Assembly (NCBI GenBank): GCA_026713605.1
Contig: JAPOOC010000007.1
Location: 59,418 to 123,417, forward strand
Source of the DNA: Candidatus Kaiserbacteria bacterium
GTDB taxonomy: Bacteria; Patescibacteriota; Minisyncoccia; Phycocordibacterales; JABAAK01
Length of the DNA stretch: 64,000 bases
Direction: 5' to 3'
Shown here: piece by piece, positions 1 to 64,000 of the stretch
Layout: every line of letters starts with the position of its first letter
Numbering within the stretch: the stretch's first letter is position 1
Made by a program: the position numbers and the translations under genes
Notes under the pieces: model-generated
Told to the model about the DNA's origin: nothing
The model's database searches: none
Seen by the model: the letters and a program-made list of their open reading frames with translations, nothing else

Positions 1-1
1 A

Positions 2-802
2 GGGGTGATCCGTTCGGCTTTTGTCCCTTTTTCTACAATCGGGACCGGCCCGAGCGTGCAGCGGTTTGAAGATAATATACGAGTTGCCACGAATAACAAA
101 AACCTCCTCTTCTTCATGCAGGTAATTGAAAATAAATCCGTCGGAGTGGTGGTAGATGTAGCAAACCCTTCAGAGACACGAGTGGTCTGGCGATCGGACT
201 TTACCTCGTGGATTCCGCGGTGGGGCAACAGTCCACGCATCACGCTACACACCCCGGTGACCAACCTTATGAAGGGGTTTGTATACCTCGTCGACCCAAA
301 AGGCATCCTGCCAAACGAGCAGTTTACCTCTTTGAACTCCGGCGGCTCTGCCTTTATGGACGCAACAACAGGATATTTTGCGGTTTTTGAGACAAAGGCG
401 GATAATTTTGCTGGAAAGACATACATTACTAATCGAGAACGGAGCACCATGGTTGACTTACCGATAACCCTGCCGGAAAAGTGTGACGCAGCGAATGGAA
501 TATTTATCTGCGCTGCACCGAGAGCCATTCCTGCTCGGACACTTTCCGGCTATGAAACAATGTTTCCTGATTCATGGTATCAGGGGGATATCACTTTCAG
601 TGATGTGATTGTTTCGGTAAATGCCGCAACCGGAGAGAAGCGATTACTGCTCTCGCCAGACCAAGAAGAAATCCAAATCCTTTCCGACAACGCCGTTTTT
701 GATATCATGCACCCACAACTAAGCCCAGACGGAGAGTTCCTATTCTTTGTGAACAAATATGATATGTCACTCTGGATGCTCCAAATAGAGGGCGGGGTGT
801 GA
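2..802 (+). CDS. C-terminal fragment of a PD40/TolB-like beta-propeller repeat protein (5' end outside window)
   Basis: ORF in frame from window start; repeated 'LSPDGEFLFF'/'LLSPDQEE' PD40-like motifs; GTG at position 5 is probably not the true start. Confidence 0.4.
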   Translation, partial: GVIRSAFVPFSTIGTGPSVQRFEDNIRVATNNKNLLFFMQVIENKSVGVVVDVANPSETRVVWRSDFTSWIPRWGNSPRITLHTPVTNLMKGFVYLVDPKGILPNEQFTSLNSGGSAFMDATTGYFAVFETKADNFAGKTYITNRERSTMVDLPITLPEKCDAANGIFICAAPRAIPARTLSGYETMFPDSWYQGDITFSDVIVSVNAATGEKRLLLSPDQEEIQILSDNAVFDIMHPQLSPDGEFLFFVNKYDMSLWMLQIEGGV

Positions 803-815
803 TACAATAACAACA

Positions 816-2495
816 ATGACTGTTGTCAATACGCCAATACAAGAATTTCAAAAGGATTTAAAGGAACACAAAGAAGAAGAAGAAGAGCGGTTAATGGGGT
901 ACCTCTCTGATAAGTACCACTACCCAACAATCCGCATCACGGACATACAGGTAAATCCTGACGCATTACAACTGGTAAAAGAGGTTGATGCACGAGAAGC
1001 AAAAATGGCGGCATATAAGCGCCTAAAAGGGGTGCTGACAATAGCGATAAATGAGCCGAATAATGAAAAACTCAAAGAAATACTCCGTGGAATAGAAGAA
1101 AAAGGATACTCACACGAACTAATGCTTGCATCAAACAAAACGCTGGAGCAGATATGGATGTATTATAAGGACATCGTTACCACGAGCGCGACCGCACCAG
1201 GAACACTATCCATCACGAACGAAGAATTGGAAGAAAAAGTAAAAAATATCCGTTCAGTTGATGCGGTCCGTGAAATGCTACGCGACCTAAAGAAAATGAG
1301 TCGGGCACGACGAATATCAAAAAATGTGGAGTATATTATAGCGACAGCGGTGGCGGTGAATGCATCAGACATACACATCGAACCATCGCCAGACGGCGGT
1401 GCTGTGCGGTATCGTATAGACGGCGTACTGACTGATATTGCTGATCTTGACGAGTTGGAATACAAGCAGATGGTTACACGAATGAAGCTGGTCTCCGGCA
1501 TGAAAATAACGGCAAAAGGAGCGCAGGATGGGGGATTTGTGGTACATCTCGCAAGAAGAACACTCAGTGTTCGTTCATCGGTAATACCAGAAGATGAGGG
1601 AGGGTCATTCGTGGTGCGACTACTTGACCCTAAAAATGTAATGCACAGCATTGAGAAATTGGGCATTCACCCGGTTGTGCTTGAGGTATTTATGAAACAT
1701 ATCAAGCGACCGAATGGAATGATTCTGAACACCGGACCAACTGGATCGGGAAAGACAACAACATTATATTCGTTTTTAAACGAAGTCAAAGGCGAACACA
1801 TCAAGACCGTTACGCTGGAAGATCCGATTGAGTACCGTCTTGAGGGAATAGTACAGACAGAGATTGATAAAGATTACTCTTTTGCCTCAGGGTTGCGGGC
1901 TATTCTGCGACAGGATCCAGATGTCATTTTAGTCGGTGAGATTCGTGATGCTGAGGTGGCCCAAGTAGCGGTACAGGCAGCACTAACTGGACACCTGGTA
2001 TTCTCAACATTGCACACAAACGACGCACTCGGAGCACTGCCACGACTACTACAATTTGAGGTGGATCCACAAGCGTTTTCACGGGCAATCAATATCGTTA
2101 TTGCACAACGGCTGGTGCGGCAAGTGTGTCCGAAGTGCTCAGAGCAACACCCACTAACCGACAGTCAAAAAGAGGTGATACAGCAAATGATAGAAAAATT
2201 TCCAGAGCGATACAAGGAGGATTTTGACTTCAGCGCCATCAAAAGACCAAGTGAGATGTCACAAAACTGCCAGGAGTGTAACAACGGGTATAAAGCGCGG
2301 ATCGGTGTATTTGAGGTGTTTGAGGTAAATGATGCTATAGAGCAGACCATACGGGAAGAAAGCGGAGTTGCCACACTGCGCGAGGAAGTGCGGAAACAGG
2401 GGTTGCCATGTATGGAAGATGACGCACTCTGGAAAGCGCTGAAGGGCATCACTTCTTTAGAAGAAATTGAGAGAGTTATCGGGGTGGTAGTGTGA
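816..2495 (+). CDS. pilB: Type II/IV secretion-family ATPase (GspE/PilB-like)
   Basis: Walker A GPTGSGKTTT, Asp/His boxes, tetracysteine CPKC...CQEC motif typical of PilB/GspE (not PilT/VirB11); 559 aa. Confidence 0.85.
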   Translation: MTVVNTPIQEFQKDLKEHKEEEEERLMGYLSDKYHYPTIRITDIQVNPDALQLVKEVDAREAKMAAYKRLKGVLTIAINEPNNEKLKEILRGIEEKGYSHELMLASNKTLEQIWMYYKDIVTTSATAPGTLSITNEELEEKVKNIRSVDAVREMLRDLKKMSRARRISKNVEYIIATAVAVNASDIHIEPSPDGGAVRYRIDGVLTDIADLDELEYKQMVTRMKLVSGMKITAKGAQDGGFVVHLARRTLSVRSSVIPEDEGGSFVVRLLDPKNVMHSIEKLGIHPVVLEVFMKHIKRPNGMILNTGPTGSGKTTTLYSFLNEVKGEHIKTVTLEDPIEYRLEGIVQTEIDKDYSFASGLRAILRQDPDVILVGEIRDAEVAQVAVQAALTGHLVFSTLHTNDALGALPRLLQFEVDPQAFSRAINIVIAQRLVRQVCPKCSEQHPLTDSQKEVIQQMIEKFPERYKEDFDFSAIKRPSEMSQNCQECNNGYKARIGVFEVFEVNDAIEQTIREESGVATLREEVRKQGLPCMEDDALWKALKGITSLEEIERVIGVVV

Positions 2496-2508
2496 GTAGT
2501 ATACGCGT

Positions 2509-3495
2509 ATGAACGACATTATTCCAGAAAACAAGCAGGCATTAAATCACTCACTAGACAGTTTGTTGCGTCCAAAAGTGTGGGATGAGTATATCGGGCA
2601 AGAGATGATAAAGAAGAACCTAAATATCCTCATAGCAGCAGCAAAAGAACGCGGACAAATGCCGGAACATATCCTGTTATACGGCCCAGCGGGACTCGGT
2701 AAGACAACATTGGCATATATCATCGGATCAGTATTAGAGGTGCCAGTACACACAACATCAGGACCAATGATAGAGCGAGCGGGAGATATTGTGTCACTTG
2801 CCTCAGCGATGGAAAATGGCGGAGTATTATTTATAGACGAGATACACCGTCTCAGTAAAAACATAGAAGAGGTACTATACCCCATTATGGAAAGTGGCAG
2901 TATTTCCATTATCGTCGGCAAGGGACCAACAGCTCGTTCAGTCGAGATCAACCTTCCACCAATTGTGATCATTGCAGCAACAACACAGGTGGGGAGGTTA
3001 TCAACGCCACTACGAACACGGTTTTCTGGAGGAGTAATGCGACTGATTCCATATACCGAGGATGAAATCGCACAAATTGCTATGCGGTCAGCGACAGTAT
3101 TAGATATTGACTTGCCGGAAGAGGCGGCAACCATCGTCGCGCAACGCGCTCGGAACACACCGCGGGTTGCCAATTACCTCCTCAAACGAGTGCGGGATTA
3201 CGCACAGATACACGGCACCGCTATTACCTCCGAACTTGTCCAAAAGGCCCTCTCTGAACGCGATATAGATGAACATGGACTCACCGCCGAAGATAGAGCG
3301 GTACTGAAAACCATCCGAGAAGCATTCAACGGAGGCCCTGTTGGCATCCAAGCCCTCGCTACCACACTCTCCGAAGACACTCGCACGGTAGAAGAGGTAT
3401 ACGAACCCTTTCTAGTACAAGCAGGATTCATAGAACGAACCCCTCGTGGCCGAAGCATTACCGAAAAAGGTATGCAGTATTTACAGTCACTGTAA
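2509..3495 (+). CDS. ruvB: Holliday junction branch migration helicase RuvB
   Basis: LLYGPAGLGKTTLA Walker A, FIDEIHRL, RuvB-like C-terminal winged helix; 328 aa. Confidence 0.9.
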   Translation: MNDIIPENKQALNHSLDSLLRPKVWDEYIGQEMIKKNLNILIAAAKERGQMPEHILLYGPAGLGKTTLAYIIGSVLEVPVHTTSGPMIERAGDIVSLASAMENGGVLFIDEIHRLSKNIEEVLYPIMESGSISIIVGKGPTARSVEINLPPIVIIAATTQVGRLSTPLRTRFSGGVMRLIPYTEDEIAQIAMRSATVLDIDLPEEAATIVAQRARNTPRVANYLLKRVRDYAQIHGTAITSELVQKALSERDIDEHGLTAEDRAVLKTIREAFNGGPVGIQALATTLSEDTRTVEEVYEPFLVQAGFIERTPRGRSITEKGMQYLQSL

Positions 3496-3541
3496 CAAGG
3501 GATTTTCATCAGCACCAGGCAGGTGGTATACTTTATACACT

Positions 3542-4072
3542 ATGGCTGGGCATAATAAGTGGTCAAAAATTAAACATAAGAAAGCGGGGACTGATGCGCA
3601 AAAAAGTAAGGTATTTGGACGATTAGCAAAAGTGTTGACGGTGGAGTCAAAGAATTGTGGCGGGGATCGAGGCAGTCCAGCACTGAAATCGGCCATTGAA
3701 CAGGCAAAAGCGGCAAATATGCCAGCACAGAACATCAATCGAGCAATTGAACGGGGGGTGGGAGGTAACGCAGAATCGCTGGAAACAATTACCTATGAAA
3801 TGTATGGTCCGGGTGGCTGCGCCCTGCTTATCAACGCACTGACTGATAATAAAAATCGAACGGCAGCAGAAATTCGGCATATTATTACCAAAAACGGGTA
3901 CACAGTTGGAACGCCAGGGTCAGCGGCATGGATATTCACAAAGCAGGAGGGACGCATTGTGCCGAGTACAACGGTATCGCTGTCAGAAGCGGATGCAAAA
4001 AAACTGGATGCGCTTGTGGCTGAGCTTGATGAACAAGAAGATACGCAAGAAATACTAACGAATAAAGTATAG
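3542..4072 (+). CDS. yebC: YebC/PmpR-family transcriptional regulator (short form)
   Basis: N-terminus MAGHNKWSKIKHKK matches YebC family; ORF track start 3446 trimmed to the internal Met that removes overlap with ruvB. Confidence 0.7.
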   Translation: MAGHNKWSKIKHKKAGTDAQKSKVFGRLAKVLTVESKNCGGDRGSPALKSAIEQAKAANMPAQNINRAIERGVGGNAESLETITYEMYGPGGCALLINALTDNKNRTAAEIRHIITKNGYTVGTPGSAAWIFTKQEGRIVPSTTVSLSEADAKKLDALVAELDEQEDTQEILTNKV

Positions 4073-4073
4073 T

Positions 4074-4562
4074 ATGAAAGTGCTTGCCATAGACCCGGGA
4101 TACGGACGCATAGGATTCGCCGTATTACTAAAAGAAGGCGGAAAAACCAACTTACTGTTTTCAGAATGCTTTGAGACCGAGAAGGAGACGGTATTTGAAG
4201 AACGGCTGAAAAAAATCGGTGACCGAATTCGAGATATTGCACAGGCACACCAGCCGGACTGCGCGGCGATAGAACGGTTGTTTTTCTCAAAAAATAAAAA
4301 GACCGCTCTGCAGACAGCAGAAGTGCGCGGGGTGTGTATATACACCACGAAAGAGTACAACTTGACCATAGCCGAGTACACGCCAAATCAGGTAAAGAAC
4401 GCAATTACCGGAAATAGTAATGCCACTAAAAGCGATGTCATTCGCATGGTGCCACGACTCATAACGCTGGATAGCAGAAAGCGGCACGACGACGAGTACG
4501 ATGCCATTGCCATCGGCATTACCCACCTCGTATCCGTGCCATACCTCGCTCAGCAGCAATAA
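4074..4562 (+). CDS. ruvC: Crossover junction endodeoxyribonuclease RuvC
   Basis: MKVLAIDPGYGRIGFAV N-terminus with catalytic Asp; 162 aa; conserved yebC-ruvC order. Confidence 0.85.
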   Translation: MKVLAIDPGYGRIGFAVLLKEGGKTNLLFSECFETEKETVFEERLKKIGDRIRDIAQAHQPDCAAIERLFFSKNKKTALQTAEVRGVCIYTTKEYNLTIAEYTPNQVKNAITGNSNATKSDVIRMVPRLITLDSRKRHDDEYDAIAIGITHLVSVPYLAQQQ

Positions 4563-4574
4563 ATAGAGTATCCT

Positions 4575-6914
4575 ATGAGTATCGTGAGAAAATTTCTTAC
4601 CGTGAAAAACAGCATACTTCTATCGCTTTCAGTCGCATTTTTTACCGCGGGATATGTAACCCTTTTCTACACTTTCACACCGCTCCCCGGCGTGGACATA
4701 CGCAATGTCGTGTCTAAGCAGTCCGTCATACTTACAGATCGCAATGATGAGTTTCTGTTTGATTTTTCCATAAACGAAAAAAGAACCTTTGTGCCGTACC
4801 AGGAAATATCAAAAAATATCATCAATGCGACCATCGCAATAGAAGACCATCTATTTTTTGAGCATAATGGTATTCGAGCTGACGCATTTTTACGCGCACT
4901 CATCAACAACATTCGCACCCTATCATTCAGTCAGGGTGGATCAACGATTACGCAGCAGGTCATTAAAAATGTGTTTCTCACGACAGAGAAAAAGATAGAA
5001 CGAAAAATGAAAGAGTTTCTCTTGGCAATTAAACTGGAGAAACAATTAGGTAAAGAGGAGATACTGGAAATGTACCTAAACACCATATCGTATGGTGGCG
5101 TGTCATACGGCGTGGCAGAAGCAAGCAAGTCGTTTTATGGAAAAGCACCGGATGAGCTGACAATCGCAGAGTCGGCATACCTCGCAGCAATCCCAAAGGC
5201 ACCGACATACTACTCACCGTACGGGAGGAATAGAAAAGCACTTGAAGCAAGAAAAAATCAGGTGCTACAACTAATGCTGGAACACAACCTCATAACAAGA
5301 GGCGAGTACCGTGAAGCGCGCGCAGAAGAGGTGTACTTTCAGAGCCAGAACGCATTCTCTATCCGAGCACCACACTTTGTCTTTTTCGTGAAAGAGCAGT
5401 TAGAAAAAGAACATGGGGCAGGACTGAAAAATCTTGAGGGGAAACAAGTTAAAACAACCATCGATATTGCTATGCAGGAGGAAATTGAGAAAATGATGCA
5501 GGAATTTGTAAAGACCGACCTAGAAAAGCAGTTTGCCGTCAGCAACATTGCATCTGTTGTGCTGTCGGCAAAAACAGGTGAGATTCTCTCGATGGTCGGA
5601 TCAAGGGATTTCTTTGATAATGCGGTGAATGGACGCGTAAACATCATCACCTCACTCCGGCAGCCGGGCTCAACCTTTAAACCAATAGCGTATGCAAAAG
5701 CAATTGAAAAAGGACTTACACCACAAACCATAGTGTACGATGTGCCGACGCAGTTTACCGCATTTTGTGACAAAGACCGATTTGAGAGTACGAAGAGTGG
5801 TTGCTACGCACCGGTCAACTACACAGGAAAGTTTGTGGGACCAGTATCACTGCGTGATGCACTCGCACAATCTATTAATGTGCCAGCGGTGAAGGTACTC
5901 TATATAGCAAATGTGGCAGAGGTCATTCAGCAGGCAAAAAAAATGGGCATCACCTCACTAACACAGGGGCAGAATCATTACGGACTAAGCTTAGTGCTCG
6001 GTGGTGCTGAAGTTACACCACTAGAGATAGCGCAAGCATACGGTGTATTTGCAAATGAGGGTATGCTTGCGCCATATGTGTGGCGATACGGAGAACAAAA
6101 GCAGGAAAAACGGGTGTTGGGGCGACAAACGGCACAAGACATCACTGACATGCTTTTTGATGACGATGCTCGAGCGCCAGTGTTCGGCAGAGGTTCGGCA
6201 CTACACATCACAAACCCGCCAGTTGCGGTGAAAACTGGCACCACAAATAACGCACGAGATATCTGGGTGATAGGGTATTCCCCAGACATAGTTGTATTGG
6301 TGTGGGCAGGGAACTCAGACAATACACCACTGGAAGATAACGCAGCTGGATTCTACCTTGCACCACTAATGAAAAACATCATCACGACAGTAGCAAAACA
6401 ATATGGCGAGCAGGGAACATACTTTACTCGGAACACGGTTCCCCCTAACCATGGTCCAGAAATATTATTCGGTGCGATAGACACTGACAACCCGCACACG
6501 ATACTCCACTATATCCAACGAAATAAACCAACGCGGCGTGCCGAAAATCCACTTGAAGAACCACAGTATGAACATTGGGAGTATGGCGTGCAGGACTGGC
6601 TTGAGCAGAACGATTTGCAAGAGGGTTATGATGGTCGCAGAAACAGCGCTGTAAAAAACTTTTCTGTCAAATCACCACGGTCAACGATATACCTAAACGA
6701 GATAACCACCATTGAGGTAACAAAAATACCGACACAAAATGTACAATACGAGTTCTATGTAAATGGCACGCTCATTGGGTCATCACGCTTGCCAATGTTA
6801 AGCTTTAATCCGGAAAAATTGCTAGACAAGAATGAGCGAGAAGCAGCTATTCGTGTTATTGCAAATACTGAAGAGGGGGTATATGTAGCCGAGGAGGTGT
6901 ATGAAATTGAGTAA
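4575..6914 (+). CDS. mrcA: Class A penicillin-binding protein (bifunctional GT51 transglycosylase / transpeptidase, PBP1A-like)
   Basis: N-terminal TM; GT51 motifs (IAIEDHLFFEHNG, RGGSTITQQ); transpeptidase SxxK (STFK), SxN, KTGT motifs; 779 aa. Confidence 0.85.
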   Translation: MSIVRKFLTVKNSILLSLSVAFFTAGYVTLFYTFTPLPGVDIRNVVSKQSVILTDRNDEFLFDFSINEKRTFVPYQEISKNIINATIAIEDHLFFEHNGIRADAFLRALINNIRTLSFSQGGSTITQQVIKNVFLTTEKKIERKMKEFLLAIKLEKQLGKEEILEMYLNTISYGGVSYGVAEASKSFYGKAPDELTIAESAYLAAIPKAPTYYSPYGRNRKALEARKNQVLQLMLEHNLITRGEYREARAEEVYFQSQNAFSIRAPHFVFFVKEQLEKEHGAGLKNLEGKQVKTTIDIAMQEEIEKMMQEFVKTDLEKQFAVSNIASVVLSAKTGEILSMVGSRDFFDNAVNGRVNIITSLRQPGSTFKPIAYAKAIEKGLTPQTIVYDVPTQFTAFCDKDRFESTKSGCYAPVNYTGKFVGPVSLRDALAQSINVPAVKVLYIANVAEVIQQAKKMGITSLTQGQNHYGLSLVLGGAEVTPLEIAQAYGVFANEGMLAPYVWRYGEQKQEKRVLGRQTAQDITDMLFDDDARAPVFGRGSALHITNPPVAVKTGTTNNARDIWVIGYSPDIVVLVWAGNSDNTPLEDNAAGFYLAPLMKNIITTVAKQYGEQGTYFTRNTVPPNHGPEILFGAIDTDNPHTILHYIQRNKPTRRAENPLEEPQYEHWEYGVQDWLEQNDLQEGYDGRRNSAVKNFSVKSPRSTIYLNEITTIEVTKIPTQNVQYEFYVNGTLIGSSRLPMLSFNPEKLLDKNEREAAIRVIANTEEGVYVAEEVYEIE

Positions 6915-7008
6915 CAGGAAAACCTACCAATCCGGTAATGAACACGGTAAAAAATGGACTTTTAAGCGGTGGGGATAATAAGACAGCACAAAGTTTTTTC
7001 GTGGTACA

Positions 7009-7614
7009 GTGCTACCAATGAGGACAGTACGCAAAAACCTGCTCACCTGCCTGGGTGTCGGCATCATTGCTATTGCAATCAGCGGTAGCTTGCTAACAGG
7101 AAGGGCGCAAGGTCAGAGCGGTGTGCAATGTGAATCATGGTTACAATCGTTACTAACCAGTCAAAACGGCATTCAATATATTTTAAGTAAAATCAGCAGT
7201 GTTGTTGCCGGAAAGAGTTATACCCAAACGGCAACACCACCAGAACAACAGGCACAAACACCAATAGAACCCGGTTTACAGGCAGTAAGTATCGGCACCA
7301 AAGTAACAGAAAAAAACAATGCCTATCATAAATTCGCATGGGTGTTAAGGGTAAAGAGCAACGCAGACAGCGGAAGATCATTCACAGCAAAAATACGGTG
7401 GATAGACGCTGACGGCTTTGTCATAGACGATGACATCGCATACAATCTGGTCATTGACGCTGGTGAGGAGAAGCAATTTACTGGGTATGCATTAGTTGAT
7501 GTTGCGGGGGCAGAAACTATCACATCGGTAAGCGCAGAAATTCCAAGGCGGTATGTAACCGCCATTGAAACAGTGCAGACCATCCAACCCATTACGGCAC
7601 AAGTTTCAAAATAG
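7009..7614 (+). CDS. Hypothetical membrane-anchored/secreted protein
   Basis: N-terminal hydrophobic segment then soluble domain; no recognised family. Confidence 0.45.
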   Translation: MLPMRTVRKNLLTCLGVGIIAIAISGSLLTGRAQGQSGVQCESWLQSLLTSQNGIQYILSKISSVVAGKSYTQTATPPEQQAQTPIEPGLQAVSIGTKVTEKNNAYHKFAWVLRVKSNADSGRSFTAKIRWIDADGFVIDDDIAYNLVIDAGEEKQFTGYALVDVAGAETITSVSAEIPRRYVTAIETVQTIQPITAQVSK

Positions 7615-7901
7615 CATCCGCTATGCAAAAAATACAGCGTTACCGTACATAGGTGTAGAGATCGGTCATACAGAGGGTCGGAACACCACCGTACCGAAGC
7701 CGAGAATCTAATAGATACAATGTTACACGCTAAGTACTCATTTTCAAGCAGGAAAGGGTTGAAAAAAGGTCGCTTTGTTGTTATACTTAATCATATGCGG
7801 TTGTGCAGGAAAACTTGGGCAGAATGCAATAATAGTGGGGGCAGTAGATACGATTTTAATAAGAAAATATTAGCAATATAAAATATAAGAGTTTTTAATC
7901 T

Positions 7902-9821
7902 ATGAGTAAAATAATAGGGATTGACCTCGGGACGACTAACTCAGCAGTAGCGGTAATGGAGTCAGCGGGTCCTGAAATTTTAGAAAACGCCGAAGGAGCA
8001 AGAACGACTCCTTCTGTTGTGGCTATCGCAAAAACAAAAGAGCGACTGGTGGGTGTTGCGGCGCGACGGCAGGCGGTAACAAATCCGACAAACACGGTAT
8101 ACGGCATCAAACGATTTGTCGGGCACGCATGTAATGATGCGGCGGTACAGGAAGATGTGAAGAACGCACCGTTTTCTGTAAAACAGGCAGCCAATGGCGG
8201 CGTGGCGGTGGTATTAGATGACAAGGAATACAGCCCAGAAGAGGTATCAGCTATGGTGCTGCGAAAACTGAAAGAAGATGCTGAGGCACGACTTGGTGGA
8301 AGCGTGACAGAAGCGGTCATTACGGTGCCGGCGTACTTCAATGACGCACAACGAAAGGCAACAAAAGATGCAGGGAAAATTGCAGGTCTTGAGGTAAAAA
8401 GGATCATCAATGAGCCGACTGCCGCAGCGCTTGCGTATGGGTTTGATAAAAAGAAGAATGAAAAAATCGCCGTATTTGACTTCGGTGGCGGTACTTTTGA
8501 TGTATCCATCCTGCAAGTTGGAGATGATGTGGTTGAGGTAAAATCAACAGGTGGAGATTCGCACCTCGGCGGACGGGACATTGATCGTGAGGTATTGAAC
8601 TATGTAATTGCAGAGTATAAGAAAGAGAGCGGAGTTGATTTGTCAGGGGATTCATTGGCGGTACAGCGACTTGATGAAGAGGTTGAGCGGGCAAAAAAAG
8701 AGTTGTCGCAGTCACAGGAGACAGAAATCAATATACCATTCATTACCTCCACTTCAGCAGGACCACAACACCTACTAATTAAACTGACACGGGCAAAGTT
8801 GGAAGAGTTGGCAAAAAAGTATGTAGACAAAGCATTAGAAATCACACGAGGTGTATTGACTGACGCATCCGCCGCGGTGTCTGATATTAATGAAGTCATT
8901 TTGGTCGGCGGGCAAACAAGAATGCCGGCAGTGATCAAGGCCGTCGAGGACTTATTCGGAAAACAGCCAAACCGATCCATCAACCCAGACGAAGTGGTGG
9001 CGCTGGGGGCGGCTATTCAGGGGGGCATTCTGAGTGGTGATGTGCGGGATGTGTTACTGCTGGATGTAACACCGTTATCACTTGGTATTGAAACACTCGG
9101 CGGTGTTGCAACAAAGGTGATTGAGAAGAACACCACACTACCAACGAGTGCATCGCAGGTATTTTCAACAGCGGCTGACAATCAAACCTCAGTCGAGATA
9201 CACATTGTACAAGGAGAACGATCTATGGCAACAGATAATAAAAGTTTAGGAAGGTTTATTCTGGACGGGATTGATACTGCGCCACGCGGCATGCCACAAA
9301 TTGAAGTTGAATTTGACTTAGATACAGACGGTATTTTGAAGGTAACCGCAAAAGACAAAAAAACAAACAAGACACAGTCCATACGAATAGAAGCACAGTC
9401 AGGGTTGTCAGACGAAGATATAGAGCGAATGAAACAAGATGCCGAGGCACACGCCGATGAGGATGTAAAGAAAAAAGAGCTGATTGAAGTGCGGAACATT
9501 GCGGAACAGGCGGTGTATGAAGGGGAAAAAATCGCAAAACAGGACAATCTGTCCGCTGATGCAAAGAAAGAGGTTGAGGACGCGTTAACAAAACTACGCA
9601 CCGAAAAAGAGAAGGATGACAAAGAGGCAATACAGCAGGCGGTAACAGAAGCATCAGGCATATTTGCAAAACATCGACAGGAAGCCGGCGGAGAACAGGA
9701 AGACAGTACTCCCAGTACTACTGACTCAGATGCCCCGAGTGCCACCACATCTGATAATGGCGACAGCGCCAGCAATGATGAAAAACCCAACGACGAAGCA
9801 GAAGAGCAAAAAGAGGGATAG
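7902..9821 (+). CDS. dnaK: Molecular chaperone DnaK (Hsp70)
   Basis: [18 protein letters not shown], canonical Hsp70 throughout; acidic C-terminal tail; 639 aa. Confidence 0.95.
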
Positions 9822-9838
9822 TCCTCTATACTATATAT

Positions 9839-10705
9839 ATGAAAGATTACTACAAGATGCTCGGCGTTGAAAGAGGTGCATCCCAGGAAGATATTCAAAA
9901 GGCGTTCCGAAAACTGGCACACCAGTATCACCCTGACAAAAAAAGGGGAGACATAAACAAATTTAAAGAGGTGAATGAGGCGTATCAAGTATTGAGCAAT
10001 CAACAGAAGCGAGCGCAGTATGATGCAGGGGTTGACCCGCGAAGCGGGGGAACGGGCGGTTTTGACACCTCCGGTTTCCGTGGCTTTGAAGGATTTGATT
10101 TTGGAAATATGGAGTTTAATTTTGGCGGTGCTTCCGGTGGCTTTGCAGACGCTATTAATCAAATGTTCCGCGGTGCCATGAATCGAGGGGCGGATGTACA
10201 AATTGATATAACTATTTCATTTGAGGAGTCCGTATTCGGAACGGCAAAGAACATCACCATACCATACCGAAGAAAAGCGTCGGAGACGGTTGAGATACAG
10301 GTGCCGGCAGGGATAGAGCCAGGGTCACGGCTACAATATCCAGGGCGGGGAGAGCCATCAAAAGATGGACAGTCATCCCCGGGTGATTTATTCATACAGA
10401 TACGAGTGCAAAAGCATCCAACTTTCGAGCGTCGTGGTGGCGATATCGTCTGCCCACTTTCACTCACTCCGAGCGAAGCATTGCTCGGGGCAACCAAAGA
10501 AATACAGGACATCCGCGGCAACACCCTCGCGGTGACTGTTCCTGAAATGAGTAAAGAGGGTACCCATATTATTTTCCAAGGCCGAGGTATCCCTCGCCCT
10601 GCTGGCAATGACCGCCTCATAATATTCTGCCACATTGTCTACCCAAAAAAATTGAGTAAAAAGGCAAAAGAGATGCTCAAGGAGCTACAAAAAGAGGGAT
10701 TTTAG
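9839..10705 (+). CDS. dnaJ: J-domain co-chaperone (DnaJ/CbpA-like, no Zn-finger domain)
   Basis: J domain with HPD motif (YHPDKK), G/F-rich linker, C-terminal substrate-binding domains; CxxCxGxG repeats absent; 288 aa. Confidence 0.8.
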
Positions 10706-10794
10706 CATAAAGTGCCATGCACAAACAAAGTAAAGCGCTACAAAATTTTTTCCTCCGCAACACGCCAGTATTGCGGCTGTGTCAGAGAGTTGAG

Positions 10795-10800
10795 AGTGGC
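10795..10800 (+). promoter_or_regulatory. Candidate -10 element (TATAAT) upstream of pilin gene
   Basis: Perfect TATAAT 15 nt upstream of the ATG; -35 unclear; possibly short-leader transcript. Confidence 0.3.
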
Positions 10801-10815
10801 GTATAATGAGGGTGT

Positions 10816-11637
10816 ATGACAAGTGCGCGCTTTCATGTTGCTGGGGGATTTACCTTGATTGAAGTATTGATTTCTGTTGCTATTATGGGGATTATTATAG
10901 GAATAGTATTTTTTAATTACGGAACTTTTACGAGTCGTTCACTGGTGCGAGTGCGGGCAACAGATTTGGGAGAATACATTCGATTCGCACAAGAGCAGGC
11001 GGGCGCAGCAGAGAGTTTTTCAACAAATACGGCACTGCCAACGGAAGGGTTTCAAGTGGTGCGATTGAAAGTGCGCGAAGGAGTACTGAAAAGCGTTCGG
11101 CTTGAAAAAGCACCAGGAGCATTCACAAGTTTTACAGAAGGGTCTAACTTCGCCTTAGGTCGGGACTCTATCGTGCCAGGATCAAGGCAGGTCGCACTAG
11201 AAACATCCGAACGGTACTTCATTGATGTGTGCTTTATTGATGAGGGGAACTCCCCGCAGTACACGCGAGAGCAAGTAACTTTGCAGGGCGATACAGGATG
11301 TGCAACCAATTCTATGTTGTGCAATGAGCCAAACCCGGTGGTAATAGGGTACAGTGCAGCACAGATAAAACGAAACAATTTTGATGCCCATTTTTCCGTT
11401 GAACAGCCAAGTCGAGAAGTACACACAAACATCATACCGGTAACGGTTTCCGGTGACAAAGAAACATACCAATATGCAGATACAAAACCGAACGGAGCAA
11501 CATCTCGGATGTCAGAAAAATATGAGGGAGTGCGTATTGTATTCATTACCGAAGAAGGGTACCGGCAAAGCATTGATGTGTTTCAAACAGGGCTGGTAGG
11601 ATTTCGGGCAACGGATTCAAGAGATGGATGTCAGTAG
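10816..11637 (+). CDS. Type IV pilin / pseudopilin-like protein
   Basis: Class III signal peptide: short basic leader then G-FTLIEVLISVAIMGIIIG (prepilin peptidase site and N-methylation motif). Confidence 0.7.
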   Translation: MTSARFHVAGGFTLIEVLISVAIMGIIIGIVFFNYGTFTSRSLVRVRATDLGEYIRFAQEQAGAAESFSTNTALPTEGFQVVRLKVREGVLKSVRLEKAPGAFTSFTEGSNFALGRDSIVPGSRQVALETSERYFIDVCFIDEGNSPQYTREQVTLQGDTGCATNSMLCNEPNPVVIGYSAAQIKRNNFDAHFSVEQPSREVHTNIIPVTVSGDKETYQYADTKPNGATSRMSEKYEGVRIVFITEEGYRQSIDVFQTGLVGFRATDSRDGCQ

Positions 11638-11699
11638 CAGGTGCCATCAACAAGTAAAAATAACCACTGGATGCCTTGCAAGGTTCTTACCTGAGTATA

Positions 11700-13622
11700 C
11701 TAAGAAGCAAAAATAACAGGAACGATAATGGGACGCTTCTTCATTTCTGAATAGAGGTAGTTTTGGGTCTCACGAACAAGATTTCGTTTAATGGCGTCCA
11801 AGTTTATCATTTTGTTGCGACGAAGGGATCGCTCCACAGAACGACGCGCTATCATACGAGACCGGTTAATGAGTGGCTGCGACTCTTTGAGGTACACAAA
11901 GCCACGAGAAATAATGTCAGGAGATTTTTTCACCTTTTTGAGCCGCTTATTGATAAGAACAATCACCACAAAAATACCCTCTTCTTTAAGGGTGATTCTG
12001 TCATTGAGGACAACATCTTGTGCGGTGCCGACAGCATTACCATCCACAACAACAACCTCTGTCGGCATAGTATAATCCTGCATCGTAATTGACTTACTGT
12101 CAGGACTGATATCCACAATAGATCCGTTGTTCGGAAGAATAATATTTTCTTCAGGCATACCAATATCACGAAGTATTTGGGCATGCGCAGAGAGCATAAA
12201 GTGGTAGCCGTGAATAGGAGTAAAAAATGTCGCATCAATATTCTCGTGGATCCACTTAAGTTCATCTCGGTTTGCATGCCCACTAGAGTGGACATCGCTG
12301 GTTTGGTAGGTAATAAGGTCAACACCAAGCTTAGAAAGACGATCTTTCAAATTCTGCACCGGCTCTTCATTGCCGGGAATAATTGAAGAGGAAAAAACAA
12401 CCGTGTCTCTGTTATCCAGCTTAAGATGCCGATGCGTGCCACGGGACATTCTGTCCATTGCAGTAAAATTGTCTCCCTGAGCACCAGTTGCAAGCACAAG
12501 AAGTTTCTCTTTCGGGTAATCCCCCATTTTTTCAACAGGAATAATGGCGGTGAGCGGAACTTTTAGCAGCCCCAACTCAGAAGCAATGGTGAGGTTGGTT
12601 ATCATTGACCTACCCTGCACTATCACTTTCCTGCCACTTTCAATAGCGTGCTCAATAATTCTGATAGTACGCTCTATCTGCGTTGAAAATGCGGAAAGAA
12701 TAACACGACCTTTGGTCTCTTTGATGATTTTACCAATGGTTTCCACCACGCGTTTCTCGGGGAGAGAAAAGCCAGGTCGCTCTGCGTTTGTTGAGTCCGC
12801 CATGGTGAGAAGAATATTTTTCTTCTTAATGGCGGCAAACTCCTTAACCTCCTCAGGGCCGACAACACCATCTTCGTGAGTAAGTTTAAGGTCACCAGTA
12901 AATACAATCGCGCCGAGCGGGGTATCTATAACAATACCCATTGCATCAGGGATGGTGTGGGTAACAGAAAAAAAAGTGAGGATAAGATTTTCACTAAGAG
13001 TGAGAACAGTGCTTTTCTCCACCTCGTGGTAAACGATGGGTTCCTTACTCTCAAATTCACTCTGTCTGTTTCTAATAAGTTCAATACTTAATTTCCGGGA
13101 AAAAATTGGAGGGTTACCAATTCTATTCAGAACAACTGATATACCGCCGATATGGTCAAGGTGGGCATGCGATATCACCAACCCTTTTATTTTTTCTTTT
13201 CGCTCCTCAAGGTATTGAATGTTTGGAACAATAAAATCAATACCGGGCGTGTCGTTCTGTGCAAACTTCATGCCACAATCAAGCAACAAAATTTCATCTT
13301 CATACTCAATACCATACATATTTTTCCCAATTTCTCCGACACCGCCAAAAAATAAAATACGGACAGCGTCTTTTTCCTGTCGCGGAATATTGAGTGTCGA
13401 CTCGGCATCGTAGTTGGTGGTGAGCTCACGCGACCCGATAAGTCCGCCTTGCCGTCGAAGTGGCTTTTGATAAAGTCCAGAGGAGACCTTTTGTTTTTTG
13501 ACATCACCTGATCCAGAGGTTTTTTTTGACGCACTCTTTTTGGAAGATGCCTTCTTGCCAGCACTGGTACGCTCGATCACTTTTTTAGTAGTTGTAGGTT
13601 TCTTTGTTTCTGCCATACGCAT
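11700..13622 (-). CDS. rnj: Ribonuclease J (metallo-beta-lactamase / beta-CASP), catalytically intact paralog
   Basis: HxHxDH motif VISHAHLDHIGG, downstream His/Asp motifs (SVTHTIPDA, FTGDLK), beta-CASP and C-terminal domain; basic Lys-rich N-terminal extension; 640 aa. Confidence 0.85.
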   Translation of the reverse strand: MRMAETKKPTTTKKVIERTSAGKKASSKKSASKKTSGSGDVKKQKVSSGLYQKPLRRQGGLIGSRELTTNYDAESTLNIPRQEKDAVRILFFGGVGEIGKNMYGIEYEDEILLLDCGMKFAQNDTPGIDFIVPNIQYLEERKEKIKGLVISHAHLDHIGGISVVLNRIGNPPIFSRKLSIELIRNRQSEFESKEPIVYHEVEKSTVLTLSENLILTFFSVTHTIPDAMGIVIDTPLGAIVFTGDLKLTHEDGVVGPEEVKEFAAIKKKNILLTMADSTNAERPGFSLPEKRVVETIGKIIKETKGRVILSAFSTQIERTIRIIEHAIESGRKVIVQGRSMITNLTIASELGLLKVPLTAIIPVEKMGDYPKEKLLVLATGAQGDNFTAMDRMSRGTHRHLKLDNRDTVVFSSSIIPGNEEPVQNLKDRLSKLGVDLITYQTSDVHSSGHANRDELKWIHENIDATFFTPIHGYHFMLSAHAQILRDIGMPEENIILPNNGSIVDISPDSKSITMQDYTMPTEVVVVDGNAVGTAQDVVLNDRITLKEEGIFVVIVLINKRLKKVKKSPDIISRGFVYLKESQPLINRSRMIARRSVERSLRRNKMINLDAIKRNLVRETQNYLYSEMKKRPIIVPVIFAS

Positions 13623-13634
13623 TATGTAATGTAA

Positions 13635-15416
13635 TTATTGGGTAAATATAACCGGAACAACAATCGGTCGCTTGTTGGTCTCATTTACCAAAAAGGTCTG
13701 CACCTCTTTTTGTATTGCCTTTTTCATCTTATCAATCTCAACCCTACCAGTTTCCTTCGCCTCTTTTTCAGCGGCTTTCTTGATAACGATACGGACACGG
13801 GCAATAAGGTCCTGTGACTCGCGTAAATAGATAAAGCCACGAGAAATAATGTCAGGAGATTTTTTAACCTCAAGGGTTTTTCGGTCAATAAAGACGATAA
13901 TAATAAAGATGCCTTCTTGTGAGAGAGTATTTCGGTCCTGCACGACAACATCCTGTACCGGAGAAAGAGTATGACCATCAACAGAGACGGCGGTAGTTTC
14001 CATTCGCTGCTTCTGTTTTTTAATAACCTTACCATCAGGGCTGACATCTATTATTGAACCATTTTCCGGCACAGCAAAAGAATCCTGCGACATGCCGAGT
14101 TCACGGAGTATGTGCGTATGTGCATTAAGCATGTAGTGATAACCTTGAACAGGGATGAAGAACTTCGCATTAAGAAGTTGGTGCATCCAGCGAAGCTCAC
14201 TCTTGTTGGCATGTCCGCTACCCTTAACATCGCTGGTATTGTACGATCGGGTAATCGCACCAAGGCGGGAAAGACGATCCTTAAGATTCTGTGTCGCTTG
14301 CGCATTCGCAGAAATCATCGGTGAAGGAAATATAATAGTATCTTTTGTGATAACAGAAGTGTGGCGGTAACTTTCACGAGATATGCTCTCCAACGCTTCA
14401 CAAATTTCATTTTCTTCAGCAGTAAAAGCAATAAACACCTCCTCAGAATCATCATCTTTTTTCATCTCCTGAATAGGAATAAGGGACTCCTTTGGCATTT
14501 GCATGATACCAAGTTCCGAGGCAGTTTGAAGGTTTTCCAAAAGCAACGCACCTTCCACATAAGTTTTTTTACCAGCCCGGAACGCTTTTTCCAATAGCAT
14601 TGCATTCCTCTTTATTTGAGACGGAAAGAGCGGTATCAGTACACGGTGCGGCGCTTCCTGCATCATCTGGTCAACCTCTTCAACTATCTCATGGTCGGTT
14701 ATGGCAAAGCCCGGGCGTTCTGATCCAACCGAATCAGCAAGAGAAAGAATAACATCTTTCTCTTTCGCCGCTTTGAACGCCTCCTCCTCTTCAGCACGAA
14801 TGATTTCCTTGTTGTGACTGACCTTAAGGTTGCCAGTATAAGCAATACAGCCAGAAGGGGTCTCTATAAGCACACCAAGCGTACTCGGCGCATTGTCGGC
14901 AATGCCAAAGAAGTGGAGGGTAACATCGTCGTTGACAACAACTGACTCCGCTTTTTCCACTTCGTGAAATGACACATGCAATGTTCCGCGGAGCGTATTC
15001 TGGTGGTTTTCTATAATGGCCTTAGTAAGTTTTCTGGTGTACAGCACAGGGTCTCCCAAAGCACGAGTAACATACGGAATAGCACCAATATGCTTCATAG
15101 AGGCATCTGTAACGATCAGCGCCTTGACATCTTGCTTCCTATCTTTGAGGTATTGGATATTCGGCATAACAGCATTGACACCAGGGGTGCTGCTCTCGCC
15201 GAACATAGTGCCACACTCCAATAGCACAATGGTGTTATTGTACTCAATGCCGTACATATTTTTGCCAATCTCTGATATGCCACCAAACACAAGCGTACGA
15301 ATCTCACCTTTGTTTGGTTTAGGAATAAATACTTTTTTTGGTTTTTTGGTGTCGACTGTTTTGCTTTTTATGTGTGACGGGCGTGATTGTCTGTAGTTTC
15401 TTTTTGGTATTGCCAT
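13635..15416 (-). CDS. Ribonuclease J paralog with degenerate catalytic motifs (probable pseudo-enzyme)
   Basis: Colinear with upstream RNase J but motif II is IVTDASMKHIGA (HxHxDH lost), and GIADNAPST / YTGNLK replace the His/Asp ligands; 593 aa. Confidence 0.8.
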   Translation of the reverse strand: MAIPKRNYRQSRPSHIKSKTVDTKKPKKVFIPKPNKGEIRTLVFGGISEIGKNMYGIEYNNTIVLLECGTMFGESSTPGVNAVMPNIQYLKDRKQDVKALIVTDASMKHIGAIPYVTRALGDPVLYTRKLTKAIIENHQNTLRGTLHVSFHEVEKAESVVVNDDVTLHFFGIADNAPSTLGVLIETPSGCIAYTGNLKVSHNKEIIRAEEEEAFKAAKEKDVILSLADSVGSERPGFAITDHEIVEEVDQMMQEAPHRVLIPLFPSQIKRNAMLLEKAFRAGKKTYVEGALLLENLQTASELGIMQMPKESLIPIQEMKKDDDSEEVFIAFTAEENEICEALESISRESYRHTSVITKDTIIFPSPMISANAQATQNLKDRLSRLGAITRSYNTSDVKGSGHANKSELRWMHQLLNAKFFIPVQGYHYMLNAHTHILRELGMSQDSFAVPENGSIIDVSPDGKVIKKQKQRMETTAVSVDGHTLSPVQDVVVQDRNTLSQEGIFIIIVFIDRKTLEVKKSPDIISRGFIYLRESQDLIARVRIVIKKAAEKEAKETGRVEIDKMKKAIQKEVQTFLVNETNKRPIVVPVIFTQ

Positions 15417-15430
15417 GAATCTGTAGTTAG

Positions 15431-17185
15431 TTAGTTCTCAACAAAAGGTTTCCACACTTTCTCTCGCTGTATATGCCACTTGTGCACATTGGTAAATCGA
15501 TCACTCGAATCCGTTATTCTGCCGAGTCGTCGCTGCCCTTTTTGCAAACCAACCCCTTCAACACGCTGCGGCAGTATATAGAGAAAGTGAGGCGAATAAA
15601 GAAAAATTGCCGGAACATTTTTCATCATCTCTACCTTGATAGCAGTATACACCATATCCCGCCAACTGTCATGAGGAGGTTGGGATAACTGCTCAAGAAA
15701 GCGCTGTGAGGGGGTTGATTGTTCAAGACCAGTAAGGAGGTCGTTAAGTATCGGACTTCCAAAGCTGGTGATTGAGGCAAGATTTTCCCGATCCCCAGAT
15801 TTCCACAAGGCAACCAAATCGTTCACCGTGTTGGCTTCATAACCATAGAGCATAGCATCAAATTCCTTTTTTTGTATAGTGTCGGAAACCTCTTTTTCTG
15901 TAATAGTATGTATCGTCACAGCAATGCCAAGTCGTCGCCATCCATCCGCAAGAATGTCCGCTATCTGTTGCGCCTCATCGATATTTGGAACAACAAAAGA
16001 GATCTTGAATGGGACGCCGTCTCGTTCACGGTATCCGGTGGCGGACTCAAATCTCCAGCCAATGTCTTCCAGTGTCTGCTTGATGTCTTCCAGCGGTACA
16101 ACCTGCTCTGGTAACATAACATCAGTTGGGAGAGGGTGTTGTATAGGGTTGGCATAGGTATGAAACACTTGGGAAATAATGGACTCCCGGGTAACCCACC
16201 GAGAAAGAACACTGCGAAGGAAAGAGTCCTGAAGGATCCGCCCGTCTTCGGCATTGAAGAATACACCAAAGACACGATTGGTGTTAGCGGTATGAAGTCG
16301 ACCCTGCTCTTCCTTTTTCTGTTTAAGAAGAGATCCCACTTCGCCACCAGCAATACCATAGACACTGTCTATGGTGCCAACTTCATATGCCCGGAGGAGG
16401 TCAACAACATCAACAAAAAAGTGCAGGGTAATTTTTTTAATAAAAGGTCTGCCAAGAACATAACTAGAAAACTCTTCCAAGGTTATGCTGGTGGGACGCT
16501 CGTCAAGAGTCACAGATTCCTGGCTGTACTTGTATGGTCCTGCACCGATGTGCACTCCTGACCCGTTGTAATTGCGCCGCTTGTCAGTCGGTATTTTTTT
16601 CCAGATGTGTTCAGGGAGAATGGGGATGGTAAATTGTCCAGGAAAATGGAGATTGCCTTCCGGAACAGTAACAATGAGTGTGATGTCATCCACCGCCTCA
16701 ACCGCAACGCCGACCCATGCTGCATGATGCGGACTCTTATATTTTTGCTCCTGTTGAAGCATGCCGACGGTATAAAGGACATCCGCTGTGGTTATGAGGG
16801 AGCCATCGTGAAACGATGCATGTTCTCTGAGTGTAAATAAGTATCGAGTCGGACTTTCTTGTTTCCACGACTGAGCAAGATGTGGAACGAAACCACCACT
16901 GAGATCACGCTGAAGCAAGCCAGCATGCATCAACGCCGCAATATCTTTCTCCGCAGCGTTATTTGCATAAAGAGGATTTTTATACACCGGCACACCAACA
17001 ACACCTTCATCAATTTCTCCGCGACGAATAGTTGTTTCATAGAGAAAGGTAGTGTTAAGGGCGGTAAGAAGAAACACAAGCTGGACAAAGAGAACACCCA
17101 TAAGGATGAGAATGATGCAGGCATCGGACGGAGGCAACTTTTTGTACATACCCGGATGAGGGCAAAATGATATGAACGACTTCAT
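15431..17185 (-). CDS. ABC transporter substrate-binding protein, family 5 (OppA/DppA-like), membrane-anchored
   Basis: SBP_bac_5 signature region (AQSWK...YLFTLREHASFHDGSLITTADVLYT); N-terminal TM; likely true start at the Met near 17149. Confidence 0.75.
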   Translation of the reverse strand: MKSFISFCPHPGMYKKLPPSDACIILILMGVLFVQLVFLLTALNTTFLYETTIRRGEIDEGVVGVPVYKNPLYANNAAEKDIAALMHAGLLQRDLSGGFVPHLAQSWKQESPTRYLFTLREHASFHDGSLITTADVLYTVGMLQQEQKYKSPHHAAWVGVAVEAVDDITLIVTVPEGNLHFPGQFTIPILPEHIWKKIPTDKRRNYNGSGVHIGAGPYKYSQESVTLDERPTSITLEEFSSYVLGRPFIKKITLHFFVDVVDLLRAYEVGTIDSVYGIAGGEVGSLLKQKKEEQGRLHTANTNRVFGVFFNAEDGRILQDSFLRSVLSRWVTRESIISQVFHTYANPIQHPLPTDVMLPEQVVPLEDIKQTLEDIGWRFESATGYRERDGVPFKISFVVPNIDEAQQIADILADGWRRLGIAVTIHTITEKEVSDTIQKKEFDAMLYGYEANTVNDLVALWKSGDRENLASITSFGSPILNDLLTGLEQSTPSQRFLEQLSQPPHDSWRDMVYTAIKVEMMKNVPAIFLYSPHFLYILPQRVEGVGLQKGQRRLGRITDSSDRFTNVHKWHIQREKVWKPFVEN

Positions 17186-17290
17186 TGTATTATAGTAAAT
17201 AAAAAAACCAACACATCATACTCTCTTGCAGTATACCGTGATTGTAAATCGGCTTGCATGAACTATAAACGGTATGTGGCAAGGTGTTGA

Positions 17291-17524
17291 CTAAATCGTT
17301 ACAAGTGGAAAAATAACGCTGGCGACAAAAAGTATCGCAATAACGAAAGTCGCTATAAACACTATTTTTTCTGAACCGCGTCGTTTCGCATTGCCGGTTT
17401 CAGAAATGTCACCACCACCAAACGCGCTACCAACATTAGCTTCACCTCGCTGCAGAAGGATGGCAATGATAAGTAAAATAGCACTGGTAACCTGTACCAC
17501 CTGGGTAATAAATTGAATACTCAT
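17291..17524 (-). CDS. secG: Preprotein translocase subunit SecG
   Basis: 77 aa, two TM helices flanking a Gly-rich loop (LLQRGEANVGSAFGGG), typical SecG. Confidence 0.7.
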   Translation of the reverse strand: MSIQFITQVVQVTSAILLIIAILLQRGEANVGSAFGGGDISETGNAKRRGSEKIVFIATFVIAILFVASVIFPLVTI

Positions 17525-17579
17525 AAGCGTAGATTATCCTCAGTATACCACAAAAGAAAATCAGACACCCAGATGCAAG

Positions 17580-17652
17580 AGCCATCTGCCGGATTTGAAC
17601 CGGCGACCTCTCCCTTACCATGGGAGTGCTCTACCGACTGAGCTAAGATGGC
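17580..17652 (-). tRNA. tRNA-Thr (anticodon GGU)
   Basis: Cloverleaf folds on reverse complement: acceptor GCCATCT/AGATGGC, anticodon loop AUGGUAA, T-loop TTCAAAT; CCA not encoded. Confidence 0.8.
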
Positions 17653-18372
17653 AATATGTGTAATTATAGTATACTCTGAAACAAGAAAAGGGATACGAGG
17701 GAGTACACAATAGCATTTGTAATCATAAGGTATTTGAAGAAGATAATAAAGAAGCCATCCAGTTTTCCACACAGCATTGTCAAAAGAACAATGTATGGTC
17801 TACTATATACAGTAGACAGGGAATGTATATTGCCTGAAGAAAAATTACAATTTCTAGGGAAGAAGCATTATGCAAACTTGAGGACTGCAAAAAGCAATCG
17901 TCAGTAAGGTGTAAATAGCTCTACCCAGAGGTAATAAAAAGGCACAAAAATAACCGCACGCATCTGCCATAACGCTGGCGCAACGCCAGATGGCAGAGCT
18001 TGGTTACCCTGCCAATTGATCCTTTGTGAGAAAAATATTTCTCACAAACTGTTCCTTAAAATTAACATTGTAAGAAAACTACAATGTAACACAACACACA
18101 CTACTGTTCAAAAGTACTTCCATGCACAAATGAGAAGTGCTCTAAGTAATTCAAACATCTTGAATTACAGCGTGGCCGAAAGCCACAAAAATGACAGCAA
18201 CAACAGAAGTGCTGTCTGTGGTCGAAAACCACCATGAAGGATGATCTGCTCGGGGCAGCAGCAATAGCATCCTTCTAAACACCACACTTTTTTCTTTTTT
18301 GAAAGAAAGCAAAGAGGGTGTTCTCATAACCCCTCGGTTAGACAAAGAGCGTTTTAATTTTTATATTACAAA

Positions 18373-18402
18373 CCTCGGTCAACCGAGGGGATATTATTTT
18401 TT
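18373..18402 (+). terminator. Candidate intrinsic terminator (CCTCGG-TCAA-CCGAGG plus U-rich tract) in the large intergenic region upstream of rpoD
   Basis: 6-bp GC stem followed by ATATTATTTTTT; an upstream CCCCTCGG (18340-18347) could pair alternatively with the 3' arm. Confidence 0.35.
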
Positions 18403-18604
18403 CAAACAATAGAATATTTTTTTGTCAATAATCGTAAAAAGCAAAGTATCAGATGAAAGAAAAGATTTTAAGCCGATAGGCAGAATAGGCAGAAAAAATG
18501 AGAAAATGTTTTCCAGAAGTTTTCCAGAAATGGCAGAGGTGTAAAAGAGGCGACATGATACAATAAAAACACAGTAATCGTAGCGATGCCTCCAAAAGAA
18601 AACA

Positions 18605-19951
18605 ATGAAAAAAAAGGTAAGTAAAAAAAGAAAATCAGCAGTTAAGCAGAAAGGGCGGATGGTAAAAAGACGCCCGGCGCGCAGTAAAAAGAAAAAGAGT
18701 GCCACCAAAAAAACAGGTCGAAAAACGCAACACACCAAACCGGTAGAAATACTCGAGGACTTGATTGACACCGCACAGCAGGAAAAAAATCTGTACAACT
18801 CAATTCCAGATAAGTACAAGAAAAAAATTAAAGCCATGGTCAACAAGTGTAAGAGCAAGGGATATGTCACATCAGAGGAAGTGTTAGAGTATGTCGGGCT
18901 AGAAGAGTGTGATAACACAGGTAATGTGTGGAGTTGCATTGAAGAAGTATTAAAAACAAGTTGTGTTGACTTGGTAGAAAACGAAGGGTTGTTACAGGAA
19001 GTTAACCTGGAATCAGACCCGCGATTCCCTGAATTTGATTCATCCTCATATGATTCTATACAAATGTATCTACGAGATATTGGAAGGTACCCATTGCTCA
19101 GCGCAAAAGAAGAACAAGAGCTCGGCAAGAAAATAATGGCGCGAAGGGACATACTGGAAAAGCGAGATAAAAAACGATTGACACCAGCAAAGGAAAGAAA
19201 GATTTTGAATGAAGGGCTGGAAGCGCGTAACAAACTGGCAACCGCTAACTTGCGATTAGTGGTTTCCATTGCAAAAAACTACGCCGGAAGAAGTCGGGAT
19301 CTAAGTTTGCTTGATCTAGTGCAGGAGGGATCAGAAGGGCTGTACAAAGCAGTTGATAAGTTTGAACCACAACGCGGATTCAAATTTTCAACCTATGCGA
19401 CATGGTGGATTAAACAATCAATTGTCCGAGGTTTGGCAGATAAGTCAAGAACAATTCGTATACCAGTACACATGTCTGAAACAACACAACGCTACCAAAA
19501 GGCGATGGTGCAGCTGGAAAAAGACCTAGGACGCACGCCAACAGTACAAGAGGTGGCAACCGAACTTGGCATTGACCCGGAAAAAGTATATATGATACGA
19601 AGAATATCACAGGACATTGTGCAGTTGGAACGACCGCTAGGCGGTAGCAACGATGAAGAGGGCAATACGCGCATATCTGACACCGTTGAAGATCACGATC
19701 AGGAAACACAGGAAAAAATGGTATCAAAGGACATCTTAAAAGATCAGATACAGGGCATCCTAAAAGATCTTTCGCCGCGAGAGCGGCAGGTAATAGAAAT
19801 GCGACACGGATTGGAGGATGGTATACAGCACACCTTAGAACAGATAGGGACAGAGCTCAAGGTAACCCGTGAGCGAGTGCGACAAATAGAATCCCGTGCA
19901 CTTGAAAAATTGCGAGCGCACACTGAAGTAAAAAAATTAGAGAGTTATTAA
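18605..19951 (+). CDS. rpoD: RNA polymerase sigma-70 factor RpoD
   Basis: Regions 1.2, 2 (YATWWIKQSI), 3, 4 (helix-turn-helix ELKVTRERVRQIE); Lys-rich N-terminal extension; 448 aa. Confidence 0.9.
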   Translation: MKKKVSKKRKSAVKQKGRMVKRRPARSKKKKSATKKTGRKTQHTKPVEILEDLIDTAQQEKNLYNSIPDKYKKKIKAMVNKCKSKGYVTSEEVLEYVGLEECDNTGNVWSCIEEVLKTSCVDLVENEGLLQEVNLESDPRFPEFDSSSYDSIQMYLRDIGRYPLLSAKEEQELGKKIMARRDILEKRDKKRLTPAKERKILNEGLEARNKLATANLRLVVSIAKNYAGRSRDLSLLDLVQEGSEGLYKAVDKFEPQRGFKFSTYATWWIKQSIVRGLADKSRTIRIPVHMSETTQRYQKAMVQLEKDLGRTPTVQEVATELGIDPEKVYMIRRISQDIVQLERPLGGSNDEEGNTRISDTVEDHDQETQEKMVSKDILKDQIQGILKDLSPRERQVIEMRHGLEDGIQHTLEQIGTELKVTRERVRQIESRALEKLRAHTEVKKLESY

Positions 19952-19977
19952 GGTGTACAGTAAACCTTGCATGGTCA

Positions 19978-21651
19978 GTGATGTGTCTATATACTATCGG
20001 TAGTATGGATCAAAAATGCGCAATGGCAGTATTACAATCAGGCAGCAATGTTTTTCTGACCGGTGAGCCCGGAGCAGGGAAGACCCACACCATCAGTAAC
20101 TATGTTGCGTGGCTACAGAAAAAAAGGAAAGAAGTTGCAGTAACAGCATCCACCGGTATTGCAGCAAGTCATATAGGAGGCAGGACGATACACTCGTGGA
20201 GTGGTATAGGGGTGAAAGAAACATTGGGGCAGGAGGACATTGAACAAATTATGCAAAAAGGGAGAAGTGTGCAACGAATGTCCGAGACAGAGGTGCTGAT
20301 TATCGATGAGGTGTCTATGCTGAGCGGCAAGATATTAGATGCACTAGATGTGTTGCTCCGCACAGCACGAATGGACACCCGCCCATTTGGTGGCGTGCAA
20401 ATTATACTCGTTGGCGATTTTTTCCAGCTACCACCAGTATCACGAGATAGCAATACGCCATATGCATTTACAGCAGAAGTATGGAGTCGGGCAGGGCTAC
20501 AGGTATGTTACCTTACCGAGCAACATCGACAGGAAGACAACGCATTTCTTGATCTATTGCGCGCAATACGGAACGGCACGCTATCCGACGAACATTACAC
20601 CCTCCTACAGGAGCAGGACAGCATTGCAAACGGCATGCAAGAGCCGACAATGCTCCATGCACACAACCGCGAAGTAGACCAAGACAACACTGCACGACTT
20701 GAAGCACTGTCGGGGGAGCGGCGCGTGTTCACTATGGAAAAAGATGGACCAAGGGCAGTGGTTGAGGCGATGGTGAAAGGGTGCATGTCGCCAGAAGTGT
20801 TGTCTATAAAAGAAGGTGCGGTAGTGATGTTCACAAAAAATGACCCGCAACAATCATTCGTCAACGGCACGCTGGGTACAGTAACTGGGTTTAGCCGAGA
20901 AGGTGATTTGCCAATCATAGAAACCTTTGATGGAAAAACCATCGTCGCCGAACATATGCTGTGGGAAATGCACGACGGCGGTGAGCGAATCGCCGCCCTC
21001 CGACAAGTGCCACTGCGACTCGCATGGTCTATCACCATACATAAAAGTCAGGGAGCGTCGCTGGACGCAGCAGAAATAAACCTCTCCCGGGTATTCGTGG
21101 AAGGGCAGGGGTATGTCGCACTTTCCCGGGTACGCAGCTTAGCGGGACTACGCCTTGTTGGTGGCATCACACCAAAATCACTGGCTATTGCACCAATGAT
21201 ACAAGAGCAAGACCGGTTATATAAACAGGCGAGTGAGCAGGCAGAAGTAGCATTTGCCGGCGCAACGCCTGAGGAAGTGCAGGGAGAAAGCGTTGCGACA
21301 ACAGCCCCCATAAGCAAGCCACTAAAAAAAGACACCTACACCACGACCTTAGAAATGCTCCAGGACGGAAAAACATTGGAAGAGATCGTCATCACTCGTG
21401 CCATCCAGGAGAAAACAATACTCACGCACATAGAAATACTGGTTGCAAACAATGCCTTGCAGAGCAGCGACATCAAACATCTCCTCCCAAAAAACTGGGA
21501 CGAAATATATCAAGAGATACACACAGCAATCAAAAAACACACCGACGAACGCCTCAAACCCCTCTACGAACACTGCGATGAAAAATATCCATACCCACTC
21601 ATAACCCTTGCCCGGGTCACGTATCGTCTTGAAAAAAACAACACTGCATAA
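19978..21651 (+). CDS. PIF1/RecD-family ATP-dependent DNA helicase
   Basis: Walker A GEPGAGKTH, helicase motifs (LIIDEVSM, ILVGDFFQLPPV), C-terminal HTH-like domain; 557 aa. Confidence 0.7.
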   Translation: MMCLYTIGSMDQKCAMAVLQSGSNVFLTGEPGAGKTHTISNYVAWLQKKRKEVAVTASTGIAASHIGGRTIHSWSGIGVKETLGQEDIEQIMQKGRSVQRMSETEVLIIDEVSMLSGKILDALDVLLRTARMDTRPFGGVQIILVGDFFQLPPVSRDSNTPYAFTAEVWSRAGLQVCYLTEQHRQEDNAFLDLLRAIRNGTLSDEHYTLLQEQDSIANGMQEPTMLHAHNREVDQDNTARLEALSGERRVFTMEKDGPRAVVEAMVKGCMSPEVLSIKEGAVVMFTKNDPQQSFVNGTLGTVTGFSREGDLPIIETFDGKTIVAEHMLWEMHDGGERIAALRQVPLRLAWSITIHKSQGASLDAAEINLSRVFVEGQGYVALSRVRSLAGLRLVGGITPKSLAIAPMIQEQDRLYKQASEQAEVAFAGATPEEVQGESVATTAPISKPLKKDTYTTTLEMLQDGKTLEEIVITRAIQEKTILTHIEILVANNALQSSDIKHLLPKNWDEIYQEIHTAIKKHTDERLKPLYEHCDEKYPYPLITLARVTYRLEKNNTA

Positions 21652-21675
21652 AGAAAATAAATATATCCATCGCCA

Positions 21676-22614
21676 CTATTGCGTATGGAGGGTGAGGTAG
21701 ATGTGCTCCACGGCCTTGACCGCATCACCAGCAGCGATGTTATTTTGGTGAAAGAGACCATCAGTGCAATCACCAGCTGCCCAAATGTTAGCGCAAGATG
21801 ACTGCTGTGTTTTTGGATCAACAGATACTCTGCCGACAGGGTCCAGGGTAACAAGGTCTTTAACAATGTCTGTTGAAGGAATAAGACCAATTTCAACAAA
21901 GATACCTTCAACGGCAAGGGTATGTTCCTCGCTATCTTTTTTATAGGTAAGTCCTTGCACCAATGATTCGCCAAATACCGTCGCTGTTTCCGCCTCGGTA
22001 ATGCCGGTCATATTCGGGTGTGAGAGCACCTTTTTAACAGTGATCGCATCTGCTTTACTATATTCAGCACTACGGTGCAGGAGCGTAACACTTTTTGCAT
22101 ACGCAAGGAGCTGCGCAGCGGTTTCAAAGCCAGCGTTACCGCCACCAATAACAGCAACATCTTTGCCCGCGAAAAGTGGGCCGTCACAAGAGGCGCAGTA
22201 GGTAAGTCCTTTGTGCTCAAACAGATCAGCACCCGGCACTGCCAACTTGCGTCTGGTGGAGCCAGTTGCCAGGAGAATGGTTTTTGCGGAGAGGGTGTCA
22301 CCATTTGCGAGCATAACGGTAAATACACCGCCCTCTTCCGTTATTGATGCTACTCGTGCCTCAACAACAGAAAACCAGTCGCCAACATATTCTTGCAAGT
22401 GAGCTTTAAATGATTCAGCAAGGTCAGCACCACTGATACTCGGTGTGCCGATCCAGTTTTTAATGTCAGCGGAGACAACGCTCTGACCACCAAACGATTC
22501 CGCAATCAACACAGTTTTCAACTGCTTCCGAGCTGCATATACTCCTGCTGCAGTACCCGCAGGACCGCCGCCGATAATAACTGTATCTAATACTTGTTCC
22601 AAAATTTTTTCCAT
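21676..22614 (-). CDS. trxB: Thioredoxin-disulfide reductase
   Basis: FAD motif VIIGGGPAG, redox-active CASCDG, NADPH motif; 312 aa; start overlaps 3' end of ftsZ by 28 nt. Confidence 0.85.
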   Translation of the reverse strand: MEKILEQVLDTVIIGGGPAGTAAGVYAARKQLKTVLIAESFGGQSVVSADIKNWIGTPSISGADLAESFKAHLQEYVGDWFSVVEARVASITEEGGVFTVMLANGDTLSAKTILLATGSTRRKLAVPGADLFEHKGLTYCASCDGPLFAGKDVAVIGGGNAGFETAAQLLAYAKSVTLLHRSAEYSKADAITVKKVLSHPNMTGITEAETATVFGESLVQGLTYKKDSEEHTLAVEGIFVEIGLIPSTDIVKDLVTLDPVGRVSVDPKTQQSSCANIWAAGDCTDGLFHQNNIAAGDAVKAVEHIYLTLHTQ

Positions 22615-23861
22615 CCTGGTTTTTTAGTATCCTGCTCAGCATCTGTCACATACTCATCATCAAGTAGTATAGCATCATCTGAGGTGTCCGCATCAAATGA
22701 GCCAGCACTGCCAGGAGCAGTATAGTCACTCAAGCGCTCAGGGACTGACGCTGGTCTTGGTGGTGGCGCAGGGGCGGACGACTGTATCGGCACAACTTTT
22801 TTAGGTGGTGCAGGTGCAGGCGATTGTGCCGGTGCAACAGGCACATCCTGCTCAGTATGCACAGCCGTATCAGAACTATCCTGCACCTCCGACTCTCGCT
22901 CTTTAAAGTCAGTCGCTATCAACGTAATACGCATCTCCCCTTGCTTCATGTCCTTGTCGGTAGAGGTGCCGAAAATAATCTTTGCGTTCGGATCAACGGC
23001 TCCAGAAATTTGCTCCGCAACAGTTTGAACTTCACGCATAGTAACATCCGATCGGGTGCGGGACGCAATAGAAAAGAGTGCCCGTTGCGCACCGTTGATA
23101 GACACTTCCAGCAGTGGAGAAGAAATAACCCGCGTAACCGCTATTTCCGCCTTGTTGGCGCCTCGACCTGACCCAAGACCAAGGAGTGATGCGCCAGAAT
23201 TCTCAAGGATTGCGCGAATATCAGCAAAGTCAATATTGATGTCTCCGGGCTTCATAATCAACTGAGCAATACCACTCACCGCCTGCGATAAAATCTCATC
23301 ACTCAGAGTGAATGCATCTGCCATAGTGGTATCATCAGCGGCAATGGTGAGAATGTTATCATTTGGTATTGTTACCATAGCATCAGTGGCTTGTGCCAAC
23401 TCAAGTAAGCCCTCTTCAGCAATCTGCTTCCGTTTACCGCCTTCAAAGGTGAAGGGCTTCGTAACAACTGAGACGGTAAGGATACCCAAATCCTGCGCCG
23501 CCTTCGCAATAACTGGTGCTGCCCCGGTACCAGTGCCACCTCCCATACCACAGGCGATAAAAATCATATCCGCACCCTTAATGACCTCGTTAATTTCAGA
23601 GAGCGACTCCTCAGCGGATGCCCTGCCGAGCATCGGATTCATGCCAGTACCAAGCCCCTGCGTTGAGCGTTTACCAAGGTGCACCTTTCGCTCCGCTTTT
23701 GATTGTTGTAAATCCTGCGAATCAGTGTTTGCAACAATAAACTCAACACCAGGTATACCAACCTTGATCATGTGGTTAGTAGCATTTTTTCCGGATCCAC
23801 CAATGCCGACAACACGGATTCTGGCAAAAGTTTCACTTTCCGGTGGAATGACTTTTTTCAT
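22587..23861 (-). CDS. ftsZ: Cell division GTPase FtsZ
   Basis: Tubulin signature GGGTGTG, T7 loop, Pro/Ala-rich C-terminal linker and conserved C-terminal peptide; 424 aa. Confidence 0.95.
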   Translation of the reverse strand: MKKVIPPESETFARIRVVGIGGSGKNATNHMIKVGIPGVEFIVANTDSQDLQQSKAERKVHLGKRSTQGLGTGMNPMLGRASAEESLSEINEVIKGADMIFIACGMGGGTGTGAAPVIAKAAQDLGILTVSVVTKPFTFEGGKRKQIAEEGLLELAQATDAMVTIPNDNILTIAADDTTMADAFTLSDEILSQAVSGIAQLIMKPGDINIDFADIRAILENSGASLLGLGSGRGANKAEIAVTRVISSPLLEVSINGAQRALFSIASRTRSDVTMREVQTVAEQISGAVDPNAKIIFGTSTDKDMKQGEMRITLIATDFKERESEVQDSSDTAVHTEQDVPVAPAQSPAPAPPKKVVPIQSSAPAPPPRPASVPERLSDYTAPGSAGSFDADTSDDAILLDDEYVTDAEQDTKKPGWKKFWNKY

Positions 23862-23916
23862 ATCGTACTATTACTATACACCCGCACACCAAAAACAGCA
23901 AATCATCCAACCAACA

Positions 23917-25119
23917 TCATCGCAATATCTTTAGTGCTGTGTGTAAAACCCCCATAATTTTCTCTAAAAAAGAGGGTTTCTCGTAGTACACAGCAGAACC
24001 ATGGTCCTGCCGAGCAACCGCACCACAGAGTGCCGCATATGCGGTGTGCCATGCTGTCTGATGGGTGTGTCGCTGACTTTGAATATGATACGGTGTTTTC
24101 GCATAAAATGAATGCAGACCAATCGCTTTTTCTACAAGCACATCCATAGCAGGGTAAAGCGACCCCTTCCCGAGCAACATAACACCACCAGGAAAATCTT
24201 TTTGAGCATCTATTTCCTTGAGGTAGGGAAGCAGGCATTTTTTTAAAGTGAGGGTAATTTTTTTATTAATCCGTTGCACATCTTGTTTTTTAAGCGGCGA
24301 ATCTTCAGTGGTAAGAGCCAACTTATACTGCTCCGCCTCCTCGGGCGAAACCTTTTTTAACAGCGCTATGGCATTCGTGATGGTGTTACCACCAAATGGC
24401 AAAACACGCACACCTGCCGGCACGCCGTTCTGGTATATGGTGATGTTGGTAAATTCAGTGCCAATATCACACACCACAACACCTTGCTCTTTCTGTCGAT
24501 CTGACAACAGCGCACCGTTAATAATCGCTGCTGGTTGCGCCATACGAATCGCCGCTATATGCTCAGCACTCTCCAGCAAGGCACCCAAAAAAGCCCCTGG
24601 CGCCAAGAGGTATACATAGGTCAAGTGCAACGACTTCGTCGCAGTAAACTCATACGGATCATACAAAATCTCCTCACCATCCGCAATGAGAGAGACAATG
24701 GCAAAATAGGCGCATTTTTTATGCCGATGTGTCCGATGGATGCGTTCTTGTATCTTTTCTTTCTGAGTAGCTAACCATTGCTCGGTAATGTGAACACTGC
24801 TTCTACTTTGTATATCCTGCAAACCGATTGTTTTCTTGAAAAAACAAATATCCGGATGGGTATAAGAGAGTAGCATCTCGTCAATGTCGTAACCCGAAAA
24901 AGAAGACAGTGCATCCAGCGCTCTGCGCATAGTGTGCGTAAGATTTTTTTTATGGGTGACGACACCCTGCCTTGATATTCCTTGCATAGGCACTGTCGCT
25001 CCCTGCAGCTCAAAAAATGGTTTAGACAACTGCACGGGCTCGCTATACGAACCAACCAACACTTTTATGTGCATATTGCCCACATCCATCGAAACGATGT
25101 TTCTTTCCCGCTGTTTCAT
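23917..25119 (-). CDS. ftsA: Cell division protein FtsA (actin-like ATPase)
   Basis: Actin/Hsp70-fold motifs, position immediately upstream of ftsZ; 400 aa. Confidence 0.85.
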   Translation of the reverse strand: MKQRERNIVSMDVGNMHIKVLVGSYSEPVQLSKPFFELQGATVPMQGISRQGVVTHKKNLTHTMRRALDALSSFSGYDIDEMLLSYTHPDICFFKKTIGLQDIQSRSSVHITEQWLATQKEKIQERIHRTHRHKKCAYFAIVSLIADGEEILYDPYEFTATKSLHLTYVYLLAPGAFLGALLESAEHIAAIRMAQPAAIINGALLSDRQKEQGVVVCDIGTEFTNITIYQNGVPAGVRVLPFGGNTITNAIALLKKVSPEEAEQYKLALTTEDSPLKKQDVQRINKKITLTLKKCLLPYLKEIDAQKDFPGGVMLLGKGSLYPAMDVLVEKAIGLHSFYAKTPYHIQSQRHTHQTAWHTAYAALCGAVARQDHGSAVYYEKPSFLEKIMGVLHTALKILR

Positions 25120-25133
25120 ACAATGTTCTCAGG

Positions 25134-25517
25134 TTATGTATACATTGTAATATATCTATCCTCCAGCATCTCCATTTGCACACCATGCCGATAGCCGAGA
25201 AGATGCAGCATGCCGTGGATACAGAGAAAGAGGATCTGCTTTTTTATTGAAATATGGTGCTTTTCCGCCGTTTTCGCTGCCAAAGTGGTATTGATGTAGA
25301 GTTCAGCCACACCACCCTCATTCGGCGGAAAGGTAAGGACATTTGCCGGAGCATCTTTCCCACGGTGTACCTTATTCAGTTTTTGTGAAAACGCATTACC
25401 AATACAGACAATATTAAGCGAGCAAGTTTTTGCAAGGAGGTCAGTGTAGAGGGCGGTCATAGCCATCCGTGGCACACGAACTGCCGTTTCATTAAAGACA
25501 TGCACCTGCCCAATCGC
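25134..25517 (-). CDS. ybeY: rRNA maturation endoribonuclease YbeY
   Basis: HGMLHLLGYRH zinc-binding H3 motif; start trimmed from ORF-track 25643 to the Met that avoids overlap with rpsU. Confidence 0.7.
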   Translation of the reverse strand, partial: AIGQVHVFNETAVRVPRMAMTALYTDLLAKTCSLNIVCIGNAFSQKLNKVHRGKDAPANVLTFPPNEGGVAELYINTTLAAKTAEKHHISIKKQILFLCIHGMLHLLGYRHGVQMEMLEDRYITMYT

Positions 25518-25524
25518 CGACATA

Positions 25525-25764
25525 CTACTTGCCGTGCGGTGTCGGTATTTTTCCTTCGCGCTGTGCTTTCTCATAGGTCGCCTGTTTTGTGAGCCGGTTA
25601 ATACAGTCCTTCCTTCTGATATTTTTTGACAACTTCCTGCCATAGAACCGTTTCTGTTTCACCGAAGTTTGAATACCCGATGAACGAAAATGCTTAAGAA
25701 AGCGACGATACAACGATGCCGCCCCTTCATTAGCATGTTTTTTCATTATAATACTATCTGCCAT
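25525..25764 (-). CDS. rpsU: 30S ribosomal protein S21-like
   Basis: Small, very basic; LYRRFLKHF...KQKRFYGRK resembles the S21 ALRRFKR...REFYEKP pattern. Confidence 0.5.
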   Translation of the reverse strand: MADSIIMKKHANEGAASLYRRFLKHFRSSGIQTSVKQKRFYGRKLSKNIRRKDCINRLTKQATYEKAQREGKIPTPHGK

Positions 25765-25792
25765 AGTGCTTATAGTATAGCAGGAAATGAGG

Positions 25793-25829
25793 TATAGAAA
25801 AAGAGGACACCTATTAGGTAGGTGTCCTC
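25793..25829 (-). terminator. Rho-independent terminator of the coiled-coil protein gene
   Basis: 11-bp stem GAGGACACCTA-TTAG-TAGGTGTCCTC followed on the minus strand by U5. Confidence 0.7.
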
Positions 25830-25849
25830 TGTGGTGGGACTAGGTGGCT

Positions 25850-27520
25850 TTACGCCACCAGGTAAGGGACAATCTCGGTGGTGCCGAGGTGTTCCGCGGT
25901 CTGCCCGGGGGGCAGAATGCGGATGCGGGAGTTGAAGCCACGGTCGACTTCAAACTCCTCGGAGAGGGTCTTTCCGACTGGAATCGTCCGGAACAGAACC
26001 TCTTCCTCTTCGTCGTCTCTGATCTGGACGGCGAAGGTAATCTCCGTCTCCTGTGGCAGACGGAGAGAGATTGCATAGTAGGCGACCTCGTCATCCCCTC
26101 CGAGACGACGAGGTTCAAGGACGCAGCCGGACGCCCGTAAGGCATCCTTTACTGCATCCTGCAGCTCGCCGCATTGCGCAACAAGTGCTGATTTCTCAGC
26201 ATTCGCCGCCTCAAGGGCGACGCCGAGCTCGGTATTCTGCCGCTCAGCAGCGACGAGGGCGGAGAAGCGACGCTCAGCAGCAACCGCTTCAACTTCTGCT
26301 GATTCAGCGACTTTCGCCGCCTCATCAGCAGAAACTCTCGCCGCCACTTGTGCGGCCTCTGCCGCATCAAGATCTGCGGTCAAGGCAGAAACTTGCGTTT
26401 CTGCGTGCCGCAGGTCAGCAGCGAGGCGACCGATTGCAACATCGGCTTTCCGTGCCTCGCCGTTGAGGCGGCTGAGCCCTTCCGACGCCTCATCGTGTGC
26501 CGCCTCGGCATCAGAGAGGGCACTCGCAAGACCGTCGGCATCAAGAACCTTGACACCGTTTTCAATGGCCTTCGCTGCCGCTTCGGACGCCTGTTTCGCC
26601 TCAGCGAGAGCGGCCTCCGATGTAAGGGCGGCTTTCGCCGCCTCTTCAACGGCCTCCCAAGCGCTCTCAGCACCGCTGATAGCGTCTTGGTGGGCACCTT
26701 GTAGGTGCCCTTGTTCCGCCTCGGCGGTCTGCAGGGTACCCTGCAGAGCTACCACCTGCTGCTTTGCAGCAGCAAGGTTTGCCGTCGAAGCAGCAAGATC
26801 CGCCGCAGCAAGATCCGCCACCTTGCGCTCTTCAAAAGCGCTAAGGCGGACTTGCACGCCGGCAGCGTGCGCTTCCGCGCGCTCCGCATGCTCCCGCAGC
26901 GGAGTCGCGACGGCTTCTGCCGTCGCTTGTGCGGTCTCGGCAGCGTGCCGCGCTTCCACCGCTTCAGCGGCCGTTTTCTCGGCAACCGCCAAAGCATCGT
27001 TAGATGCTTGGAGGGCGCCTTCGATTTTGGCGATCTTGTCGTCTGTCACCTTGGCTTCCGCCTTAGCGGTTTCAACCGCCTCCTTGGCGACTTGAAGGTC
27101 CTTCTCCAGACCTTCAACGGTCGCCTCAGCGGCGTCAAGATCCTCTTCGGAGGACTCTAAGTCCTCCTCAAGACCCTTGATGTTCTCAAGGGTCTTGGGA
27201 TCCGGCGCCATGAGCTGCAACACCGGACCCACCATGGCTGCGATGATGAATACCACCGCTTCCATCTGGCCGAACACCAAAGAAGGTGTCCAGCCAAATC
27301 CGACAAATCCAGCCGCCAGAAGTAGGGCGAGCAGACCAAGGATCCCCCCTCCCATGCGGGGGAAAAACGAGTTTTCGTAACTCCGCACCATGATCAGTGC
27401 GGAACTTAGCAGCAGCAAAGCTGCTGCTGATACTGTCTGGGTTTCCGCATCAAGTGCGGAAAAGGCCACGACGGTCACCGCAGTGAGCATCAAGGCTGCG
27501 ATCGCAATCATTCTCTTCAT
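25850..27520 (-). CDS. Polytopic membrane-anchored, Ala/Glu-rich coiled-coil protein (unknown function)
   Basis: Start set at MKRMIAIAAL with strong SD AGGAGG (ORF track extends to 27646); ~4 TM segments, ~380 aa heptad-like Ala/Glu/Lys repeats, small C-terminal domain; locally much higher GC than neighbours. Confidence 0.65.
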   Translation of the reverse strand: MKRMIAIAALMLTAVTVVAFSALDAETQTVSAAALLLLSSALIMVRSYENSFFPRMGGGILGLLALLLAAGFVGFGWTPSLVFGQMEAVVFIIAAMVGPVLQLMAPDPKTLENIKGLEEDLESSEEDLDAAEATVEGLEKDLQVAKEAVETAKAEAKVTDDKIAKIEGALQASNDALAVAEKTAAEAVEARHAAETAQATAEAVATPLREHAERAEAHAAGVQVRLSAFEERKVADLAAADLAASTANLAAAKQQVVALQGTLQTAEAEQGHLQGAHQDAISGAESAWEAVEEAAKAALTSEAALAEAKQASEAAAKAIENGVKVLDADGLASALSDAEAAHDEASEGLSRLNGEARKADVAIGRLAADLRHAETQVSALTADLDAAEAAQVAARVSADEAAKVAESAEVEAVAAERRFSALVAAERQNTELGVALEAANAEKSALVAQCGELQDAVKDALRASGCVLEPRRLGGDDEVAYYAISLRLPQETEITFAVQIRDDEEEEVLFRTIPVGKTLSEEFEVDRGFNSRIRILPPGQTAEHLGTTEIVPYLVA

Positions 27521-27750
27521 TTCTTTTCCTCCTGGCAAGCACTCGCTTGCCATCTTTATGCCCTCTTCTCTTTGAGGAGGGCGAAGTTCTTTGTAATTTG
27601 TAATGTTCAAAGCGGGGGATATGCACAAAACCCCTACCTCCATCACAAATTATACATAATGATATAATATCATAAAACAGCAAAAAACGCAAGTTTCAAA
27701 GCCACCCCAAAAACAGCAAAAACACCTCTATCTTGAGGGGTTTTAAGTAC

Positions 27751-27782
27751 AAAAAAAAACCAACACCTAAACCGGGTGTTGG
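27751..27782 (-). terminator. Rho-independent terminator (minus strand) downstream of hisS region
   Basis: CCAACACC-TAAACCG-GGTGTTGG hairpin followed on the minus strand by U9. Confidence 0.65.
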
Positions 27783-27800
27783 TTCTGTATCTAGACGCGC

Positions 27801-28004
27801 CTATTGAGCGGCGTCTATCTCCGTCGTGAGGAGTTCCTGCGCCTTCTCGGCGCGCGAGGCACCTGCCGAAATAAATTCGGCAAGCCCTCCAATGTCCCAC
27901 ACCTCATGGAGATGGTGGGGGTGATAGGGGCCACCTATTGCGACCCCTCCCAAACCACTGCGATCTGGTTCGAAGAGGATGGTGCCTTTAATCTCGAAAT
28001 GCAT
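27801..28004 (-). CDS. Hypothetical small protein between hisS and its terminator
   Basis: 67-aa ORF bracketed by hisS stop and a minus-strand terminator; no family recognised. Confidence 0.25.
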   Translation of the reverse strand: MHFEIKGTILFEPDRSGLGGVAIGGPYHPHHLHEVWDIGGLAEFISAGASRAEKAQELLTTEIDAAQ

Positions 28005-28108
28005 CCTCTCAATCTCCGGGCGGGTGGAGAAGATGAGGATTGACTCAGGGCCTAGATGGACCCTGAGCTCCTCAGCGATGAGGTGGTCCTCGCTACACCA
28101 AAAAACCC

Positions 28109-29287
28109 TTATTTTTTAAGGAATTCTCGGGCTGTTTGGAGGGATTCTTCGGTCAAATCTACCATTCTGGATGCCCTGGTATCAGTTTTTCGGATACAAA
28201 TTACATTATTTTCGGCCTCTTCCTGCCCAAAAACAATGGTGTAAGGGTACGATCGTGCCTCATCGTTAAGTTGGTCAGCAACCCTGGTATAGTGGAGGCG
28301 GTGAGCCACGGGGATATTTGCCTCATAGAGCTGAGAGATGACACCGAGAGAACGCAGGCGCGCTGTTTCACCAGTGTGAAAAAAGAACGCTTTTGGCTTT
28401 CTTGGACGAGATTTTGGCTGATGCGTGCCAACCGCTTTTTCGGGGAGGGTAATGGTTATTGAGGTGGTCGGTATTTTGCGACGGTAAAGGTGGTAGGGCA
28501 GGGTGTCATAGCGGGCACCACGAGCATACAACGGCGAGTGCTCATCATTGATTTCAAAAGCGGTGTGAATCCCGTACCGGGTAAGTTCAACAACATCGGG
28601 TGCGAGTTCATAGGGTAGCTGGTGTGCTTCCAGATATTCTATAACCCGCTCAAAATGTTGCCGCGCCTTTTCTGAGAGCAGTCGTAGTGTCGGCGTGATG
28701 TACTCCGACACACCAACATGCTCGGGAGCATACAGACGAGGGTGCACTTCACAAACTCTGTCTTCGCCGAGGAGTTTTTGACATGCGGGATCTATGTTTT
28801 TCTTCACCTTGCGGAGTGTCTTCGCCAACTTTGAGAAATAGAGTTTTGAATCGTCAGCAGTACCCATCGAGTTAATGCGAATGCGATAGGCATCCGACTT
28901 CAGTGAGCGAAAGATGTGGCTGGCACAGGAGAGGAGCAAGGCCTCAGCATACGAATCGCGCACCCCCACAACAGTAAGCGTAAAGTAGGTATCACCAGGT
29001 TTTTTTGATCGAGTAACCGCTGACTTAGTGTCTTTATCTACATTGCTGTGAAAGAGAAACATCGGCTCATACTCATAGGTATGCAGTGCCCGTTCAAAAT
29101 AGAACCGTAATATGAGAGAGAGATGCTGTAAATGCGCTTCAGTCGGTTTTTTGTGCATCGTAATTTTCGTACGCTTCATGCGTCTGTAATCTTTAAACAC
29201 TTCGTTAATTGGTCCAAAACCGTAAAGACCGGCAATCTTATGTGCCTTATCAAAGAATTTTTCAGGGGTGATAGTAAAGGACCGCAT
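28109..29287 (-). CDS. hisS: Histidine--tRNA ligase
   Basis: Class II aaRS motifs 1-3 and HisRS-specific regions; 392 aa. Confidence 0.85.
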   Translation of the reverse strand: MRSFTITPEKFFDKAHKIAGLYGFGPINEVFKDYRRMKRTKITMHKKPTEAHLQHLSLILRFYFERALHTYEYEPMFLFHSNVDKDTKSAVTRSKKPGDTYFTLTVVGVRDSYAEALLLSCASHIFRSLKSDAYRIRINSMGTADDSKLYFSKLAKTLRKVKKNIDPACQKLLGEDRVCEVHPRLYAPEHVGVSEYITPTLRLLSEKARQHFERVIEYLEAHQLPYELAPDVVELTRYGIHTAFEINDEHSPLYARGARYDTLPYHLYRRKIPTTSITITLPEKAVGTHQPKSRPRKPKAFFFHTGETARLRSLGVISQLYEANIPVAHRLHYTRVADQLNDEARSYPYTIVFGQEEAENNVICIRKTDTRASRMVDLTEESLQTAREFLKK

Positions 29288-29298
29288 AATACAATATA

Positions 29299-29958
29299 TT
29301 ATAACACATGAGATGGGTACAGGTCAACATTTCCCGGCAACACCGCCGCCTCATCAAAAGGGTAGAGGCGCAACACCACCCGTCCGATGATGCGATCTTT
29401 CGTGAGCGCCCCCCACACCCGAGAATCCAAGCTGTTCATCCGGTTGTCACCAAGGATGAGGTACTGATCGCCACCTAATTGTATGGTCTGATTTTTATAC
29501 AACGGCAATTGCTCCTGATTAATATACGGCTCGTGCAGGGTGAAAGAGGTGTTATCAGCGGTGGTAACCTCAATAGTAGTATCAGAAAGCCGAATGTGCT
29601 CATTTGGGAGCCCAATGATTCGTTTTAAGAGGTGTTTCCCTGGTTCAATAGGACTTTTTGCGACTATCACATCAAATCGTTGTGGATCTTCCAAAAAACG
29701 ATAAGAAAACGCATCAATAATAAGATAATCACCCGCTATAAGCGATGACGATTCGGAAGCAGCAACAAAAGAGGCATTAAATGATGGATACATTGATATA
29801 CCGTTTACCAGAAAAGGGCGGAAACCAAAGAACCATACAAAAATAGCGGATACGATGCCAGCAGTCATAACAATTGTTTTAGTTATGTCTACCCCATACC
29901 ACCCCGCCTTCTTTGCTGTGGCAGTGTTCTGTGTTACTGTGTTGTTCATATACACCAA
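29299..29958 (-). CDS. lepB: Signal peptidase I
   Basis: N-terminal TM, catalytic Ser box GISMYPSF, Lys box, GDNRMNSLDSR box; 219 aa. Confidence 0.85.
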   Translation of the reverse strand: MVYMNNTVTQNTATAKKAGWYGVDITKTIVMTAGIVSAIFVWFFGFRPFLVNGISMYPSFNASFVAASESSSLIAGDYLIIDAFSYRFLEDPQRFDVIVAKSPIEPGKHLLKRIIGLPNEHIRLSDTTIEVTTADNTSFTLHEPYINQEQLPLYKNQTIQLGGDQYLILGDNRMNSLDSRVWGALTKDRIIGRVVLRLYPFDEAAVLPGNVDLYPSHVL

Positions 29959-30235
29959 GTAAACAGGTAACAGTATAGCATAGAAATCACCCTAAATCAG
30001 GAATTCTGTCAAGTTGGGGAGCGTTACATTCAATATTTAATTGCAACACCAGTCAGTTTTGAGTATGGCTACATGCAAGAAATACAGGGAAAAGAAGTTG
30101 CCGTGAGCAACTTGTTACCTATGAGTGTTGCTACACCGAGCGAAAGACACCACGACGCTGTTTGTTTGCACCACCGGTAGCGGGTTGCCTCCTGTGCGAC
30201 GATAAGTTGCACAAAAGGTACTATACTACCACTGT

Positions 30236-30778
30236 ATGGACTTCTTATTTCTGGGATTAGGAAACCCGCCAGAGTATCACGGCACACGGCATAACATCGG
30301 CAAAGATTTAGTTGAGGGATTAGCGTGTAAAGACGGTTGCAAATGGCACTATGTAGCAAAAGGGAGGGTTGCTTCTCTGCTACTCGGCCCACACCACATT
30401 ACCTGCATGGTAAGTGATGGCTTTATGAACGAAACAGGACAGGATATGCGTGAAGCATTATTGGAGATTGAGCCAAAACGACTGGTGGTGGTACACGACG
30501 AAATTGCACTACCGGTTGGATCAATTCGCCTAGCGTATAACAAAAGCCCAGGCGGACATAATGGCGTTGCGTCAGTCGCAGAGGTACTACACACCAACGC
30601 ATTCTTTCGTTTGCGAATAGGGGTTGGAAAAGACGGCAAGGATCTCAAAAAGTATGTGTTAGAAAAAATACCGCCACATGCCATGGATACCATTGTCAGC
30701 ACCGTACACAAAACACTGCCAGGCATACTGCTCAACCAACTACCGGCGCACGAAGCATTGCGCAAGGAAGTGTCCTAA
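30236..30778 (+). CDS. pth: Peptidyl-tRNA hydrolase
   Basis: FLFLGLGNPPEYHGTRHNIG N-terminal signature with catalytic His; 180 aa. Confidence 0.9.
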   Translation: MDFLFLGLGNPPEYHGTRHNIGKDLVEGLACKDGCKWHYVAKGRVASLLLGPHHITCMVSDGFMNETGQDMREALLEIEPKRLVVVHDEIALPVGSIRLAYNKSPGGHNGVASVAEVLHTNAFFRLRIGVGKDGKDLKKYVLEKIPPHAMDTIVSTVHKTLPGILLNQLPAHEALRKEVS

Positions 30779-30792
30779 CAGGCAAGATGGCA

Positions 30793-31929
30793 CTACGCCG
30801 ACCCTCCCACCGTCTGAGCACCTGATCCTGCGCCTGAACGATATCGATCTTCTGGAACTAAGGTAAGTTTCTGCTCACGCGGCTCAAGGTTAGTGATAAC
30901 AAATTCGTATGTCTTACCGATTTCCAATGAATTTCGGAGGTCATTCTCGTCAGCAAAATTTGAAATATGCACCAAACCCGAAACGCCGGCCTTGATGGAC
31001 GCAAACGCGCCGAACGCGCCATACTTAATCACCACACCAGAAACCGTATCGCCGACCTTGTGCCGCTCATGGATCTCTTCCCACGGATTCTTGTGCAACT
31101 CCTTAAAAGAAAACGAATACTTATCGCCCTCAACATCAATAATTTTCACTTGCACCTGATTGCCGACCGTGCAGAACTTTCTCGGATCATCGACCAGCCC
31201 CCAATCCATCTCAGAGATATGCACCAATCCCTCAACAGCATTATCAATCGTAACAAAAACACCAAAATCAACCACGCCAGTAACAATACCATTCTTAACA
31301 TCCCCTACCTTGTAGTCCTCTTTTTGCTTACGAGACACCCCTTCAGATTTTTTGTGGGCCACACCATCTTTGTGTTCTGAAAAAATAATAGTGTCATTGT
31401 CGGGGTCAACACTCTCTATAGTAACCATCATCTTGGTGTCCACAAATTTTTTAAGTTCATTTAAAATACTATCTTTGTCACGGCTCAGCACCTTCGGATA
31501 TTTTTCCTCGGTAAGTTGTGATGCAGGCAAAAAGCCACGGACACCATTCCACTCTATCACCAGTCCACCGCGGTTCGCACTTTTGACCGTCACCTCATAG
31601 ACCTGCCCACTCTGCAACGATGCCTCTGCTTCACCCCAAATAAACGCTTTCCGCGCCTCTTTAAGCGAGAGGTCAATATAGCCATCCGGCGTTTCTAGTG
31701 CAATAATTTGTGCCGAAATGGCATCGCCGACATGGGTTTTGCGCAGAATATCCTTCGCAACAGAAAATTCTCTGCCATAGATAATGCCAGTACCGACCGG
31801 GGAAAGATCCACATACACAACCGACCGATCAACAGCAACAACAATCCCCTCCACCACATCACCGACAGCGTAGGTTTCAGGTGTTTTAACGGTTGCATTC
31901 TCTGTTTCTGTTGTAGTTGTGACAGACAT
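30793..31929 (-). CDS. rpsA: 30S ribosomal protein S1 (four S1 domains)
   Basis: Four tandem S1 OB-fold repeats (G-x-V...HISE patterns); 378 aa. Confidence 0.85.
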   Translation of the reverse strand: MSVTTTTETENATVKTPETYAVGDVVEGIVVAVDRSVVYVDLSPVGTGIIYGREFSVAKDILRKTHVGDAISAQIIALETPDGYIDLSLKEARKAFIWGEAEASLQSGQVYEVTVKSANRGGLVIEWNGVRGFLPASQLTEEKYPKVLSRDKDSILNELKKFVDTKMMVTIESVDPDNDTIIFSEHKDGVAHKKSEGVSRKQKEDYKVGDVKNGIVTGVVDFGVFVTIDNAVEGLVHISEMDWGLVDDPRKFCTVGNQVQVKIIDVEGDKYSFSFKELHKNPWEEIHERHKVGDTVSGVVIKYGAFGAFASIKAGVSGLVHISNFADENDLRNSLEIGKTYEFVITNLEPREQKLTLVPEDRYRSGAGSGAQTVGGSA

Positions 31930-32241
31930 AGTGTGTTAGGTAGGTATAATAAATTTGAGTATAGTAAACTTTGGCAATAAACGCCAGAAACAGTATACCG
32001 TATATTTTTTACGGAAACGGAAAACCGCCGACCAGCACGAAAAAGTTGTGTACTACAAGTAAAGTACTCACCAATACGGTACAATACCCAAGACAAAAAA
32101 GCAAATACATCCCAAAAAAAAGAAACACACTGCCGCCTTTGTCAACATTGCGGATACTGAAAAAATTTGGCATAGTAGTAAGTAGGAAGGTGTATAATTT
32201 CGTGTTATGCTGATGGTATAGTAGTACTATCTCTATATATT

Positions 32242-32847
32242 ATGGAAATCCATCAGACAGCAACCACCGGCGTTGCTTTAAAATTTAGCGAGGGCATTGT
32301 TGCCGTGAATCCTCCTGAAAAAAGTAAGGGTCCTTCTCCCACAATCATCCTCTCCACCTATCCGGTACCAGTTGGTGGATGGATGAGCACACACAAAACA
32401 GACAGTGGGGAACAGTGTCTGTTTCAAAATGCCGGCGAGTATGAAAAAGAGGGAATCTATATCCGAGGGTTTGGCGGTGAGACAGAAATACAAGGGGTGC
32501 AGGTGCAAACAACCGCATGGTGTATAGACGCAGAGGGAATTCGAGTGTTTATATTGGGTGACAGTATGGAGCAGAAAGACATCACGCAAGCCATGTCTGA
32601 TGCCGGTGACATTGATGTACTCATCCCTTTTTGTGTTACCACAAAGGACAAGCGAATAGATGCAGTCGGCATTGCCAGCGTTGCCGCTGCAACACAGGCG
32701 CAACGAATCGTACCAATCGGCGATAACGAGGCATTGAAAAAAAAATTGGCAAAAGAGTTGGGTGATGCAGAAGAGATAACTGGTAAATATGTACTGAAAA
32801 AGAAAGAATTGCTAGAGGCGAAAGCAAAGGTAATCCTCTTTTTGTAA
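32242..32847 (+). CDS. Hypothetical protein, possibly small MBL-fold metal-dependent hydrolase
   Basis: 201 aa; weak resemblance to UPF0173-type MBL-fold proteins; no catalytic motif confirmed. Confidence 0.4.
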   Translation: MEIHQTATTGVALKFSEGIVAVNPPEKSKGPSPTIILSTYPVPVGGWMSTHKTDSGEQCLFQNAGEYEKEGIYIRGFGGETEIQGVQVQTTAWCIDAEGIRVFILGDSMEQKDITQAMSDAGDIDVLIPFCVTTKDKRIDAVGIASVAAATQAQRIVPIGDNEALKKKLAKELGDAEEITGKYVLKKKELLEAKAKVILFL

Positions 32848-32860
32848 AACAAAATAATGT

Positions 32861-33001
32861 ATGCATCCTGAAGAATTCCTCAAGCAGCAAAAAGAGCGGA
32901 ATAAGAAAAAGAAGAAGCGGATAATAACCGCCTGTGTGGTGATCTGCATAATGTGGGTACCCATCGCACTCTTTTTATATAAACCCTCTTTTCTATTTTA
33001 A
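32861..33001 (+). CDS. Candidate 46-aa tail-anchored small membrane protein (below ORF-track cutoff)
   Basis: ATG-initiated ORF MHPEEFLKQQKERNKKKKKR + one TM (IITACVVICIMWVPIALFLY) in the intergenic gap before gyrA. Confidence 0.25.
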   Translation: MHPEEFLKQQKERNKKKKKRIITACVVICIMWVPIALFLYKPSFLF

Positions 33002-33063
33002 GAAGGAGAGATGCCGATAGCCACAATAGGCGATAGGGTAATGTGATATACTGCCAATAAGCT

Positions 33064-35514
33064 ATGGCAGAAGACACAGCAAACCAACATTCCAAGATTT
33101 TCAATAAGGATATTACCGAAGAGATGCGAAGCGCATATTTGGATTATGCGATGTCCGTCATCACGGCCCGCGCGCTACCTGATGTGCAGGATGGACTGAA
33201 GCCGGTGCAACGCCGTATCCTCTATGCAATGTTTAGTATGGGGTTACGGCACGCCGCGAAGACCCGCAAATCAGCGACGGTGGTCGGTGAGACCCTCGGT
33301 AAATATCACCCGCACGGTAACCTGGCGGTGTACGAAGCAATGGCGAAGATGACGCAGAATTTTGTTACCCGATACCCACTGGTAACCGGACAGGGGAACT
33401 TTGGCTCCATAGACGGCGACCCGCCTGCGGCAGAACGATACACCGAAGCGAAGATGTCTGCATACGCGGAAAAGATGATGGAGGATATTGAAAAAAAGAC
33501 GGTGGACTTCACGCCAAACTATGAAAACACCCTTGAGGAGCCAAAAGTGCTGCCAGCAAAAGCGCCAAATTTACTCGTAAACGGAACGCTCGGCATTGCC
33601 GTTGGTATGGCAACTGACATTCCACCACACAACCTGCGGGAAGTGTGCGACGCACTGATATGCCTGATTGAAAACCCTGACGCTTCAACAGAAGATCTGC
33701 TGCAGCACATCAAAGGACCTGATTTTCCAATGGGCGCAATCGCATACGATAAAAAAGCAATAGCACAGGCATACGCAACTGGGCGAGGTGGTGTACTGGT
33801 ACGAGGTGAGGTTGAGATTGTAGAAGGCAAAAAAGGAGTGAGCTTGCTCATCAGTTCCATCCCTTACCGAGTGAACAAAGCCCGACTGATTGAAAAGATA
33901 GGAGAATTGGTACGCAACAAAAAAATAGAAGGCATCAAAGACCTTCGCGACGAGTCAACAGACGACATACGAATTGCCATTGAGTTGAAAGCAAACGCAC
34001 AGCCACACCGGTTGCAAAATGCACTCTACAAGCACACCCAACTTGAGGAAACATATCACTACAACATCGTTGGATTACTAAACGGCATACCACAGACCCT
34101 AACCTTGCACCAGCTCCTGCAAGCATACATAGACCACCGGCGGGTGATCGTTGAGCGGGCAATCAAGTTTGACCTTACTCGCGCAAAAGATCGGGCACAC
34201 ATAGTAGAAGGGTTGAAAGAAGCACTGGATCACATAGACAAGATCATCACGCTCATCCGAAAATCACGAGAAGTGAGCGACGCGCGAAAAGCATTAATGA
34301 AAGCGTTCAAATTTTCTGAAGTACAGGCAAACGCTATTTTAGAAATGCGACTACAGAAACTTGCCGGACTAGAGCGGAAAAAGGTGGAAGACGAATTAGA
34401 AAACCTGCAGAAGACCATCAAGCGGCTTGAGGGCATTTTACAAAGTAAGAAAAAAATTGACGAAGAGGTTAAAAAAGGAATACAGGAGGTGAAAGAATTG
34501 TTTGGGGATGACCGCCGCACCAAAATCATAAGCCAGGCACACAACGCAGTAGCAGACGAAGACCTCATCCCTGAAAAGCGGTGCATCATTATGATCACCG
34601 GTGGCGGATACATCAAACGCACCACAAATGATGAGTATAAACGACAGCGACGAGGTGGCGTCGGCACGAAAGGGGCAGAGTTAAAGGAGGAGGACTTCAC
34701 CACCATCTCCATCAGCGCGAGCTCACACGACATACTCTACTTCTTCACCGACAAAGGGAAAGTGTACCAGCTGAAAGCATACGAGATACCTGAAGCAAGG
34801 CGAACCGGTGCCGGACGAGCGCTTGTCAACTTTATCGAAATAGATGCAGACGAGCGGGTAACCTCCATTGTGCCAGTGGCAGAGGACACAAAGAAAAATG
34901 CCTACCTTTTCTTTGCAACACAAGATGGGACAATTAAAAAAGTAGCGATAAGCCAGTTTGAAAATATCCGTAAGACCGGCATCATCGCCATTTCGCTTGA
35001 TCGTGGTGACCAATTAGTAAACACCATGTTCTGCGCAAACGAAGATACGATTATACTGGTAAGCAGGGACGGCAAGGCAATTCGGTTCAGTGCAAAAGAA
35101 GTGCGAGCATCTGGCAGATCCGCGAAGGGGGTTCGAGGGATACGACTTGGCAAAGAAGACGCTGTCATCGGTGCGCTGGTAATACCAGCAGATACAAAGA
35201 TGAGAAGCCGTCTGCTGACCATCAGTGAGAAAGGGTACGGCAAGCAAACAAAAGCTGATTCATTTAAAATACAAAAACGCGGTGGCAGTGGCATAAAAGC
35301 TGCCGAAGTGGCAACAAAAACCGGAAAAATTGTCGGTATCCACATACTGCTTGAAAAAACAGATGACGAGTTGATAACGATGTCCAAGAAAGGACAGATG
35401 GTACGGATGGCAACGAATGAAATCCCTGAACGCGGACGACAAACACAGGGGGTGCGGGTTATGAAACTGAAAGGAGATGATATACTGACGGCAAGCACCA
35501 TGGTGCAACAATAA
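33064..35514 (+). CDS. gyrA: DNA gyrase subunit A
   Basis: Catalytic Tyr region AMFSMGL, QRDR ([13 protein letters not shown]), C-terminal beta-pinwheel repeats with GyrA box; 816 aa. Confidence 0.95.
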
Positions 35515-35527
35515 TCGTCAGTGTCGT

Positions 35528-36844
35528 ATGAACAAACAAAATTTTCAAATTATCATCTATGTCATATTCGGGCTGTTAATCCTTGTCGGCTTTGGTAGTT
35601 TAGCGCTCTATGGTTTCCTAAAAAAGAATGAACAGTCATCATCACAGGGAAAGGGGTCACAAGAACGAGAACGCATTGAGATTGTTGTGTGGGGAACACT
35701 GGGTAGCGACAAAGCAAATACTATTTTCAAAAACTTGCATGGCAGTGCGGACAAAGGGTATAGCACGGTGCAGTACCGAGAAAAGAACACCGACTCCTTA
35801 GAAGATGAATTTGCCCGTGCTGTTGCCTACGATGAGTGGGTGCCAGACCTACTATTGCTGGAGGCATCCGAGGTGCTTGCGCTGGAGCACACTGCCCTCA
35901 GAACCATTCCGTTCGGATATGACCCAGTAACCACCGCCGCGGAGTACCAAAACTTATTCACGCCGACAACACACCTCTTCCTACGATCAGACGGCTATAT
36001 CGCACTACCGGTGTTGGCAGACAGTGTAGTGCTGTACTACAACGAAGGTTTGCGCCGGCAACAAAATCTACGCCAACTACCGAAAGTGTGGAAGGACTTC
36101 ACCGAAAAAGAGTATCAAGAAATCGCAAGCGAATATAGAAAAAATGACAAAGCGATAGCACCATTCGGCGCATACGGCAATTACACCAACGCACCATACC
36201 TATTCACAGCACTAATGCTACAAGCGCAAGAATTCGGCACCGCAGCACCATCGACGGCAGATCTCATTTCATTCTACACAAACTTCGCCTCACTGCGATC
36301 ACCAGTGCAGACATGGAGTGAATCTTTTTTAAATGCGCGAAGCATGTTCATCGGCAATCAGCTCTTATTTTACCCAGGATTTATTAGTGAATATCAGGGG
36401 TTGCAACAGGCAAACCCAAATATCGTAATCCAGGCAGCACCACTACCACAACTATCCGCCGACAGCACCATAGTCACACCAACAAAAATCTATGCCCTCG
36501 CCATCCCAGAAAAAGGCAGGCATGTGGGACCAGCGCACCGAGTACTATTTGACGCAGCAACCGTTATACAGCAGATCGCAACAGATATTTTTAAAGCAAC
36601 CACAATGCCACCACCGTTGAACAGCTTAAACAGGGAATCAGGCGCAGAGACAGAGGAAGGGGAGGCATTCTTCAATACCATCACGGCAACGGAGCAGGTA
36701 TTTCTAGACACCCTCTTTACTGGTAGAAGTGTATCCCTCACACCAGAGACAAAAACAACCATACGAGACACACTAAAAAGTGTCATCATCGGAACCCACA
36801 CTGCAGACCAAGGTGCGCGGACAATGCAGAACCTTTTTGAGTAA
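35528..36844 (+). CDS. Hypothetical membrane-anchored extracytoplasmic protein (possible family-1 solute-binding fold)
   Basis: N-terminal TM then 410-aa soluble domain; no firm motif. Confidence 0.45.
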   Translation: MNKQNFQIIIYVIFGLLILVGFGSLALYGFLKKNEQSSSQGKGSQERERIEIVVWGTLGSDKANTIFKNLHGSADKGYSTVQYREKNTDSLEDEFARAVAYDEWVPDLLLLEASEVLALEHTALRTIPFGYDPVTTAAEYQNLFTPTTHLFLRSDGYIALPVLADSVVLYYNEGLRRQQNLRQLPKVWKDFTEKEYQEIASEYRKNDKAIAPFGAYGNYTNAPYLFTALMLQAQEFGTAAPSTADLISFYTNFASLRSPVQTWSESFLNARSMFIGNQLLFYPGFISEYQGLQQANPNIVIQAAPLPQLSADSTIVTPTKIYALAIPEKGRHVGPAHRVLFDAATVIQQIATDIFKATTMPPPLNSLNRESGAETEEGEAFFNTITATEQVFLDTLFTGRSVSLTPETKTTIRDTLKSVIIGTHTADQGARTMQNLFE

Positions 36845-36894
36845 ATAGCCACCCGCCGTCACAAACAAAAACGCCATGCTACAATCAAGGTAGT

Positions 36895-37275
36895 ATGTTG
36901 TACACAACTATACTGACAGCGTTCACCCCCACTGCACATGCGGAATGCGGAGCCGGCGTTATTTTCTGCAACCCATTGGAATACGACACTGTCGGTGAAT
37001 TGTTGCTGGCATTAACAGACGGCATCACCATTATATTGATGCCCATCATCGTCCTCGCCATCGCCTACATCGGTTTCCGCATGGTACTCGCCGGAAAAGA
37101 AAAAAATGCCGACTACAGTAAGTGGAAAGACGCATTTGGGTGGTCACTGGTCGGCTTATTCCTTGTCCTTGGCGCGCGGGGCATTCTCTTTGTAATTCAA
37201 AACACCATCAACGATGTATTAGGAGATGAGTACCAGGTGGAGGTTGTAGAAAAAGCGCTGGAAGAGCAAGAATAA
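36895..37275 (+). CDS. VirB2/TrbC-like pilin paralog 1 (signal peptide, Cys pair, two TM helices)
   Basis: Signal peptide ...TPTAHA, ectodomain with 2 Cys, TM-(K/E-rich loop)-TM with conserved Trp in TM2; 126 aa. Confidence 0.5.
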   Translation: MLYTTILTAFTPTAHAECGAGVIFCNPLEYDTVGELLLALTDGITIILMPIIVLAIAYIGFRMVLAGKEKNADYSKWKDAFGWSLVGLFLVLGARGILFVIQNTINDVLGDEYQVEVVEKALEEQE

Positions 37276-37280
37276 AGAAT

Positions 37281-37628
37281 ATGAAAAAAAGTGTATATAC
37301 AAAAATACTGGCAATACCTCTGATCTGCAGTATGGCAGCGGGCGCAAGCAAAGCATACGCCCAGCCAACATGGGAGAATCTCTCGCTCAAAGGTATCGTA
37401 GACCTCGCCATCCAAGCGCTTGGCGGAGTACTTATACCACTTGCGGTAACAATCCTCTTCTTCGTATTTATATACGGCATCGTACTCTATATGCGCGCCG
37501 TAAGCAAAGGTGACAGCAACATGGCAGACCTCGCCAAGAAGCGCCTCCTCTATGGCATCATCGTCCTCTTCGCCGTTTCATCCCTTTGGGGCTTCGTGTA
37601 CCTCCTCCGCAACTTGTTCACCGGATAA
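37281..37628 (+). CDS. VirB2/TrbC-like pilin paralog 2
   Basis: Signal peptide ...SKAYA, then TM - basic loop (SKGDSNMADLAKKR) - TM with Trp; 115 aa. Confidence 0.5.
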   Translation: MKKSVYTKILAIPLICSMAAGASKAYAQPTWENLSLKGIVDLAIQALGGVLIPLAVTILFFVFIYGIVLYMRAVSKGDSNMADLAKKRLLYGIIVLFAVSSLWGFVYLLRNLFTG

Positions 37629-37632
37629 AGAA

Positions 37633-37665
37633 AACACCTAACACGACGATGGCGTGTTAGGTGTT
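37633..37665. terminator. 13-bp perfect palindrome between convergent genes (candidate bidirectional terminator, no U-tract)
   Basis: AACACCTAACACG-ACGATGG-CGTGTTAGGTGTT. Confidence 0.4.
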
Positions 37666-37683
37666 CAAAGGTAATAAAGATTG

Positions 37684-38232
37684 TTAAAAATGTTTCCCCC
37701 ACGAGAGCTTTCTCACCTCTCGCTTCAAATACTCTCCACAGCAAAGCGTTGCTCTACAGTGGGAGTGGGGGATCACATTACGGATACGCCGCTCTTTCTG
37801 CAACTGCCTCACCAGTGCATCCAGAGAGGCAACCTGTGCTTTAGTCGGCCGATGCTTTGAGAAGTCACCAGCCAAGCATACCGCAACGGAATGCTTGTTG
37901 ACACGCCAGTTACCGGCGTGGTGACCAACATCATCCGGGTCACGAACCTTCCACACCTTGCCGTTCGGTGTGATCAGGTAATGATAGGCAATGTGCAATC
38001 CGGCACTCTTGCCCATCTTCCGAAATTTCCGTCTGTGCAGACGGCTAATTTCTGCCGTCACCTGCTTGATGTCATTGCTTGCCACACCAGCGGTGTGGTG
38101 CACCACAATAGTCGTGATGGCACGGCGCGTACCACCAAGTAATGAATCGCCTCCTCTGCGCGCACCGCCACAGCCATACAGCCAAAAAGCGGTGGCAATA
38201 CAAAACAGGAAAAAGAAAACAAATTTCCTCAT
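37684..38232 (-). CDS. N-acetylmuramoyl-L-alanine amidase (Amidase_2/PGRP domain) lipoprotein
   Basis: Start set at MRKFVFFFLFCIATAFWLYGC (lipobox LYGC); Amidase_2 motifs VVHHTAGV...HHAGNW...HSVAVCLAGDF; 182 aa. Confidence 0.8.
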   Translation of the reverse strand: MRKFVFFFLFCIATAFWLYGCGGARRGGDSLLGGTRRAITTIVVHHTAGVASNDIKQVTAEISRLHRRKFRKMGKSAGLHIAYHYLITPNGKVWKVRDPDDVGHHAGNWRVNKHSVAVCLAGDFSKHRPTKAQVASLDALVRQLQKERRIRNVIPHSHCRATLCCGEYLKREVRKLSWGKHF

Positions 38233-38299
38233 ATTGAGAACCTCCTCGAATTCAAACCCACACCATGTACTTACATAATAAAGCAAAGATAGATGGTGT

Positions 38300-38742
38300 G
38301 TCAATAAAAAAGCGCACAATGGATTAGTATGCCCATGTGTGCGCTAAAAGAAGAATACCCCGACACAGTGTCGGGGTATTATGGTTGATCCAATTATAAT
38401 TTACTCTTTACTTCCCTGCACGATGGCTGGTCGATAGAAAGTGCGAGGTCAGTGGCGTTGGCGCGCCCTTCCTGATGCACTTAGCAAGGGAGTTTTTTTC
38501 AAATATAAAAATTCAATCACGGGAATAAGTGAGCCAGAGAACCATCACTTATTGATCACCTATGATCTAGGATCTGACGGGGAGCATGATCTTCTCCATC
38601 TGAGGATCTTTCGGTGCAAAGCCATGAGCACCTATTCAATCATCAGCAGACAGGAAAACCATCTCGGCATCAAATCCTGTGGTAGGGAGCAGGGTCCTGA
38701 AACGCAGGATTACCTCACGTCTCCCGACCACTGATAGCACTA
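38300..38742 (-). ncRNA. Candidate ~440-nt non-coding transcript defined by promoter and twin terminators
   Basis: Minus-strand promoter TTGACA (38772-38777) - 17 nt - TATAGT (38749-38754); two consecutive minus-strand intrinsic terminators at 38356-38383 and 38311-38343 (the latter followed by U6AUU); no ORF >20 aa on that strand; many internal hairpins. Confidence 0.4.
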
Positions 38743-38748
38743 TAGCAC

Positions 38749-38777
38749 TTGCCGTTCTTTTTGTCAACCCTATGATA
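38749..38777 (-). promoter_or_regulatory. Near-consensus sigma-70-type promoter on the minus strand
   Basis: -35 TTGACA, 17-nt spacer, -10 TATAGT (read on minus strand). Confidence 0.5.
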
Positions 38778-38879
38778 TAACTACACTACCAGCAAGATTA
38801 TTTGTAAAATATGCGGTAGAAAAGCAAAGGATTTTTAAGAAAATCACCCGCAATTTTTTCCACATACCTGTTTCAAGAT

Positions 38880-39458
38880 GTGAAAAAGCAGGGTATACTC
38901 AAAATAAGTATGAGTAGTATACACAACCGCAAAACAATAAGCAAGGTCTTGTACGGTGCGGGCATTATCATCATAAGCATAGCATTCCTTTTCACTACCT
39001 CACAGTATGTAGCACATGCCCATACAGGCACAAACTTTGCAGCCATTGAACACTGTGCGGGATCTGACACACATGTACACCCATCAGTAAGTGATACACC
39101 CATATGTAGCGGGACTTTAACCTATGCAATAAGCAACTTTTACGAAGGGGCAAATGTGTTTGCGGCTCTCCTACAGACATTGGTAGGCATTGTGGTAACC
39201 GCCGCATTCTTTTACTTTTTCTGGAATTTGGTCAAATATATCCGAGATGAGGAAGGGAAAGACGAGGCAAAAACCAAGATGGGCTATTCATTAGGGGCAA
39301 TTTTTGTCATTGTAACGCTGTGGGGCATTATTGCCTTTGTGCGGGGAATTTTAGGAATTAATACCGAAGATGCAGTTAACACTATTGATATACCCAGAGT
39401 AAACTTCATTAAGGATGATGGCACGGTAATAGAAGAGATTACAGTAGAAGAAGAATAG
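38880..39458 (+). CDS. VirB2/TrbC-like pilin paralog 3
   Basis: Long signal/TM leader ...VAHAHT, ectodomain with 2 Cys, TM (AAFFYFFWNLVKYIR) - charged loop - TM (LGAIFVIVTLWGII); true start may be Met at 38910. Confidence 0.5.
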   Translation: MKKQGILKISMSSIHNRKTISKVLYGAGIIIISIAFLFTTSQYVAHAHTGTNFAAIEHCAGSDTHVHPSVSDTPICSGTLTYAISNFYEGANVFAALLQTLVGIVVTAAFFYFFWNLVKYIRDEEGKDEAKTKMGYSLGAIFVIVTLWGIIAFVRGILGINTEDAVNTIDIPRVNFIKDDGTVIEEITVEEE

Positions 39459-39467
39459 TTCGTAACC

Positions 39468-39821
39468 ATGCTAATATTCTCGTACGGTACGGTTTTTGCA
39501 GACACAGCGAATGAAAGCTCTGCGTTGCAAGAGGTAAATAGGGTGCTGAACCTATTTGATAGTTTTTCTGTAGTGATAGAAGTGCTGATCGTCATAGTCA
39601 CAATCCTTGTTTTCTTGTACTTTTTCTGGGGTTTAGTAGAGTATATTCGCAAAAACGATGCGACACTTGAGGAGGCAAAAAAAAAGATTGCGTGGGGAGT
39701 GTTAGGGATATTTGTATTAGTGAGTATGTGGGGACTGATTTACTCCCTCCGCATCTCAGTGCTCGGCTCAAAAGACACCCCAGATCCAAATATAGAATTC
39801 CGAAAAGTAGAGTCGCTCTAA
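39468..39821 (+). CDS. VirB2/TrbC-like pilin paralog 4
   Basis: TM (LVFLYFFWGLVEYIR) - loop (KNDATLEEAKKK) - TM (IAWGVLGIFVLVSMWGLI); closest to paralog 3. Confidence 0.5.
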   Translation: MLIFSYGTVFADTANESSALQEVNRVLNLFDSFSVVIEVLIVIVTILVFLYFFWGLVEYIRKNDATLEEAKKKIAWGVLGIFVLVSMWGLIYSLRISVLGSKDTPDPNIEFRKVESL

Positions 39822-39850
39822 CCGCATAAAACCCGGTATACTAAACCTAT

Positions 39851-40156
39851 ATGCTCACATACGCCCTCTCAGCAAAAGAAATAGCCAACAACCTCTTTGA
39901 CCACATCGTCAACCCGCTAATGGCAGGCATGCTCTTCATCGCCATCCTCTTTTTCATCATCATCGCGGTAAAACTCATAGCTGGCGCAGAATCAACGGAA
40001 AGAAAAGACCTCTTCACCAAGCTCGGCTGGAGTATTGCTGGCATTTTCATCATCACCTCCGTCTGGACCATCATCGCTTTTGTCAGCAGGGTAGCAGAGT
40101 CAGACATCAAAACATCCCTATACCACTCCGCAGAAATCGCACCACAGTTGACATAA
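39851..40156 (+). CDS. VirB2/TrbC-like pilin paralog 5
   Basis: TM (MLFIAILFFIIIAVKLIAG) - loop (AESTERKDLFTK) - TM (LGWSIAGIFIITSVWTII); 101 aa. Confidence 0.5.
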   Translation: MLTYALSAKEIANNLFDHIVNPLMAGMLFIAILFFIIIAVKLIAGAESTERKDLFTKLGWSIAGIFIITSVWTIIAFVSRVAESDIKTSLYHSAEIAPQLT

Positions 40157-40229
40157 CCACTTTTTCTTGGTACACTCTATCCCAAGTTTGACCTTTTAGA
40201 ATTGAAACCGCGGGCCACAGCGCCCGCAT

Positions 40230-40739
40230 ATGGAGGAAAGAATGAAAAAGTTAATGAGAAACCTAGCCATGGCAGTAGTCATGGCAGCGGCGATACTCGC
40301 CGCTGGCTGCGGGACCACCACTGAGGTGGTAGAGGTCCCGGTAGAGATTACGACCTCTCCCACGGAAACGACGGAAGTTGTTGAGATCCCGAACAGGGAG
40401 CTCGACTTAAGCGTTACGGTCGACCAGGCCGTAACAATCACCGCCGCGACGGCGGTTGGCCTCCAGCACCACCAGGCCCCGGAGATCGGCAAAATCGACT
40501 CCCGGACCAAGCGTCCGGTGAAACTCACAGTGATCGGGTCGGACTCGCTTCACGCAAAATCCGATTCGCGCGTAATCGGAGCCCCCAAACACGGGTTCCG
40601 GATCGGCGAGGACACATTGGTCAACCTTGGCGACACGGACCGGGAAACCGATGTTCGCGTCAGGGCGAACTTTGACCACCAGTATTCTGGCGGGTCAAAG
40701 GTTATAGGAGCCCCCAAACCGGCGCTCAAAGTCGACTAA
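40230..40739 (+). CDS. Lipoprotein with internal duplicated module
   Basis: Lipobox AAGC after signal peptide; duplicated VIGAPK(H/P)(G/A)(F/L)(R/K)(I/V) C-terminal modules; GC-rich. Confidence 0.55.
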   Translation: MEERMKKLMRNLAMAVVMAAAILAAGCGTTTEVVEVPVEITTSPTETTEVVEIPNRELDLSVTVDQAVTITAATAVGLQHHQAPEIGKIDSRTKRPVKLTVIGSDSLHAKSDSRVIGAPKHGFRIGEDTLVNLGDTDRETDVRVRANFDHQYSGGSKVIGAPKPALKVD

Positions 40740-40762
40740 CCCTTTCCCCTTTCCCTATCGCT

Positions 40763-40812
40763 CTGAGAAAATGCATAGTTTTCTATGTTTTCTCAGGGCG
40801 ATTTTTTATTGC
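40763..40812 (+). terminator. Rho-independent terminator of lipoprotein gene
   Basis: Long hairpin CTGAGAAAATGCATAG-TTT-CTATGTTTTCTCAG then GGCGATTTTTTATT. Confidence 0.65.
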
Positions 40813-40869
40813 CCAAAATAAAAAATGGTACACAGGTTTCACTTGCATTGGGGTGATGCTTATAAAAAT

Positions 40870-40897
40870 TTGACAAATCATTTTTTTTGAGTATCAT
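40870..40897 (+). promoter_or_regulatory. Candidate promoter for 40929 gene
   Basis: TTGACA - 16 nt - TATCAT, then SD AGGAGA 9 nt before ATG. Confidence 0.45.
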
Positions 40898-40928
40898 AAC
40901 TGTTGGCTGGTCTTAGGAGAATACAAGA

Positions 40929-41792
40929 ATGACTTTTTTGAAGAGAATCGCAACTTTCGCCGCAACTTTCGCAGTCGTGCTCGCACTCACAGCTCCGACC
41001 TTCGCCGTTGATGGCGTGTCCTTTGGGACAACCGCCACCGAGGAAACCGCCGAGGCCGCTGAGGCCGCTCAGGCCGACGAGAAGTCGGGTAACGGCGTCA
41101 ACGACATTGACGTTGACTACAAATCAGAGATAAAATTCGAGGAAGGCGCCATTGGCACCTTCGAGGGTACCAAGGACGCTGCAAAAACCATCGCAGCGAT
41201 CAACGATCCTGCAATAAAGCGCTACGCCCTTCAGGGCATAGTGTACTCCCAAGGTCAGATGAGTGTAGAAAACGCCTACCGGGAACTCCAAGACGGAGAC
41301 CGGAAGGCGATCAATGCAGCGATCAGCTCCAACGACAAGATCGTTAGAGCGCTCACGATTGCAGCATCAGACGCAACTCTGCCGTTGGCGAAGGTGGATC
41401 GTATCCTTCAAAGTATTGAGGGATATGCGATGGCAAACACGTACCTGCTTGCCAAGTTAGGAACGACCAAGGTCGTTTCGAACGAAGGCGGCACCACCCC
41501 CAACCCCTTCAACGAGGGGAATGGACTTGACCTTGCGCATGTAATCGTGTTTGCAGGTCTCGTGATTCTCGCTTGGATCGCGGGAAACAGAGTCCTTGCA
41601 TGGGCGAAGGTCCAGAAGGAAAAGTTGGCTGCAAAGAAAAAAGCCAAAGAAGCCGAAGAAACCGCCGCGAAAGACGCGCTTCGCGAGAAGCGCGCCCGCG
41701 AAACCGGCGGCACCTCACGCAACCGCAACCGCAACCGCAACCGAAACCGCGGTGCGGAAGAAGCAGCCACCTCCGAGGTGGTAGAAGCTTAG
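40929..41792 (+). CDS. Secreted surface protein with C-terminal TM anchor and (Asn-Arg)n cytoplasmic tail
   Basis: Signal peptide ...APTFAVDG; C-terminal TM LAHVIVFAGLVILAWIAG; tail KKKAKEAEE...NRNRNRNRNRG. Confidence 0.55.
   Translation: MTFLKRIATFAATFAVVLALTAPTFAVDGVSFGTTATEETAEAAEAAQADEKSGNGVNDIDVDYKSEIKFEEGAIGTFEGTKDAAKTIAAINDPAIKRYALQGIVYSQGQMSVENAYRELQDGDRKAINAAISSNDKIVRALTIAASDATLPLAKVDRILQSIEGYAMANTYLLAKLGTTKVVSNEGGTTPNPFNEGNGLDLAHVIVFAGLVILAWIAGNRVLAWAKVQKEKLAAKKKAKEAEETAAKDALREKRARETGGTSRNRNRNRNRNRGAEEAATSEVVEA
41719..41748 (+). repeat. Hexanucleotide microsatellite (CAACCG)x4-5 inside the 40929 CDS
   Basis: caaccgcaaccgcaaccgcaaccgaaaccg encodes NRNRNRNRNR. Confidence 0.8.
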
Positions 41793-41835
41793 ATCTTTCA
41801 TCGGCACCTCCCTCCCAGAGGTTCGGTGCCACTAC

Positions 41836-41868
41836 ATGCCTCCTGCATTTGCAGGAGGCATTTTTTTA
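41836..41868 (+). terminator. Rho-independent terminator
   Basis: ATGCCTCCTGCA-TT-TGCAGGAGGCAT followed by T7. Confidence 0.8.
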
Positions 41869-42091
41869 TACACTAAAAAACCTTGAAACAAAAGGACATT
41901 TTGAATATACGGGCTATACGGGTACACTACCGACAGGGTGCCAGCAAAACAATTTGACAAAATCTACTTAAAATGGTATATTATAAAAAGAAATCGCTTT
42001 CTGTGCGATCCATATAAAATAATACTCATCGTTATTTTATATGGGTCGCGCACATAACGGCGACTCAATAGTTTACAATTCAAAAAAAAAA

Positions 42092-42132
42092 CTCCCGCAA
42101 CAGCGGGAATAAATTCCCGCTGTTGCGGGGGA
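42092..42132. promoter_or_regulatory. ~19-bp GC-rich perfect hairpin immediately 5' of the SD of gene 42142 (A10 upstream, so also a terminator-like structure when read on the minus strand)
   Basis: CTCCCGCAACAGCGGGAA-TAAA-TTCCCGCTGTTGCGGGGG, then GAGGAAGAAAAATG. Confidence 0.5.
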
Positions 42133-42141
42133 GGAAGAAAA

Positions 42142-43902
42142 ATGAAATTTTTTTTAATGATTGTTGGCGTGGCATTAGTAATTTCCCCGTTCGCCTTGAA
42201 GGCGTGGAACGGGGAAGAGGTTCCCATCCCCGGACTCAACGGCCTCATTGAGGCCATCCGCGACGACGCCACCGAGGCCGACGAAGCAACCGAAGAGGCC
42301 ACTAAAGCGGCCGAGAGAGAGGGAGAACTTTCCTTCTCCCGCATGATGCTGGAGCGGGATGTGAAGCGGATTTCGGCGTTTGAGAACGCCGACGGGTACT
42401 TGGTTACCCGCAGCGACGAGGAGTACAAAGACCTCGCCGCCGCCCTCTCTCGCTTCCGCCTCACCTCTGATAGTGCCAAGAAGGCACTTGATGAGGCGAG
42501 GGGGAAGAGGGGGTACCCCCTCTTTTTCTCCATCGCCCTCGGCGAGGCGGTGGAGGAAGAACCCTTCCTCCAAGTTGTCGGAACGGCGACGATCGAGTGG
42601 TGCAGGTCACGAGAAGAGGCCTATCCGCTCCCCAAAGGTGTGAATTGGTTTACGGTCGGGGCGAACCCGCTCGTGACCCGCGGAGAAATCGAAACTCCCT
42701 CGTTCAGAACAATGAGGGAATTCGTCGCGGCGGAAATCGCTCCCATCGTCGACTCTGCCGACGGTGAGGCGTTAGTCGCCGCCGCAATAGCGGGGAGAAA
42801 GGCGGACCTCGAATTTTTCGGAGTCCAAACGGCCCCCGGGATCATGTCTGCCAAGATTTGGCGGACATATAAAGGGGAAACGGAGGAGCGCATCCCCGCG
42901 GTGCGGTTCCTCCCGTTCATAGAGTCGCGTGCAATCAGCACGCATCCGGCCCATGCCGAGGTGAGGTACAAGTTCGCCGAGGCAATAGACCTCGACCCCG
43001 ACCGCCTCGAAGAGGCGTTGAAGGGGGTGGTCGAAAAGACCGATTCCCGCCGGGCACTCGTCACCTACTGGCCACACCGGCAGGAGCTGAGGGTAGAAGT
43101 GCCCTCAGCATTCACCGACGTGGTGATACGTGTACTCTCTCCAGAGTCCTTGTGGAGAGAGGCCTACAGGGTCGCTTCGGCGACCATGGGCGTTCAGGCG
43201 TCCATCCCTGATCTTGAATTGGAGATCTTAGAAGACCTTGGTCGATATCATGTCGATCAGGGTAAGAAGATCCACCACCACGAGGACTTCCCCGAGAGGT
43301 TTGTGTGTTTGACGCAGGAGAGTAAGTCAGGTGTTGAGGGTAAGATTATTTCTTACCGAGACGCCCAAACACTCCTCCCACGGGAGGGAATCTTGAACGC
43401 TGCCCAACTGCAGGCAGCAATCCAACGAGTGTTGGATCAAGATCCTGAGAGGTCACATTTCGAGTTTGGGTGCCTCCAAACGAGAGAAGAGATCATGGAT
43501 CTCTTCTCTCAGTATCAGTCGGGTTTTGAAAACCCAGCTGACGCATTCCCGTGCCATATGGGATATGACTACACGACGCGTCGTGTAATCATGTTCCAGC
43601 GGATTCAGCAGGACAGACCTGCTGAAACTGCGGACGCCGTCGGGGGAGAGAAACCCTTGGCGTCATACGGAGTAAAAAACTTCAGCGAAAAATCTCTCAA
43701 GGAATTGAGAGAAATGATCGCTGAAGAACACGGAATCACCCTCGCCATCGACGGAGGCGAGGCGAGGTCCTTGGCCTTGAGTATAATAAAGGCCAAAGGT
43801 CTCCCCGTCAAGATACGGGGAGACAAAATTGAGGGCGGTCACGCCCTCATCCATGTAATTTCCTCAAAGAAAATTAGCATGGATGTGGTTGCAGATGAGT
43901 AG
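42142..43902 (+). CDS. Large secreted protein of unknown function
   Basis: Signal peptide MKFFLMIVGVALVISPFALKA; 586 aa; GC-rich; no recognised family. Confidence 0.6.
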   Translation: MKFFLMIVGVALVISPFALKAWNGEEVPIPGLNGLIEAIRDDATEADEATEEATKAAEREGELSFSRMMLERDVKRISAFENADGYLVTRSDEEYKDLAAALSRFRLTSDSAKKALDEARGKRGYPLFFSIALGEAVEEEPFLQVVGTATIEWCRSREEAYPLPKGVNWFTVGANPLVTRGEIETPSFRTMREFVAAEIAPIVDSADGEALVAAAIAGRKADLEFFGVQTAPGIMSAKIWRTYKGETEERIPAVRFLPFIESRAISTHPAHAEVRYKFAEAIDLDPDRLEEALKGVVEKTDSRRALVTYWPHRQELRVEVPSAFTDVVIRVLSPESLWREAYRVASATMGVQASIPDLELEILEDLGRYHVDQGKKIHHHEDFPERFVCLTQESKSGVEGKIISYRDAQTLLPREGILNAAQLQAAIQRVLDQDPERSHFEFGCLQTREEIMDLFSQYQSGFENPADAFPCHMGYDYTTRRVIMFQRIQQDRPAETADAVGGEKPLASYGVKNFSEKSLKELREMIAEEHGITLAIDGGEARSLALSIIKAKGLPVKIRGDKIEGGHALIHVISSKKISMDVVADE

Positions 43903-44163
43903 TTTCGTCTGCAATCCCACGCCCAACAGAGCGTGAACAGAATCTGTTATAGTTTGAGGGGTTCTATTAAAAAAACTCCTTCTATCGCAAACTGATACCG
44001 TTTGCCTGATGAGTCCATGGTAGGACGAAATAGATACATTGACAATCTTGGAAGCAGCATAGTCCACATATCATGATAGTACTACGGTCATGGTATGTGG
44101 GCTATGGTGCCCAAAAAAAACGCCGCCGAGGGTTTCGGTGGCATGATCTGGTTGAAGTTACAC

Positions 44164-44185
44164 CCCGGCTCCGCCGGGAAAGGAG
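44164..44185 (+). promoter_or_regulatory. Conserved 5'-UTR hairpin + SD motif (copy 1)
   Basis: CCCGGCTCCGCCGGG hairpin then AAAGGAG, ATG 6 nt later; near-identical to 48436-48457. Confidence 0.5.
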
Positions 44186-44191
44186 CAAAAA

Positions 44192-44743
44192 ATGAAAGGT
44201 TTAATTTTCATCATCACGGCAGCTATGGCACTGCTCATGACCACGGTCGCCGACGCAGAGTCGGCAAGTAGCATCTCGGTCTGGCGGGTAGAACCACCCG
44301 CCAAGGAAAAAACCAGAAAAACATACACCGTCCCTGAGACGGATGTTAATATCACGATCGAAGACAAGATCGTGGTTGAAAGTGGGGGCGTGGTGCTTGA
44401 CGCACCACGCCCAAAGGACCCGAAAGAAATGATACGGGTGACCGCAGACCTTACGGCTGCGGTCATGCAGCGGGTCGCCGTCAAAGCGGAGACGCCTCCC
44501 AAGGAGGAAACATCCCCTAAAGAGGTCCCAGCTGAGAAGGTGGAACCGACACCCACGGCCCCGGCAACTCCAAAGGTAGACGCTCGCGATAGCAGCGTCT
44601 ACTATGCCGAGGGGAATGTCAATGTGCACAACAACAATGTGCACATTGGCGGCGGGAAAGGGAAGCGGAAGATAACCGTCCGTCGGCGGTACTTCCGAAC
44701 TGAACCCGCCGTCCGGGGGTTTGGCGCAGTCGGGCTGCGCTAA
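44192..44743 (+). CDS. Secreted protein of unknown function
   Basis: Signal peptide MKGLIFIITAAMALLMTTVADA; Pro/Glu/Thr-rich linker; 183 aa. Confidence 0.55.
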   Translation: MKGLIFIITAAMALLMTTVADAESASSISVWRVEPPAKEKTRKTYTVPETDVNITIEDKIVVESGGVVLDAPRPKDPKEMIRVTADLTAAVMQRVAVKAETPPKEETSPKEVPAEKVEPTPTAPATPKVDARDSSVYYAEGNVNVHNNNVHIGGGKGKRKITVRRRYFRTEPAVRGFGAVGLR

Positions 44744-44760
44744 CCCGCAAGGTCTTTGAT

Positions 44761-44799
44761 GGCACCGATTCAGCAATGAATCGGTGCCATTTATTTTTT
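44761..44799 (+). terminator. Rho-independent terminator
   Basis: 12-bp stem GGCACCGATTCA-GCAA-TGAATCGGTGCC then ATTTATTTTTT. Confidence 0.85.
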
Positions 44800-44819
44800 A
44801 AGGGTGTATCCCACAAAAA

Positions 44820-44848
44820 TTGCCAAAACAGGAGAAGTGGGGTATAAT
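44820..44848 (+). promoter_or_regulatory. Candidate promoter for 44885 gene
   Basis: TTGCCA - 17 nt - TATAAT. Confidence 0.5.
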
Positions 44849-44884
44849 ATAAAGTAAATTGATGTTTACGAAGGGGGGAAGGAA

Positions 44885-45481
44885 ATGAAGTTCCTTGCAC
44901 TGCTACTAGCAATCTCCTCGCTATCATTTGCCAGCGCAGAAGCAAACGATAGCGCGGTGTTTCTAACGCTACCTGGCTTTGAGGAAAAAGTCGGTGTGGC
45001 GTTTGACGCGAAAGAGGTAGAGATGGTCGCAGTGTACCGTGGTAACAATCTCTACCTCCGCCCACTCAGCAGGAAATTGCGACTGCTGCTGGGAAAAGAA
45101 AAGGCAGTCGCCACCAAAACCCTCTCTCTGCCAAACCTCATCAGGGATGAGGCGGCACGAGGGAAGGGGGAAACCCCCGCACTGCTGATCTCCGAGCGGG
45201 CATTTGGTAAGCCCGCCGACACCTTCCTTTTGCGTGTGAAAGGGAAGGTGATCAGTGGGAGGTTTCCCAAGGAAAAGGGTAACCAGTCCCAAGTAGGGGT
45301 GGCACTCTTCATGGGGAAGAAAGGGGTGCACCTCTACTGCCTCTACGTCTCAGAAGAAAGTGTAGAGGTTAACTTCCGCACACTCACCGAGCGGCAGTAC
45401 AAAGCTGCGAAGAAGAGTGTTGCGGAGAAGTTGAAGGCCGCCGGGCAGAAAAAGGCGGCAAAAAAGGTGGGTGACCTTTAG
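44885..45481 (+). CDS. Secreted protein of unknown function
   Basis: Signal peptide MKFLALLLAISSLSFASAEA; 198 aa; strong SD GGGGGGAAGGAAATG. Confidence 0.55.
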   Translation: MKFLALLLAISSLSFASAEANDSAVFLTLPGFEEKVGVAFDAKEVEMVAVYRGNNLYLRPLSRKLRLLLGKEKAVATKTLSLPNLIRDEAARGKGETPALLISERAFGKPADTFLLRVKGKVISGRFPKEKGNQSQVGVALFMGKKGVHLYCLYVSEESVEVNFRTLTERQYKAAKKSVAEKLKAAGQKKAAKKVGDL

Positions 45482-45485
45482 CACA

Positions 45486-45529
45486 AACAGCATACCGTTG
45501 TAAAACGGTGTGCTGTTTTTATTTTTCTG
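45486..45529 (+). terminator. Rho-independent terminator
   Basis: AACAGCATACCGTT-GTAA-AACGGTGTGCTGTT then TTTTATTTTT. Confidence 0.8.
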
Positions 45530-45550
45530 TGGCAAAATATCAGTAATCCA

Positions 45551-45624
45551 GGCGTGGTAGCCAAGTGGTAAGGCAGGGGTTTGCAAAACCTCTATACGCG
45601 GGTTCGATTCCCGCCCACGCCTCC
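45551..45624 (+). tRNA. tRNA-Cys (anticodon GCA)
   Basis: Acceptor GGCGTGG/CCACGCC, anticodon loop UUGCAAA, T-arm GCGGG-TTCGATT-CCCGC. Confidence 0.85.
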
Positions 45625-45634
45625 TGTGCATAAT

Positions 45635-45662
45635 TTGACTTTTCATGGTAGATTGATACACT
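45635..45662 (+). promoter_or_regulatory. Candidate promoter for 45669 gene
   Basis: TTGACT - 16 nt - TACACT immediately after tRNA-Cys. Confidence 0.4.
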
Positions 45663-45668
45663 AATTTT

Positions 45669-46292
45669 ATGGTTACCTATGCACAAGAGGTGGCAGAAAC
45701 GCTCGCCACATCAGGTGGGTCGGAGGGTTTATTTATCCTGAGTATCATAATAAACATCATCGCTTTGGCATTCGGATCTGGCAGATTGTTCAATGAAATA
45801 AAAAATACAAAATCTGAAGTTGCAAGCATGAGCGGGCGATTAGACAAGCAAGGAGAAAAGATAGATCGGGTGGCAGAAGGGCTTGCCGAAATCCGCGGAT
45901 CTTTTCTTGTGTTCAAAGAAGCGGTTGCCACACAGCAGTCAAGTCCGTTAACCTTAACAAAGCGGGGTGAAGAAATTTTACAGAAAAGTGGTGGCGATAC
46001 CATACTGAAAAACCTCTTTGAAGATCTGTACTCGCGATTTGAAGGAGTCACAAATGCGTATGATATACAGCGAAGGGCGAGGCAGGTGATCGAGGATTTG
46101 TTTGATGAAGGAGAAAAATTAGAGTTAGTGAAAAATTATCTGTATAACGAAAAAGAGAATCACAAAACGGTTGTGGATGTGTTGGGGATTGAGCTACGAG
46201 ATATGGTATTTGAACGACGAGGTATGCCGATAAAAAAACGGGAAAAAGAGCCAGAGCCATCCGTTGTGCGGGATGAGGTGCAGAGAGTATAG
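45669..46292 (+). CDS. Hypothetical single-pass membrane protein
   Basis: One TM (LFILSIIINIIALAF) then coiled-coil-like soluble region; 207 aa. Confidence 0.45.
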   Translation: MVTYAQEVAETLATSGGSEGLFILSIIINIIALAFGSGRLFNEIKNTKSEVASMSGRLDKQGEKIDRVAEGLAEIRGSFLVFKEAVATQQSSPLTLTKRGEEILQKSGGDTILKNLFEDLYSRFEGVTNAYDIQRRARQVIEDLFDEGEKLELVKNYLYNEKENHKTVVDVLGIELRDMVFERRGMPIKKREKEPEPSVVRDEVQRV

Positions 46293-46446
46293 GGGATTTG
46301 CACGACCTCAAATTTTTAACCTGACCATTGTTTATTGCTTGTCAAGAAGAGAGAAAACCACACGCCTTACAAGGATGTAGGATGAAATCGGGCGGTGCGA
46401 TTCCTTTTTGGGAAATGGATTGCGGTTGCGGTTGCTTTGGCACACC

Positions 46447-46746
46447 TCATGGCAAAATCTCCTTCGCAAGGGTAAAGCGAACGGTGGGGGCGATGCGGAG
46501 AGCGGTGTGCTTTTTAAGGTATTCGCGACAAACAGATTCTTTGCGCTTGAGGAACGCAAGTGCCTGTTCTTGCTGCTCCTTTGGAAAAACAGAGCAGTAG
46601 ACCGTAACGGTTGTTCCGGCTTTGTTGAGATCAATATACGATATCGTAATAAATGGCTCAGCGTTGGCATGTTCTCTGAGGAAATGCGCTATTGCCTGGT
46701 GCAGTATGGTATGCACCCTGCCGGTGCGAAACGGGTTCTTTTGCAT
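46447..46746 (-). CDS. rbfA: Ribosome-binding factor A
   Basis: Start trimmed to internal Met to abut infB; KH-like RbfA pattern (RVHTILHQAIAHFL...VTVYCSV...); conserved infB-rbfA order. Confidence 0.6.
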   Translation of the reverse strand: MQKNPFRTGRVHTILHQAIAHFLREHANAEPFITISYIDLNKAGTTVTVYCSVFPKEQQEQALAFLKRKESVCREYLKKHTALRIAPTVRFTLAKEILP

Positions 46747-46756
46747 AGGGGAGGTA

Positions 46757-48250
46757 TTATGGGGTTGCTGCCGTGGGAAGGGCGAGTACCGTATCACCCA
46801 CCTTTACTGCGCCATCGCCGCGAATGCGCATTGCAAATTGTGCTTTCTCACCAGATACCGTTTCTTGCGATTTGTTTCGCTGCTCAATGGACTCAACAAT
46901 AAATCGCCCAACGACCTCCTTGTTTCGCAGAACAGCAATATGCTGCTCAACAGCAAACGAGCCGTGCTGTATCTGCGCACCAACGATGGAGATACGCTGC
47001 GATGACTGCTCTTCAAAGATGCGAATAATCGCTGCGGCACCGGTCGGGTTTTGCACCTCATACCCTTCTCGTTTTTGCTTTGACAGAGTGGTTGCCCATT
47101 GGGTAACCTCGTAGATGGTGGGGAAGAGGTGAAGGGCAATACCACTTCGTTCAGCGAGCTGTTTTGCCCGCTGGTCAGCATTCGTGTGAAAGCCGAGTAC
47201 TTGCCCGCCATCTTCCGCAAGCGCAAGACGGACATCCTCTTCAGTGATGTCGCCCACACTACTTTTGATAACAGTGAACTGCACGCCGTCAGAGGCAACC
47301 GCGGCAATCGCCTGCTGTATAGAAGAAAGTCCAGATGCGGTGTCCGACCGCAAGACAAGCGGGATGACTATTTGTTTTGAGCTATCCGCTACTCGGTTGG
47401 GACCGCCAGACGATTGTTGCGCTTCTGCCGTTTCCAACGCTTCTTTTTTGGTAGCACAGAGGAACACCGGATGACCGACGGGTGGAACAGCGTCAAAGCC
47501 CGCAACTTGGATCGGCATAGATGGTTTTGCATCCAACACGGTGTTGCCTCGATCATCTTTCATAATACGCAACGGAGCAATAGTAGCGCCAACACGAATA
47601 TACTTACTCTGTTCCAGCGTACCTTGCAACACAATAACCGTGCCAGTGATACCAATTTTCGGATCAACCACCGCTTCAACAAGGATGCCAACTGAACCAT
47701 CTTGACGGTCTTCTATGATTTCATACACATCAGTCGTGAGGAAGATAAGCTCTATCAAATCACTAATACCCTCACCGGTAATAGAAGACACACCAATCCA
47801 TGGCACCGACCCGCCAAGCCCTTCAAGGAGCACCCCATGCTGCAACACGGTCTGCTTCGCCCGCTCTATATTTGCCTGCGGCTTATCAAGCATCGTAAAA
47901 ACAATAATATGAGGCAACTGCTTTTCCTGTATCGTTGCATACGCCTCCGCGGTCTGTTCCTTCCACCCCTCTTCCGAGGACACGACCAAGAGGGCAATAT
48001 CAGCAAGATCAAGGCCATGTTCCCGCACCATAGAAAACGCCTCATGCCCAGGGGTATCTATAATAGTCGCCCGCCGCTCCGCCCCCTCATACTGCGCGTG
48101 CAACTCATATGCCCCAATATGCTGGGTAATATCACCTGCCTCAGACAAAGCAGCATCCGCCTTACGGAGGGCATGCTGGAGGGTTGATTTACCGTGGTCT
48201 ATATGACCCACGACGGCGATAATTGGGGGTCGTTTTTGTGTTGTAGCCAT
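46757..48250 (-). CDS. infB: Translation initiation factor IF-2 (minimal form lacking N-terminal domains)
   Basis: G-domain starts at residue ~10 (VGHIDHGKSTL, DTPGHEAF, NKxD), domains II-IV; only 497 aa. Confidence 0.85.
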   Translation of the reverse strand: MATTQKRPPIIAVVGHIDHGKSTLQHALRKADAALSEAGDITQHIGAYELHAQYEGAERRATIIDTPGHEAFSMVREHGLDLADIALLVVSSEEGWKEQTAEAYATIQEKQLPHIIVFTMLDKPQANIERAKQTVLQHGVLLEGLGGSVPWIGVSSITGEGISDLIELIFLTTDVYEIIEDRQDGSVGILVEAVVDPKIGITGTVIVLQGTLEQSKYIRVGATIAPLRIMKDDRGNTVLDAKPSMPIQVAGFDAVPPVGHPVFLCATKKEALETAEAQQSSGGPNRVADSSKQIVIPLVLRSDTASGLSSIQQAIAAVASDGVQFTVIKSSVGDITEEDVRLALAEDGGQVLGFHTNADQRAKQLAERSGIALHLFPTIYEVTQWATTLSKQKREGYEVQNPTGAAAIIRIFEEQSSQRISIVGAQIQHGSFAVEQHIAVLRNKEVVGRFIVESIEQRNKSQETVSGEKAQFAMRIRGDGAVKVGDTVLALPTAATP

Positions 48251-48367
48251 ACATACCAGTATACCAAAATATAGGAAAATAGAGGGATTTTTGGGATGTT
48301 TGGGTATATAGTAGAAGAAATACCCATAAAACCCTTATTTCATAAGGTTTTTTATAATAACACAAGA

Positions 48368-48396
48368 TTGACAATATAGCAAATATAAGCCATAAT
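48368..48396 (+). promoter_or_regulatory. Candidate promoter for 48464 gene
   Basis: TTGACA - 17 nt - CATAAT. Confidence 0.5.
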
Positions 48397-48435
48397 ACAT
48401 ATAGTGTATTTTTTGGAATCTTAACTTTATTTTAT

Positions 48436-48457
48436 CCCGGCTCTGCCGGGAAAGGGG
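48436..48457 (+). promoter_or_regulatory. Conserved 5'-UTR hairpin + SD motif (copy 2)
   Basis: CCCGGCTCTGCCGGG hairpin then AAAGGGG, ATG 6 nt later. Confidence 0.5.
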
Positions 48458-48463
48458 AAAGAA

Positions 48464-49489
48464 ATGAAAACCTTCTTATTTTTCTGCCTCGCCGTGTCCC
48501 TAGGTGCATTCCTGGGGCTGTTCGACGGCGAGGCACCCACATCTCCCTCTCCCAGCAGGGAGGGGAGAATTGCCACCACCATCAAGAGAATTGAGCGGGT
48601 GGTGGTAAAGACAAGGCGTCAAAAAAAGGCGCCAGCAAAACTCCCTGCCAGCGAGCGGGGGGTAGTCGGTGCGGCCAAAAAGATAGGGCCGCACACCAGC
48701 ATCCCAGAAGAGGTGTTGGTGGGGATTGCCGAACAGGAAACACAGTTCGGCAAAAACTTCGGAAAAGCGGGGCGCGCGCTCAATCGCGCGCGCTCAATCA
48801 AGGAGCAAGCGCTCCTTGCGTTTGTCGCGGCGGAAAGAGGGGTGTCCATTGAGCAAATGGAGACATCCACTTCTGCGGCGTTCGGGCTGACACAGGCCAG
48901 ACCGTCGCTATATCTTGCCCATTGCGGGCTGGAGGTGCAGTTCGGAAAAACCCCAACCGTCCTTCTGCACGGGACACAGGCATACCGCAGTATGTCCCGC
49001 GCAGAAAGATCCGCTGGGATCAGAGAGATCCAGCGGAAGTTGGGGATGAAAAAAGTTGATGGGCTGATCGGCCCGTCAACATTAGAGGCGATCGAGGAAA
49101 AGGTCGGTCGCAGGGCTTTTGACAAGGTAGCGAAATACCTCCTGGTCAAAAAGTACTATGGTAACCACGTGAAATTGGTTACCAGCAAAGAGCGCGACAA
49201 GGTTTTTCAAAGAATCTGTCGCGCGGAAAGAAGAGATCCGGTGAGAACGAAGTATTTCTTGCCAGACCTCTGGAACCCGGTGCACGCTCTGGCATACACC
49301 AGCGTGCATCTGGAGGACGACCTCCGCATAGCGAAGAGATCGTCCAAGCGGGAAGATTCCGCAGTAGATGTGGCAATTGCCGCGTATTACTGTGGAATCA
49401 AATCTGCCCTGAACCGCAACCCTGACGGGCTGTGGTATCAGAGGCAAGTGAAGGCAAAGGCAGGGAAATTTAAAACTGTCTTTGCTTAA
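48464..49489 (+). CDS. Secreted cell-wall-associated protein with PG_binding_1-like peptidoglycan-binding domain
   Basis: Signal peptide; IREIQRKLGMKKVDGLIGPSTLEAI resembles PGBD helix-pair motif; 341 aa. Confidence 0.5.
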   Translation: MKTFLFFCLAVSLGAFLGLFDGEAPTSPSPSREGRIATTIKRIERVVVKTRRQKKAPAKLPASERGVVGAAKKIGPHTSIPEEVLVGIAEQETQFGKNFGKAGRALNRARSIKEQALLAFVAAERGVSIEQMETSTSAAFGLTQARPSLYLAHCGLEVQFGKTPTVLLHGTQAYRSMSRAERSAGIREIQRKLGMKKVDGLIGPSTLEAIEEKVGRRAFDKVAKYLLVKKYYGNHVKLVTSKERDKVFQRICRAERRDPVRTKYFLPDLWNPVHALAYTSVHLEDDLRIAKRSSKREDSAVDVAIAAYYCGIKSALNRNPDGLWYQRQVKAKAGKFKTVFA

Positions 49490-49495
49490 ACAACA

Positions 49496-49533
49496 GGGGC
49501 GGGCGCTTTGCGCCCGCCCCATTACTATTTTTA
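49496..49533 (+). terminator. Rho-independent terminator
   Basis: GGGGCGGGCGC-TTTG-CGCCCGCCCC then ATTACTATTTTT. Confidence 0.8.
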
Positions 49534-49581
49534 CAGACAAACCAAATCCACCCCAATTTTTATACGATATACTACCACTAT

Positions 49582-50394
49582 ATGAGCGATATACATGTAG
49601 ACAAACTGAACAACTCACAGTTGATACTGCTGGTGCTATTGATATCGCTGGTAGTGTCTGCAGCAGTGGCAGTAGCAACACTATCAGTAGTGTATGAACG
49701 ATTAGCATTAGCACCAGGCGCTGAAACAGAGTCGCAGCCGACGGTCATCAGGCAGACGATCAATAGAATTATTGAGCGAGAGCCAGCATCAGGATCCGGC
49801 ATCACAAATACGCAGAGCACAGCAGGGATGCTGACACTAGACACCATTGAGCAGGCACTCGTGCAACTCTACTTCGGCTCGCAACCGTTCACCCACGGTA
49901 TGTATATTTCACCGAACGGACACATCTTCGCAGCAGAAACGCTAGACCCACAACGACGATACAGCGTGCTGGATGAGGCAGGAAATCCAACCTTCTTTTC
50001 ACTGCTACACAACGGGGAGAAGTATGCGCTGTTGGCTCCGGTAGATACCGATACATACACGACACAACACTATGTACCACTAGAACACAGCTCGGACATA
50101 CTACTCGGACAGACCGTGGTGGTATTCGGCGGATCAGGGGAGCGCGCGCAACTGCACACCGGCATCGTCTCGCAGAAGAAGAAAGTCGCGGGTGAAACCT
50201 CCTCATTTCGGGTGTCAATCAACGCATCAGAAATCACCACTACCTCCGCCGTATTCATAGAAAACTCATTTGTCGGATTCGCGCAACCGTATACTGACTG
50301 GATAGCACTCCCCAGCAGCACCGTTACCACCTACGCAACAAAACAACAAGCAGGGGAAAACACAACCACACCACCTGCAGAATCACCACAATAG
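49582..50394 (+). CDS. Membrane-anchored hypothetical protein (possible degenerate trypsin-like fold)
   Basis: N-terminal TM; weak GxSGx-like segment (FGGSGE); no firm assignment. Confidence 0.4.
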   Translation: MSDIHVDKLNNSQLILLVLLISLVVSAAVAVATLSVVYERLALAPGAETESQPTVIRQTINRIIEREPASGSGITNTQSTAGMLTLDTIEQALVQLYFGSQPFTHGMYISPNGHIFAAETLDPQRRYSVLDEAGNPTFFSLLHNGEKYALLAPVDTDTYTTQHYVPLEHSSDILLGQTVVVFGGSGERAQLHTGIVSQKKKVAGETSSFRVSINASEITTTSAVFIENSFVGFAQPYTDWIALPSSTVTTYATKQQAGENTTTPPAESPQ

Positions 50395-50431
50395 CACAAA
50401 GGTGTAAAGTGGTTGAAACGGCAGATGGGGT

Positions 50432-53149
50432 GTGGTACCATGTTCACTATATATGTCATCGTTCCAGCAATTTACCGCAAAGGCAAAAGAGGCCTTTCGA
50501 ATGGCACAAGAACTCGCCGTTGACAACGGGCATCAGAACATCAGTCCGGTGCATCTATTCACCGCGCTCGTCGGACAAGAGGACGGGATTGTACAGCCAG
50601 TACTACAAAAATTAAACATTGACCCATATGCCCTCTACAACCAGGCAATCGGGCTGTTAGAATCCCGCGCCTCATCATTTGACATAGAGGGGTCGCCAAT
50701 AGTACAGCTCTACCCGACGCCTGAACTGGCAATCGTGCTTGAACACTCAGGAAAAATCGCAAGCGCACTGAAAGAAAAGCACATTTCAACAGAACACCTC
50801 TTCCTCGCGGTACTGGAGAAGCCAGGCATTCTCCGGGGCTTACTAGAGGGATACGGACTACACGCAAAAGAGGTGCACGAGACAATTATGCATCTGCGAA
50901 AAGAAAACAAGCAAGAGACACCCCAGACAAAAGCAAAAAGTTTAGAAAAATACGGACGCAATCTCACACAGCTCGCACGCGAAAACAAGTTGGATCCAGT
51001 CATCGGACGGGATGAAGAGACCGCACGGGTTATCCAAATACTATCCCGCAGAACAAAAAACAACCCCATCCTCATCGGAGAGGCAGGAACCGGAAAGACA
51101 GCGATAGGCGAAGGGCTGGCACAACGCATCATATCCGGTGATGTGCCAGAATCCATGCGCTCCAAAGAACTATACAGCTTAGATGTAGTGTCCATGCTGG
51201 CAGGAACAAAGTTTCGGGGAGAGTTTGAAGACCGCCTGAAAAAGGTGATGAAAGAGGTAGAAGATGCAAAAGATAAATACATTTTATTTGTAGATGAAAT
51301 ACACTCACTGGTCGGCACTGGAAACGCCGAAGGGACTATGGATGCCGCAAACATCCTAAAGCCAGCACTTGCCCGCGGACAAATGCGAATGATTGGCGCA
51401 ACCACCCTGAAAGAGTACCAGCAGCACATTGAGAAAGACGGCGCGCTGACACGACGGTTTCAGCCGGTGTATGTCTCTGAACCCTCCATCGAAGATGCAA
51501 TTTCTATTCTGCGCGGACTACGGGAGCGCTATGAGGTGTATCACGGCGTACGCATCACCGACGCGGCGATTGTTGCGGCGGCACAACTGAGCAGCCGATA
51601 CATCACAGAACGATTTTTACCAGACAAAGCAATTGACTTGGTGGACGAAGCAGCATCGTTAATGCGAGTATCACTGGAGAATAAGCCACCTGAGCTAGAT
51701 GTAGCACACCGCAAAGTTATGCAGCTTGAGATTGAAATGGAAGCAGTAAAGAAGGATTACGAGGCAACAAAAGATGACGACACAAAAAAGCGAATACAGC
51801 AACTAGAGAAAGAAGTGGCAGATGTAAAAGAGCAGAGCAGAGAGCTGGAAGTTCGCTGGAAGAACGAAAAAGAGACCATTGAGCAAATTAAAGAGTTACA
51901 AACCAACCTCGAGCGGAAACGCCACGAAGGGGAAGAGGCAGAAAGCAAGGCAGATTTCACTCGAGCGGCAGAGATTCGATACAAAGATATTCCACTAATT
52001 GAAAGCAAGTTTAAAAAAGCACAAGCGCGCTTAAAGCGACTGCAAAAAAATAGAAAGATACTGCGGGAAGAAGTAACCGAAGAAGACATCGCGCATGTCA
52101 TCGCTCGATGGACAGGCGTGCCAGCAACAAGAATGCTTGAAAGCGAGGCAAAGAAGTTAACCAGAATGGAAGCAGAACTGAAAAAGCAAATTATCGGACA
52201 AGATGAATCCATAGAAAAGATAGCATCAGCGATCAAGCGATCCCGCGCCGGCATCGCAAACCCAAACCGACCAGTCGGCTCATTCCTCTTTCTCGGCCCA
52301 ACCGGCGTAGGAAAGACCGAACTCGCAAAACAACTCGCGCAGTACATGTTTGATGATGAAAAAGCATTGGTACGATTTGACATGTCCGAATACATGGAAC
52401 GACACACCGTGTCAAAGATGATCGGCGCGCCTCCCGGCTATGTCGGCTATGAAGAGGCAGGCAAACTAACCGAAGCAGTCCGCCACCGACCGTATTCAAT
52501 CGTGCTATTTGATGAAATAGAGAAAGCACACCCTGATGTATTCAATGTACTCTTGCAGGTATTGGATGACGGACGACTAACGGACAGCAAAGGGCGAACA
52601 GTAAATTTCAAAAACACCGTCGTCATCCTCACCTCCAATGTCGGCTCTGAAAAATTAATCAATATGAACCAAATCGGATTTGAGGAGGCAGTAAAAAAAT
52701 CTGAAGAGCAATCAAAGCAATATGATGAAGTGCGAAACCGAGTAATGGACACACTACAGAAATCATTCAGACCAGAGTTCCTAAACCGCCTTGACGAAAT
52801 TATCGTCTTCAGACCACTGGACAAAACAAGTGTCAGAAAAGTAGTAACACTCCTGGTAAACGAAGCAATACAACGACTCGCCGAGCGGGAAGTCACCGTC
52901 ACTGTTGACCGTGCGGTCTATGAGAAAATCGGCAAAGAAGGATACCACGCCGAATATGGCGCACGACCCCTCCGCAGAAAAATCCAAACCGACCTACTCA
53001 ACCCACTCGCCAACGCCATCATTGAAGGCAACCTCGGCAAGGGGTCAAGTGTTCATGTGCGTATTGAGAAAGGAGAATACCAATTTGACACCACCAAAAA
53101 ACGCACCAAAAAAACAAAAGCCAAAAAACCAGAAGGAGTTTTGGTATAA
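50432..53149 (+). CDS. clpB: Chaperone disaggregase ClpB
   Basis: Clp N domain, two AAA+ modules (GEAGTGKTA; GPTGVGKTE), long middle coiled coil, sensor motifs; 905 aa. Confidence 0.95.
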   Translation: MVPCSLYMSSFQQFTAKAKEAFRMAQELAVDNGHQNISPVHLFTALVGQEDGIVQPVLQKLNIDPYALYNQAIGLLESRASSFDIEGSPIVQLYPTPELAIVLEHSGKIASALKEKHISTEHLFLAVLEKPGILRGLLEGYGLHAKEVHETIMHLRKENKQETPQTKAKSLEKYGRNLTQLARENKLDPVIGRDEETARVIQILSRRTKNNPILIGEAGTGKTAIGEGLAQRIISGDVPESMRSKELYSLDVVSMLAGTKFRGEFEDRLKKVMKEVEDAKDKYILFVDEIHSLVGTGNAEGTMDAANILKPALARGQMRMIGATTLKEYQQHIEKDGALTRRFQPVYVSEPSIEDAISILRGLRERYEVYHGVRITDAAIVAAAQLSSRYITERFLPDKAIDLVDEAASLMRVSLENKPPELDVAHRKVMQLEIEMEAVKKDYEATKDDDTKKRIQQLEKEVADVKEQSRELEVRWKNEKETIEQIKELQTNLERKRHEGEEAESKADFTRAAEIRYKDIPLIESKFKKAQARLKRLQKNRKILREEVTEEDIAHVIARWTGVPATRMLESEAKKLTRMEAELKKQIIGQDESIEKIASAIKRSRAGIANPNRPVGSFLFLGPTGVGKTELAKQLAQYMFDDEKALVRFDMSEYMERHTVSKMIGAPPGYVGYEEAGKLTEAVRHRPYSIVLFDEIEKAHPDVFNVLLQVLDDGRLTDSKGRTVNFKNTVVILTSNVGSEKLINMNQIGFEEAVKKSEEQSKQYDEVRNRVMDTLQKSFRPEFLNRLDEIIVFRPLDKTSVRKVVTLLVNEAIQRLAEREVTVTVDRAVYEKIGKEGYHAEYGARPLRRKIQTDLLNPLANAIIEGNLGKGSSVHVRIEKGEYQFDTTKKRTKKTKAKKPEGVLV

Positions 53150-53154
53150 CCCAC

Positions 53155-53392
53155 ACAACCTCCATGGGATTACTCCCGCTGGTTCCTAAGACCAGTGCGT
53201 CTACCCGCGCCGGCAATCTCTGATTGACGCTGACTATCAGTCGCCGCCTGTGGCGGAATTGCTTGTGCCGAGGAGAGGGCTTGAACCTCCATGGGATTAC
53301 TCCCGCTGGTTCCTAAAACCAGTGCGTCTACCCGTGCCGGCAATCTCTGATTGACGCTGACTATCAGTCGCCACCTGTGGCGGAATTGCTTG
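53155..53392 (-). repeat. Two tandem ~126-bp units, each = 3' two-thirds of tRNA-Leu(UAG) fused to a palindrome-bearing spacer
   Basis: Units at 53155-53206(+spacer) and 53266-53332(+spacer) match the anticodon/variable/T-arm/3' acceptor of the adjacent full tRNA but lack the 5' acceptor and D-stem; 4 SNPs between units. Confidence 0.8.
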
Positions 53393-53478
<86 letters not shown>

Positions 53479-53479
53479 G

Positions 53480-53552
53480 TCCGCCCGCTAGGACTCGAAC
53501 CTAGGACCCACCGGTTAAGAGCCGGTTGCTCTACCAACTGAGCTACGGGCGG
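53480..53552 (-). tRNA. tRNA-Lys (anticodon CUU)
   Basis: RC: CCGCCCG-TA-GCTC-AGTTGGTA-GAGC-A-ACCGG-CTCTTAA-CCGGT-GGGTC-CTAGG-TTCGAGT-CCTAG-CGGGCGG-A. Confidence 0.85.
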
Positions 53553-53630
53553 AGGGAATCTTTTTCATTCTTGTGAATGATGTCTCCAGTATGCCACAAA
53601 ACCAATGTAAAATTGCTATACTACACTATA

Positions 53631-53711
53631 GCCGGAGTGGCGGAACTGGTATACGCGCACGACTTAAAATCGTGTACCTCTGGTATGCGGGTTCGACTCC
53701 CGCCTCCGGCA
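53631..53711 (+). tRNA. tRNA-Leu (anticodon UAA), long variable arm
   Basis: GCCGGAG-TG-GCG-GAACTGGTATA-CGC-G-CACGA-CTTAAAA-TCGTG-variable-GCGGG-TTCGACT-CCCGC-CTCCGGC-A. Confidence 0.85.
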
Positions 53712-53961
53712 CTTGTTAGTTCCGCCACCCGTGGCGTCTAGTATTCTGCACCAATCAGAGATTGGTGGCACGGGTATACGCGCACGACTTAAAATCGTGT
53801 ACCTCTGGTATGCGGGTTCGACCCCCGCCTCCGGCACTTGTTAGTTCCGCCACCCGTGGCGTCTAGTATTCTGCACCAATCAGAGATTGGTGGCACGGGT
53901 ATACGCGCACGACTTAAAATCGTGTACCTCTGGTATGCGGGTTCGACTCCCGCCTTCGGCA
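53712..53961 (+). repeat. Two tandem ~120-bp units, each = conserved spacer + 3' two-thirds of tRNA-Leu(UAA)
   Basis: Spacer CTTGTTAGTTCCGCCACCCGTGGCGTCTAGTATTCTGCACCAATCAGAGATTGGTG then GCACGGGTATACGCGCACGACTTAAAATCGTG...CCTCCGGCA; second unit carries an acceptor SNP (CCTTCGGCA). Confidence 0.8.
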
Positions 53962-54125
53962 CAGCAAAAAACACCACACCCCCACAAAATTACTTCATTA
54001 ACAGCATCGTTTTCCCACCACCACCCTTTTCTCCATCCCACACTTCGCAAGGTAACAAAGCGGGGGATCACCACCTGTCCTCACTAGAACTTAGGTATAA
54101 TTTTCAATGTTATACTTTAAATATC

Positions 54126-55364
54126 ATGTCAGTTACTCAAGTGGGTGTAAAAACAGATGGTCAGAGATTCCTCTTTGGCGATGTTTATCCTGATCTAAGT
54201 GTGAAACCAAAAAATATTGAAACAGAAGGTATAAAATATATTGGTTCAAAAAAAGAGATACTTCCTAAAATTTTGCTAATACTTGCATTATTAAGAAAGC
54301 AAACCAGCATCAAAACTATTTTAGACGGCTTTTCTGGTTCAACGAGAGTCACGCAAATGCTAGCAAAAAGTGGTTTTGATGTACTATCAAACGATACTGC
54401 CATTTACTCAAGAATCTTTGCAGAATGTTATTTAATGACAAAGAAAAATAAAGAATATTATGCCAAGAAAATTGAAAAGTTAAATGTTTTAGAAGGTAAG
54501 AGCGGCTGGTTTTCAAAACATTACGGAGGAACTGATAATGACGGGTTGTCAGTGGGGGATGATGGAAAGAAAAAGATGTGGCAATTACATAATACAAAAA
54601 AGCTTGATGCAGTACTAGAAGCCATACATGCAGAACAAGATGAGCAGGATAAAAATGTACTCCTCACCTCCCTAATTTTAGGACTTGATAAGGTTGACAG
54701 CTCTCTCGGGCATCAAGTTTCGTATCTTAAAGAGTGGGCAAAGAGGTCTTATAATGAGTTAGCGTTAAAAGTTCCCAATTATTTTATCAACAGCGGGAAT
54801 CATGCGGTTTATAATAAAGACATTTTTGAATTAATTAATGAAATTGACGTTGATGTGGCGTATTATGATCCGCCCTACTGTTCAAATAATGAAAAAATGC
54901 CAGCATCGCGTGTCAGATATAATTCTTATTACCATATATGGACATCAATTTGTTTAAATGATATTCCAGAAGTTTTTGGCGCATGTAACCGAAGATTAGA
55001 TACCAGTGATAAAACGGCGATATCAGTATTTGAAGAATTTAGAAAAGATACAGAAACAGATGATTATATCACCACCTTGAAAATAAAGGAATTGATACAA
55101 AAAACTAGTGCAAAGTTTATTATATTCTCATATTCAAGCAGTGGTCGTACAGATAAAAAAAGTTTTAAAAGAATATTAAATGAGTTGGGATTAAATTTTT
55201 TATTCTATGAATTTAATTACAAAAAAAATATTATGCACGCCTTAAAGTCCACCAATGAATGGGTAAATGAGCAGGGGAATAGGGAATACTTGATTGTCAT
55301 AGATAAATATGGAGTGCTTGACTTGGAAAAAGTAGAAAAAGGATTAACATCCACACCTCTTTAA
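54126..55364 (+). CDS. Dam-family (D12 class, alpha-type) N6-adenine DNA methyltransferase
   Basis: N-terminal IKYIGSKKEILPKIL (Dam motif X), motif I ILDGFSGSTRV, motif IV YYDPPY; AT-rich codon usage; start trimmed from ORF-track 53838, which runs into the tRNA repeat array. Confidence 0.8.
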   Translation: MSVTQVGVKTDGQRFLFGDVYPDLSVKPKNIETEGIKYIGSKKEILPKILLILALLRKQTSIKTILDGFSGSTRVTQMLAKSGFDVLSNDTAIYSRIFAECYLMTKKNKEYYAKKIEKLNVLEGKSGWFSKHYGGTDNDGLSVGDDGKKKMWQLHNTKKLDAVLEAIHAEQDEQDKNVLLTSLILGLDKVDSSLGHQVSYLKEWAKRSYNELALKVPNYFINSGNHAVYNKDIFELINEIDVDVAYYDPPYCSNNEKMPASRVRYNSYYHIWTSICLNDIPEVFGACNRRLDTSDKTAISVFEEFRKDTETDDYITTLKIKELIQKTSAKFIIFSYSSSGRTDKKSFKRILNELGLNFLFYEFNYKKNIMHALKSTNEWVNEQGNREYLIVIDKYGVLDLEKVEKGLTSTPL

Positions 55365-56129
55365 AAACCTTTTTAATTCTGACTCACCAAAAAGAGATAG
55401 TTCTTTTATGGCCAATAAAAATTTTTGGTTCACCTCATACTCTCCTTCAAAGAGTACATCCAAAATATCTTTCGCTTTATGTGTTTTTGTCCAGATACCT
55501 CTTTGTAATGCATTTGCTGTAGTTCCACCATATCTTGCTTCAAATATATAATTTCCTTTTGCATCCAAAAATTCATATATCGGATGCTTCCTTCTTCCGT
55601 TGGGATTAACTTTTTTAATTTTGCTCAACTTTCTTAACGCCGCATCCGTGTCAATAACGCACACCCTAAACCTGTTTTCCTTTTGATTATATAGAAAACA
55701 TAAAACATGTATGGCAAGAAGTTCCTTCAAAATAGGCAGAACAGATTTTTTATCCACCCGTTTCTTTTCCGCAGAAAGTTTTGATAATTTGTTAAACAAC
55801 CTATTTTCTTTATCCGTTCTTATCTGCAACGGACCATTGTCACCATAATTTTTAAGCGACAGGAAAAACTTCTTGCCAGACCTCTTCTCTTGTATCTCCA
55901 AATCCTCTTCACTTTCTTTTGCTCTGAATTTCTCTTTTCCTATATGTGTTGAATTAAATTTTGTTAAATATTTATTTATGTAATGGTCAAACAAAACTTC
56001 AGCCATGTCGCCGTGTGTCTTATTACCAAACTCCCTGAAAGAAAATATATTGTTAAAAAATGTATCACTTTTTGGATTTTCTCTGAAGTTTTTCTTTAAT
56101 TCTGTAAAAAAATTCATAAAATAAACCAC
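55344..56129 (-). CDS. Hypothetical protein convergent with and overlapping the MTase 3' end; candidate cognate type II restriction endonuclease
   Basis: 261 aa, Lys-rich, AT-rich; 21-bp 3' overlap with MTase; possible D...(D/E)xK-like segment (VIDTDAALRK) but not verified. Confidence 0.35.
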   Translation of the reverse strand: MVYFMNFFTELKKNFRENPKSDTFFNNIFSFREFGNKTHGDMAEVLFDHYINKYLTKFNSTHIGKEKFRAKESEEDLEIQEKRSGKKFFLSLKNYGDNGPLQIRTDKENRLFNKLSKLSAEKKRVDKKSVLPILKELLAIHVLCFLYNQKENRFRVCVIDTDAALRKLSKIKKVNPNGRRKHPIYEFLDAKGNYIFEARYGGTTANALQRGIWTKTHKAKDILDVLFEGEYEVNQKFLLAIKELSLFGESELKRFLKRCGC

Positions 56130-56142
56130 TTACCCTACAAGG

Positions 56143-56225
56143 TGCGCCGGGCAGGATTCGAACCTGCGGAGCCTTTCGGCGATGGGTTTACAGCCCATTG
56201 CAATTGACCACTCTGCCACCGACGC
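56143..56225 (-). tRNA. tRNA-Tyr (anticodon GUA), long variable arm
   Basis: RC: GCGTCGG...ATGGG-CTGTAAA-CCCAT-long variable arm-GCAGG-TTCGAAT-CCTGC-CCGGCGC-A. Confidence 0.8.
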
Positions 56226-56285
56226 GATACGGTAAGTATAGCACTTTTTTGAAAAGTGAATGGGGAATGTGGTATACTGAAGTAT

Positions 56286-56441
56286 ATGTCACAAGATAAC
56301 CTTATCAGGATGAAGTGCGAAGAAACAGGGGATATCGGGTATGTTACCCGCAAAAACAAGAAGCAAAATCCAGACCCAATAGAATTAATGAAATACAACC
56401 CAAAACTTCGCAAGCATACCAAGTACAAGGAGGCCAAATAA
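56286..56441 (+). CDS. rpmG: 50S ribosomal protein L33
   Basis: MSQDNLIRMKCEETGDIGYVTRKNKKQNPDPIELMKYNPKLRKHTKYKEAK matches L33 pattern; start trimmed from 56256. Confidence 0.7.
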   Translation: MSQDNLIRMKCEETGDIGYVTRKNKKQNPDPIELMKYNPKLRKHTKYKEAK

Positions 56442-56490
56442 CGCGCAAAATACCGCAAAAATGAGGGGTGTGTGGTGTATACTGGCAAAG

Positions 56491-57210
56491 ATGGCAGGAA
56501 CAGTATATGTAGTCGGAACACCAATTGGAAATCTGGGAGATATGACAACGCGGGGGGTGGAGACACTGCAAAAAGTAGATACTATATTTTGTGAAGACAC
56601 CCGCGTAACAAAAAAATTATTAGCACGCTACAAGATTGACACATCGTGTGTGTCATACCACTCGTTTAGCGGATTTGGGAAAATCGCGCAGGCAATCAAA
56701 TTGTTACAGCAAGAAAAAGATATCGCACTTGTCTCTGATGCCGGCACACCGACCATCTCAGATCCGGGGGTAAAGCTTGTTCGACACATTCGTGAGAAGC
56801 TGGGTGAAGCAACAGACATTCGCACCGTACCCGGCGCGTCAGCGGTCACCGCCGCACTGTCTATTTCCGGCGCACCAAGCTCATCATTTTTGTTCTTGGG
56901 ATTTCTCCCGCGCAAAAAAGGACGCAAAACACTTTTTAAAGAAATTGCCGAAGAAAAACGAACAGTCGTATGCTACGAAGCGCCGCACCGACTACTCAAA
57001 ACCCTCACCGCACTACAGGAGTCCCTAGACCCCACCCGAGAAGTCATCGTCGCCCGGGAGATGACGAAAGTATACGAACAGGTTATCACCGGAACAGCAG
57101 CAGAAGTGTTGGCGCACTACACAACACACTCAGACGAGGTACGCGGCGAGGTCGTAATCATTATTTCTGGCTTACACAGGACGCAAAGTGTGCAAAAGTT
57201 TCGCAGGTGA
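56491..57210 (+). CDS. rsmI: 16S rRNA (cytidine1402-2'-O)-methyltransferase RsmI
   Basis: Tetrapyrrole-methylase fold N-terminus VYVVGTPIGNLGDMTTRGVETLQKVDTIFCEDTR; start trimmed to MAGTVYVV. Confidence 0.8.
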   Translation: MAGTVYVVGTPIGNLGDMTTRGVETLQKVDTIFCEDTRVTKKLLARYKIDTSCVSYHSFSGFGKIAQAIKLLQQEKDIALVSDAGTPTISDPGVKLVRHIREKLGEATDIRTVPGASAVTAALSISGAPSSSFLFLGFLPRKKGRKTLFKEIAEEKRTVVCYEAPHRLLKTLTALQESLDPTREVIVAREMTKVYEQVITGTAAEVLAHYTTHSDEVRGEVVIIISGLHRTQSVQKFRR

Positions 57211-57237
57211 TGGTATCGCGGGCGATACTACTACCAT

Positions 57238-58209
57238 ATGAACAAAAGGAAGAGAGGCGGAAGGAGGGAAAGAGGCACCACCACCGCTCTCCGCATGCCA
57301 AATAGCGAGCGAAGGGTTCCAGTTGAAAACCCAGACAGGAACAAAAAGCAAAAGGAGGAGAAGCAGGATACCACCCGCAAGCAAGAGGAGTTAGGAGCAG
57401 AGGTATTTTTTGAAAAGCATGGGAGCAAAATATACATAAAGCCGCAAGGTTTTTTCAGGATACGAGAAAAGTGGGATGCTGCCCGCAAGGAATATGCAAA
57501 GGGAGGCAGGGAAGTGGAGCACCTCCTAAAGCAGTTTCCCAAGTGGGTAAGGAATATTCACAACCTCCCCGAAACGCTCAAGCCACTCATACAGAATGAA
57601 GAGAGCGACCATGAGGATTTTCTATACTTCCTGCAAAAACAAGGATTTATCAATCCCGAAAATATAGAGCAGTTTCTTGAGAAAGAGAGCGAGGAGGCAA
57701 AGCAGGAAGCATGCATAGAAAAAGAGTTGCAGGAAATGGAAAGAAAAAGGGCTGAGGAAGAAGAGAAGAAAGAGCGGGCGGAGATGCTGAAAAGAAAAAT
57801 TTTGGAAGAATTAACGGAAACATACTTTGTGCAACCAAAAGAAGTATATATAACCGAACACCCACCATACGCAAGCCCAAACATTGTTCGGATCGACAGG
57901 GATAAGTGGGGAAAAGAGATGCCTGAGTGGGGGAGGATACAGGACATCGCAACAACCACCAGATCTATATACACAGAAGCGGTCATTGTGGGGGATGCCG
58001 TGCATATCATGGACATCAACCAGTACGGCACAGGACTAGACGCAATAGATGCCTTCGCTGCCGACCATGAGGGAGGCAAGTTTGTCACTTTGCATTTCTA
58101 CGAAAAAGGGGAGACAGTACGAGAGACCCGTACCGCCACAAGATTCAAAGAAACGCACTCCTCTTTAATCATTCACGACCCAGAAGCACACATCAGTGGT
58201 AAGGAATGA
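57238..58209 (+). CDS. Hypothetical Lys/Glu-rich protein
   Basis: Basic N-terminus (KRKRGGRRERG), central coiled-coil-like KE-rich region; 323 aa; no family recognised. Confidence 0.45.
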   Translation: MNKRKRGGRRERGTTTALRMPNSERRVPVENPDRNKKQKEEKQDTTRKQEELGAEVFFEKHGSKIYIKPQGFFRIREKWDAARKEYAKGGREVEHLLKQFPKWVRNIHNLPETLKPLIQNEESDHEDFLYFLQKQGFINPENIEQFLEKESEEAKQEACIEKELQEMERKRAEEEEKKERAEMLKRKILEELTETYFVQPKEVYITEHPPYASPNIVRIDRDKWGKEMPEWGRIQDIATTTRSIYTEAVIVGDAVHIMDINQYGTGLDAIDAFAADHEGGKFVTLHFYEKGETVRETRTATRFKETHSSLIIHDPEAHISGKE

Positions 58210-58243
58210 GGAATACAAAATGATTACGGTATACTAAACTTGT

Positions 58244-58441
58244 ATGATACATCGCCTCATATTCATCACAAGCGTTTTATTACTATCATTTCCATTCGTG
58301 GGAGTGCCGGGGGAATGGAAGGTGTGGGTGGCATTCGGAATAGGAACGCTCTTTTTCATATACTCCATTTACAGCGCGACACAGCATATCTCCGAAAAGG
58401 AGGTAGAGAGTAACACAGAAACAAGCACTGAAAAAAAATAA
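58244..58441 (+). CDS. Small two-TM membrane protein
   Basis: 65 aa, two hydrophobic helices, stop 6 nt before the ATPase gene start. Confidence 0.4.
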   Translation: MIHRLIFITSVLLLSFPFVGVPGEWKVWVAFGIGTLFFIYSIYSATQHISEKEVESNTETSTEKK

Positions 58442-58447
58442 TAACAT

Positions 58448-61090
58448 ATGGCATACGATCCTGAAAGAATAGTAAATATAGGGGAATTAGAGAAGCGGGG
58501 AAAGACCGTGTGCTTCGGCATCAAGGAAAAAGATCGGTCACGCCACATCTATGTCATCGGGCAAACAGGTACCGGTAAATCAACACTGCTGGAGATGCTA
58601 GCAATGCAAGACATTCGTAACGGCACGGGACTGATTTTTATGGATCCGCACGGACAATCAGTTGAAGCACTGCTGAACTATGTAACCCATGAACATATGG
58701 ACAAAATTATTTACTTCGCGCCACAGCATCAGGAGAAACCAATCGGGCTGAATATCATGGAAGACATCGGGTACGACAAGCGACACCTGGTAGTAAGCAG
58801 TTTGATGGCATCGTTTGAAAAAATTTGGGGAGCAGGCACATGGTCAGACCGAATGGCGTATATTCTGCAGAACACCCTACTTGCGCTGATTGAGTACCCG
58901 GACACAACATTGCTTGATGTGGGACGGATGTACTCCAGCAAAGATTTTCGTGAAAAGGTGGTCGCCAACCTAAAAGACCCGCAGGTACGAAAATACTGGG
59001 TTGAGGAATTCGCAAACTATACAGAGCGGTACGCACAGGAAGCAACGCCCTCCATTCAGAACAAACTCGGGCAATTCACCTCCAATCCACTGATGCGAAA
59101 TATTATCGGGCAAAAAGAATCAGCATTTAATTTTCGGGAACTGATGGACGAGGGGAAGATACTGCTGGTGAACTTATCAAAAGGACAGATTGGTGAAAAT
59201 AACGCGCGCATGCTCGGTGTGCTGTTTACAACAAAGATCTATCTGGCGGCACTGTCAAGAAGTGATATGACGAAAGCAGAGCTGGAGGCAGCAAATCCCT
59301 GCAACTTCTTTGTTGACGAGTTTCAATCATTCGCAAACTCATCCTTTTCCGACATTCTTTCCGAGGCGCGAAAGTATAAGTTGAACCTCATAATGGCACA
59401 CCAATATCTAGGACAACTCTATTCTGACGATTCCGGGAGCGGTGACGCGATTCGGGATGCGGTATTCGGCAATGTGGGAACCTTTGTGTCTTTCCGAGTC
59501 GGTCCAGTTGATGCGGAGATTATTGCAAAACAGTTTGCGCCAGATATCATGGAGGAAGATTTGGTCGCATTGCCGAGATACCACATATATCTCACGCTGA
59601 ATATTGATGGCGCAGGGTCCATGCCGTTCTCCGCAAGAACTTTTTATGAACCAGCACCAGAAAATGAGTCACTGGAGCAAGAAGTAATACAGCGGACGAT
59701 GGACACCTACGGCGTGGATCGGGAGATAGTAGAAAAGTTGGTTGAAGACAACCTTGCAGAAGATGCTCGCGCGAGCGAAGCGGAAAAGAAAGGCGGGCAA
59801 AAAGGAGGGAAGCAGCAAGGGTGGGGGAAGAAGTCAGGAGGAGGAGGCAACGCAAAAGGCGGGCAGAAGCAACAGGGCGGGCAGAAAGGAGAGGAAAATC
59901 ACATGCCACTAAAAGGACTACTGCAACAAGCGATACAGCAACAAGGGACAGCAAAACCAAAAAAACAGATTGAGCGAAGTACGGAAAACAAAAAAGTTAC
60001 AGAAAGGCAGAAAGCCATGCCAGTCAGCATGCTCAAAACAGAGGGTGAGAGCAAAGAAGTAGGGCAGGAAAAAGGCGAAGAGCAGGATGAAAAACAAAAG
60101 AAGCCACTACTCGGAAAACTGTTCACCCGCAAAAGTGCGACACAGGAGGAAACAGGAGAAAAGACAGACAGAGATACAGCACCGCCAGCGGCAAGAGAGC
60201 AACAACCACCAGTAAAACAAGTACAAACAAAAACACCTCCTCAAAGACCAGAGCAAGAGAGGGACAAGCAAGGCGCAGAACACCGACAGCAAAGACAAAA
60301 ACCAAACAGAGAACAAGACCCTAAGCCGCCAGCAAGAGACGAGCCACAGATGCGCAATCCGAAATCACAGAAACCAGTCCGCAGAGGGCAGGGCAGGCAG
60401 GAAGAACAAGCGCCAAAAGAAATCACCCAAAAACACACGCAAAACAACAACACCGAAAGACCACGAAGACCAAGAGCCAGGCGCACTGACCAAAGAGAAA
60501 AAACCACCACGCGTCACGCCAAGCAACAAGAGAGGTCGCACGAACTACAACAGAAGAGCAGAGAGGTCGCCAGAGGGGAAAAAAATAGCCCACAAGGCCA
60601 AAAAAAGCAACACGAAAGAAGAAGGAGGAGTGGAGAAAAAAATACAAAACAGCAAAACACCCCACAAAAATCAACCATACCGGCAACAAGGCAGAAAAAA
60701 AACAAATCTGCAAAGATACACGAAAAAAGCGACACACCAAACCGTCAGGAAAAGAGCAGAGAACACGCACCACAGCAACGGGCAGAAAAACAGCCACAGC
60801 CAGCCAGCCAGGCGCAACGACTACCATCTGGCGTACTGACCGGCACGGTATCACGAAGCATGGCGACACAGCAAAACGCAGAAAATAAGCAACAAGAAAC
60901 ACCGCAACAGCAGAACAGACCACAGCCAATCAACACGAATGGCGGGCTGGGTGACCTCGTGAAATCAGCAAAAGCAAGCGGACTACGAAAAGACCTCAAG
61001 GTCGCTCCAAAAAAAGAAAAACAAGCACCACCAGTTAGCTACGAAGAGGGCTGGGTCGCCATCGGCGACCTCAGTAAAGTTCCCGAATAA
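58448..61090 (+). CDS. VirD4/TraG-like (FtsK/HerA superfamily) P-loop ATPase with ~400-aa disordered K/Q/E/R-rich C-terminal tail
   Basis: Walker A VIGQTGTGKSTLL, Walker B FFVDEFQSF, conserved AHQ...; no N-terminal TM; tail is low complexity (GGQKGGKQQGWGKK..., QERDKQGAEHRQQRQKP...). Confidence 0.6.
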   Translation: MAYDPERIVNIGELEKRGKTVCFGIKEKDRSRHIYVIGQTGTGKSTLLEMLAMQDIRNGTGLIFMDPHGQSVEALLNYVTHEHMDKIIYFAPQHQEKPIGLNIMEDIGYDKRHLVVSSLMASFEKIWGAGTWSDRMAYILQNTLLALIEYPDTTLLDVGRMYSSKDFREKVVANLKDPQVRKYWVEEFANYTERYAQEATPSIQNKLGQFTSNPLMRNIIGQKESAFNFRELMDEGKILLVNLSKGQIGENNARMLGVLFTTKIYLAALSRSDMTKAELEAANPCNFFVDEFQSFANSSFSDILSEARKYKLNLIMAHQYLGQLYSDDSGSGDAIRDAVFGNVGTFVSFRVGPVDAEIIAKQFAPDIMEEDLVALPRYHIYLTLNIDGAGSMPFSARTFYEPAPENESLEQEVIQRTMDTYGVDREIVEKLVEDNLAEDARASEAEKKGGQKGGKQQGWGKKSGGGGNAKGGQKQQGGQKGEENHMPLKGLLQQAIQQQGTAKPKKQIERSTENKKVTERQKAMPVSMLKTEGESKEVGQEKGEEQDEKQKKPLLGKLFTRKSATQEETGEKTDRDTAPPAAREQQPPVKQVQTKTPPQRPEQERDKQGAEHRQQRQKPNREQDPKPPARDEPQMRNPKSQKPVRRGQGRQEEQAPKEITQKHTQNNNTERPRRPRARRTDQREKTTTRHAKQQERSHELQQKSREVARGEKNSPQGQKKQHERRRRSGEKNTKQQNTPQKSTIPATRQKKNKSAKIHEKSDTPNRQEKSREHAPQQRAEKQPQPASQAQRLPSGVLTGTVSRSMATQQNAENKQQETPQQQNRPQPINTNGGLGDLVKSAKASGLRKDLKVAPKKEKQAPPVSYEEGWVAIGDLSKVPE

Positions 61091-61167
61091 CACCCACCAC
61101 AAGCATCTTCAGCAATCTCTGCTGCATGGTATACTAACAAAAGAGCAAAAAGAGAAATCAAGATGTT

Positions 61168-61401
61168 TCATAGCATCTTCAATATCCTCGCCCAAGCAGG
61201 ATAACCCTTCATTTTGCAGAAGTCACCGAGTTTTGTTTCAAAAGGTATATCCATGGCAATCCCGTATTTTTTTGCAATAACACCAACTTTCGTATCATAA
61301 TTGTACACCTCCTTCACCAAGCTCTTTTTTCTTGCTCCACTCGCACCAGTTTTTTTTACTATTTGCGCTACCTTCTTTTTCATGTCAAAAGTATACCACA
61401 C
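61168..61401 (-). CDS. Hypothetical small basic protein
   Basis: 77-aa ORF between the ATPase gene and ileS; no family recognised. Confidence 0.3.
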   Translation of the reverse strand: MWYTFDMKKKVAQIVKKTGASGARKKSLVKEVYNYDTKVGVIAKKYGIAMDIPFETKLGDFCKMKGYPAWARILKML

Positions 61402-61454
61402 ATCAAATCTTTCAAGAGATTTCTATACAATGCGTGTGGTACAATACCGATATT

Positions 61455-64000
61455 ATGATTGAAAAAAAGGGTGAAAATCGGGAGACGGTCGCTAGTCGGG
61501 AAGAGCGGATGTTACGATTTTGGCGGGAACATGCCATTTTTGAAAAAAGTGAGGGAAGAGAGAAAAAAACTTTGTTACAGCGAGTGGTGCAGAGCATAGT
61601 GCCAAAAAGGAAATTTATATTCTACGACGGCCCACCATTTGCAACCGGACTGCCACATTTCGGCAATATTTTGGCAAGTATTGTGAAAGATGCAGTGCCA
61701 CGGTACAAGACCATGCGGGGATATCAGGTGCGTCGCCGATGGGGGTGGGATTGCCATGGGTTACCACTTGAGGTGGAGATGGAAAAAAAAATCGGCACCA
61801 AAACAAAGCGAGATATTGAGGAGTATGGCATAGAACAATTCAACCGTGGTATCCGAGACACCATTTTCACCTATGCGGATGAGTGGAAAAAAATTATTCC
61901 ACGAATTGGTCGGTGGGTGGATATGGATAACGATTATCGCACACTCAACACGGCATACATAGAGTCAGTGTGGTCGGTATTCCGTCGGCTGCATACCCGC
62001 GGGTTCGTGAGTAATGGTTTTAAATCATTGCATCTCTGCCCCCGATGCTCAACCGCCATCTCAAATGCAGAAGTTGCAGATAATTATGAGGCACTGACTG
62101 ATACGGCGGTCTATGTTCTGTTCCCGCTGAAGGATGATTCGAACACACACCTCGTCGCATGGACGACAACACCATGGACGCTATTCGGCAATGTCGCCCT
62201 CGGTGTAGATGAAAAGATGGAATACACCGTCATAGAAAAAGAGGGAAAGAAATACATCCTCCACCAAAGTGCAGCAGACAACATAGACGGCGGCACTGCC
62301 ACAGGAACAAAAAAAGGGTCTGAATTAATCGGGAAAGAGTACCTGCCACCATTTGACTATCTCTACGCCAAAGATGAAGAGTTGGTGAAAGCAAAGTTAT
62401 GGCGAGTGCAAAAAGTATCGTACATTGAGGAGGAGGTCGGCACTGGCATTGTGCACCTCGCCCCGGCATACGGAGCGGAAGATATGGAAACCGCACGGCA
62501 AGAAGGGTTGCCAATTCGACATCACATCACAAAAGATGGCGAGTTTATGCCACAAATAGAAGGGTACGCCGGCTTGCGCCCCAAAGAAGCAGGAAACCCA
62601 AAAACAGTGGATGAAAAAATACTGCAAGATTTACAAAATAAAGAACTATTGCTCCGCAGTGAGCCAATAGAACACACCTATCCGGTGTGCTGGCGCTGTA
62701 AAACACCCCTCCTAAACTACGCTGCGAATTCGTGGTTTGTGCATGCAGAGCAATATAAAAACCGCATGGTAGCAGAAAACAAAAAGGTTAGTTGGGTACC
62801 AAAACACATCCGAGATGGCCGATTTGGCAACTGGCTGAGTGATGCGCGGGAATGGGCAGTATCCCGAGACCGCTTTTGGGGCGCACCGATACCAGCGTGG
62901 AAGGTTGAGAAAACAGGAGAACACATTATTGTCGGATCGTTAGAAGAGATGTTCCAAAAAATGCGACCAAGAAATCAGTACTTGTTTGTACGGCACGGAC
63001 AATCAGTAAGCAATGAGAAAGGTGTGCTGAACTGCAAAAAAGAAGCTGGTGACGGACTGACCGAAAAAGGAAAAGAGCAGGCGGCAGAAACCGCACGAAA
63101 ATTAAAAGATAAAAAACCAACAGTGATTTTTTACTCACCCCTGACTCGTACACGAGAAACAGCAGAATACATCGCAAAAGAAACCGGCGCAAAAATGATT
63201 GAGGAGCCACTACTGACTGAATTACAGGTGCCGAGTATGCACAATCGACCAGTGCGTGAGTTATGGAAAGAGATTCGTGAAGCCGGCGCATTCCGTGATC
63301 TCAGTAGAAACATAGACGGCGGTGAATCATTTGTAGAGGTGTATGAGCGGATACTACAATTTTTTGAAAAGGTGGATCAACAGTATAAAGACACAAACAT
63401 TGTGGTGGTCACACACCGTGCAGTTATCAATATGGCACGCTCAATCGCGCCGACACACGACCTGTTCAAGAAGCGCTACAAGAAGAACACTATACTCAAG
63501 TCAACCAACAATGCAAGCATGCACACTATTCGTTACACACATATACAACGCGATGAAAACAAAGAAGTTGACCTGCACCGACCATATATTGACGAAGTGG
63601 TGCTGTATGACACGGACGGAAACCCAGCATATCACACCAAGGAGGTGTTTGACTGCTGGTTTGAATCAGGTGCAATGCCATACGGGTCACATCACTACCC
63701 GTTTGAGAATACATGGTCATTCAACCCAACCTTGCGACGCGGCTTCCCAGCGCATTTCATTTGTGAAGGGTTAGATCAAACTCGCGGGTGGTTTTACAGT
63801 TTGATGGCAATCGGTGTAGGGGCATTTGATCAAGCACCATACCGCAAAGTAATAGTAACCGGCTTAATTCGCGCTGCAGACGGAAAGAAGATGAGCAAAA
63901 GTTTGCAGAACTATACTGACCCGATGAAACTCATTGAACAATACGGAGCAGATGCACTACGGCACTATCTCCTCGGTTCGCCAGTAGTGCGCGGAGAAGA
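61455..64000 (+). CDS. ileS: Isoleucine--tRNA ligase (type 2, eukaryote-like), 3' end outside window
   Basis: Hand translation: FYDGPPFATGLPHFGN (HIGH region), WDCHGLP, zinc motif YPVCWRCKTPL, KMSKS at 63888; absent from the ORF track because there is no in-window stop. Confidence 0.9.
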   Translation, partial: MIEKKGENRETVASREERMLRFWREHAIFEKSEGREKKTLLQRVVQSIVPKRKFIFYDGPPFATGLPHFGNILASIVKDAVPRYKTMRGYQVRRRWGWDCHGLPLEVEMEKKIGTKTKRDIEEYGIEQFNRGIRDTIFTYADEWKKIIPRIGRWVDMDNDYRTLNTAYIESVWSVFRRLHTRGFVSNGFKSLHLCPRCSTAISNAEVADNYEALTDTAVYVLFPLKDDSNTHLVAWTTTPWTLFGNVALGVDEKMEYTVIEKEGKKYILHQSAADNIDGGTATGTKKGSELIGKEYLPPFDYLYAKDEELVKAKLWRVQKVSYIEEEVGTGIVHLAPAYGAEDMETARQEGLPIRHHITKDGEFMPQIEGYAGLRPKEAGNPKTVDEKILQDLQNKELLLRSEPIEHTYPVCWRCKTPLLNYAANSWFVHAEQYKNRMVAENKKVSWVPKHIRDGRFGNWLSDAREWAVSRDRFWGAPIPAWKVEKTGEHIIVGSLEEMFQKMRPRNQYLFVRHGQSVSNEKGVLNCKKEAGDGLTEKGKEQAAETARKLKDKKPTVIFYSPLTRTRETAEYIAKETGAKMIEEPLLTELQVPSMHNRPVRELWKEIREAGAFRDLSRNIDGGESFVEVYERILQFFEKVDQQYKDTNIVVVTHRAVINMARSIAPTHDLFKKRYKKNTILKSTNNASMHTIRYTHIQRDENKEVDLHRPYIDEVVLYDTDGNPAYHTKEVFDCWFESGAMPYGSHHYPFENTWSFNPTLRRGFPAHFICEGLDQTRGWFYSLMAIGVGAFDQAPYRKVIVTGLIRAADGKKMSKSLQNYTDPMKLIEQYGADALRHYLLGSPVVRGE

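Follow-up and report, generated by a model that had tools for sequence, protein, structure and literature searches.

The five-gene block at 40200-45530 of the window, the 64,000-nucleotide stretch of Candidatus Kaiserbacteria DNA analysed here, is probably a vertically inherited locus of fixed position in a clade of Candidatus Kaiserbacteria, tiny bacteria of the CPR, encoding cell-envelope proteins whose exported domains vary on a conserved scaffold. The comparison of relatives supports the hypervariability of the exported parts of four of the products (A-D), which extends even to genomes whose surrounding sequence is 97-99% identical. The spacer between the third and fourth genes holds a predicted ribozyme that had gone unnoticed before in this locus.

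Gene order and predicted products

The block consists of five + strand ORFs, A-E, to the left of tRNA-Cys(GCA) (45551-45624, + strand), an arrangement that had been read correctly in the original prediction. To its left it borders on an array of five VirB2-like pilin genes together with a cell-wall amidase gene; an unclassified structured RNA gene of ~386 nt also lies inside this array. The proposed check for presence in relatives found the block at the same position in seven other Kaiserbacteria genomes (L003-L006, L008, L009 and L014 (L014/L015)), all of the relatives compared being metagenome contigs. The shared order, flanks included, is gyrA, SBP, pilins, amidase, pilins, A, B, C, D, (tRNAs), E, tRNA-Cys, RbfA, IF-2, with a tRNA cluster between D and E in relatives. 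The IF-2 proteins of the seven genomes are 74-84% identical to that of the window, and the orthology of the block genes is backed by tblastn. As tRNA-Cys follows E in all genomes covering that region, it is the ancestral right-hand neighbour of this gene.

Gene A (40230-40739, + strand) encodes a predicted lipoprotein of 169 aa. Its conserved parts are the signal peptide and the lipobox (..AGC|GT), the Cys of which is invariant, and the mature part is hypervariable; the "repeat" from which it had been called a repeat lipoprotein is one duplicated VIGAPK motif. Gene B (40929-41792, + strand) encodes a predicted type I membrane protein of 287 aa. Its signal peptide leads into a variable ectodomain, and a second, C-terminal hydrophobic segment (residues 199-224) is predicted to span the membrane ahead of a basic cytoplasmic tail that is conserved and includes an RNRNRNR run; this bears out the anchored protein with an NR-repeat tail of the original prediction. 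Gene C (42142-43902, + strand) encodes a predicted exported protein of 586 aa with an N-terminal anchor or signal. This anchor is followed by an acidic flank, a conserved KAWNGE..P.PG motif and several small alpha/beta domains; the body is hypervariable, and Cys444 and Cys471 are both invariant. Among 1.84 billion proteins the C family accounts for no more than 7 representative clusters, and the structure comparison that had been suggested for this protein found no fold relative.

Gene D (44192-44743, + strand), coding for a predicted exported protein of 183 aa, is the most variable of the five; apart from its signal peptide, only the C-terminal motif RR..P-A-x-R-G-F-G-A-x-G is kept. This motif is fused to a C-type C-terminal module in paralogues P0022 and P0024 and in a 323-aa paralogue of L003, and the fusions suggest that C and D are functionally linked. 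Gene E (44885-45481, + strand) encodes a predicted exported basic protein of 198 aa whose Lys/Ala-rich C-terminal tail is invariant. It varies less than A-D do, and would be more loosely attached to the locus than they are.

One N-terminal hydrophobic segment is present in each of A-E (5/5), in agreement with the predicted export signals; signal peptides were called from hydropathy and conserved motifs. The products are probably surface-exposed. Searches of Pfam, NCBIfam, PHROG and PADLOC gave no family match for any of the five, as had been anticipated, and none of them resembles a known fold. VirB2-like pilin arrays, in some cases with non-pilin genes in their midst, occur widely among Patescibacteria, and one has been reported as essential for epibiotic growth; the same survey found no classical adhesins (PMC12102498). 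No VirB4 was found within the window. Adjacency hints at a possible tie between A-E and the pilin array, and this position, together with the export signals and the variability, would fit a role in host or episymbiont interaction.

Codon composition of the block

The predicted GC richness of the block was confirmed. Its GC content is 0.533, level with the maximum of 0.534 for stretches of 5.3 kb within the window (mean 0.471, sd 0.027), of which 0.2% reach the value of the block. The excess lies mainly in GC3, at 0.63-0.70 in the block genes versus about 0.42-0.51 in housekeeping genes, and all 18 amino acids tested lean to G/C-ending codons. The spacers within the block are ordinary (GC 0.417 versus 0.404 elsewhere), and the GC excess is purely synonymous. 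It is also found in A-D of L003, L004, L005 and L008 and partly in L014, being largest in the window genome and not uniform across relatives. Conserved synteny with typical composition had been named as the outcome that would speak against an acquired island; the synteny is there, but the GC3 excess is real.

This synonymous excess falls outside what the exchange of alleles, discussed below, accounts for. A possible, if rather unlikely, explanation is that the block encodes major structural S-layer-like envelope proteins with very high expression and stable messages, their G/C-ending codons being a product of translational selection; this is compatible with the main explanation and not exclusive of it. 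Near-consensus promoters, long structured leaders of C and D and strong terminators all agree with such a role, as do the preference for NNC over NNU for Phe, Ile, Asn, Asp and Tyr and the raised GC3 in three pilin genes. Known S-layer genes have long stabilising leaders. However, the bias is missing from housekeeping genes that are expected to be highly expressed (GC3 of DnaK 0.43, S1 0.47 and FtsZ 0.44), and the proteins bear no likeness to any S-layer family or fold. In reduced genomes of slow-growing organisms, translational selection should also have little force.

It is improbable that the clade ancestor obtained the cluster from a GC-richer donor, with vertical descent since and the codon bias as a remnant, although the GC3 excess in the relatives and the tiny C family fit such a history. 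A foreign codon signature should have been lost over this much divergence, C reaching as low as 24% identity, and the excess peaks in the window genome instead of being uniform. The 53% identity to which A-C fall between genomes matching at 97-99% around these genes would also be left unaccounted for.

Transcription signals and a predicted hammerhead ribozyme

Sigma-70-like sites with 10-11/12 matches lie on the + strand just upstream of A (TTGACA-17-TACACT, TG-extended, 40148-40176), B (TTGACA-16-TATCAT, 40870-40897), C (TTGACA-17-TATATT, TG-extended, 41954-41982) and E (TTGCCA-17-TATAAT, 44820-44848), the scan having returned 21 sites versus 11.8 +/- 3.7 expected. The A site is nearly identical between L003 and L005, and the C site is conserved in all aligned relatives. 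Strong intrinsic terminators on the + strand were recovered at the four sites predicted: A (40757-40802; -27.1 kcal/mol, z -8.4, then a U-run), B (41836-41861), D (44758-44791) and E (45485-45518), the last three being hairpins with U-runs. Their fold z-scores range from -5.8 to -8.4, and the pairing of the B terminator stem is preserved via double changes in relatives. The description of every gene as monocistronic with its own promoter is not borne out: in the sigma-70-like scan no promoter-like site with correct spacing was found for D, and no terminator was found after C (fold z -2.1). A leftover TTGACA at 44040, just downstream of the ribozyme, could belong to a weak D promoter.

The C leader of ~150 nt contains a long conserved hairpin (41995-42059, + strand; core CCATATAAAATAAT...ATTATTTTATATGG), which shows compensatory changes at 3 pairs, and a GC-rich hairpin directly 5' of the C Shine-Dalgarno (42094-42129, + strand). 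The latter had been taken for a minus-strand terminator in a first scan and was re-read as a hairpin beside the Shine-Dalgarno. The D leader carries a hairpin homologous to the long one of C (CCACATA..TATGTGG, 44064-44100, + strand) and a GC hairpin directly 5' of its own Shine-Dalgarno (44163-44178, + strand). Leader hairpin matches occur only twice in the window, in the C and D leaders, with 0.065 expected.

The 289-nt C-D spacer holds a predicted type III hammerhead ribozyme (43979-44036, + strand), identified by a match to RF00008 and by covariation. It is composed of stem III (43980-43985/44030-44035), C17 (43986, with predicted cleavage between 43986 and 43987), stem I (43987-43992/44000-44005), CUGAUGA (44006-44012), stem II (44013-44016/44023-44026) and GAA (44027-44029), all on the + strand. 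The full-model match scores 38.5 bits (E 7.7e-6), below the Rfam gathering threshold of 48.5 bits. The core nucleotides are all there (CUGAUGA, GAA, A15.1-U16.1, C or A at position 17) and G-C pairs adjoin the core in stems I and II; by sequence, the window has every invariant core position and core-adjacent pair required of hammerheads (PMC3088659). The alignment of 63 nt from 5 genomes has a mean column identity of 95%, compared with 25-60% identity in the adjoining genes. In stems I and III, three pairs survive two-sided (compensatory) changes, and pairing holds in 98.4% of cells versus 23-42% with partners slid, a covariation based on only 4 distinct sequences. RNAalifold yields the three-way junction unprompted.

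It is quite improbable that C and D are conventionally expressed and that the hammerhead match reflects no more than an inactive relic or chance. Such a reading could draw on the score under the gathering threshold, on the short, AU-rich stem III (only 5-6 pairs), and on single-sequence folding, in which an alternative has equal energy (-12.7 versus -12.8 kcal/mol) and stem III is lost in a longer slice; the downstream TTGACA would then serve D. It is opposed by the complete core, by the conservation amid divergent genes and by the compensatory changes in two stems, and the change of position 17 from C to A among relatives is an allowed one.

According to one proposal, hammerheads in bacteria divide long transcripts into mRNAs the length of single genes (PMC3088659). 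In the subclade of the window, C and D are most likely co-transcribed from the C promoter, and the hammerhead would cleave this transcript after C43986 in vivo. The C message would then end with the hairpins upstream of the cleavage site, and the D message would begin with a 5'-OH inside the ribozyme, retaining the ancestral D leader hairpins. The ribozyme stands where the more distant relative L014, which has no hammerhead, carries a terminator and a promoter-leader cassette; that D cassette is 100% identical to the one preceding L014's own C. In L008 and L009 the C-D spacer is ~60 nt, without a hammerhead.

Proposed divergent alleles on a conserved scaffold

L003 and L005 are two contigs from one sample, and their flanking genes are 97-99% identical in amino acids (IF-2 97%, SBP 98%, pil4 98%, pil5 99%). 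Identity in the block falls to 54% for A, 60% for B, 53% for C, 68% for D and 83% for E, so that the fast-evolving secretome that had been suggested is more pronounced than proposed (A-D 53-68%). At the nucleotide level the two contigs agree at 97-100% as far as the end of pil5. Identity then drops to 52-65% across A and the B ectodomain (the latter 55-61%), rises to 74-76% in the membrane segment and tail of B and to 91-93% in the spacer before C, and falls again to 48-73% in the C body; it is 99% in the 150-nt segment with the hammerhead, 46-83% in D and 95% beyond D. Promoters, leaders, signal peptides and the intergenic spacers keep 91-99% identity, start regions, the lipobox and the C anchor motif are likewise conserved, and divergence begins in the mature part. 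Point mutation would hardly produce this contrast, which suggests old alleles swapped by recombination on a conserved scaffold. The relations of D also run opposite to those of A-C: D of L003/L004/L005 is 40-42% identical to L008 D but no more than 25-31% identical to its counterparts in the window and in L006, whereas in A-C the same three are closer to the window and L006 than to L008. We infer recombination as the source of the A-D alleles from this one genome pair and one incongruence.

The locus would accordingly comprise two layers. The conserved scaffold would consist of sigma-70-type promoters, structured 5' leaders, signal peptides or anchors, the cytoplasmic tail of B and the terminators, and the second layer of the exported domains of A-D, existing as deeply divergent alleles. 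These alleles were most likely traded between related lineages via homologous recombination anchored in the conserved segments. Their diversity would be kept by selection for cell-surface novelty, for which host attachment specificity, evasion of phages or predators and self-recognition are possible agents.

A fast clock of point mutation only, acting on weakly constrained or positively selected A-D with no exchange of alleles, is distinctly unlikely. The stepwise drop in identity (~50-60% within the subclade, ~30% to L008/L009, ~25% to L014) and the low-complexity stretches in the proteins are in its favour. Against this, the L003/L005 background differs by 1-3% in nucleotides and the coding bodies by 35-52%, synonymous sites and indels included, with spacers of 91-99% identity between them, and the D allele types are incongruent with A-C.

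Diversity-generating retroelements are common in CPR, and a dedicated machine of this kind, or one working by silent-cassette gene conversion, could be imagined to remodel the exported domains. The sharp onset of variability after the signal peptides and the paralogues with D-type and C-type modules elsewhere in the genomes of relatives would suit such a machine. It is nevertheless very improbable: no template-like repeat of any variable segment was found in 39.8-46.5 kb and no reverse transcriptase among the genes scanned, and the many indels and whole-domain differences over hundreds of codons are unlike the adenine-specific targets of these retroelements.

The recent integration of the five genes beside tRNA-Cys, as the original prediction had it, is scarcely credible: the block's GC maximum, the adjoining tRNA and the lack of known families speak for it, but seven other genomes carry the same genes at this very position, E and tRNA-Cys are ancestral neighbours with the block on the 5' side of the tRNA, the spacers are of ordinary GC, and promoters and leaders are common to the relatives. 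Family searches found no integrase, phage-like or mobility gene, and the search for an att-like repeat of the tRNA was negative, as had already been remarked. Genome-specific DNA sits elsewhere, in gene F after the tRNA and in a low-GC restriction-modification pair at 53.8-56.1 kb.

The five-gene block and its products

The window derives from a metagenome-assembled genome of Candidatus Kaiserbacteria (CPR/Patescibacteria). The block consists of five plus-strand open reading frames between 40.2 and 45.5 kb, followed by tRNA-Cys: A (40230-40739, 169 aa), B (40929-41792, 287 aa), C (42142-43902, 586 aa), D (44192-44743, 183 aa) and E (44885-45481, 198 aa). The core genes around it encode a PilB-type ATPase, RuvB, PBP1, DnaK, two RNase J proteins, sigma-70, FtsZ, S1, GyrA, IF-2 and ClpB. 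Each of the five ORFs starts with a single N-terminal hydrophobic segment. The lipobox Cys of A is invariant across orthologues, while in B a further membrane segment close to the C-terminus precedes a basic tail whose RNRNRNR run is conserved. Downstream of the N-terminal segment of C lies an acidic flank which, under the positive-inside rule, would place the bulk of the protein outside the cell. The GCAACCGCAACCGCAA repeat (41719-41746), which encodes the RNRNRN tail of B, has a perfect 16-nt inverted copy at 46420-46435, just past the rbfA stop codon; this may be due to chance.

The original prediction had recognised no family among these proteins, and this view was upheld. Searches of A–E against Pfam, NCBIfam, PHROG, PADLOC and PDB sequences gave no match, and PDB sequence profiles for all five families returned nothing. 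Family and structure searches extended to F, the gene 3′ of tRNA-Cys, yielded only signal-peptide-level or sub-threshold noise (Pfam, NCBIfam, PHROGs, PADLOC). At 100% identity across 99% of its length, C matches NCBI MCY4577150.1 (581 aa), which is annotated as “hypothetical protein”. Homologues of C are few, with 6 matches in a search of 5.8 billion proteins and 7 representative clusters among 1.84 billion.

The AlphaFold model of C (12 sequences; mean pLDDT 79, pTM 0.47) comprises an N-terminal helix, a disordered acidic linker and several small alpha/beta domains. Cys444 and Cys471 are invariant in 12 of 12 sequences and would fit a disulfide in an exported protein. C and D appear to be functionally tied, since the C-terminal module of C (about 80 residues) is found fused to a D-type module (LLEKYPVNKSR ... 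PAIRGFGALG) in the proteins P0022 and P0024 and in a 323-aa paralogue of the related genomes L003 and L005. Such paralogues (18805-19776 in L003, also in L004 and L005, and P0022 and P0024) join a D-type module of the form LLEKYPVNxxx...PAIRGF[GK]A[LV]G to one or two C-type C-terminal modules. The 64-kb window holds no such fusion; a 323-aa gene at 57238-58209 was considered as the counterpart of the L003 paralogue and rejected, as it shows no similarity.

The description of five genes, each with its own promoter and terminator, was largely correct. Near-consensus promoter-like sites lie upstream of A, B, C and E, and strong predicted terminators lie downstream of A, B, D and E. The exception is the C–D pair, in which C is followed by no terminator and D is preceded by no workably spaced promoter. 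Short GC-rich hairpins are located directly 5′ of the Shine–Dalgarno sequences of A (40209-40228), C (42094-42129) and D (44163-44178), with none at B or E; those of C and D are kept in relatives.

Divergence of the exported domains between related strains

Across the clade, identity to the window is 74-84% for IF-2 and 59-86% for the pilins; the corresponding ranges are 27-62% for A, 19-56% for B, 24-60% for C, 21-29% for D and 46-71% for E. The key comparison is that of L003 with L005, two long contigs from one sample. Their amino-acid identity in the flanks is 97% for IF-2, 98% for the solute-binding protein, and 98% and 99% for the pilins encoded by pil4 and pil5. Within the block it is 54% for A, 60% for B, 53% for C, 68% for D and 83% for E. 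The suggestion that the block encodes fast-evolving surface proteins is thus supported, with A–D 53-68% identical against 97-99% in the flanks.

A sliding nucleotide comparison of the two contigs reveals a mosaic. Identity is 97-100% as far as the end of pil5, 52-65% over A and the ectodomain of B, and 74-76% over the membrane segment and cytoplasmic tail of B. It rises to 91-93% in the B–C spacer, falls to 48-73% in the body of C, reaches 99% in a 150-nt segment containing a predicted hammerhead ribozyme, and is 46-83% in D and 95% downstream of D. Conservation extends to promoters, leaders and start codons, to the lipobox region of A, and to the anchor at the N-terminus of C with its KAWNGE..P.PG motif; divergence sets in at the mature, exported part. 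Against a background of 1-3%, point mutation alone cannot account for bodies with many indels and with differences of 35-52% at all codon positions. The bodies of A–D would rather be old alleles that have been recombined onto a shared scaffold, although no donor allele or breakpoint was observed directly. The distribution of alleles would fit such shuffling: D of L003, L004 and L005 is 40-42% identical to D of L008 but 25-31% identical to D of the window and L006, whereas A–C of the same three genomes are closer to those of the window and L006 than to those of L008. As for a diversity-generating retroelement, no coding segment has a long direct repeat that could act as template, and no reverse transcriptase is present among the scanned genes of the window.

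The best-supported reading is that A–E, predicted to be exported or anchored in the membrane, form a putative cell-surface module under selection for diversity: sequence is hypervariable in the portions expected to be exposed and is kept in the cytoplasmic and regulatory ones. Such selection could come from the specificity of host attachment, from escape from phages or host defences, or from strain recognition. Hypervariable surface or specificity loci with conserved flanks include the N-termini of streptococcal M proteins, Neisseria pilE and the staphylococcal agr specificity groups. Judged by its sequence, the locus resembles these systems: variation falls in exported segments and spares signal peptides, anchors, cytoplasmic parts and regulatory DNA, the boundaries are marked by abrupt shifts in identity, several neighbouring genes co-vary, and the allele distribution is incongruent with the core genome. 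It differs in comprising four consecutive, separately regulated genes of unknown families, each with a variable body, and in its separately conserved regulatory modules. Furthermore, no silent cassettes, repeats or recombinase were seen here, and the organism is an uncultured ultrasmall bacterium. CPR/Patescibacteria attach to other cells, and the molecules that govern host choice or phage/host recognition are almost unknown. Exported domains that differ by approximately 45% between strains otherwise 97-99% identical are a concrete candidate for a specificity or evasion determinant, and the locus can be used as a strain marker in metagenomes.

The block lies directly after five PF18895-type pilin genes, an array interrupted by a non-pilin gene (an amidase), and A–E are co-inherited with this VirB2-like array and the amidase. 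The last pilin gene is 73-140 nt from A in the five genomes compared, with the same order in the others. Linkage of the block to type IV secretion system (T4SS)/pilin genes is by adjacency only. A–E share no sequence or fold similarity with T4SS components (VirB1-11, Prg/Trs proteins, adhesins) and matched no component model. VirB2-like pilin arrays (PF18895/PF04956) are widespread in Patescibacteria, and one has been reported as essential for epibiotic growth (Microb Genom 2025, PMC12102498). The same survey of patescibacterial T4SS found no classical adhesins and noted high variability among VirB2 paralogues within an array (PMC12102498). The window resembles these systems in its five interrupted pilin genes and in a VirD4/TrwB-like coupling ATPase of 880 aa (58448-61090, plus strand). 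It differs in that A–E are not pilins and that no VirB4 was found near the coupling ATPase or the array. As the pilins of L003 and L005 are 98-99% identical, the hypervariable part is A–D and not the array.

An unclassified structured RNA gene appears to lie within the array. A minus-strand transcription unit of about 386 nt (38731-38346) is located in the 650 nt that separate the amidase from the third pilin gene, with a promoter (TTGACA-17-TATAGT, 38767-38739) that is invariant in seven genomes and an intrinsic terminator at 38380-38354. The unit has no minus-strand ORF of at least 50 aa and shows 1-nt indels within conserved blocks. RNAalifold finds compensatory double changes at 35 of 74 predicted pairs (covariation term -7.8), and no Rfam family matches at E ≤ 1. 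Close to the 3′ end, AACCGACCAACCAUCGU is conserved and left unpaired. Targets complementary to the conserved CA-rich stretch of this RNA were sought, and none exceeded chance.

A predicted hammerhead ribozyme in the C–D spacer

The 289-nt spacer between C and D is better conserved than the genes. It contains what is predicted to be a complete type III hammerhead (43979-44036, plus strand), in which UUCUAUC is followed directly by GCAAACUGAUACCGUUUGCCUGAUGAGUCCAUGGUAGGACGAAAUAGA. Stem III is formed by UUCUAU and AUAGA(U), position 17 is the C at 43986, and the predicted cut falls between 43986 and 43987. The six pairs of stem I close a 7-nt loop; next come CUGAUGA (44006-44012), stem II (GUCC/GGAC with a 6-nt loop) and GAA (44027-44029). 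The conserved core (C3 U4 G5 A6 N7 G8 A9, G12 A13 A14, H at 17) is present and invariant in five genomes. The acceptance rule used in PMC3088659 requires three helices around the core, with standard pairs adjoining it at 1.1-2.1, 10.1-11.1 and A15.1-U16.1; here these are G43987-C44005, G44013-C44026 and A44030-U43985. The Rfam model RF00008 (clan CL00010) aligns over its full length (1-54) with 38.5 bits (E 7.7e-6 over 5.6 kb). This lies below the gathering threshold of 48.5 bits, and a default Rfam scan at that threshold therefore misses the element.

The hammerhead is found in the window and in L003-L006, in a 63-nt alignment with a mean column identity of 95%; position 17 changes from C to A in L006, which is allowed. 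Three pairs change on both sides, among only four distinct sequences. One pair of stem I passes from C-G to U-A and one of stem III from U-A to C-G, the outermost pair of stem III (columns 4 and 59) is C-G in some sequences and U-A in others, and stem II does not vary. The covariation score is reached by 13 of 500 shuffles, and pairing is kept in 98.4% of cells compared with 23-42% when partners are slid. RNAalifold finds the three-way junction unprompted. Stem III is short and AU-rich, and a competing fold has equal energy. The loops UGAUACC and AUGGUA/AGGGUA are almost invariant, which would fit a tertiary contact between loops I and II. Exact-core scans of species-representative genomes and metagenomes matched only the L003 chromosome and three unrelated hammerheads, so the variant is confined to this clade. 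A second CUGAUGA...GAAA match at 38609-38646 (minus strand) was rejected, as no stem II starts at its core. A literature text search returned no paper joining “hammerhead ribozyme” with “candidate phyla radiation”, a result that does not prove absence.

The relatives show what else can occupy this spacer. In L014 it holds an intrinsic terminator followed by a promoter-leader cassette, and no hammerhead. The cassette, which is about 180 nt long and comprises the promoter and entire leader from TTGACA to ATG, is 100% identical to that before C of L014 (11917-12087 and 9830-10000, respectively), implying that a regulatory cassette has recently been duplicated or has undergone gene conversion. In L008 and L009 the spacer is reduced to about 60 nt and also has no hammerhead. 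The D leader of the window keeps the cassette hairpin CCAYATA...TATRTGG, a pattern with two matches in the window (the C and D leaders) against 0.065 expected by chance. The -10 region before D has been lost, and the hammerhead lies just upstream of the remnant TTGACA. Owing to this evolutionary context, a function for the hammerhead is likely.

C and D would be co-transcribed, and self-cleavage would part the two messages. The window encodes two adjacent RNase J paralogues (11700-15416, minus strand), the second without a metallo-beta-lactamase domain match. In Bacillus, RNase J acts on 5′-OH cleavage products. Given these two paralogues and this activity, it may be speculated that cleavage could set the C:D expression ratio.

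Bacterial and phage type III hammerheads have been described flanking genes in long transcripts, many of the bacterial ones near integrase genes that are often grouped with prophages (Perreault et al. 2011, PMC3088659). The predicted ribozyme shares with known members of RF00008 the junction open at stem III, the invariant core and the cleavage-site rule. Like its bacterial and phage counterparts (PMC3088659) it is intergenic and on the same strand as the genes, in keeping with the proposed cutting of polycistronic RNA into gene-length mRNAs. It differs in scoring below the curated cut-off, in being a single copy with no cluster, in residing at a conserved chromosomal locus of a CPR bacterium without a prophage or integrase around it, and in occupying the position of a relative's terminator and promoter. 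Its sequence features make it a new addition to a well-known class of ribozymes, and its setting is unusual. Here a predicted self-cleaving ribozyme naturally occupies, within a conserved chromosomal gene pair, the very place at which a relative relies on a terminator and promoter. The long-discussed proposal that operon transcripts are processed by bacterial hammerheads thereby becomes directly testable.

A reading that joins all of these elements is improbable as a whole. A–D would make up a modular system of specificity cassettes in an episymbiotic CPR bacterium, in which the exported domains of four co-operating envelope proteins are swapped between co-occurring strains. The conserved structured spacers (promoter-leader cassettes and hammerhead) would serve as recombination anchors. 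The hammerhead would replace a terminator and promoter, with self-cleavage creating the 5′ end of the D message, and the products of A–D would be the host-contact or adhesin partners so far missing from the VirB2-like pilin apparatus of Patescibacteria.

Base composition, tRNA neighbours and candidate acquired DNA

The proposal that the block is an island acquired at a tRNA did not hold. All contigs with a C homologue have the same neighbourhood by gene order and tblastn: gyrA, solute-binding protein, VirB2-like pilins (PF18895), amidase, pilins, A, B, C, D, E, tRNA-Cys, RbfA and IF-2. The block occupies the same site in seven other genomes, and no integrase, transposase or phage family was detected in A–F. 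The reported absence of an att-like direct repeat of the tRNA 3′ end was confirmed for 39800-46500. The block thus resembles tRNA-linked genomic islands in its atypical composition, tRNA adjacency and genes of unknown function, but differs in having no att repeat or integrase, in lying 5′ of the tRNA, in being present in all relatives and in having spacers of native composition.

The GC excess noted in the original prediction is real, with the block tying for the highest GC of the 5.3-kb stretches of the window (0.533 against 0.471 ± 0.027), but it is limited to synonymous codon positions. GC3 is 0.63-0.70 in the block genes compared with about 0.42-0.51 in housekeeping genes, and G/C-ending codons are favoured for 18 of the 18 amino acids tested. 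The spacers of the block (1.1 kb) have a GC of 0.417, close to the 0.404 of spacers elsewhere. The excess is neither a regional shift in base composition nor evidence for recent import. A link to expression level was rejected as DnaK, S1 and FtsZ have no such excess, and confinement to the variable parts was rejected as it also affects the codons of signal peptides and tails, beside those of the mature parts. A smaller excess is found in A–D of L003, L004, L005 and L008, and none in L006 and L009. The highest-GC gene of the window lies elsewhere (25850-27646, minus strand, GC 0.594); its product is a membrane-anchored coiled-coil protein of 598 aa that is rich in Ala and Glu and matches no family.

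In all relatives where the region is visible, D and E are separated by a tRNA-Leu/Lys/Leu cluster, with tRNA-Cys after E. In the window, the tRNA-Leu(taa)/Lys/Leu(tag) cluster is found after clpB (53392-53712; 53.4-54.0 kb) and not between D and E. The cluster is inverted between L003 (12936-13676) and L005 (12949-13351), which are otherwise 97-99% identical, and this suggests recombination between oppositely oriented tRNA-Leu genes. Tandem arrays of two to five tRNA-Leu-like units, approximately 125 nt apart and all called by ARAGORN, flank tRNA-Lys in the window (53631-53962), L008 (8293-8877 and 9116-9717) and L014 (12756-12969 and 13162-13621). The Rfam tRNA model takes only the first unit of each array in the window and L008, so the later units are regarded as degenerate tRNA-Leu copies.

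Genome-specific DNA is located at other points of the window. F (45669-46292, plus strand, 207 aa), immediately 3′ of tRNA-Cys, has one membrane segment and a coiled coil and, alone among the genes here, lacks an orthologue in all seven relatives, where about 200 nt separate tRNA-Cys from rbfA. Its GC3 is ordinary (0.43), and searches for an att repeat and for defence or phage families were negative. In the five-gene block, by contrast, a deviation in GC3 beside a tRNA resembled an island and was none, which calls for caution in genome scanning. A large ORF (53838-55364) begins inside the tRNA-Leu-like array of the window. The low-GC stretch (0.32-0.36) at 53838-56129 (53.8-56.1 kb) carries convergent genes for a type II DNA methyltransferase (D12 class) and a type II restriction enzyme. 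This restriction-modification pair lies between the tRNA-Leu copies and tRNA-Tyr, is absent from the corresponding place in L008, L009 and L014, and is the window's true candidate for a recent acquisition and its clearest stretch of foreign DNA.

What the first reader, a model, noticed from the sequence alone, without database searches (positions are those of the whole stretch)
44164..44194. 30-nt conserved 5'-UTR module (CCCGGCTCyGCCGGG hairpin + AAAGGrG + spacer + ATGAAA) shared by two unlinked secreted-protein genes
The sequences immediately upstream of genes 44192 and 48464 are nearly identical (CCCGGCTC[C/T]GCCGGGAAAGG[A/G]G[C/A]AAA[A/G]AAATGAAA), although the encoded proteins are not obviously similar. 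A GC hairpin abutting the SD in two places suggests a shared post-transcriptional control element or a duplicated/mobile regulatory cassette. Candidates are an RNA-binding protein site, an RNase processing signal, or a translational thermosensor. Both genes encode exported proteins.
Basis: seen in the sequence. Interest (0 to 1): 0.5.

Follow-up and report, generated by a model that had tools for sequence, protein, structure and literature searches.

The report
Conserved hairpin beside ribosome-binding site
Two unrelated secreted-protein genes of an uncultured Kaiserbacteria (CPR) bacterium share a small, evolutionarily conserved RNA hairpin placed directly against their ribosome-binding sites; it is one version of a leader design used by this organism's few Shine-Dalgarno-led, exported-protein genes, and most likely a structural stabiliser or insulator of the mRNA, not a temperature switch or a mobile repeat.

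Summary
CCCGGC-TCY-GCCGGG + AAAGGRG + 6 nt + ATGAAA occurs at 44164-44197 and 48436-48469, twice in the window with none expected by chance. Only the 15-nt hairpin is exceptional: 14/15 identical, against at most 7/15 in other leader pairs. The SD-spacer-ATG half matches a purine-rich consensus shared by all strong-SD genes here. The organism is a Candidatus Kaiserbacteria MAG in which most genes look leaderless. All 8 strong-SD starts in the window encode exported proteins, and 5 of them have a GC hairpin 0-4 nt before the SD. In a sister genome the 44192 orthologue (33% aa identity) keeps the identical stem with a different loop, and the 48464 orthologue has CCUGGU/GCCGGG, which pairs only as sense-strand RNA. 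Other leader hairpins are kept with compensatory changes. Copy 1 lies in an operon spacer behind a conserved hammerhead ribozyme, and two RNase J genes are in the window. Best reading: a conserved RNA-level clamp hairpin in the translation-initiation region, acting as a decay barrier or insulator, with the shared stem inherited or copied. It is not a thermosensor, terminator or MITE. A factor specific for this stem is not excluded.

The parts
44164..44178 (+). Hairpin copy 1: CCCGGC-UCC-GCCGGG, 6 G-C pairs, 3-nt loop
   Evidence: Orthologous leader in L085 has the identical stem with loop AAA.
44179..44191 (+). AAAGGAG Shine-Dalgarno (core GGAG 44182-44185) plus 6-nt A-rich spacer
   Evidence: Matches the purine-rich initiation-region consensus of all SD-led genes here.
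44192..44743 (+). Gene for a 183-aa protein with signal-peptide-like N-terminus; near-ORFan, followed by a terminator at 44758-44791
   Evidence: Syntenic orthologue P0011 in L085.
48435..48451 (+). Hairpin copy 2: (U)CCCGGC-UCU-GCCGGG(A), 6 G-C pairs plus one U-A pair
   Evidence: L078 orthologue has CCUGGU-UUGU-GCCGGG at the same place.
48451..48463 (+). AAAGGGG SD-like tract plus 6-nt purine spacer
48464..49489 (+). Gene for a 341-aa exported protein with weak SLT_2 / peptidoglycan-binding similarity; fast-evolving
48368..48396 (+). Promoter-like site TTGACA-17-CATAAT of gene 48464; predicted leader of about 60 nt, so the hairpin is about 32 nt from the predicted 5' end
   Evidence: -35/-10 conserved in all five orthologous leaders.
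43979..44036 (+). Hammerhead ribozyme (type III topology), 77 nt after the stop of gene 42142 and 128 nt 5' of hairpin copy 1
   Evidence: 38.5 bits, E 8.8e-5 window-wide, below the Rfam gathering score of 48.5. Conserved in L085 (34.2 bits) with a compensatory pair in stem III.
44062..44102 (+). Long conserved hairpin 2 of the 42142-44192 spacer
   Evidence: two compensatory pairs between window and L085
44113..44142 (+). A8 run plus hairpin 3 (GCCGCCGA-GGGUU-UCGGUGGC), which has a G.U pair on the sense strand only
   Evidence: L085 has GCCACCA...UGGUGGC.
27533..27552 (-). Same architecture, different sequence: UGGCAAGC-gagu-GCUUGCCA abutting GGAGGAAAAGAA-ATG of a 556-aa exported protein (start 27520)
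40210..40227 (+). Same architecture: GCGGGC-cacagc-GCCCGC, 4 nt before GGAGGAAAGA-ATG of a 165-aa lipoprotein (start 40242)
   Evidence: L085 orthologue has a different hairpin at the same place.
42092..42131 (+). Same architecture: 18-bp hairpin whose 3' arm runs into GGGGGAGGAAG-ATG of gene 42142
   Evidence: Kept in L085 with compensated changes.
44386..44431 (+). Internal site in gene 44192: perfect 11-bp hairpin (44386-44412) + AAAGGACCCGAAAGAA + in-frame ATG (44429, codon 80). The homologous site in L085 uses a CCCGGC-cac-GCCGGG hairpin.

Best explanation
The shared 30-nt module is the translation-initiation region of two exported-protein genes of a Candidatus Kaiserbacteria genome. It has two layers. 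(1) The 3' layer is a purine-rich SD, a 6-nt spacer and ATGAAR. All of this organism's minority of SD-led genes share it, so that half of the match is generic. (2) The 5' layer is a short, very stable all-GC stem-loop ending 0-4 nt before the SD. A hairpin in that position is a recurrent design of SD-led exported-protein genes in this lineage (5 of 8 in the window). It is maintained in evolution as a sense-strand RNA structure: stems are kept or compensated, and loops and linkers are free to change. I infer that the hairpin works structurally, as a clamp at the 5' edge of the ribosome-binding site. Together with the SD-bound ribosome it would stop 5'-to-3' decay by RNase J after the leader has been cut, by the conserved hammerhead in copy 1 or by an endonuclease in the AU-rich leader of copy 2. 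It would also keep the SD from pairing with variable upstream leader sequence. The identical CCCGGC/GCCGGG stem in two unrelated genes is best explained by common descent or copying of the initiation region. Little drift is then possible, because a 6-bp all-GC stem tolerates only C-to-U wobble changes, and those are exactly the changes seen in L078. Shown: the existence, the enrichment, the conservation pattern, the RNA-strand signature and the presence of RNase J genes. Inferred: the decay-barrier/insulator function and the copying.
For: The motif is real and non-random and the hairpin is stable. Only the hairpin identity is exceptional. All 8 strong-SD starts in the window encode exported proteins. 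Five have a GC hairpin ending 0-4 nt before the SD, against about 0.17 expected from a hairpin density of 0.0023 per nt-strand. Further SD-led starts in the same and related genomes are again exported proteins. About 22 of 41 genes have a -10-like box 4-13 nt before the ATG and no SD. Cross-species, the 44192 orthologue in L085 keeps the stem 12/12 with loop 0/3 and adjacent linker 5/21, at 33% protein identity. The L078 orthologue of 48464 has CCUGGU/GCCGGG, where both changes are C-to-U giving G.U on the sense strand only. L080 has a different hairpin 2 nt before AGGAGG. The 40242 and 42142 leader hairpins are kept with different or compensated sequences. Two RNase J paralogues are encoded at 11700-15416. 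A conserved hammerhead lies upstream of copy 1, with no promoter or terminator between genes 42142 and 44192. Precedent exists for leader structures and strong SDs as barriers to RNase J/E and for structured standby sites raising mRNA levels (PMC3997798, PMC5737220, PMC12743556), and for a ribozyme plus hairpin ahead of an RBS as an insulator (PMC7536230).
Against: There are no expression, 5'-end or half-life data. In copy 2 the hairpin is about 32 nt from the predicted transcription start, so it is not 5'-terminal unless the leader is processed. Three of eight SD-led genes in the window, four further SD-led genes outside it, and two of five 48464 orthologues have no such hairpin, so it is not obligatory. 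A purely structural role does not by itself explain why the same stem sequence recurs at five places in two genomes, including inside the L085 coding sequence. Folding predictions show no consistent gain in SD accessibility. The anti-SD of this organism's 16S rRNA could not be checked. L078 and L085 come from the same sequencing runs, but it is not proven that they are one genome.
Confidence: 0.5

Rival explanations
1. Sequence-specific recognition: the CCCGGC/GCCGGG hairpin is the binding site of a dedicated trans-acting factor (an RNA-binding protein or small RNA) that co-regulates translation or decay of a small set of exported-protein genes, as a mini-regulon.
For: The same stem occurs in two unrelated genes and is retained in both orthologous leaders of a sister species. 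It is 12/12 identical at 33% protein identity. A third copy lies inside the L085 coding sequence, again 13 nt before an in-frame ATG. Other hairpins at this position drifted in sequence, while this one did not.
Against: The loop, which is the usual recognition surface, differs in every instance (UCC, UCU, AAA, CAC, UUGU). Only two genes carry the stem in about 77 kb of this genome. L076, L077 and L080 orthologues lack it. Three other exported-protein genes use unrelated hairpins at the same place. A 6-bp all-GC stem is expected to be sequence-frozen by stability alone. There is no GGA in the loops, so it is not CsrA-like. No candidate factor was identified.
Confidence: 0.2
2. DNA-level operator: CCCGGC-N3-GCCGGG is a palindromic binding site for a dimeric DNA-binding protein, acting as a repressor roadblock or another DNA transaction site.
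For: It is a perfect 6+6 palindrome whose central spacer varies freely, as is typical of operators.
Against: Its position is fixed relative to the SD (0-7 nt) and not relative to a promoter. Copy 1 has no promoter-like site within 2 kb upstream on its strand and lies inside an operon spacer. The L078 version changes 2 of 6 bases of one half-site in a way that keeps RNA pairing (G.U) but breaks DNA symmetry, and its spacer is 4 nt instead of 3. One copy lies inside a coding sequence.
Confidence: 0.08
3. RNA thermometer or other SD-sequestering switch, one of the first reader's candidates.
For: In copy 2 the U-rich leader can pair weakly with the purine-rich SD with the GC hairpin at the apex, which is fourU-like (z = -2.3).
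Against: That extension is absent in copy 1 and is not conserved. The shared stem excludes the SD and is too stable (six G-C pairs, -10.3 kcal/mol). Predicted SD accessibility changes by 0.02-0.23 between 20 and 45 C, and the change is not specific to hairpin-bearing leaders.
Confidence: 0.03
4. No function: a chance match, a neutral remnant of a recent duplication, or a small mobile palindromic repeat (MITE/REP-like).
For: Exact 20-mer matches occur about 55 times across public genomes and metagenomes, some next to a GGAG-ATG, so such hairpins can arise independently. The 48464 locus is a hypervariable, recombining cassette.
Against: None are expected by chance in the window. The public hits are single copies in unrelated, mostly GC-rich genomes. 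There is no extended similarity, no terminal repeats, no further copies in about 13 kb more of the same genome or in about 70 kb of related genomes, and none in viral contigs. The patchy cross-species conservation (stem 12/12, loop 0/3, linker 5/21) indicates selection and not recent transfer.
Confidence: 0.04

Closest known systems
Leader stem-loop / strong-RBS mRNA stabilisers (E. coli ompA 5'-UTR hairpins; B. subtilis aprE leader, hbs, ermC and polypurine 'STAB-SD'-type stabilisers)
   Same: A stable stem-loop in the leader combined with a strong, purine-rich SD, upstream of genes for abundant exported proteins (ompA and aprE are also exported). The nuclease such elements block in Firmicutes, RNase J, is encoded in the window (PMC3997798, PMC5737220).
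   Different: The classical stabiliser hairpins are at or within a few nt of the 5' end. Here the hairpin abuts the SD and is about 32 nt (copy 2) or more than 170 nt (copy 1, counted from the hammerhead cut) from the predicted 5' end. No half-life data exist. The organism is a CPR bacterium with mostly leaderless genes.
RiboJ-type synthetic insulators (hammerhead ribozyme plus hairpin placed before the RBS)
   Same: Copy 1 has a self-cleaving hammerhead upstream and a hairpin directly before the SD. This would give the downstream cistron a defined, structured 5' region independent of upstream context (PMC7536230).
   Different: It is natural, not engineered. The ribozyme and the SD-adjacent hairpin are 128 nt apart with two further conserved hairpins between them. 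Copy 2 has no ribozyme.
Hammerhead ribozymes between genes of bacterial and phage polycistronic transcripts (Perreault et al. 2011, PMC3088659)
   Same: An intergenic hammerhead with a complete catalytic core lies between two co-oriented genes without an intervening promoter or terminator. It is conserved with covariation.
   Different: There is no phage context (viral scans negative). It scores below Rfam's gathering threshold. It has type III topology in a CPR chromosome.
RNA thermometers (fourU, ROSE) and other SD-sequestering leader switches
   Same: A hairpin in the leader close to the SD.
   Different: The SD is outside the conserved stem. The stem is all G-C, and no temperature response is predicted.
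Structured ribosome standby sites
   Same: A structured element immediately 5' of the SD, which in synthetic libraries raises mRNA level (PMC12743556).
   Different: That work is in model organisms that have ribosomal protein S1. Whether the reduced CPR ribosome uses standby binding is unknown.

Membership tests
Hammerhead ribozyme, type III (Rfam RF00008); applies to 43979-44036, not to the flagged hairpin | Conserved catalytic core CUGAUGA ... GAAA and an NUH cleavage triplet | tested here: met
   The core is intact in the window (AUC) and in L085 (AUA).
Hammerhead ribozyme, type III (Rfam RF00008) | Three helices around the core with stem III open; pairing supported by covariation | tested here: met
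   The cmscan alignments and RNAalifold recover stems I, II and III. Stem III has one compensatory pair, U-A versus C-G.
Hammerhead ribozyme, type III (Rfam RF00008) | Score at or above Rfam's gathering threshold (48.5 bits) | tested here: not met
   38.5 bits (window) and 34.2 bits (L085); E 8.8e-5 window-wide.
Hammerhead ribozyme, type III (Rfam RF00008) | Self-cleavage activity | not testable with these tools
   Needs in-vitro transcription and cleavage, or 5'-OH end mapping.
5'-terminal mRNA stabiliser stem-loops (ompA/aprE type) | Stem-loop at or within a few nt of the mRNA 5' end | tested here: inconclusive
   The predicted start of the 48464 transcript is about 32 nt upstream of the hairpin. 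Copy 1 lies in an operon spacer. Processed 5' ends are unknown.
5'-terminal mRNA stabiliser stem-loops (ompA/aprE type) | Cooperation with a strong SD, and presence of the 5'-end-dependent nuclease | tested here: met
   Strong purine-rich SD 0-4 nt downstream. Two RNase J genes are in the window.
5'-terminal mRNA stabiliser stem-loops (ompA/aprE type) | Measured increase of mRNA half-life | not testable with these tools
   No expression data are available.
RNA thermometer (fourU/ROSE) | SD or AUG paired within a marginally stable helix that melts in the physiological range | tested here: not met
   The SD lies outside the shared stem. The stem has six G-C pairs (-10.3 kcal/mol). Predicted SD accessibility is nearly flat from 20 to 45 C.
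MITE / REP-like dispersed palindromic repeat | Many copies per genome, extended conserved sequence or terminal repeats, mostly outside start-codon contexts | tested here: not met
   Two copies in 64 kb and none in about 13 kb more of the same genome. Similarity is limited to 34 nt. Both copies lie 13 nt before a start codon. The whole genome was not available.
Intrinsic (Rho-independent) terminator | GC-rich hairpin followed by a U tract | tested here: not met
   AAAGG follows on the + strand, and there is no T run on the - strand either. The hairpin is absent from the terminator scan.
CsrA/RsmA binding hairpin | GGA motif in the hairpin loop | tested here: not met
   The loops are UCC, UCU, AAA, CAC and UUGU.
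Any curated Rfam cis-regulatory family covering the flagged module | A covariance-model match at 44150-44200 or 48400-48470 | tested here: not met
   Permissive scans (E up to 10) of both regions give only noise-level small-RNA hits.

The most novel reading that the evidence does not exclude
In a CPR bacterium that translates most genes from leaderless mRNAs, the fast-evolving, often GC-rich genes for exported proteins form a separate post-transcriptional class. They have long processed leaders (one with a conserved hammerhead), strong SDs and an SD-abutting hairpin. Within that class, the invariant CCCGGC/GCCGGG stem would be the recognition element of a dedicated factor that co-controls a small set of surface proteins, and possibly also an internal start that yields a signal-less isoform of the 44192 protein.
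Probability: 0.12. Interest if true: 0.7.

Novelty: new member of a known kind. Interest (0 to 1): 0.4.

Why it matters
Almost nothing is known about gene expression in CPR/Patescibacteria, which cannot be grown alone and have reduced ribosomes. This locus suggests a clean division between leaderless housekeeping genes and SD-led genes for exported proteins, many of which carry a hairpin next to the SD. It also shows that at least four of these leader hairpins, and a hammerhead ribozyme inside an operon, are maintained by selection between species whose proteins have diverged to 23-59% identity. If the hairpin-plus-SD unit is an RNase J barrier or insulator, it is a compact natural part for stabilising mRNAs and a handle for predicting which surface proteins these episymbionts make in quantity. 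If it is factor-specific, it would be the first post-transcriptional regulon described in this radiation. As it stands, it is a well-supported but functionally untested cis element of a familiar type.

Tried and rejected
1. Longer repeat or MITE: aligning the two upstream regions shows no similarity beyond the 34 nt. Relaxed searches find no third copy in the window, in about 13 kb more of the same contig or in about 70 kb of related genomes, except at orthologous sites.
2. Widespread motif: exact scans of 596 Gb of genomes and of the JGI metagenomes gave 34 + 36 loci, single copies in unrelated and mostly GC-rich taxa. The few with GGAG-ATG context precede unrelated genes, such as a pantothenate kinase and a phage RecT-like gene. 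I treat these as background or convergence.
3. Phage or mobile origin: the viral-contig scans for the motif and for the proteins of genes 42142 and 44192 were negative.
4. Paralogy of the two genes: rejected by BLASTP.
5. Known RNA family at the module: none found.
6. Thermometer or SD sequestration: partition-function folding of 12 leaders at four temperatures showed no consistent effect.
7. Recent gene conversion as the only cause of the identity: weakened, because both genes already carry the stem family in the sister species.
8. Foreign origin of SD-led genes: in the window they are completely separated from other genes by GC and GC3. Four SD-led exported genes outside the window are not GC-rich, so this is a tendency and is left open.
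9. More hammerheads in related loci: none.
10. A MAFFT alignment of the four hairpin modules misplaced the L078 copy, so the pairs were read directly from the sequence.
11. P0005 could not be located on a contig.

Full report
**1. The observation**

The sequence is as described.
- Copy 1: CCCGGC-TCC-GCCGGG (44164-44178), AAAGGAG, CAAAAA, ATG at 44192.
- Copy 2: CCCGGC-TCT-GCCGGG (48436-48450), AAAGGGG, AAAGAA, ATG at 48464.
- Identity is 30 of 34 positions from the first stem base to ATGAAA.

The 20-mer occurs twice in the window even with three mismatches allowed, and never in 100 shuffles. The hairpin alone folds at -10.3 kcal/mol. Similarity ends at the hairpin base upstream and after the second codon downstream. 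The two proteins are unrelated. Both have signal-peptide-like N-termini. The 341-aa protein has weak similarity to lytic transglycosylase and peptidoglycan-binding domains.

**2. Where the window comes from**

Identical proteins place the window on a contig of about 128 kb from a MAG named Candidatus Kaiserbacteria (CPR/Patescibacteria). It corresponds to positions 14811-78810 of ENA contig k141_332022.

**3. The context that explains half of the match**

I listed the sequence upstream of 41 gene starts.
- About 22 have a TATAAT-like box 4-13 nt before the ATG and no SD, so they look leaderless. This is inferred from sequence and there are no 5'-end data. The arrangement is conserved in a sister species, for example for the pilin gene.
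- Only eight starts have a strong SD in an intergenic leader: 27520(-), 38232(-), 40242, 40929, 42142, 44192, 44885 and 48464.
- All eight encode proteins with signal-peptide or lipoprotein N-termini. Further strong-SD starts in 13 kb more of the same contig and in related genomes are again exported proteins.

These initiation regions share a purine-only consensus, for example GGAGGAAAAGAA-ATGAAG. I compared all pairs of ten such regions in the same 34-nt frame.
- In the SD-spacer-ATGNNN part the flagged pair shares 16/19, but unrelated pairs reach 17/19.
- In the 15-nt hairpin frame the flagged pair shares 14/15, against a maximum of 7/15 (mean 3.4) in the other 44 pairs.
- So only the hairpin identity needs a special explanation.

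**4. A hairpin against the SD is a recurrent design**

A scan for GC-rich stems ending just before an SD found the same layout at three more of the eight genes, each with an unrelated sequence.
- 27552-27533(-): UGGCAAGC/GCUUGCCA, touching GGAGG.
- 40210-40227: GCGGGC/GCCCGC, 4 nt before GGAGG.
- 42092-42131: 18 bp, -36.7 kcal/mol, running into GGAGG.

With 298 such hairpins on the 128,000 nt of both strands, about 0.17 of 8 would be expected in that position. Five are seen.

**5. Comparative evidence**

*Gene 48464.* It has orthologues at about 50% identity in four other Kaiserbacteria genomes, syntenic with ClpB and with IF-2 or YgjP.
- Their leaders keep the promoter (TTGACAAT...CATAAT), a 5' 'tttttatgg' block, a U-rich tract and the SD.
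- L077 and L076 have no GC hairpin.
- L080 has a different one, GAAGCUU/GGGCUUC, 2 nt before AGGAGG.
- L078/L079 have CCUGGU-UUGU-GCCGGG.

*Gene 44192.* It looked like an ORFan. An exhaustive HMMER search then found P0011, and its locus L085/L086 is fully syntenic with window 39468-45481. L085/L086 come from the same sequencing runs as L078/L079. The cluster's proteins are 23-59% identical, and the 44192 pair is 33% identical.

In that leader the same stem is present, uCCCGGC-aaa-GCCGGG-GGAGG. Segment-by-segment identity is sharply patchy:

| Segment | Identity |
|---|---|
| Hammerhead | 53/58 |
| Hairpin arms | 12/12 |
| Hairpin loop | 0/3 |
| Preceding linker | 5/21 |

That is the signature of purifying selection on the stem, not of recent transfer.

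The two C-to-U changes in L078 keep pairing as G.U on the sense strand, but would be A.C mismatches on the other strand or in a DNA palindrome. The 40242 and 42142 leader hairpins are also retained in L085 with different or compensated sequences. The sharing of this stem by the two genes therefore predates the split of the two species.

**6. Copy 1 is not in a primary 5'-UTR**

No promoter-like or terminator-like site lies between the stop of gene 42142 (43902) and 44192. Instead the spacer holds a hammerhead ribozyme at 43979-44036.
- Its core is complete (CUGAUGA, GAAA, cleavage triplet AUC) and it has type III topology.
- It scores 38.5 bits, E 8.8e-5 for the whole window, which is below Rfam's gathering score.
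- It is conserved in L085 (34.2 bits) with a compensatory U-A to C-G pair in stem III and an allowed C-to-A change at the cleavage nucleotide.

Two more conserved hairpins and an A-run follow before the flagged hairpin. Hammerheads that process polycistronic RNAs are known in bacteria and phages (PMC3088659). The synthetic RiboJ insulator is a hammerhead plus a hairpin ahead of the RBS (PMC7536230).

**7. Mechanism**

The window encodes two RNase J paralogues.
- In Firmicutes, RNase J degrades 5'-to-3' from processed ends and is stopped by leader structures and by ribosomes bound at a strong SD (PMC3997798, PMC5737220).
- Structured standby regions raise mRNA levels in synthetic libraries (PMC12743556).
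- From my own knowledge, the 5'-OH product of the glmS ribozyme is an RNase J1 substrate.

I therefore infer that the hairpin plus SD is a decay barrier and context insulator for leadered mRNAs, in an organism whose other mRNAs are protected by being leaderless.

Folding of twelve leaders shows no consistent SD sequestration by the shared stem and almost no temperature dependence, so the thermosensor idea is disfavoured. The hairpin is not a terminator, because it has no U tract. It has no Rfam match.

**8. Why the same stem in two genes?**

Descent or copying of the initiation region is the simplest account.
- The 48464 locus is demonstrably a recombining, hypervariable cassette. L076 and L080 are about 99% identical in ClpB but only 39-59% identical across the leader and the 5' half of the gene.
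- A six-pair all-GC stem can hardly drift except through wobble pairs.

A stem-specific factor cannot be excluded. L085 carries a third copy of the stem inside the coding sequence, 13 nt before an in-frame ATG. The window has a different, perfect 11-bp hairpin at the homologous place, 16 nt before the aligned in-frame ATG. Against a factor are the five different loops, the absence of the stem from three orthologues, and the unrelated hairpins used by other genes.

**9. Searches that came back negative**

- Exact scans of public genomes and metagenomes returned only scattered single copies in unrelated, mostly GC-rich taxa.
- Viral contigs gave nothing.
- No further hammerheads were found in related loci.

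**10. Verdict**

This is a real, conserved, RNA-level cis element. It is one sequence variant of an SD-adjacent hairpin design specific to the SD-led, exported-protein genes of this lineage. In type it is ordinary, a leader stem-loop at a ribosome-binding site. Its setting is of moderate interest: a CPR genome, a leaderless majority, an operon-internal hammerhead and fast-evolving surface proteins. Function remains untested.

Noticed in passing
window 43979-44036 (+); L085 4790-4847: Hammerhead ribozyme (type III topology) in the spacer between genes 42142 and 44192. Its core is complete, it scores below Rfam's gathering threshold (38.5 and 34.2 bits), and it is conserved in the sister species with a compensatory pair in stem III and a C-to-A change at the cleavage nucleotide. 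No promoter or terminator separates the two genes.
   Followed up: yes
whole window (41 gene starts); L083, L076, L077, L087: About 22 of 41 genes have a -10-like box 4-13 nt before the ATG and no SD, so they look leaderless. Every strong-SD intergenic start (8 in the window, plus 4 in adjoining or related loci) encodes a protein with a signal-peptide or lipoprotein N-terminus. Not all exported proteins are SD-led (for example the pilins at 10816 and 36895).
   Followed up: partly
window genes 25850-27520(-), 37684-38232(-), 40242-40739, 40929-41792, 42142-43902, 44192-44743, 44885-45481, 48464-49489: The eight SD-led genes are completely separated from 24 other genes by composition: GC 0.52-0.60 and GC3 0.57-0.70, against GC 0.43-0.52 and GC3 0.39-0.53 (Mann-Whitney p=3e-5). 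The 48464 orthologues are also GC-rich relative to most neighbours, but four SD-led exported genes outside the window are not. Foreign origin, GC-biased conversion in recombining loci, or amino-acid bias remain unresolved.
   Followed up: partly
L076 9734-11000 versus L080 4695-6010 (orthologues of window 48251-49489): Two genomes that are about 99% identical in ClpB and 87-97% in other flanks are only 39-59% identical across the leader and 5' half of the 48464 orthologue. This is a hypervariable, apparently recombining cassette that includes the translation-initiation region.
   Followed up: partly
window 44386-44431 (+); L085 5195-5225: Inside gene 44192 a perfect 11-bp GC-rich hairpin is followed by AAAGGACCCGAAAGAA and an in-frame ATG (codon 80). 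At the aligned position the L085 orthologue has CCCGGC-cac-GCCGGG + GGTGAAGTTTAAG + in-frame ATG (codon 75). The geometry matches the leader module, so this is a candidate internal start giving a signal-less isoform, or a structural element within the mRNA. A second strong hairpin lies just upstream at 44351-44376.
   Followed up: partly
window 11700-13622 (-) and 13635-15416 (-): Two tandem RNase J paralogues. The second matches only the beta-CASP and C-terminal domains, so it may be J2-like.
   Followed up: no
window 41985-42141 (+): Gene 42142 has a predicted leader of about 155 nt. It contains a long AT-rich hairpin (about 42003-42050), an A10 run and an 18-bp hairpin. On the minus strand this reads as a strong intrinsic terminator (hairpin followed by T10). 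The A-run and hairpin are conserved, with compensated changes, in L085.
   Followed up: partly
window 48418-48432; L077, L078, L076 and L080 leaders: The leaders of all 48464 orthologues keep a 'tttttATGG' block that opens a 3-11-codon mini-ORF (TTG in the window: TTG GAA TCT TAA). It could be a conserved upstream ORF or only a conserved leader sequence.
   Followed up: no
L085 1735-1775 (orthologue of window 40929): In the sister species this gene has a 6-bp hairpin (CCUCGG/CCGAGG) between GGAGG and the ATG, instead of before the SD. Looping it out would bring a 26-nt SD-ATG distance down to about 7 nt.
   Followed up: no
window 48451-48500, 42132-42165; L077, L078, L076 equivalents: In predicted folds the purine-rich SD and spacer repeatedly pair with the U-rich codons of the signal-peptide hydrophobic core just downstream. 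This may be incidental to composition.
   Followed up: no

Follow-up and report, generated by a model that had tools for sequence, protein, structure and literature searches.

We analysed a 64,000-nucleotide stretch of DNA from a Candidatus Kaiserbacteria bacterium (the window). The locus under study comprises three ORFs downstream of rsmI. The features are:

36895–39821, plus strand: four VirB2-like ORFs matching Pfam T4SS_pilin (PF18895), about 19–20 kb upstream of the ATPase module with no physical linkage to it; context only
56461–57210, plus strand: rsmI (TP_methylase; Pfam E 1e-35), upstream neighbour; context only
57238–58209, plus strand: KE-rich hypothetical ORF, 323 aa (locus tag OXB96_01895)
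58244–58441, plus strand: two-TM hairpin protein ORF, 65 aa (MCY4577166.1)
58448–61090, plus strand: orphan VirD4/TrwB-like (T4CP-family) ATPase ORF, 880 aa, with Pfam and NCBIfam matches; identical to MCY4577167.1 of a Ca. Kaiserbacteria MAG

A sequence-only reading of this DNA had described the three ORFs, the ATPase motifs, a missing N-terminal TM segment, a 6-nt gap and a low-complexity tail, and we found all of these where it had placed them. The gap separates the stop of the 65-aa ORF, which ends at 58441, from the ATPase ATG at 58448. An identical 880-aa protein is encoded on 6 contigs, three of which each derive from a different sample. The pilin cluster that had been reported ~20 kb from the ATPase also exists: of its four PF18895-matching ORFs, those at 36895–37275 and 39468–39821 score above the Pfam cut-off, and the other two score below it (23.0 and 20.7 bits, with a cut-off of 26.6 bits).

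We asked whether the ATPase could be the genuine conjugation coupling protein of an integrated mobile element (ICE). Its T4CP homology, the occurrence of plasmid relatives in conjugation modules, and a low-GC restriction-modification island and duplicated tRNA genes 2–5 kb upstream of the locus would fit such an origin. However, the island stops before tRNA-Tyr and L33; the GC content of the locus (0.46–0.47) equals the genome background; and the flanking genes (L33, rsmI, an IleS-like synthetase and recO) are housekeeping genes without mobile-element character. Moreover, rsmI lies upstream of the ATPase in 34/60 related loci, across classes, and no relaxase, integrase or VirB4 is encoded nearby. 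We therefore consider a mobile-element origin highly improbable.

An ATPase of the VirD4/TrwB type without a membrane anchor

The following features lie in the N-terminal half of the ATPase:

58448–59782, plus strand: ATPase core, P-loop domain, aa 1–445, without a TM domain
58559–58582, plus strand: Walker A, GQTGTGKS, aa 38–45
58772–59149, plus strand: all-alpha insertion in the nucleotide-binding domain, aa ~109–234, at the position of the T4CP all-alpha domain
59306–59326, plus strand: Walker B, FFVDEFQ, aa 287–293

The 880-aa protein is a member of a T4CP-like, VirD4/TrwB-related ATPase family found on Patescibacteria chromosomes. This family is already annotated and published, and NCBI names MCY4577167.1 a type IV secretion system DNA-binding domain-containing protein. 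The core passes the Pfam cut-offs for DUF87 (37.8 bits) and, over aa 27–351, for TrwB_AAD_bind (29.9 bits, cut-off 20.5 bits), and the VirD4-like NCBIfam model CD1115 aligns to aa 27–347. TrwB and VirD4 are nearest by sequence, the VirB4/TrwB/HerA group is nearest by fold, and TrwB was the sole PDB family matched by sequence or profile. These matches support the earlier view of the N-terminal part as an ATPase of the VirD4 type; top matches to an unrelated ATPase family, named beforehand as the outcome that would count against it, did not appear in the structural and profile comparison.

The core has an FtsK/HerA-superfamily P-loop with intact Walker A, Walker B and downstream elements. Across 21 homologues, Walker A is invariant at its G, T, G, G, K and S residues, and FFVDEFQ is likewise invariant, as are SEARKY (aa 305–310) and AHQY (aa 317–320) downstream of it. 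Walker B and these two stretches align with TrwB FIDELASL and GRKAGLRVVAGLQ. An all-alpha domain of the T4CP type is predicted within the nucleotide-binding domain, since DSSP on the AF2 model (pLDDT 82.6) gives eight helices between strands 87–90 and 238–242; alignments with TrwB cover 420–440 columns and include this region. Nevertheless, the ATPase is only 15–18% identical to TrwB (R388) and VirD4, lacks their N-terminal two-TM domain, and has no relaxase or T4SS encoded alongside it. There is no N-terminal TM anchor: Walker A is reached already at residue 38, and the maximum 19-residue Kyte-Doolittle hydropathy is 0.96, indicating no TM segment.

Other identities were rejected. The ATPase shows neither the build of a VirB4, a protein of ~800 aa with an N-terminal domain ahead of the ATPase domain, nor a match to VirB4 profiles. 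Neither the N-terminal HAS barrel nor the NurA, Sir2 or DUF4297 partner of a HerA DNA-repair or defence helicase was found. FtsK and SpoIIIE are DNA translocases of the same superfamily, and FtsK carries a long Pro/Gln-rich linker; their combination of N-terminal TM domain, alpha/beta motor and gamma DNA-recognition domain is not seen here. As for a HerA-type ATPase of anti-phage defence, in a MADS-like system or as Sir2-HerA, the missing barrel and effector partner, together with the lack of other MADS, Dnd or Sir2 genes in the window or related loci, leave it next to no standing; unlike genes of defence islands, the ATPase is near-universal in the phylum and has a fixed housekeeping synteny.

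A disordered tail that ends in a conserved module

The remainder of the protein contains the following features:

59783–61087, plus strand: disordered basic Q/K/E/R/P/G-rich tail, aa 446–880, delimited by composition, disorder measures and AF2
59900–59929, plus strand: conserved island 1, HMPLKGLLQQ, aa 485–494, 80% identical in four close relatives
60941–61072, plus strand: C-terminal module, aa 832–875 (~45 residues), consisting of GGLGDLVKSAKASGLRKDLKVAPKK, a short spacer and PPVSYEEGWVAIGDL; 64–84% identical in close relatives

Composition, hydropathy and AF2 pLDDT agreed with the earlier description of a low-complexity disordered tail, which is 435 aa long. Residues 446–880 contain 15% Q, 13% K, 10% E, 9% R, 8% P and 8% G; the fraction of charged residues is 0.35, just 10% are hydrophobic, and the net charge over aa 451–879 is +43. 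Mean hydropathy is 0.294, compared with a Uversky boundary of 0.449, and AF2 pLDDT is below 50 from residue 449 on. The strings GGQKGGKQQGWGKK and TPPQRPEQERDKQ are present as they had been quoted. The many spurious overlapping ORFs noted over the tail are also real as ORFs, and are accounted for by its DNA, which is 44% A and 6% T; stop codons are consequently rare in all six frames (1.2–2.5 per 100 codons, as against 2.5–5.6 in the core).

The tail is truly coding, because no stop interrupts its frame before a C-terminal module well conserved in close relatives, whereas the fast-evolving mid-tail is only 9–24% identical between them. In the four close relatives that share the HMPLKGLLQQ island, the tail flanking it is 9–54% identical. 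The C-terminal module is probably a partner-docking motif. Distant homologues across the phylum have related motifs at their C-terminal ends, e.g. E[VI]PE..L[RK].[IL][FL] or LERMMRVT; its motifs were not found in other ORFs of the 64-kb window.

TrwB has no counterpart to the 435-aa tail. Among coupling proteins, the C-terminal extension of F-plasmid TraD binds TraM, and that of Legionella DotL binds adaptor proteins. Any likeness to these extensions would be one of arrangement: the tail is much longer, polycationic and Q-rich, it shares no sequence similarity with them, and there are no TraM-like or adaptor genes near the ATPase.

A near-universal family in Patescibacteria

We found >8,000 homologues of the ATPase, and GTDB species genomes yielded no fewer than 598 loci. 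All organism-named records among the 80 loci kept are from Patescibacteria, and only 2 relatives were found among 2.9 million viral contigs. The family is so far almost confined to Patescibacteria, and its members are 48–58% identical across classes. Both unusual properties of the protein extend to its relatives. A TM domain is absent from all 196 relatives examined, since Walker A lies at residue ~35–45 in most of them, and a disordered tail is present in all 196. Tail length varies from 35 to 661 aa (median 158), 90% of the tails are net positive, and the tail described here is the second longest.

A phylum-wide survey (Quinonero-Coronel et al. 2025, PMC12102498) reports VirD4-type homologues in 2,918/3,035 Patescibacteria genomes (96%) and VirB4 in 80%, from which it follows that some genomes have one without the other. 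In the same survey, only 148/5,713 T4CP homologues lie near virB4, and relaxases are rare (109 homologues in 103 genomes). The homologues described there resemble this ATPase in being chromosomal, far from virB4 and with no relaxase nearby, and nothing categorical sets it apart from them. The absence of a TM domain, the universal tail, the C-terminal module and the 2-TM/DUF4015/lamin-tail-domain (LTD) neighbourhood were not found discussed in the portion of the survey consulted. The survey also states that the T4CP homologue of S. epibionticum was not found essential, whereas other T4SS genes were, and that its authors keep exaptation as a possibility for the T4CP homologues. With about two homologues per genome, redundancy could account for the nonessential homologue.

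Conserved neighbours of the ATPase are envelope and housekeeping genes

The sequence-only reading had treated the three genes as one module. This view did not hold for related loci: relatives of the KE-rich protein number only 5 among 5.8 billion proteins, all in one narrow clade, and the 2-TM gene is usually coupled to a gene for a DUF4015 glycosyl-hydrolase-like protein. The three-gene arrangement is mostly an accident of local gene order.

The 65-aa protein has hydrophobic segments at aa 1–23 and 26–43 (peak 19-residue Kyte-Doolittle hydropathy 2.05). It passes no Pfam cut-off, and belongs to a family of conserved small proteins with a PF.G.P..WK turn, as judged by its match to an HMM built from 19 relatives (E 1.8e-9). 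Of the 60 loci that offer 3 kb or more of sequence upstream of the ATPase, 29 have a member of this family there, on the same strand. In ~21/31 family-bearing loci a DUF4015 gene comes next, in many cases overlapping by 4 nt, and the ATPase lies another 1.2–2 kb downstream; the family directly abuts the ATPase in only six loci. A conserved gene order is Mur ligase, rsmI, 2-TM, DUF4015, ATPase, LTD/PKD protein and several GT4 glycosyltransferases. Another clade instead has secDF, a sigma-like gene, a gene for a 440-aa 2-TM protein and the ATPase, followed by pgk, recJ and rnh. The conserved neighbours are cell-envelope and housekeeping genes, without secretion genes. DUF4015 and LTD neighbours of the ATPase were not found in this window. 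Some ~8.6 kb downstream there is one faint match to LTD.

Such neighbours raise the possibility that the ATPase descended from a coupling protein and now has a T4SS-independent housekeeping function, either as a DNA translocase at the membrane or division site, for which the soluble translocase SftA of B. subtilis is comparable, or as part of an envelope unit. In the latter variant, its partners would be the 2-TM protein, a DUF4015 hydrolase-like protein and the LTD surface protein. For both variants, the C-terminal module would do the docking. The greater prevalence of the homologues than of VirB4, and their near-complete separation from virB4 in the survey, argue for an exapted ATPase, as do the level of identity across classes, the conserved gene order and the near-absence from viral contigs. 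On the other hand, no T4CP-type ATPase is known to work in envelope glycan or wall processes, a gene order kept in reduced genomes may just mirror vertical inheritance, and this window lacks the DUF4015 and LTD neighbours. Furthermore, TM7x has a gene annotated ftsK (PMC10768705), so a replacement for FtsK is unneeded, and the S. epibionticum result argues against a core role. We regard exaptation of this kind as possible, if doubtful.

The 2-TM protein as a possible detached membrane domain

An alternative view of the small gene is that the coupling protein is split, the 65-aa protein being a detached N-terminal membrane domain that binds and anchors the ATPase. TrwB was crystallised without its N-terminal membrane region (TrwB-deltaN70), and the 65-aa protein is about the size of that region; its topology would be a two-TM N-in/C-in hairpin, as in TrwB. 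The 6-nt gap to the ATPase start, the same-strand upstream position in nearly half of the 60 loci, and the persistence of the 2-TM gene with the DUF4015-ATPase pair even in loci where rsmI is missing are consistent with a split protein, and the conjugative plasmid pIP501 offers a precedent in TraI and TraJ, where the small 2-TM TraI is proposed to anchor the TM-less TraJ (PMC12857230). TraJ shows that accepted T4CPs without a TM anchor of their own exist, and by description its core is soluble like that of the ATPase, the small two-TM TraI being its proposed anchor. However, the genes for TM-less coupling proteins of Gram-positive systems belong to conjugation operons, next to those for a relaxase and a probable VirB4, whereas the Patescibacteria ATPase is orphaned, chromosomal and tailed. 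The frequent intervention of DUF4015, the rarity of direct adjacency to the ATPase, and the absence of the 2-TM family from about half of the loci, including one whole clade with a different upstream 2-TM protein, argue against a fixed pair. A split coupling protein thus seems quite unlikely.

A possible link to a secretion system

The sequence-only reading had proposed a unit of a conjugation- or competence-like DNA transport system, and had pointed to VirB4 and a relaxase as genes to look for. Neither these nor other T4SS core genes are encoded in the 64 kb of the window or in a further 10 kb. In 79 related loci, ClpB was the only other large Walker-A protein within ±7 kb of the ATPase, and no second ATPase of the family was found there. 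Hence, the usual association of a T4CP with a T4SS (virB4) or relaxase is not seen in the window and its 10-kb extension or in the 79 loci. Of the transport proposal, the VirD4/TrwB-type core stands; nearby T4SS genes and a conserved module do not.

A link to a secretion system is nonetheless plausible. A plasmid relative from B. subtilis (412 aa, DUF87), with neither tail nor TM domain, matches 89% of the core at 28% identity. Its gene neighbours encode a replication-relaxation protein, a protein of conjugal transfer and an ATP-binding protein of 746 aa, which is probably VirB4-like, judged by its size and position. This context ties the ATPase lineage to Gram-positive (single-membrane) conjugation systems. 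In addition, the T4SS cluster of S. epibionticum has no recognisable coupling protein (PMC10633639), and VirB2-like pilin genes are present in the window itself.

Proposed role of the ATPase

The explanation that we favour, with a probability of roughly 45%, is that a T4CP-like ATPase docks in trans through its tail and serves the chromosomal T4SS-like apparatus of Patescibacteria. By analogy with TrwB, the core would most likely be a ring ATPase that spends ATP on passing a polymer, either protein or DNA, to a membrane channel. Since it has no TM domain, it has to be recruited to its site in trans. We infer that the ~45-residue C-terminal module, together with the HMPLKGL island, binds a partner that is itself conserved throughout the phylum, while the long polycationic tether would set the reach and may also bind nucleic acid or an anionic membrane surface. 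Its destination is most likely the chromosomal T4SS-like apparatus, whose genes lie elsewhere in the genome and which would have its own VirB4 and VirB2-like pilins and no coupling protein in its cluster.

In the single species tested, epibiotic growth depends on this apparatus, and the presence or absence of a coupling ATPase matters for the question of whether its cargo is DNA or protein. The locus shows the sole candidate: a soluble, phylum-conserved ATPase whose disordered tether has a conserved, putative docking module at its end. The ~45-residue peptide is also a handle for fishing out the partner, whose identity would tell T4SS service from another use.

Against a coupling role stand the lack of T4SS linkage, the wider occurrence of the homologues than of VirB4, the rarity of relaxases, the housekeeping neighbours and the S. 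epibionticum homologue not found essential. The near-universal, TM-less, tailed ATPase might instead be the motor of a Patescibacteria-specific core machine, which we think unlikely; recruited by its C-terminal docking motif, such a motor could act with the 2-TM/DUF4015/LTD genes or as a soluble DNA translocase. If true, these ultrasmall epibiotic bacteria would be a clear example of the co-option of a conjugation ATPase for cell-autonomous purposes.

For the favoured T4SS coupling role, the 65-aa protein is a tentative candidate for a membrane tether, by analogy with TraI for TraJ, and the KE-rich gene would be a clade-specific passenger without an assignable role. The KE-rich protein contains 15% E, 10% K and 8% R, with a disordered basic N-terminus (aa 1–52), a long helix (aa 140–196) and a C-terminal alpha/beta domain.

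Three adjoining genes, one for a VirD4/TrwB-like ATPase

The three ORFs described in the sequence-only reading are all present and adjoin one another, and each has an exact match in a Candidatus Kaiserbacteria MAG.

57238-58209, + strand: KE-rich ORF, 323 aa (ORF call; OXB96_01895)
58244-58441, + strand: two-TM ORF, 65 aa (ORF call; MCY4577166.1)
58448-61090, + strand: ATPase ORF, 880 aa (ORF call; MCY4577167.1), with Walker A GQTGTGKS at aa 38-45 and Walker B FFVDEFQ at aa 287-293

As had been noted, 6 nt separate the stop codon of the 65-aa ORF from the ATG of the ATPase, which has both Walker motifs and no N-terminal transmembrane (TM) segment. NCBI already names the ATPase 'type IV secretion system DNA-binding domain-containing protein'. 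Hydrophobic segments are absent from the ATPase, where 19-residue hydropathy peaks at 0.96, and number two in the 65-aa protein. A promoter and terminator scan of 56.1-61.7 kb does not inform operon structure, because its counts were no higher than those in shuffled sequence.

Pfam profiles DUF87 (37.8 bits) and TrwB_AAD_bind (29.9 bits) matched the ATPase above their cut-offs, with TraG-D_C slightly under; NCBIfam matches were weak (TraD, CedD and the VirD4-like CD1115, the last over aa 27-347). The sole solved structure found by sequence was TrwB (E 2.5e-4 with the single sequence, 2.3e-5 with a 21-sequence profile), in an alignment that takes in the P-loop and the stretch of Walker B / RK / Q. 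In the AF2 model for aa 1-466 (pLDDT 82.6), eight helices are inserted at aa ~109-234 into a RecA-like core, and a Foldseek search with this model placed TrwB at the top (E 4e-12, TM-score 0.59-0.65), followed by HerA, Cag-beta, DotL and VirB4. This ranking therefore places the ATPase in the VirB4/VirD4/HerA branch, which is as far as the fold alone goes; sequence profiles tip the assignment toward VirD4/TrwB. Hence the N-terminal region best matches TrwB and not an ATPase family unrelated to transport. Replacement of FtsK was rejected, given the weak fold match and the presence in TM7x of a gene that is already annotated ftsK (PMC10768705). PADLOC mad8 matches the ATPase, but the partner genes of a defence-system HerA are absent, making a defence role highly improbable.

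A variable disordered tail with a conserved end

Residues 446-880 form a low-complexity tail (Q 15%, K 13%, E 10%, R 9%, P 8%, G 8%) with a net charge of +43 for aa 451-879 and just 10% hydrophobic residues. The tail lies deep in the natively unfolded zone of a charge-hydropathy plot, and AF2 confidence drops sharply from residue 449; composition, plot and model confidence together confirm the disorder proposed earlier. The spurious overlapping ORFs along the tail are also present, and are explained by base composition, since 44% A and 6% T make stop codons rare in all frames. The tail is truly coding, because its frame is open to a C-terminal module kept in relatives with an unalignable mid-tail, and because the identical 880-aa protein is called on six contigs (the three shown are from three different samples).

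All 196 relatives compared have tails (minimum 35 aa, median 158, maximum 661), the 435-aa tail of the window ATPase being the second longest. K, P, E, S, A, R and Q abound in the family tails, which are net positive in 90% of these 196 proteins. Relative to four close relatives, the core is 82-92% identical and the mid-tail 9-24%, and two tail segments are conserved.

aa 485-494: tail island HMPLKGLLQQ, 10 residues, 80% identity to the four close relatives
last 44 residues: C-terminal module, GGLGDLVKSAKASGLRKDLKVAPKK, spacer, PPVSYEEGWVAIGDL, 64-84% identity to the four close relatives

Distant members end in related acidic-hydrophobic motifs, e.g. E[VI]PE..L[RK].[IL][FL], LERMMRVT..DRPP and EELKKIL; strict C-terminal patterns match 133 of the 196, and the remaining members mostly have visible variants. 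Tail length shifts fast from species to species (whole proteins of 758, 766, 811, 833, 880, 947 and 1106 aa). The sequence-only reading had proposed to look for tail-length variation in population data; within the population of the window the sequence is fixed, with the identical 880-aa protein on all six contigs. The longest of these proteins, the 1106-aa homologue on the Ca. Paceibacterota chromosome OY764332.1 (L001; 92% identical), owes its tail growth to a perfect in-frame 369-bp tandem repeat of 2.9 copies (11723-12788). The repeat is a recent lengthening of the disordered tail or, with lower probability, an artefact of assembly; the window ATPase tail has no tandem repeats of note. From these comparisons, the architecture is therefore that of a variable disordered tether with conserved docking-type motifs at its end. 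The C-terminal motif is not common to FtsZ, whose end differs, and the tail motifs occur in no other window ORF.

An orphan family of Patescibacteria chromosomes

Searching with the core returned more than 8,000 proteins; most of the best matches carry no source name, and among the matches listed those with a name are nearly all from Patescibacteria, one being labelled Alphaproteobacteria. With each GTDB species represented by one genome, a scan gave at least 598 loci, and all those with a named group among the 80 kept belong to Patescibacteria (Paceibacteria, Saccharimonadia, Gracilibacteria and others), with identities of 48-58%. Twenty-one diverse family members share 125 invariant positions. 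Absence of a TM domain is a family trait, since Walker A sits at about residue 35-45 in most members. Within 7 kb on either side, none of 79 related loci has a paralogous ATPase, or any large Walker-A protein except ClpB. We consider the assignment of the ATPase to a Patescibacteria orphan family resembling type IV coupling proteins (T4CPs) secure.

The window is ordinary Patescibacteria chromosome, its other genes including pilB, ruvABC, a penicillin-binding protein gene, dnaK/J, two RNase J genes, rpoD, ftsA/Z, gyrA, IF-2 and clpB. This housekeeping context, together with the finding of only 2 relatives of the ATPase among 2.9 million viral contigs, argues strongly against a phage or mobile-element origin, which we regard as very unlikely. 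The best plasmid-borne relatives are 27-37% identical. A 412-aa relative with neither tail nor TM domain is encoded on 24-28 kb B. subtilis plasmids, beside genes for a replication-relaxation protein, a conjugal transfer protein and an ATP-binding protein of 746 aa, which we take to be VirB4-like. This arrangement fits descent of the ATPase family from conjugation systems of the Gram-positive (single-membrane) type, an origin also proposed for Patescibacteria VirB4. On one such plasmid (L089; CP121709.1, 7974-15362) the four genes stand in one row; MOB-suite classes these small plasmids as non-mobilizable, and the row looks like a compact conjugation module missed by typing.

Gene neighbourhood

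Upstream of the ATPase, a low-GC restriction-modification island is followed by tRNA-Tyr, L33, rsmI, the KE-rich gene and the 2-TM gene; downstream lie a minus-strand ORF of 71-77 aa, an IleS-like synthetase with a His_Phos_1 insert, and recO. Only five relatives of the KE-rich protein were found among 5.8 billion proteins. A mean column identity of 66% across the five sequences marks the KE-rich ORF as a real gene. The two relatives that were placed on their contigs have rsmI on one side and an ATPase gene (833 or 947 aa) on the other; the gene is absent from L001. The KE-rich protein matches no family, and its fold matches are limited to single helices.

An HMM for a small 2-TM family with a PF.G.P..WK turn picks up the 65-aa protein (E 1.8e-9); the family is present in 29 of 60 loci with at least 3 kb of upstream sequence. 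In ~21 of 31 loci having this family the next gene encodes a membrane-anchored DUF4015 glycosyl-hydrolase-like protein, frequently with a 4-nt overlap, and the ATPase comes after it; the 2-TM gene abuts the ATPase in only six loci, the window and L001 included. The 2-TM protein may be a split membrane anchor of the ATPase, but its tighter coupling to DUF4015 makes this less probable. Thus the three genes adjoin as described, but the proposed module does not hold as a general unit, with a KE-rich protein of five relatives and a 2-TM protein mostly beside DUF4015. The widespread arrangement runs from Mur ligase(s) through rsmI, 2-TM, DUF4015, ATPase and LTD/PKD membrane protein to several GT4 glycosyltransferases; in a second clade the order is secDF, a sigma-like gene, a 2-TM ~440-aa protein, ATPase, pgk, recJ, rnh and lepA. 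No homologues of the 440-aa, DUF4015 or LTD proteins were found in the window.

In Niyogibacteria, Nealsonbacteria, Yanofskybacteria and relatives (loci L068 and L070-L079), the conserved ~440-aa protein replaces the 2-TM/DUF4015 pair directly upstream of the ATPase, mostly with gaps of a few nt. Its N-terminal region is hydrophobic, with two TM helices by eye, and its large soluble domain has no Pfam match; it is a candidate membrane partner.

Possible role of the ATPase

The ATPase belongs to a known, published family, and only its tail length is unusual in this copy. Quinonero-Coronel et al. (2025, PMC12102498) found 5,713 VirD4-type T4CP homologues, spread over 2,918 of the 3,035 Patescibacteria genomes surveyed and only in 148 cases near virB4, with VirB4 in 2,417 genomes and relaxases in 103. 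They note that in S. epibionticum other T4SS genes were found essential and the homologue was not, and therefore leave exaptation possible. An essential T4SS cluster without recognisable coupling and relaxase proteins has also been reported (Wang et al., 2023, PMC10633639).

The sequence-only reading had proposed a docking unit for DNA transport, complementing a pilin cluster.

36.9-39.8 kb (36895 onward): four VirB2-like ORFs, Pfam T4SS_pilin PF18895, two above and two below cut-off

Its VirD4/TrwB-type ATPase stands, but no VirB4, VirB6 or relaxase was found in the window or the 10 kb downstream. We favour, at a probability of roughly 45%, a soluble ring ATPase whose tail motifs would bring it in trans to the T4SS-like apparatus encoded on the chromosome. 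An exapted, T4SS-independent role ranks second and is a real if less probable possibility, suggested by a wider distribution of the ATPase family than of VirB4, by the lack of essentiality, and by synteny with envelope and housekeeping genes. The family-wide tail architecture and conserved C-terminal module, of which we found no description in the accessible parts of the literature, are useful leads and not the discovery of a new kind of system.

Other observations

An Amidase_2 gene (37684-38319, - strand) interrupts the run of VirB2-like ORFs, which is followed at 40230-45481 by signal-peptide/membrane ORFs without Pfam matches (GC up to 0.52-0.54) and at 48464-49489 by an SLT-like transglycosylase. 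The VirB2-like and downstream ORFs may represent the surface portion of the T4SS-like system of Patescibacteria, apart from virB4. At 25850-27646 (- strand), a 598-aa protein without a Pfam match has hydrophobic, probably membrane-spanning N-terminal segments and a long Ala/Glu-rich probable coiled coil; the gene accounts for a local GC peak of 0.57.

A 125-nt unit of tRNA-Leu(taa) plus spacer occurs in three tandem copies at 53635-54009 (100%, 96% and 68% identity); ARAGORN calls all three as tRNA-Leu and Rfam accepts the first only. Positions 53300-53342 copy the 3' portion of tRNA-Leu(tag) at 91%. Immediately past the tRNA cluster, a low-GC island (54000-56130; GC 0.337, ~0.46 elsewhere) contains two genes.

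about 54120-55364, + strand: D12-class N6-adenine DNA methyltransferase
55344-56129, - strand: convergent 261-aa ORF, no Pfam match

These are probably an acquired type II restriction-modification pair; the island is present in two of the contigs with the identical ATPase (L083, L084) and absent from two related contigs (L081, L082). The IleS-like protein, a class I aminoacyl-tRNA synthetase of 1169 aa (window ~61460-64000, running past the window end; L083 13008-16517), is interrupted midway by a histidine-phosphatase domain (His_Phos_1, PF00300), as is its relative in L081.
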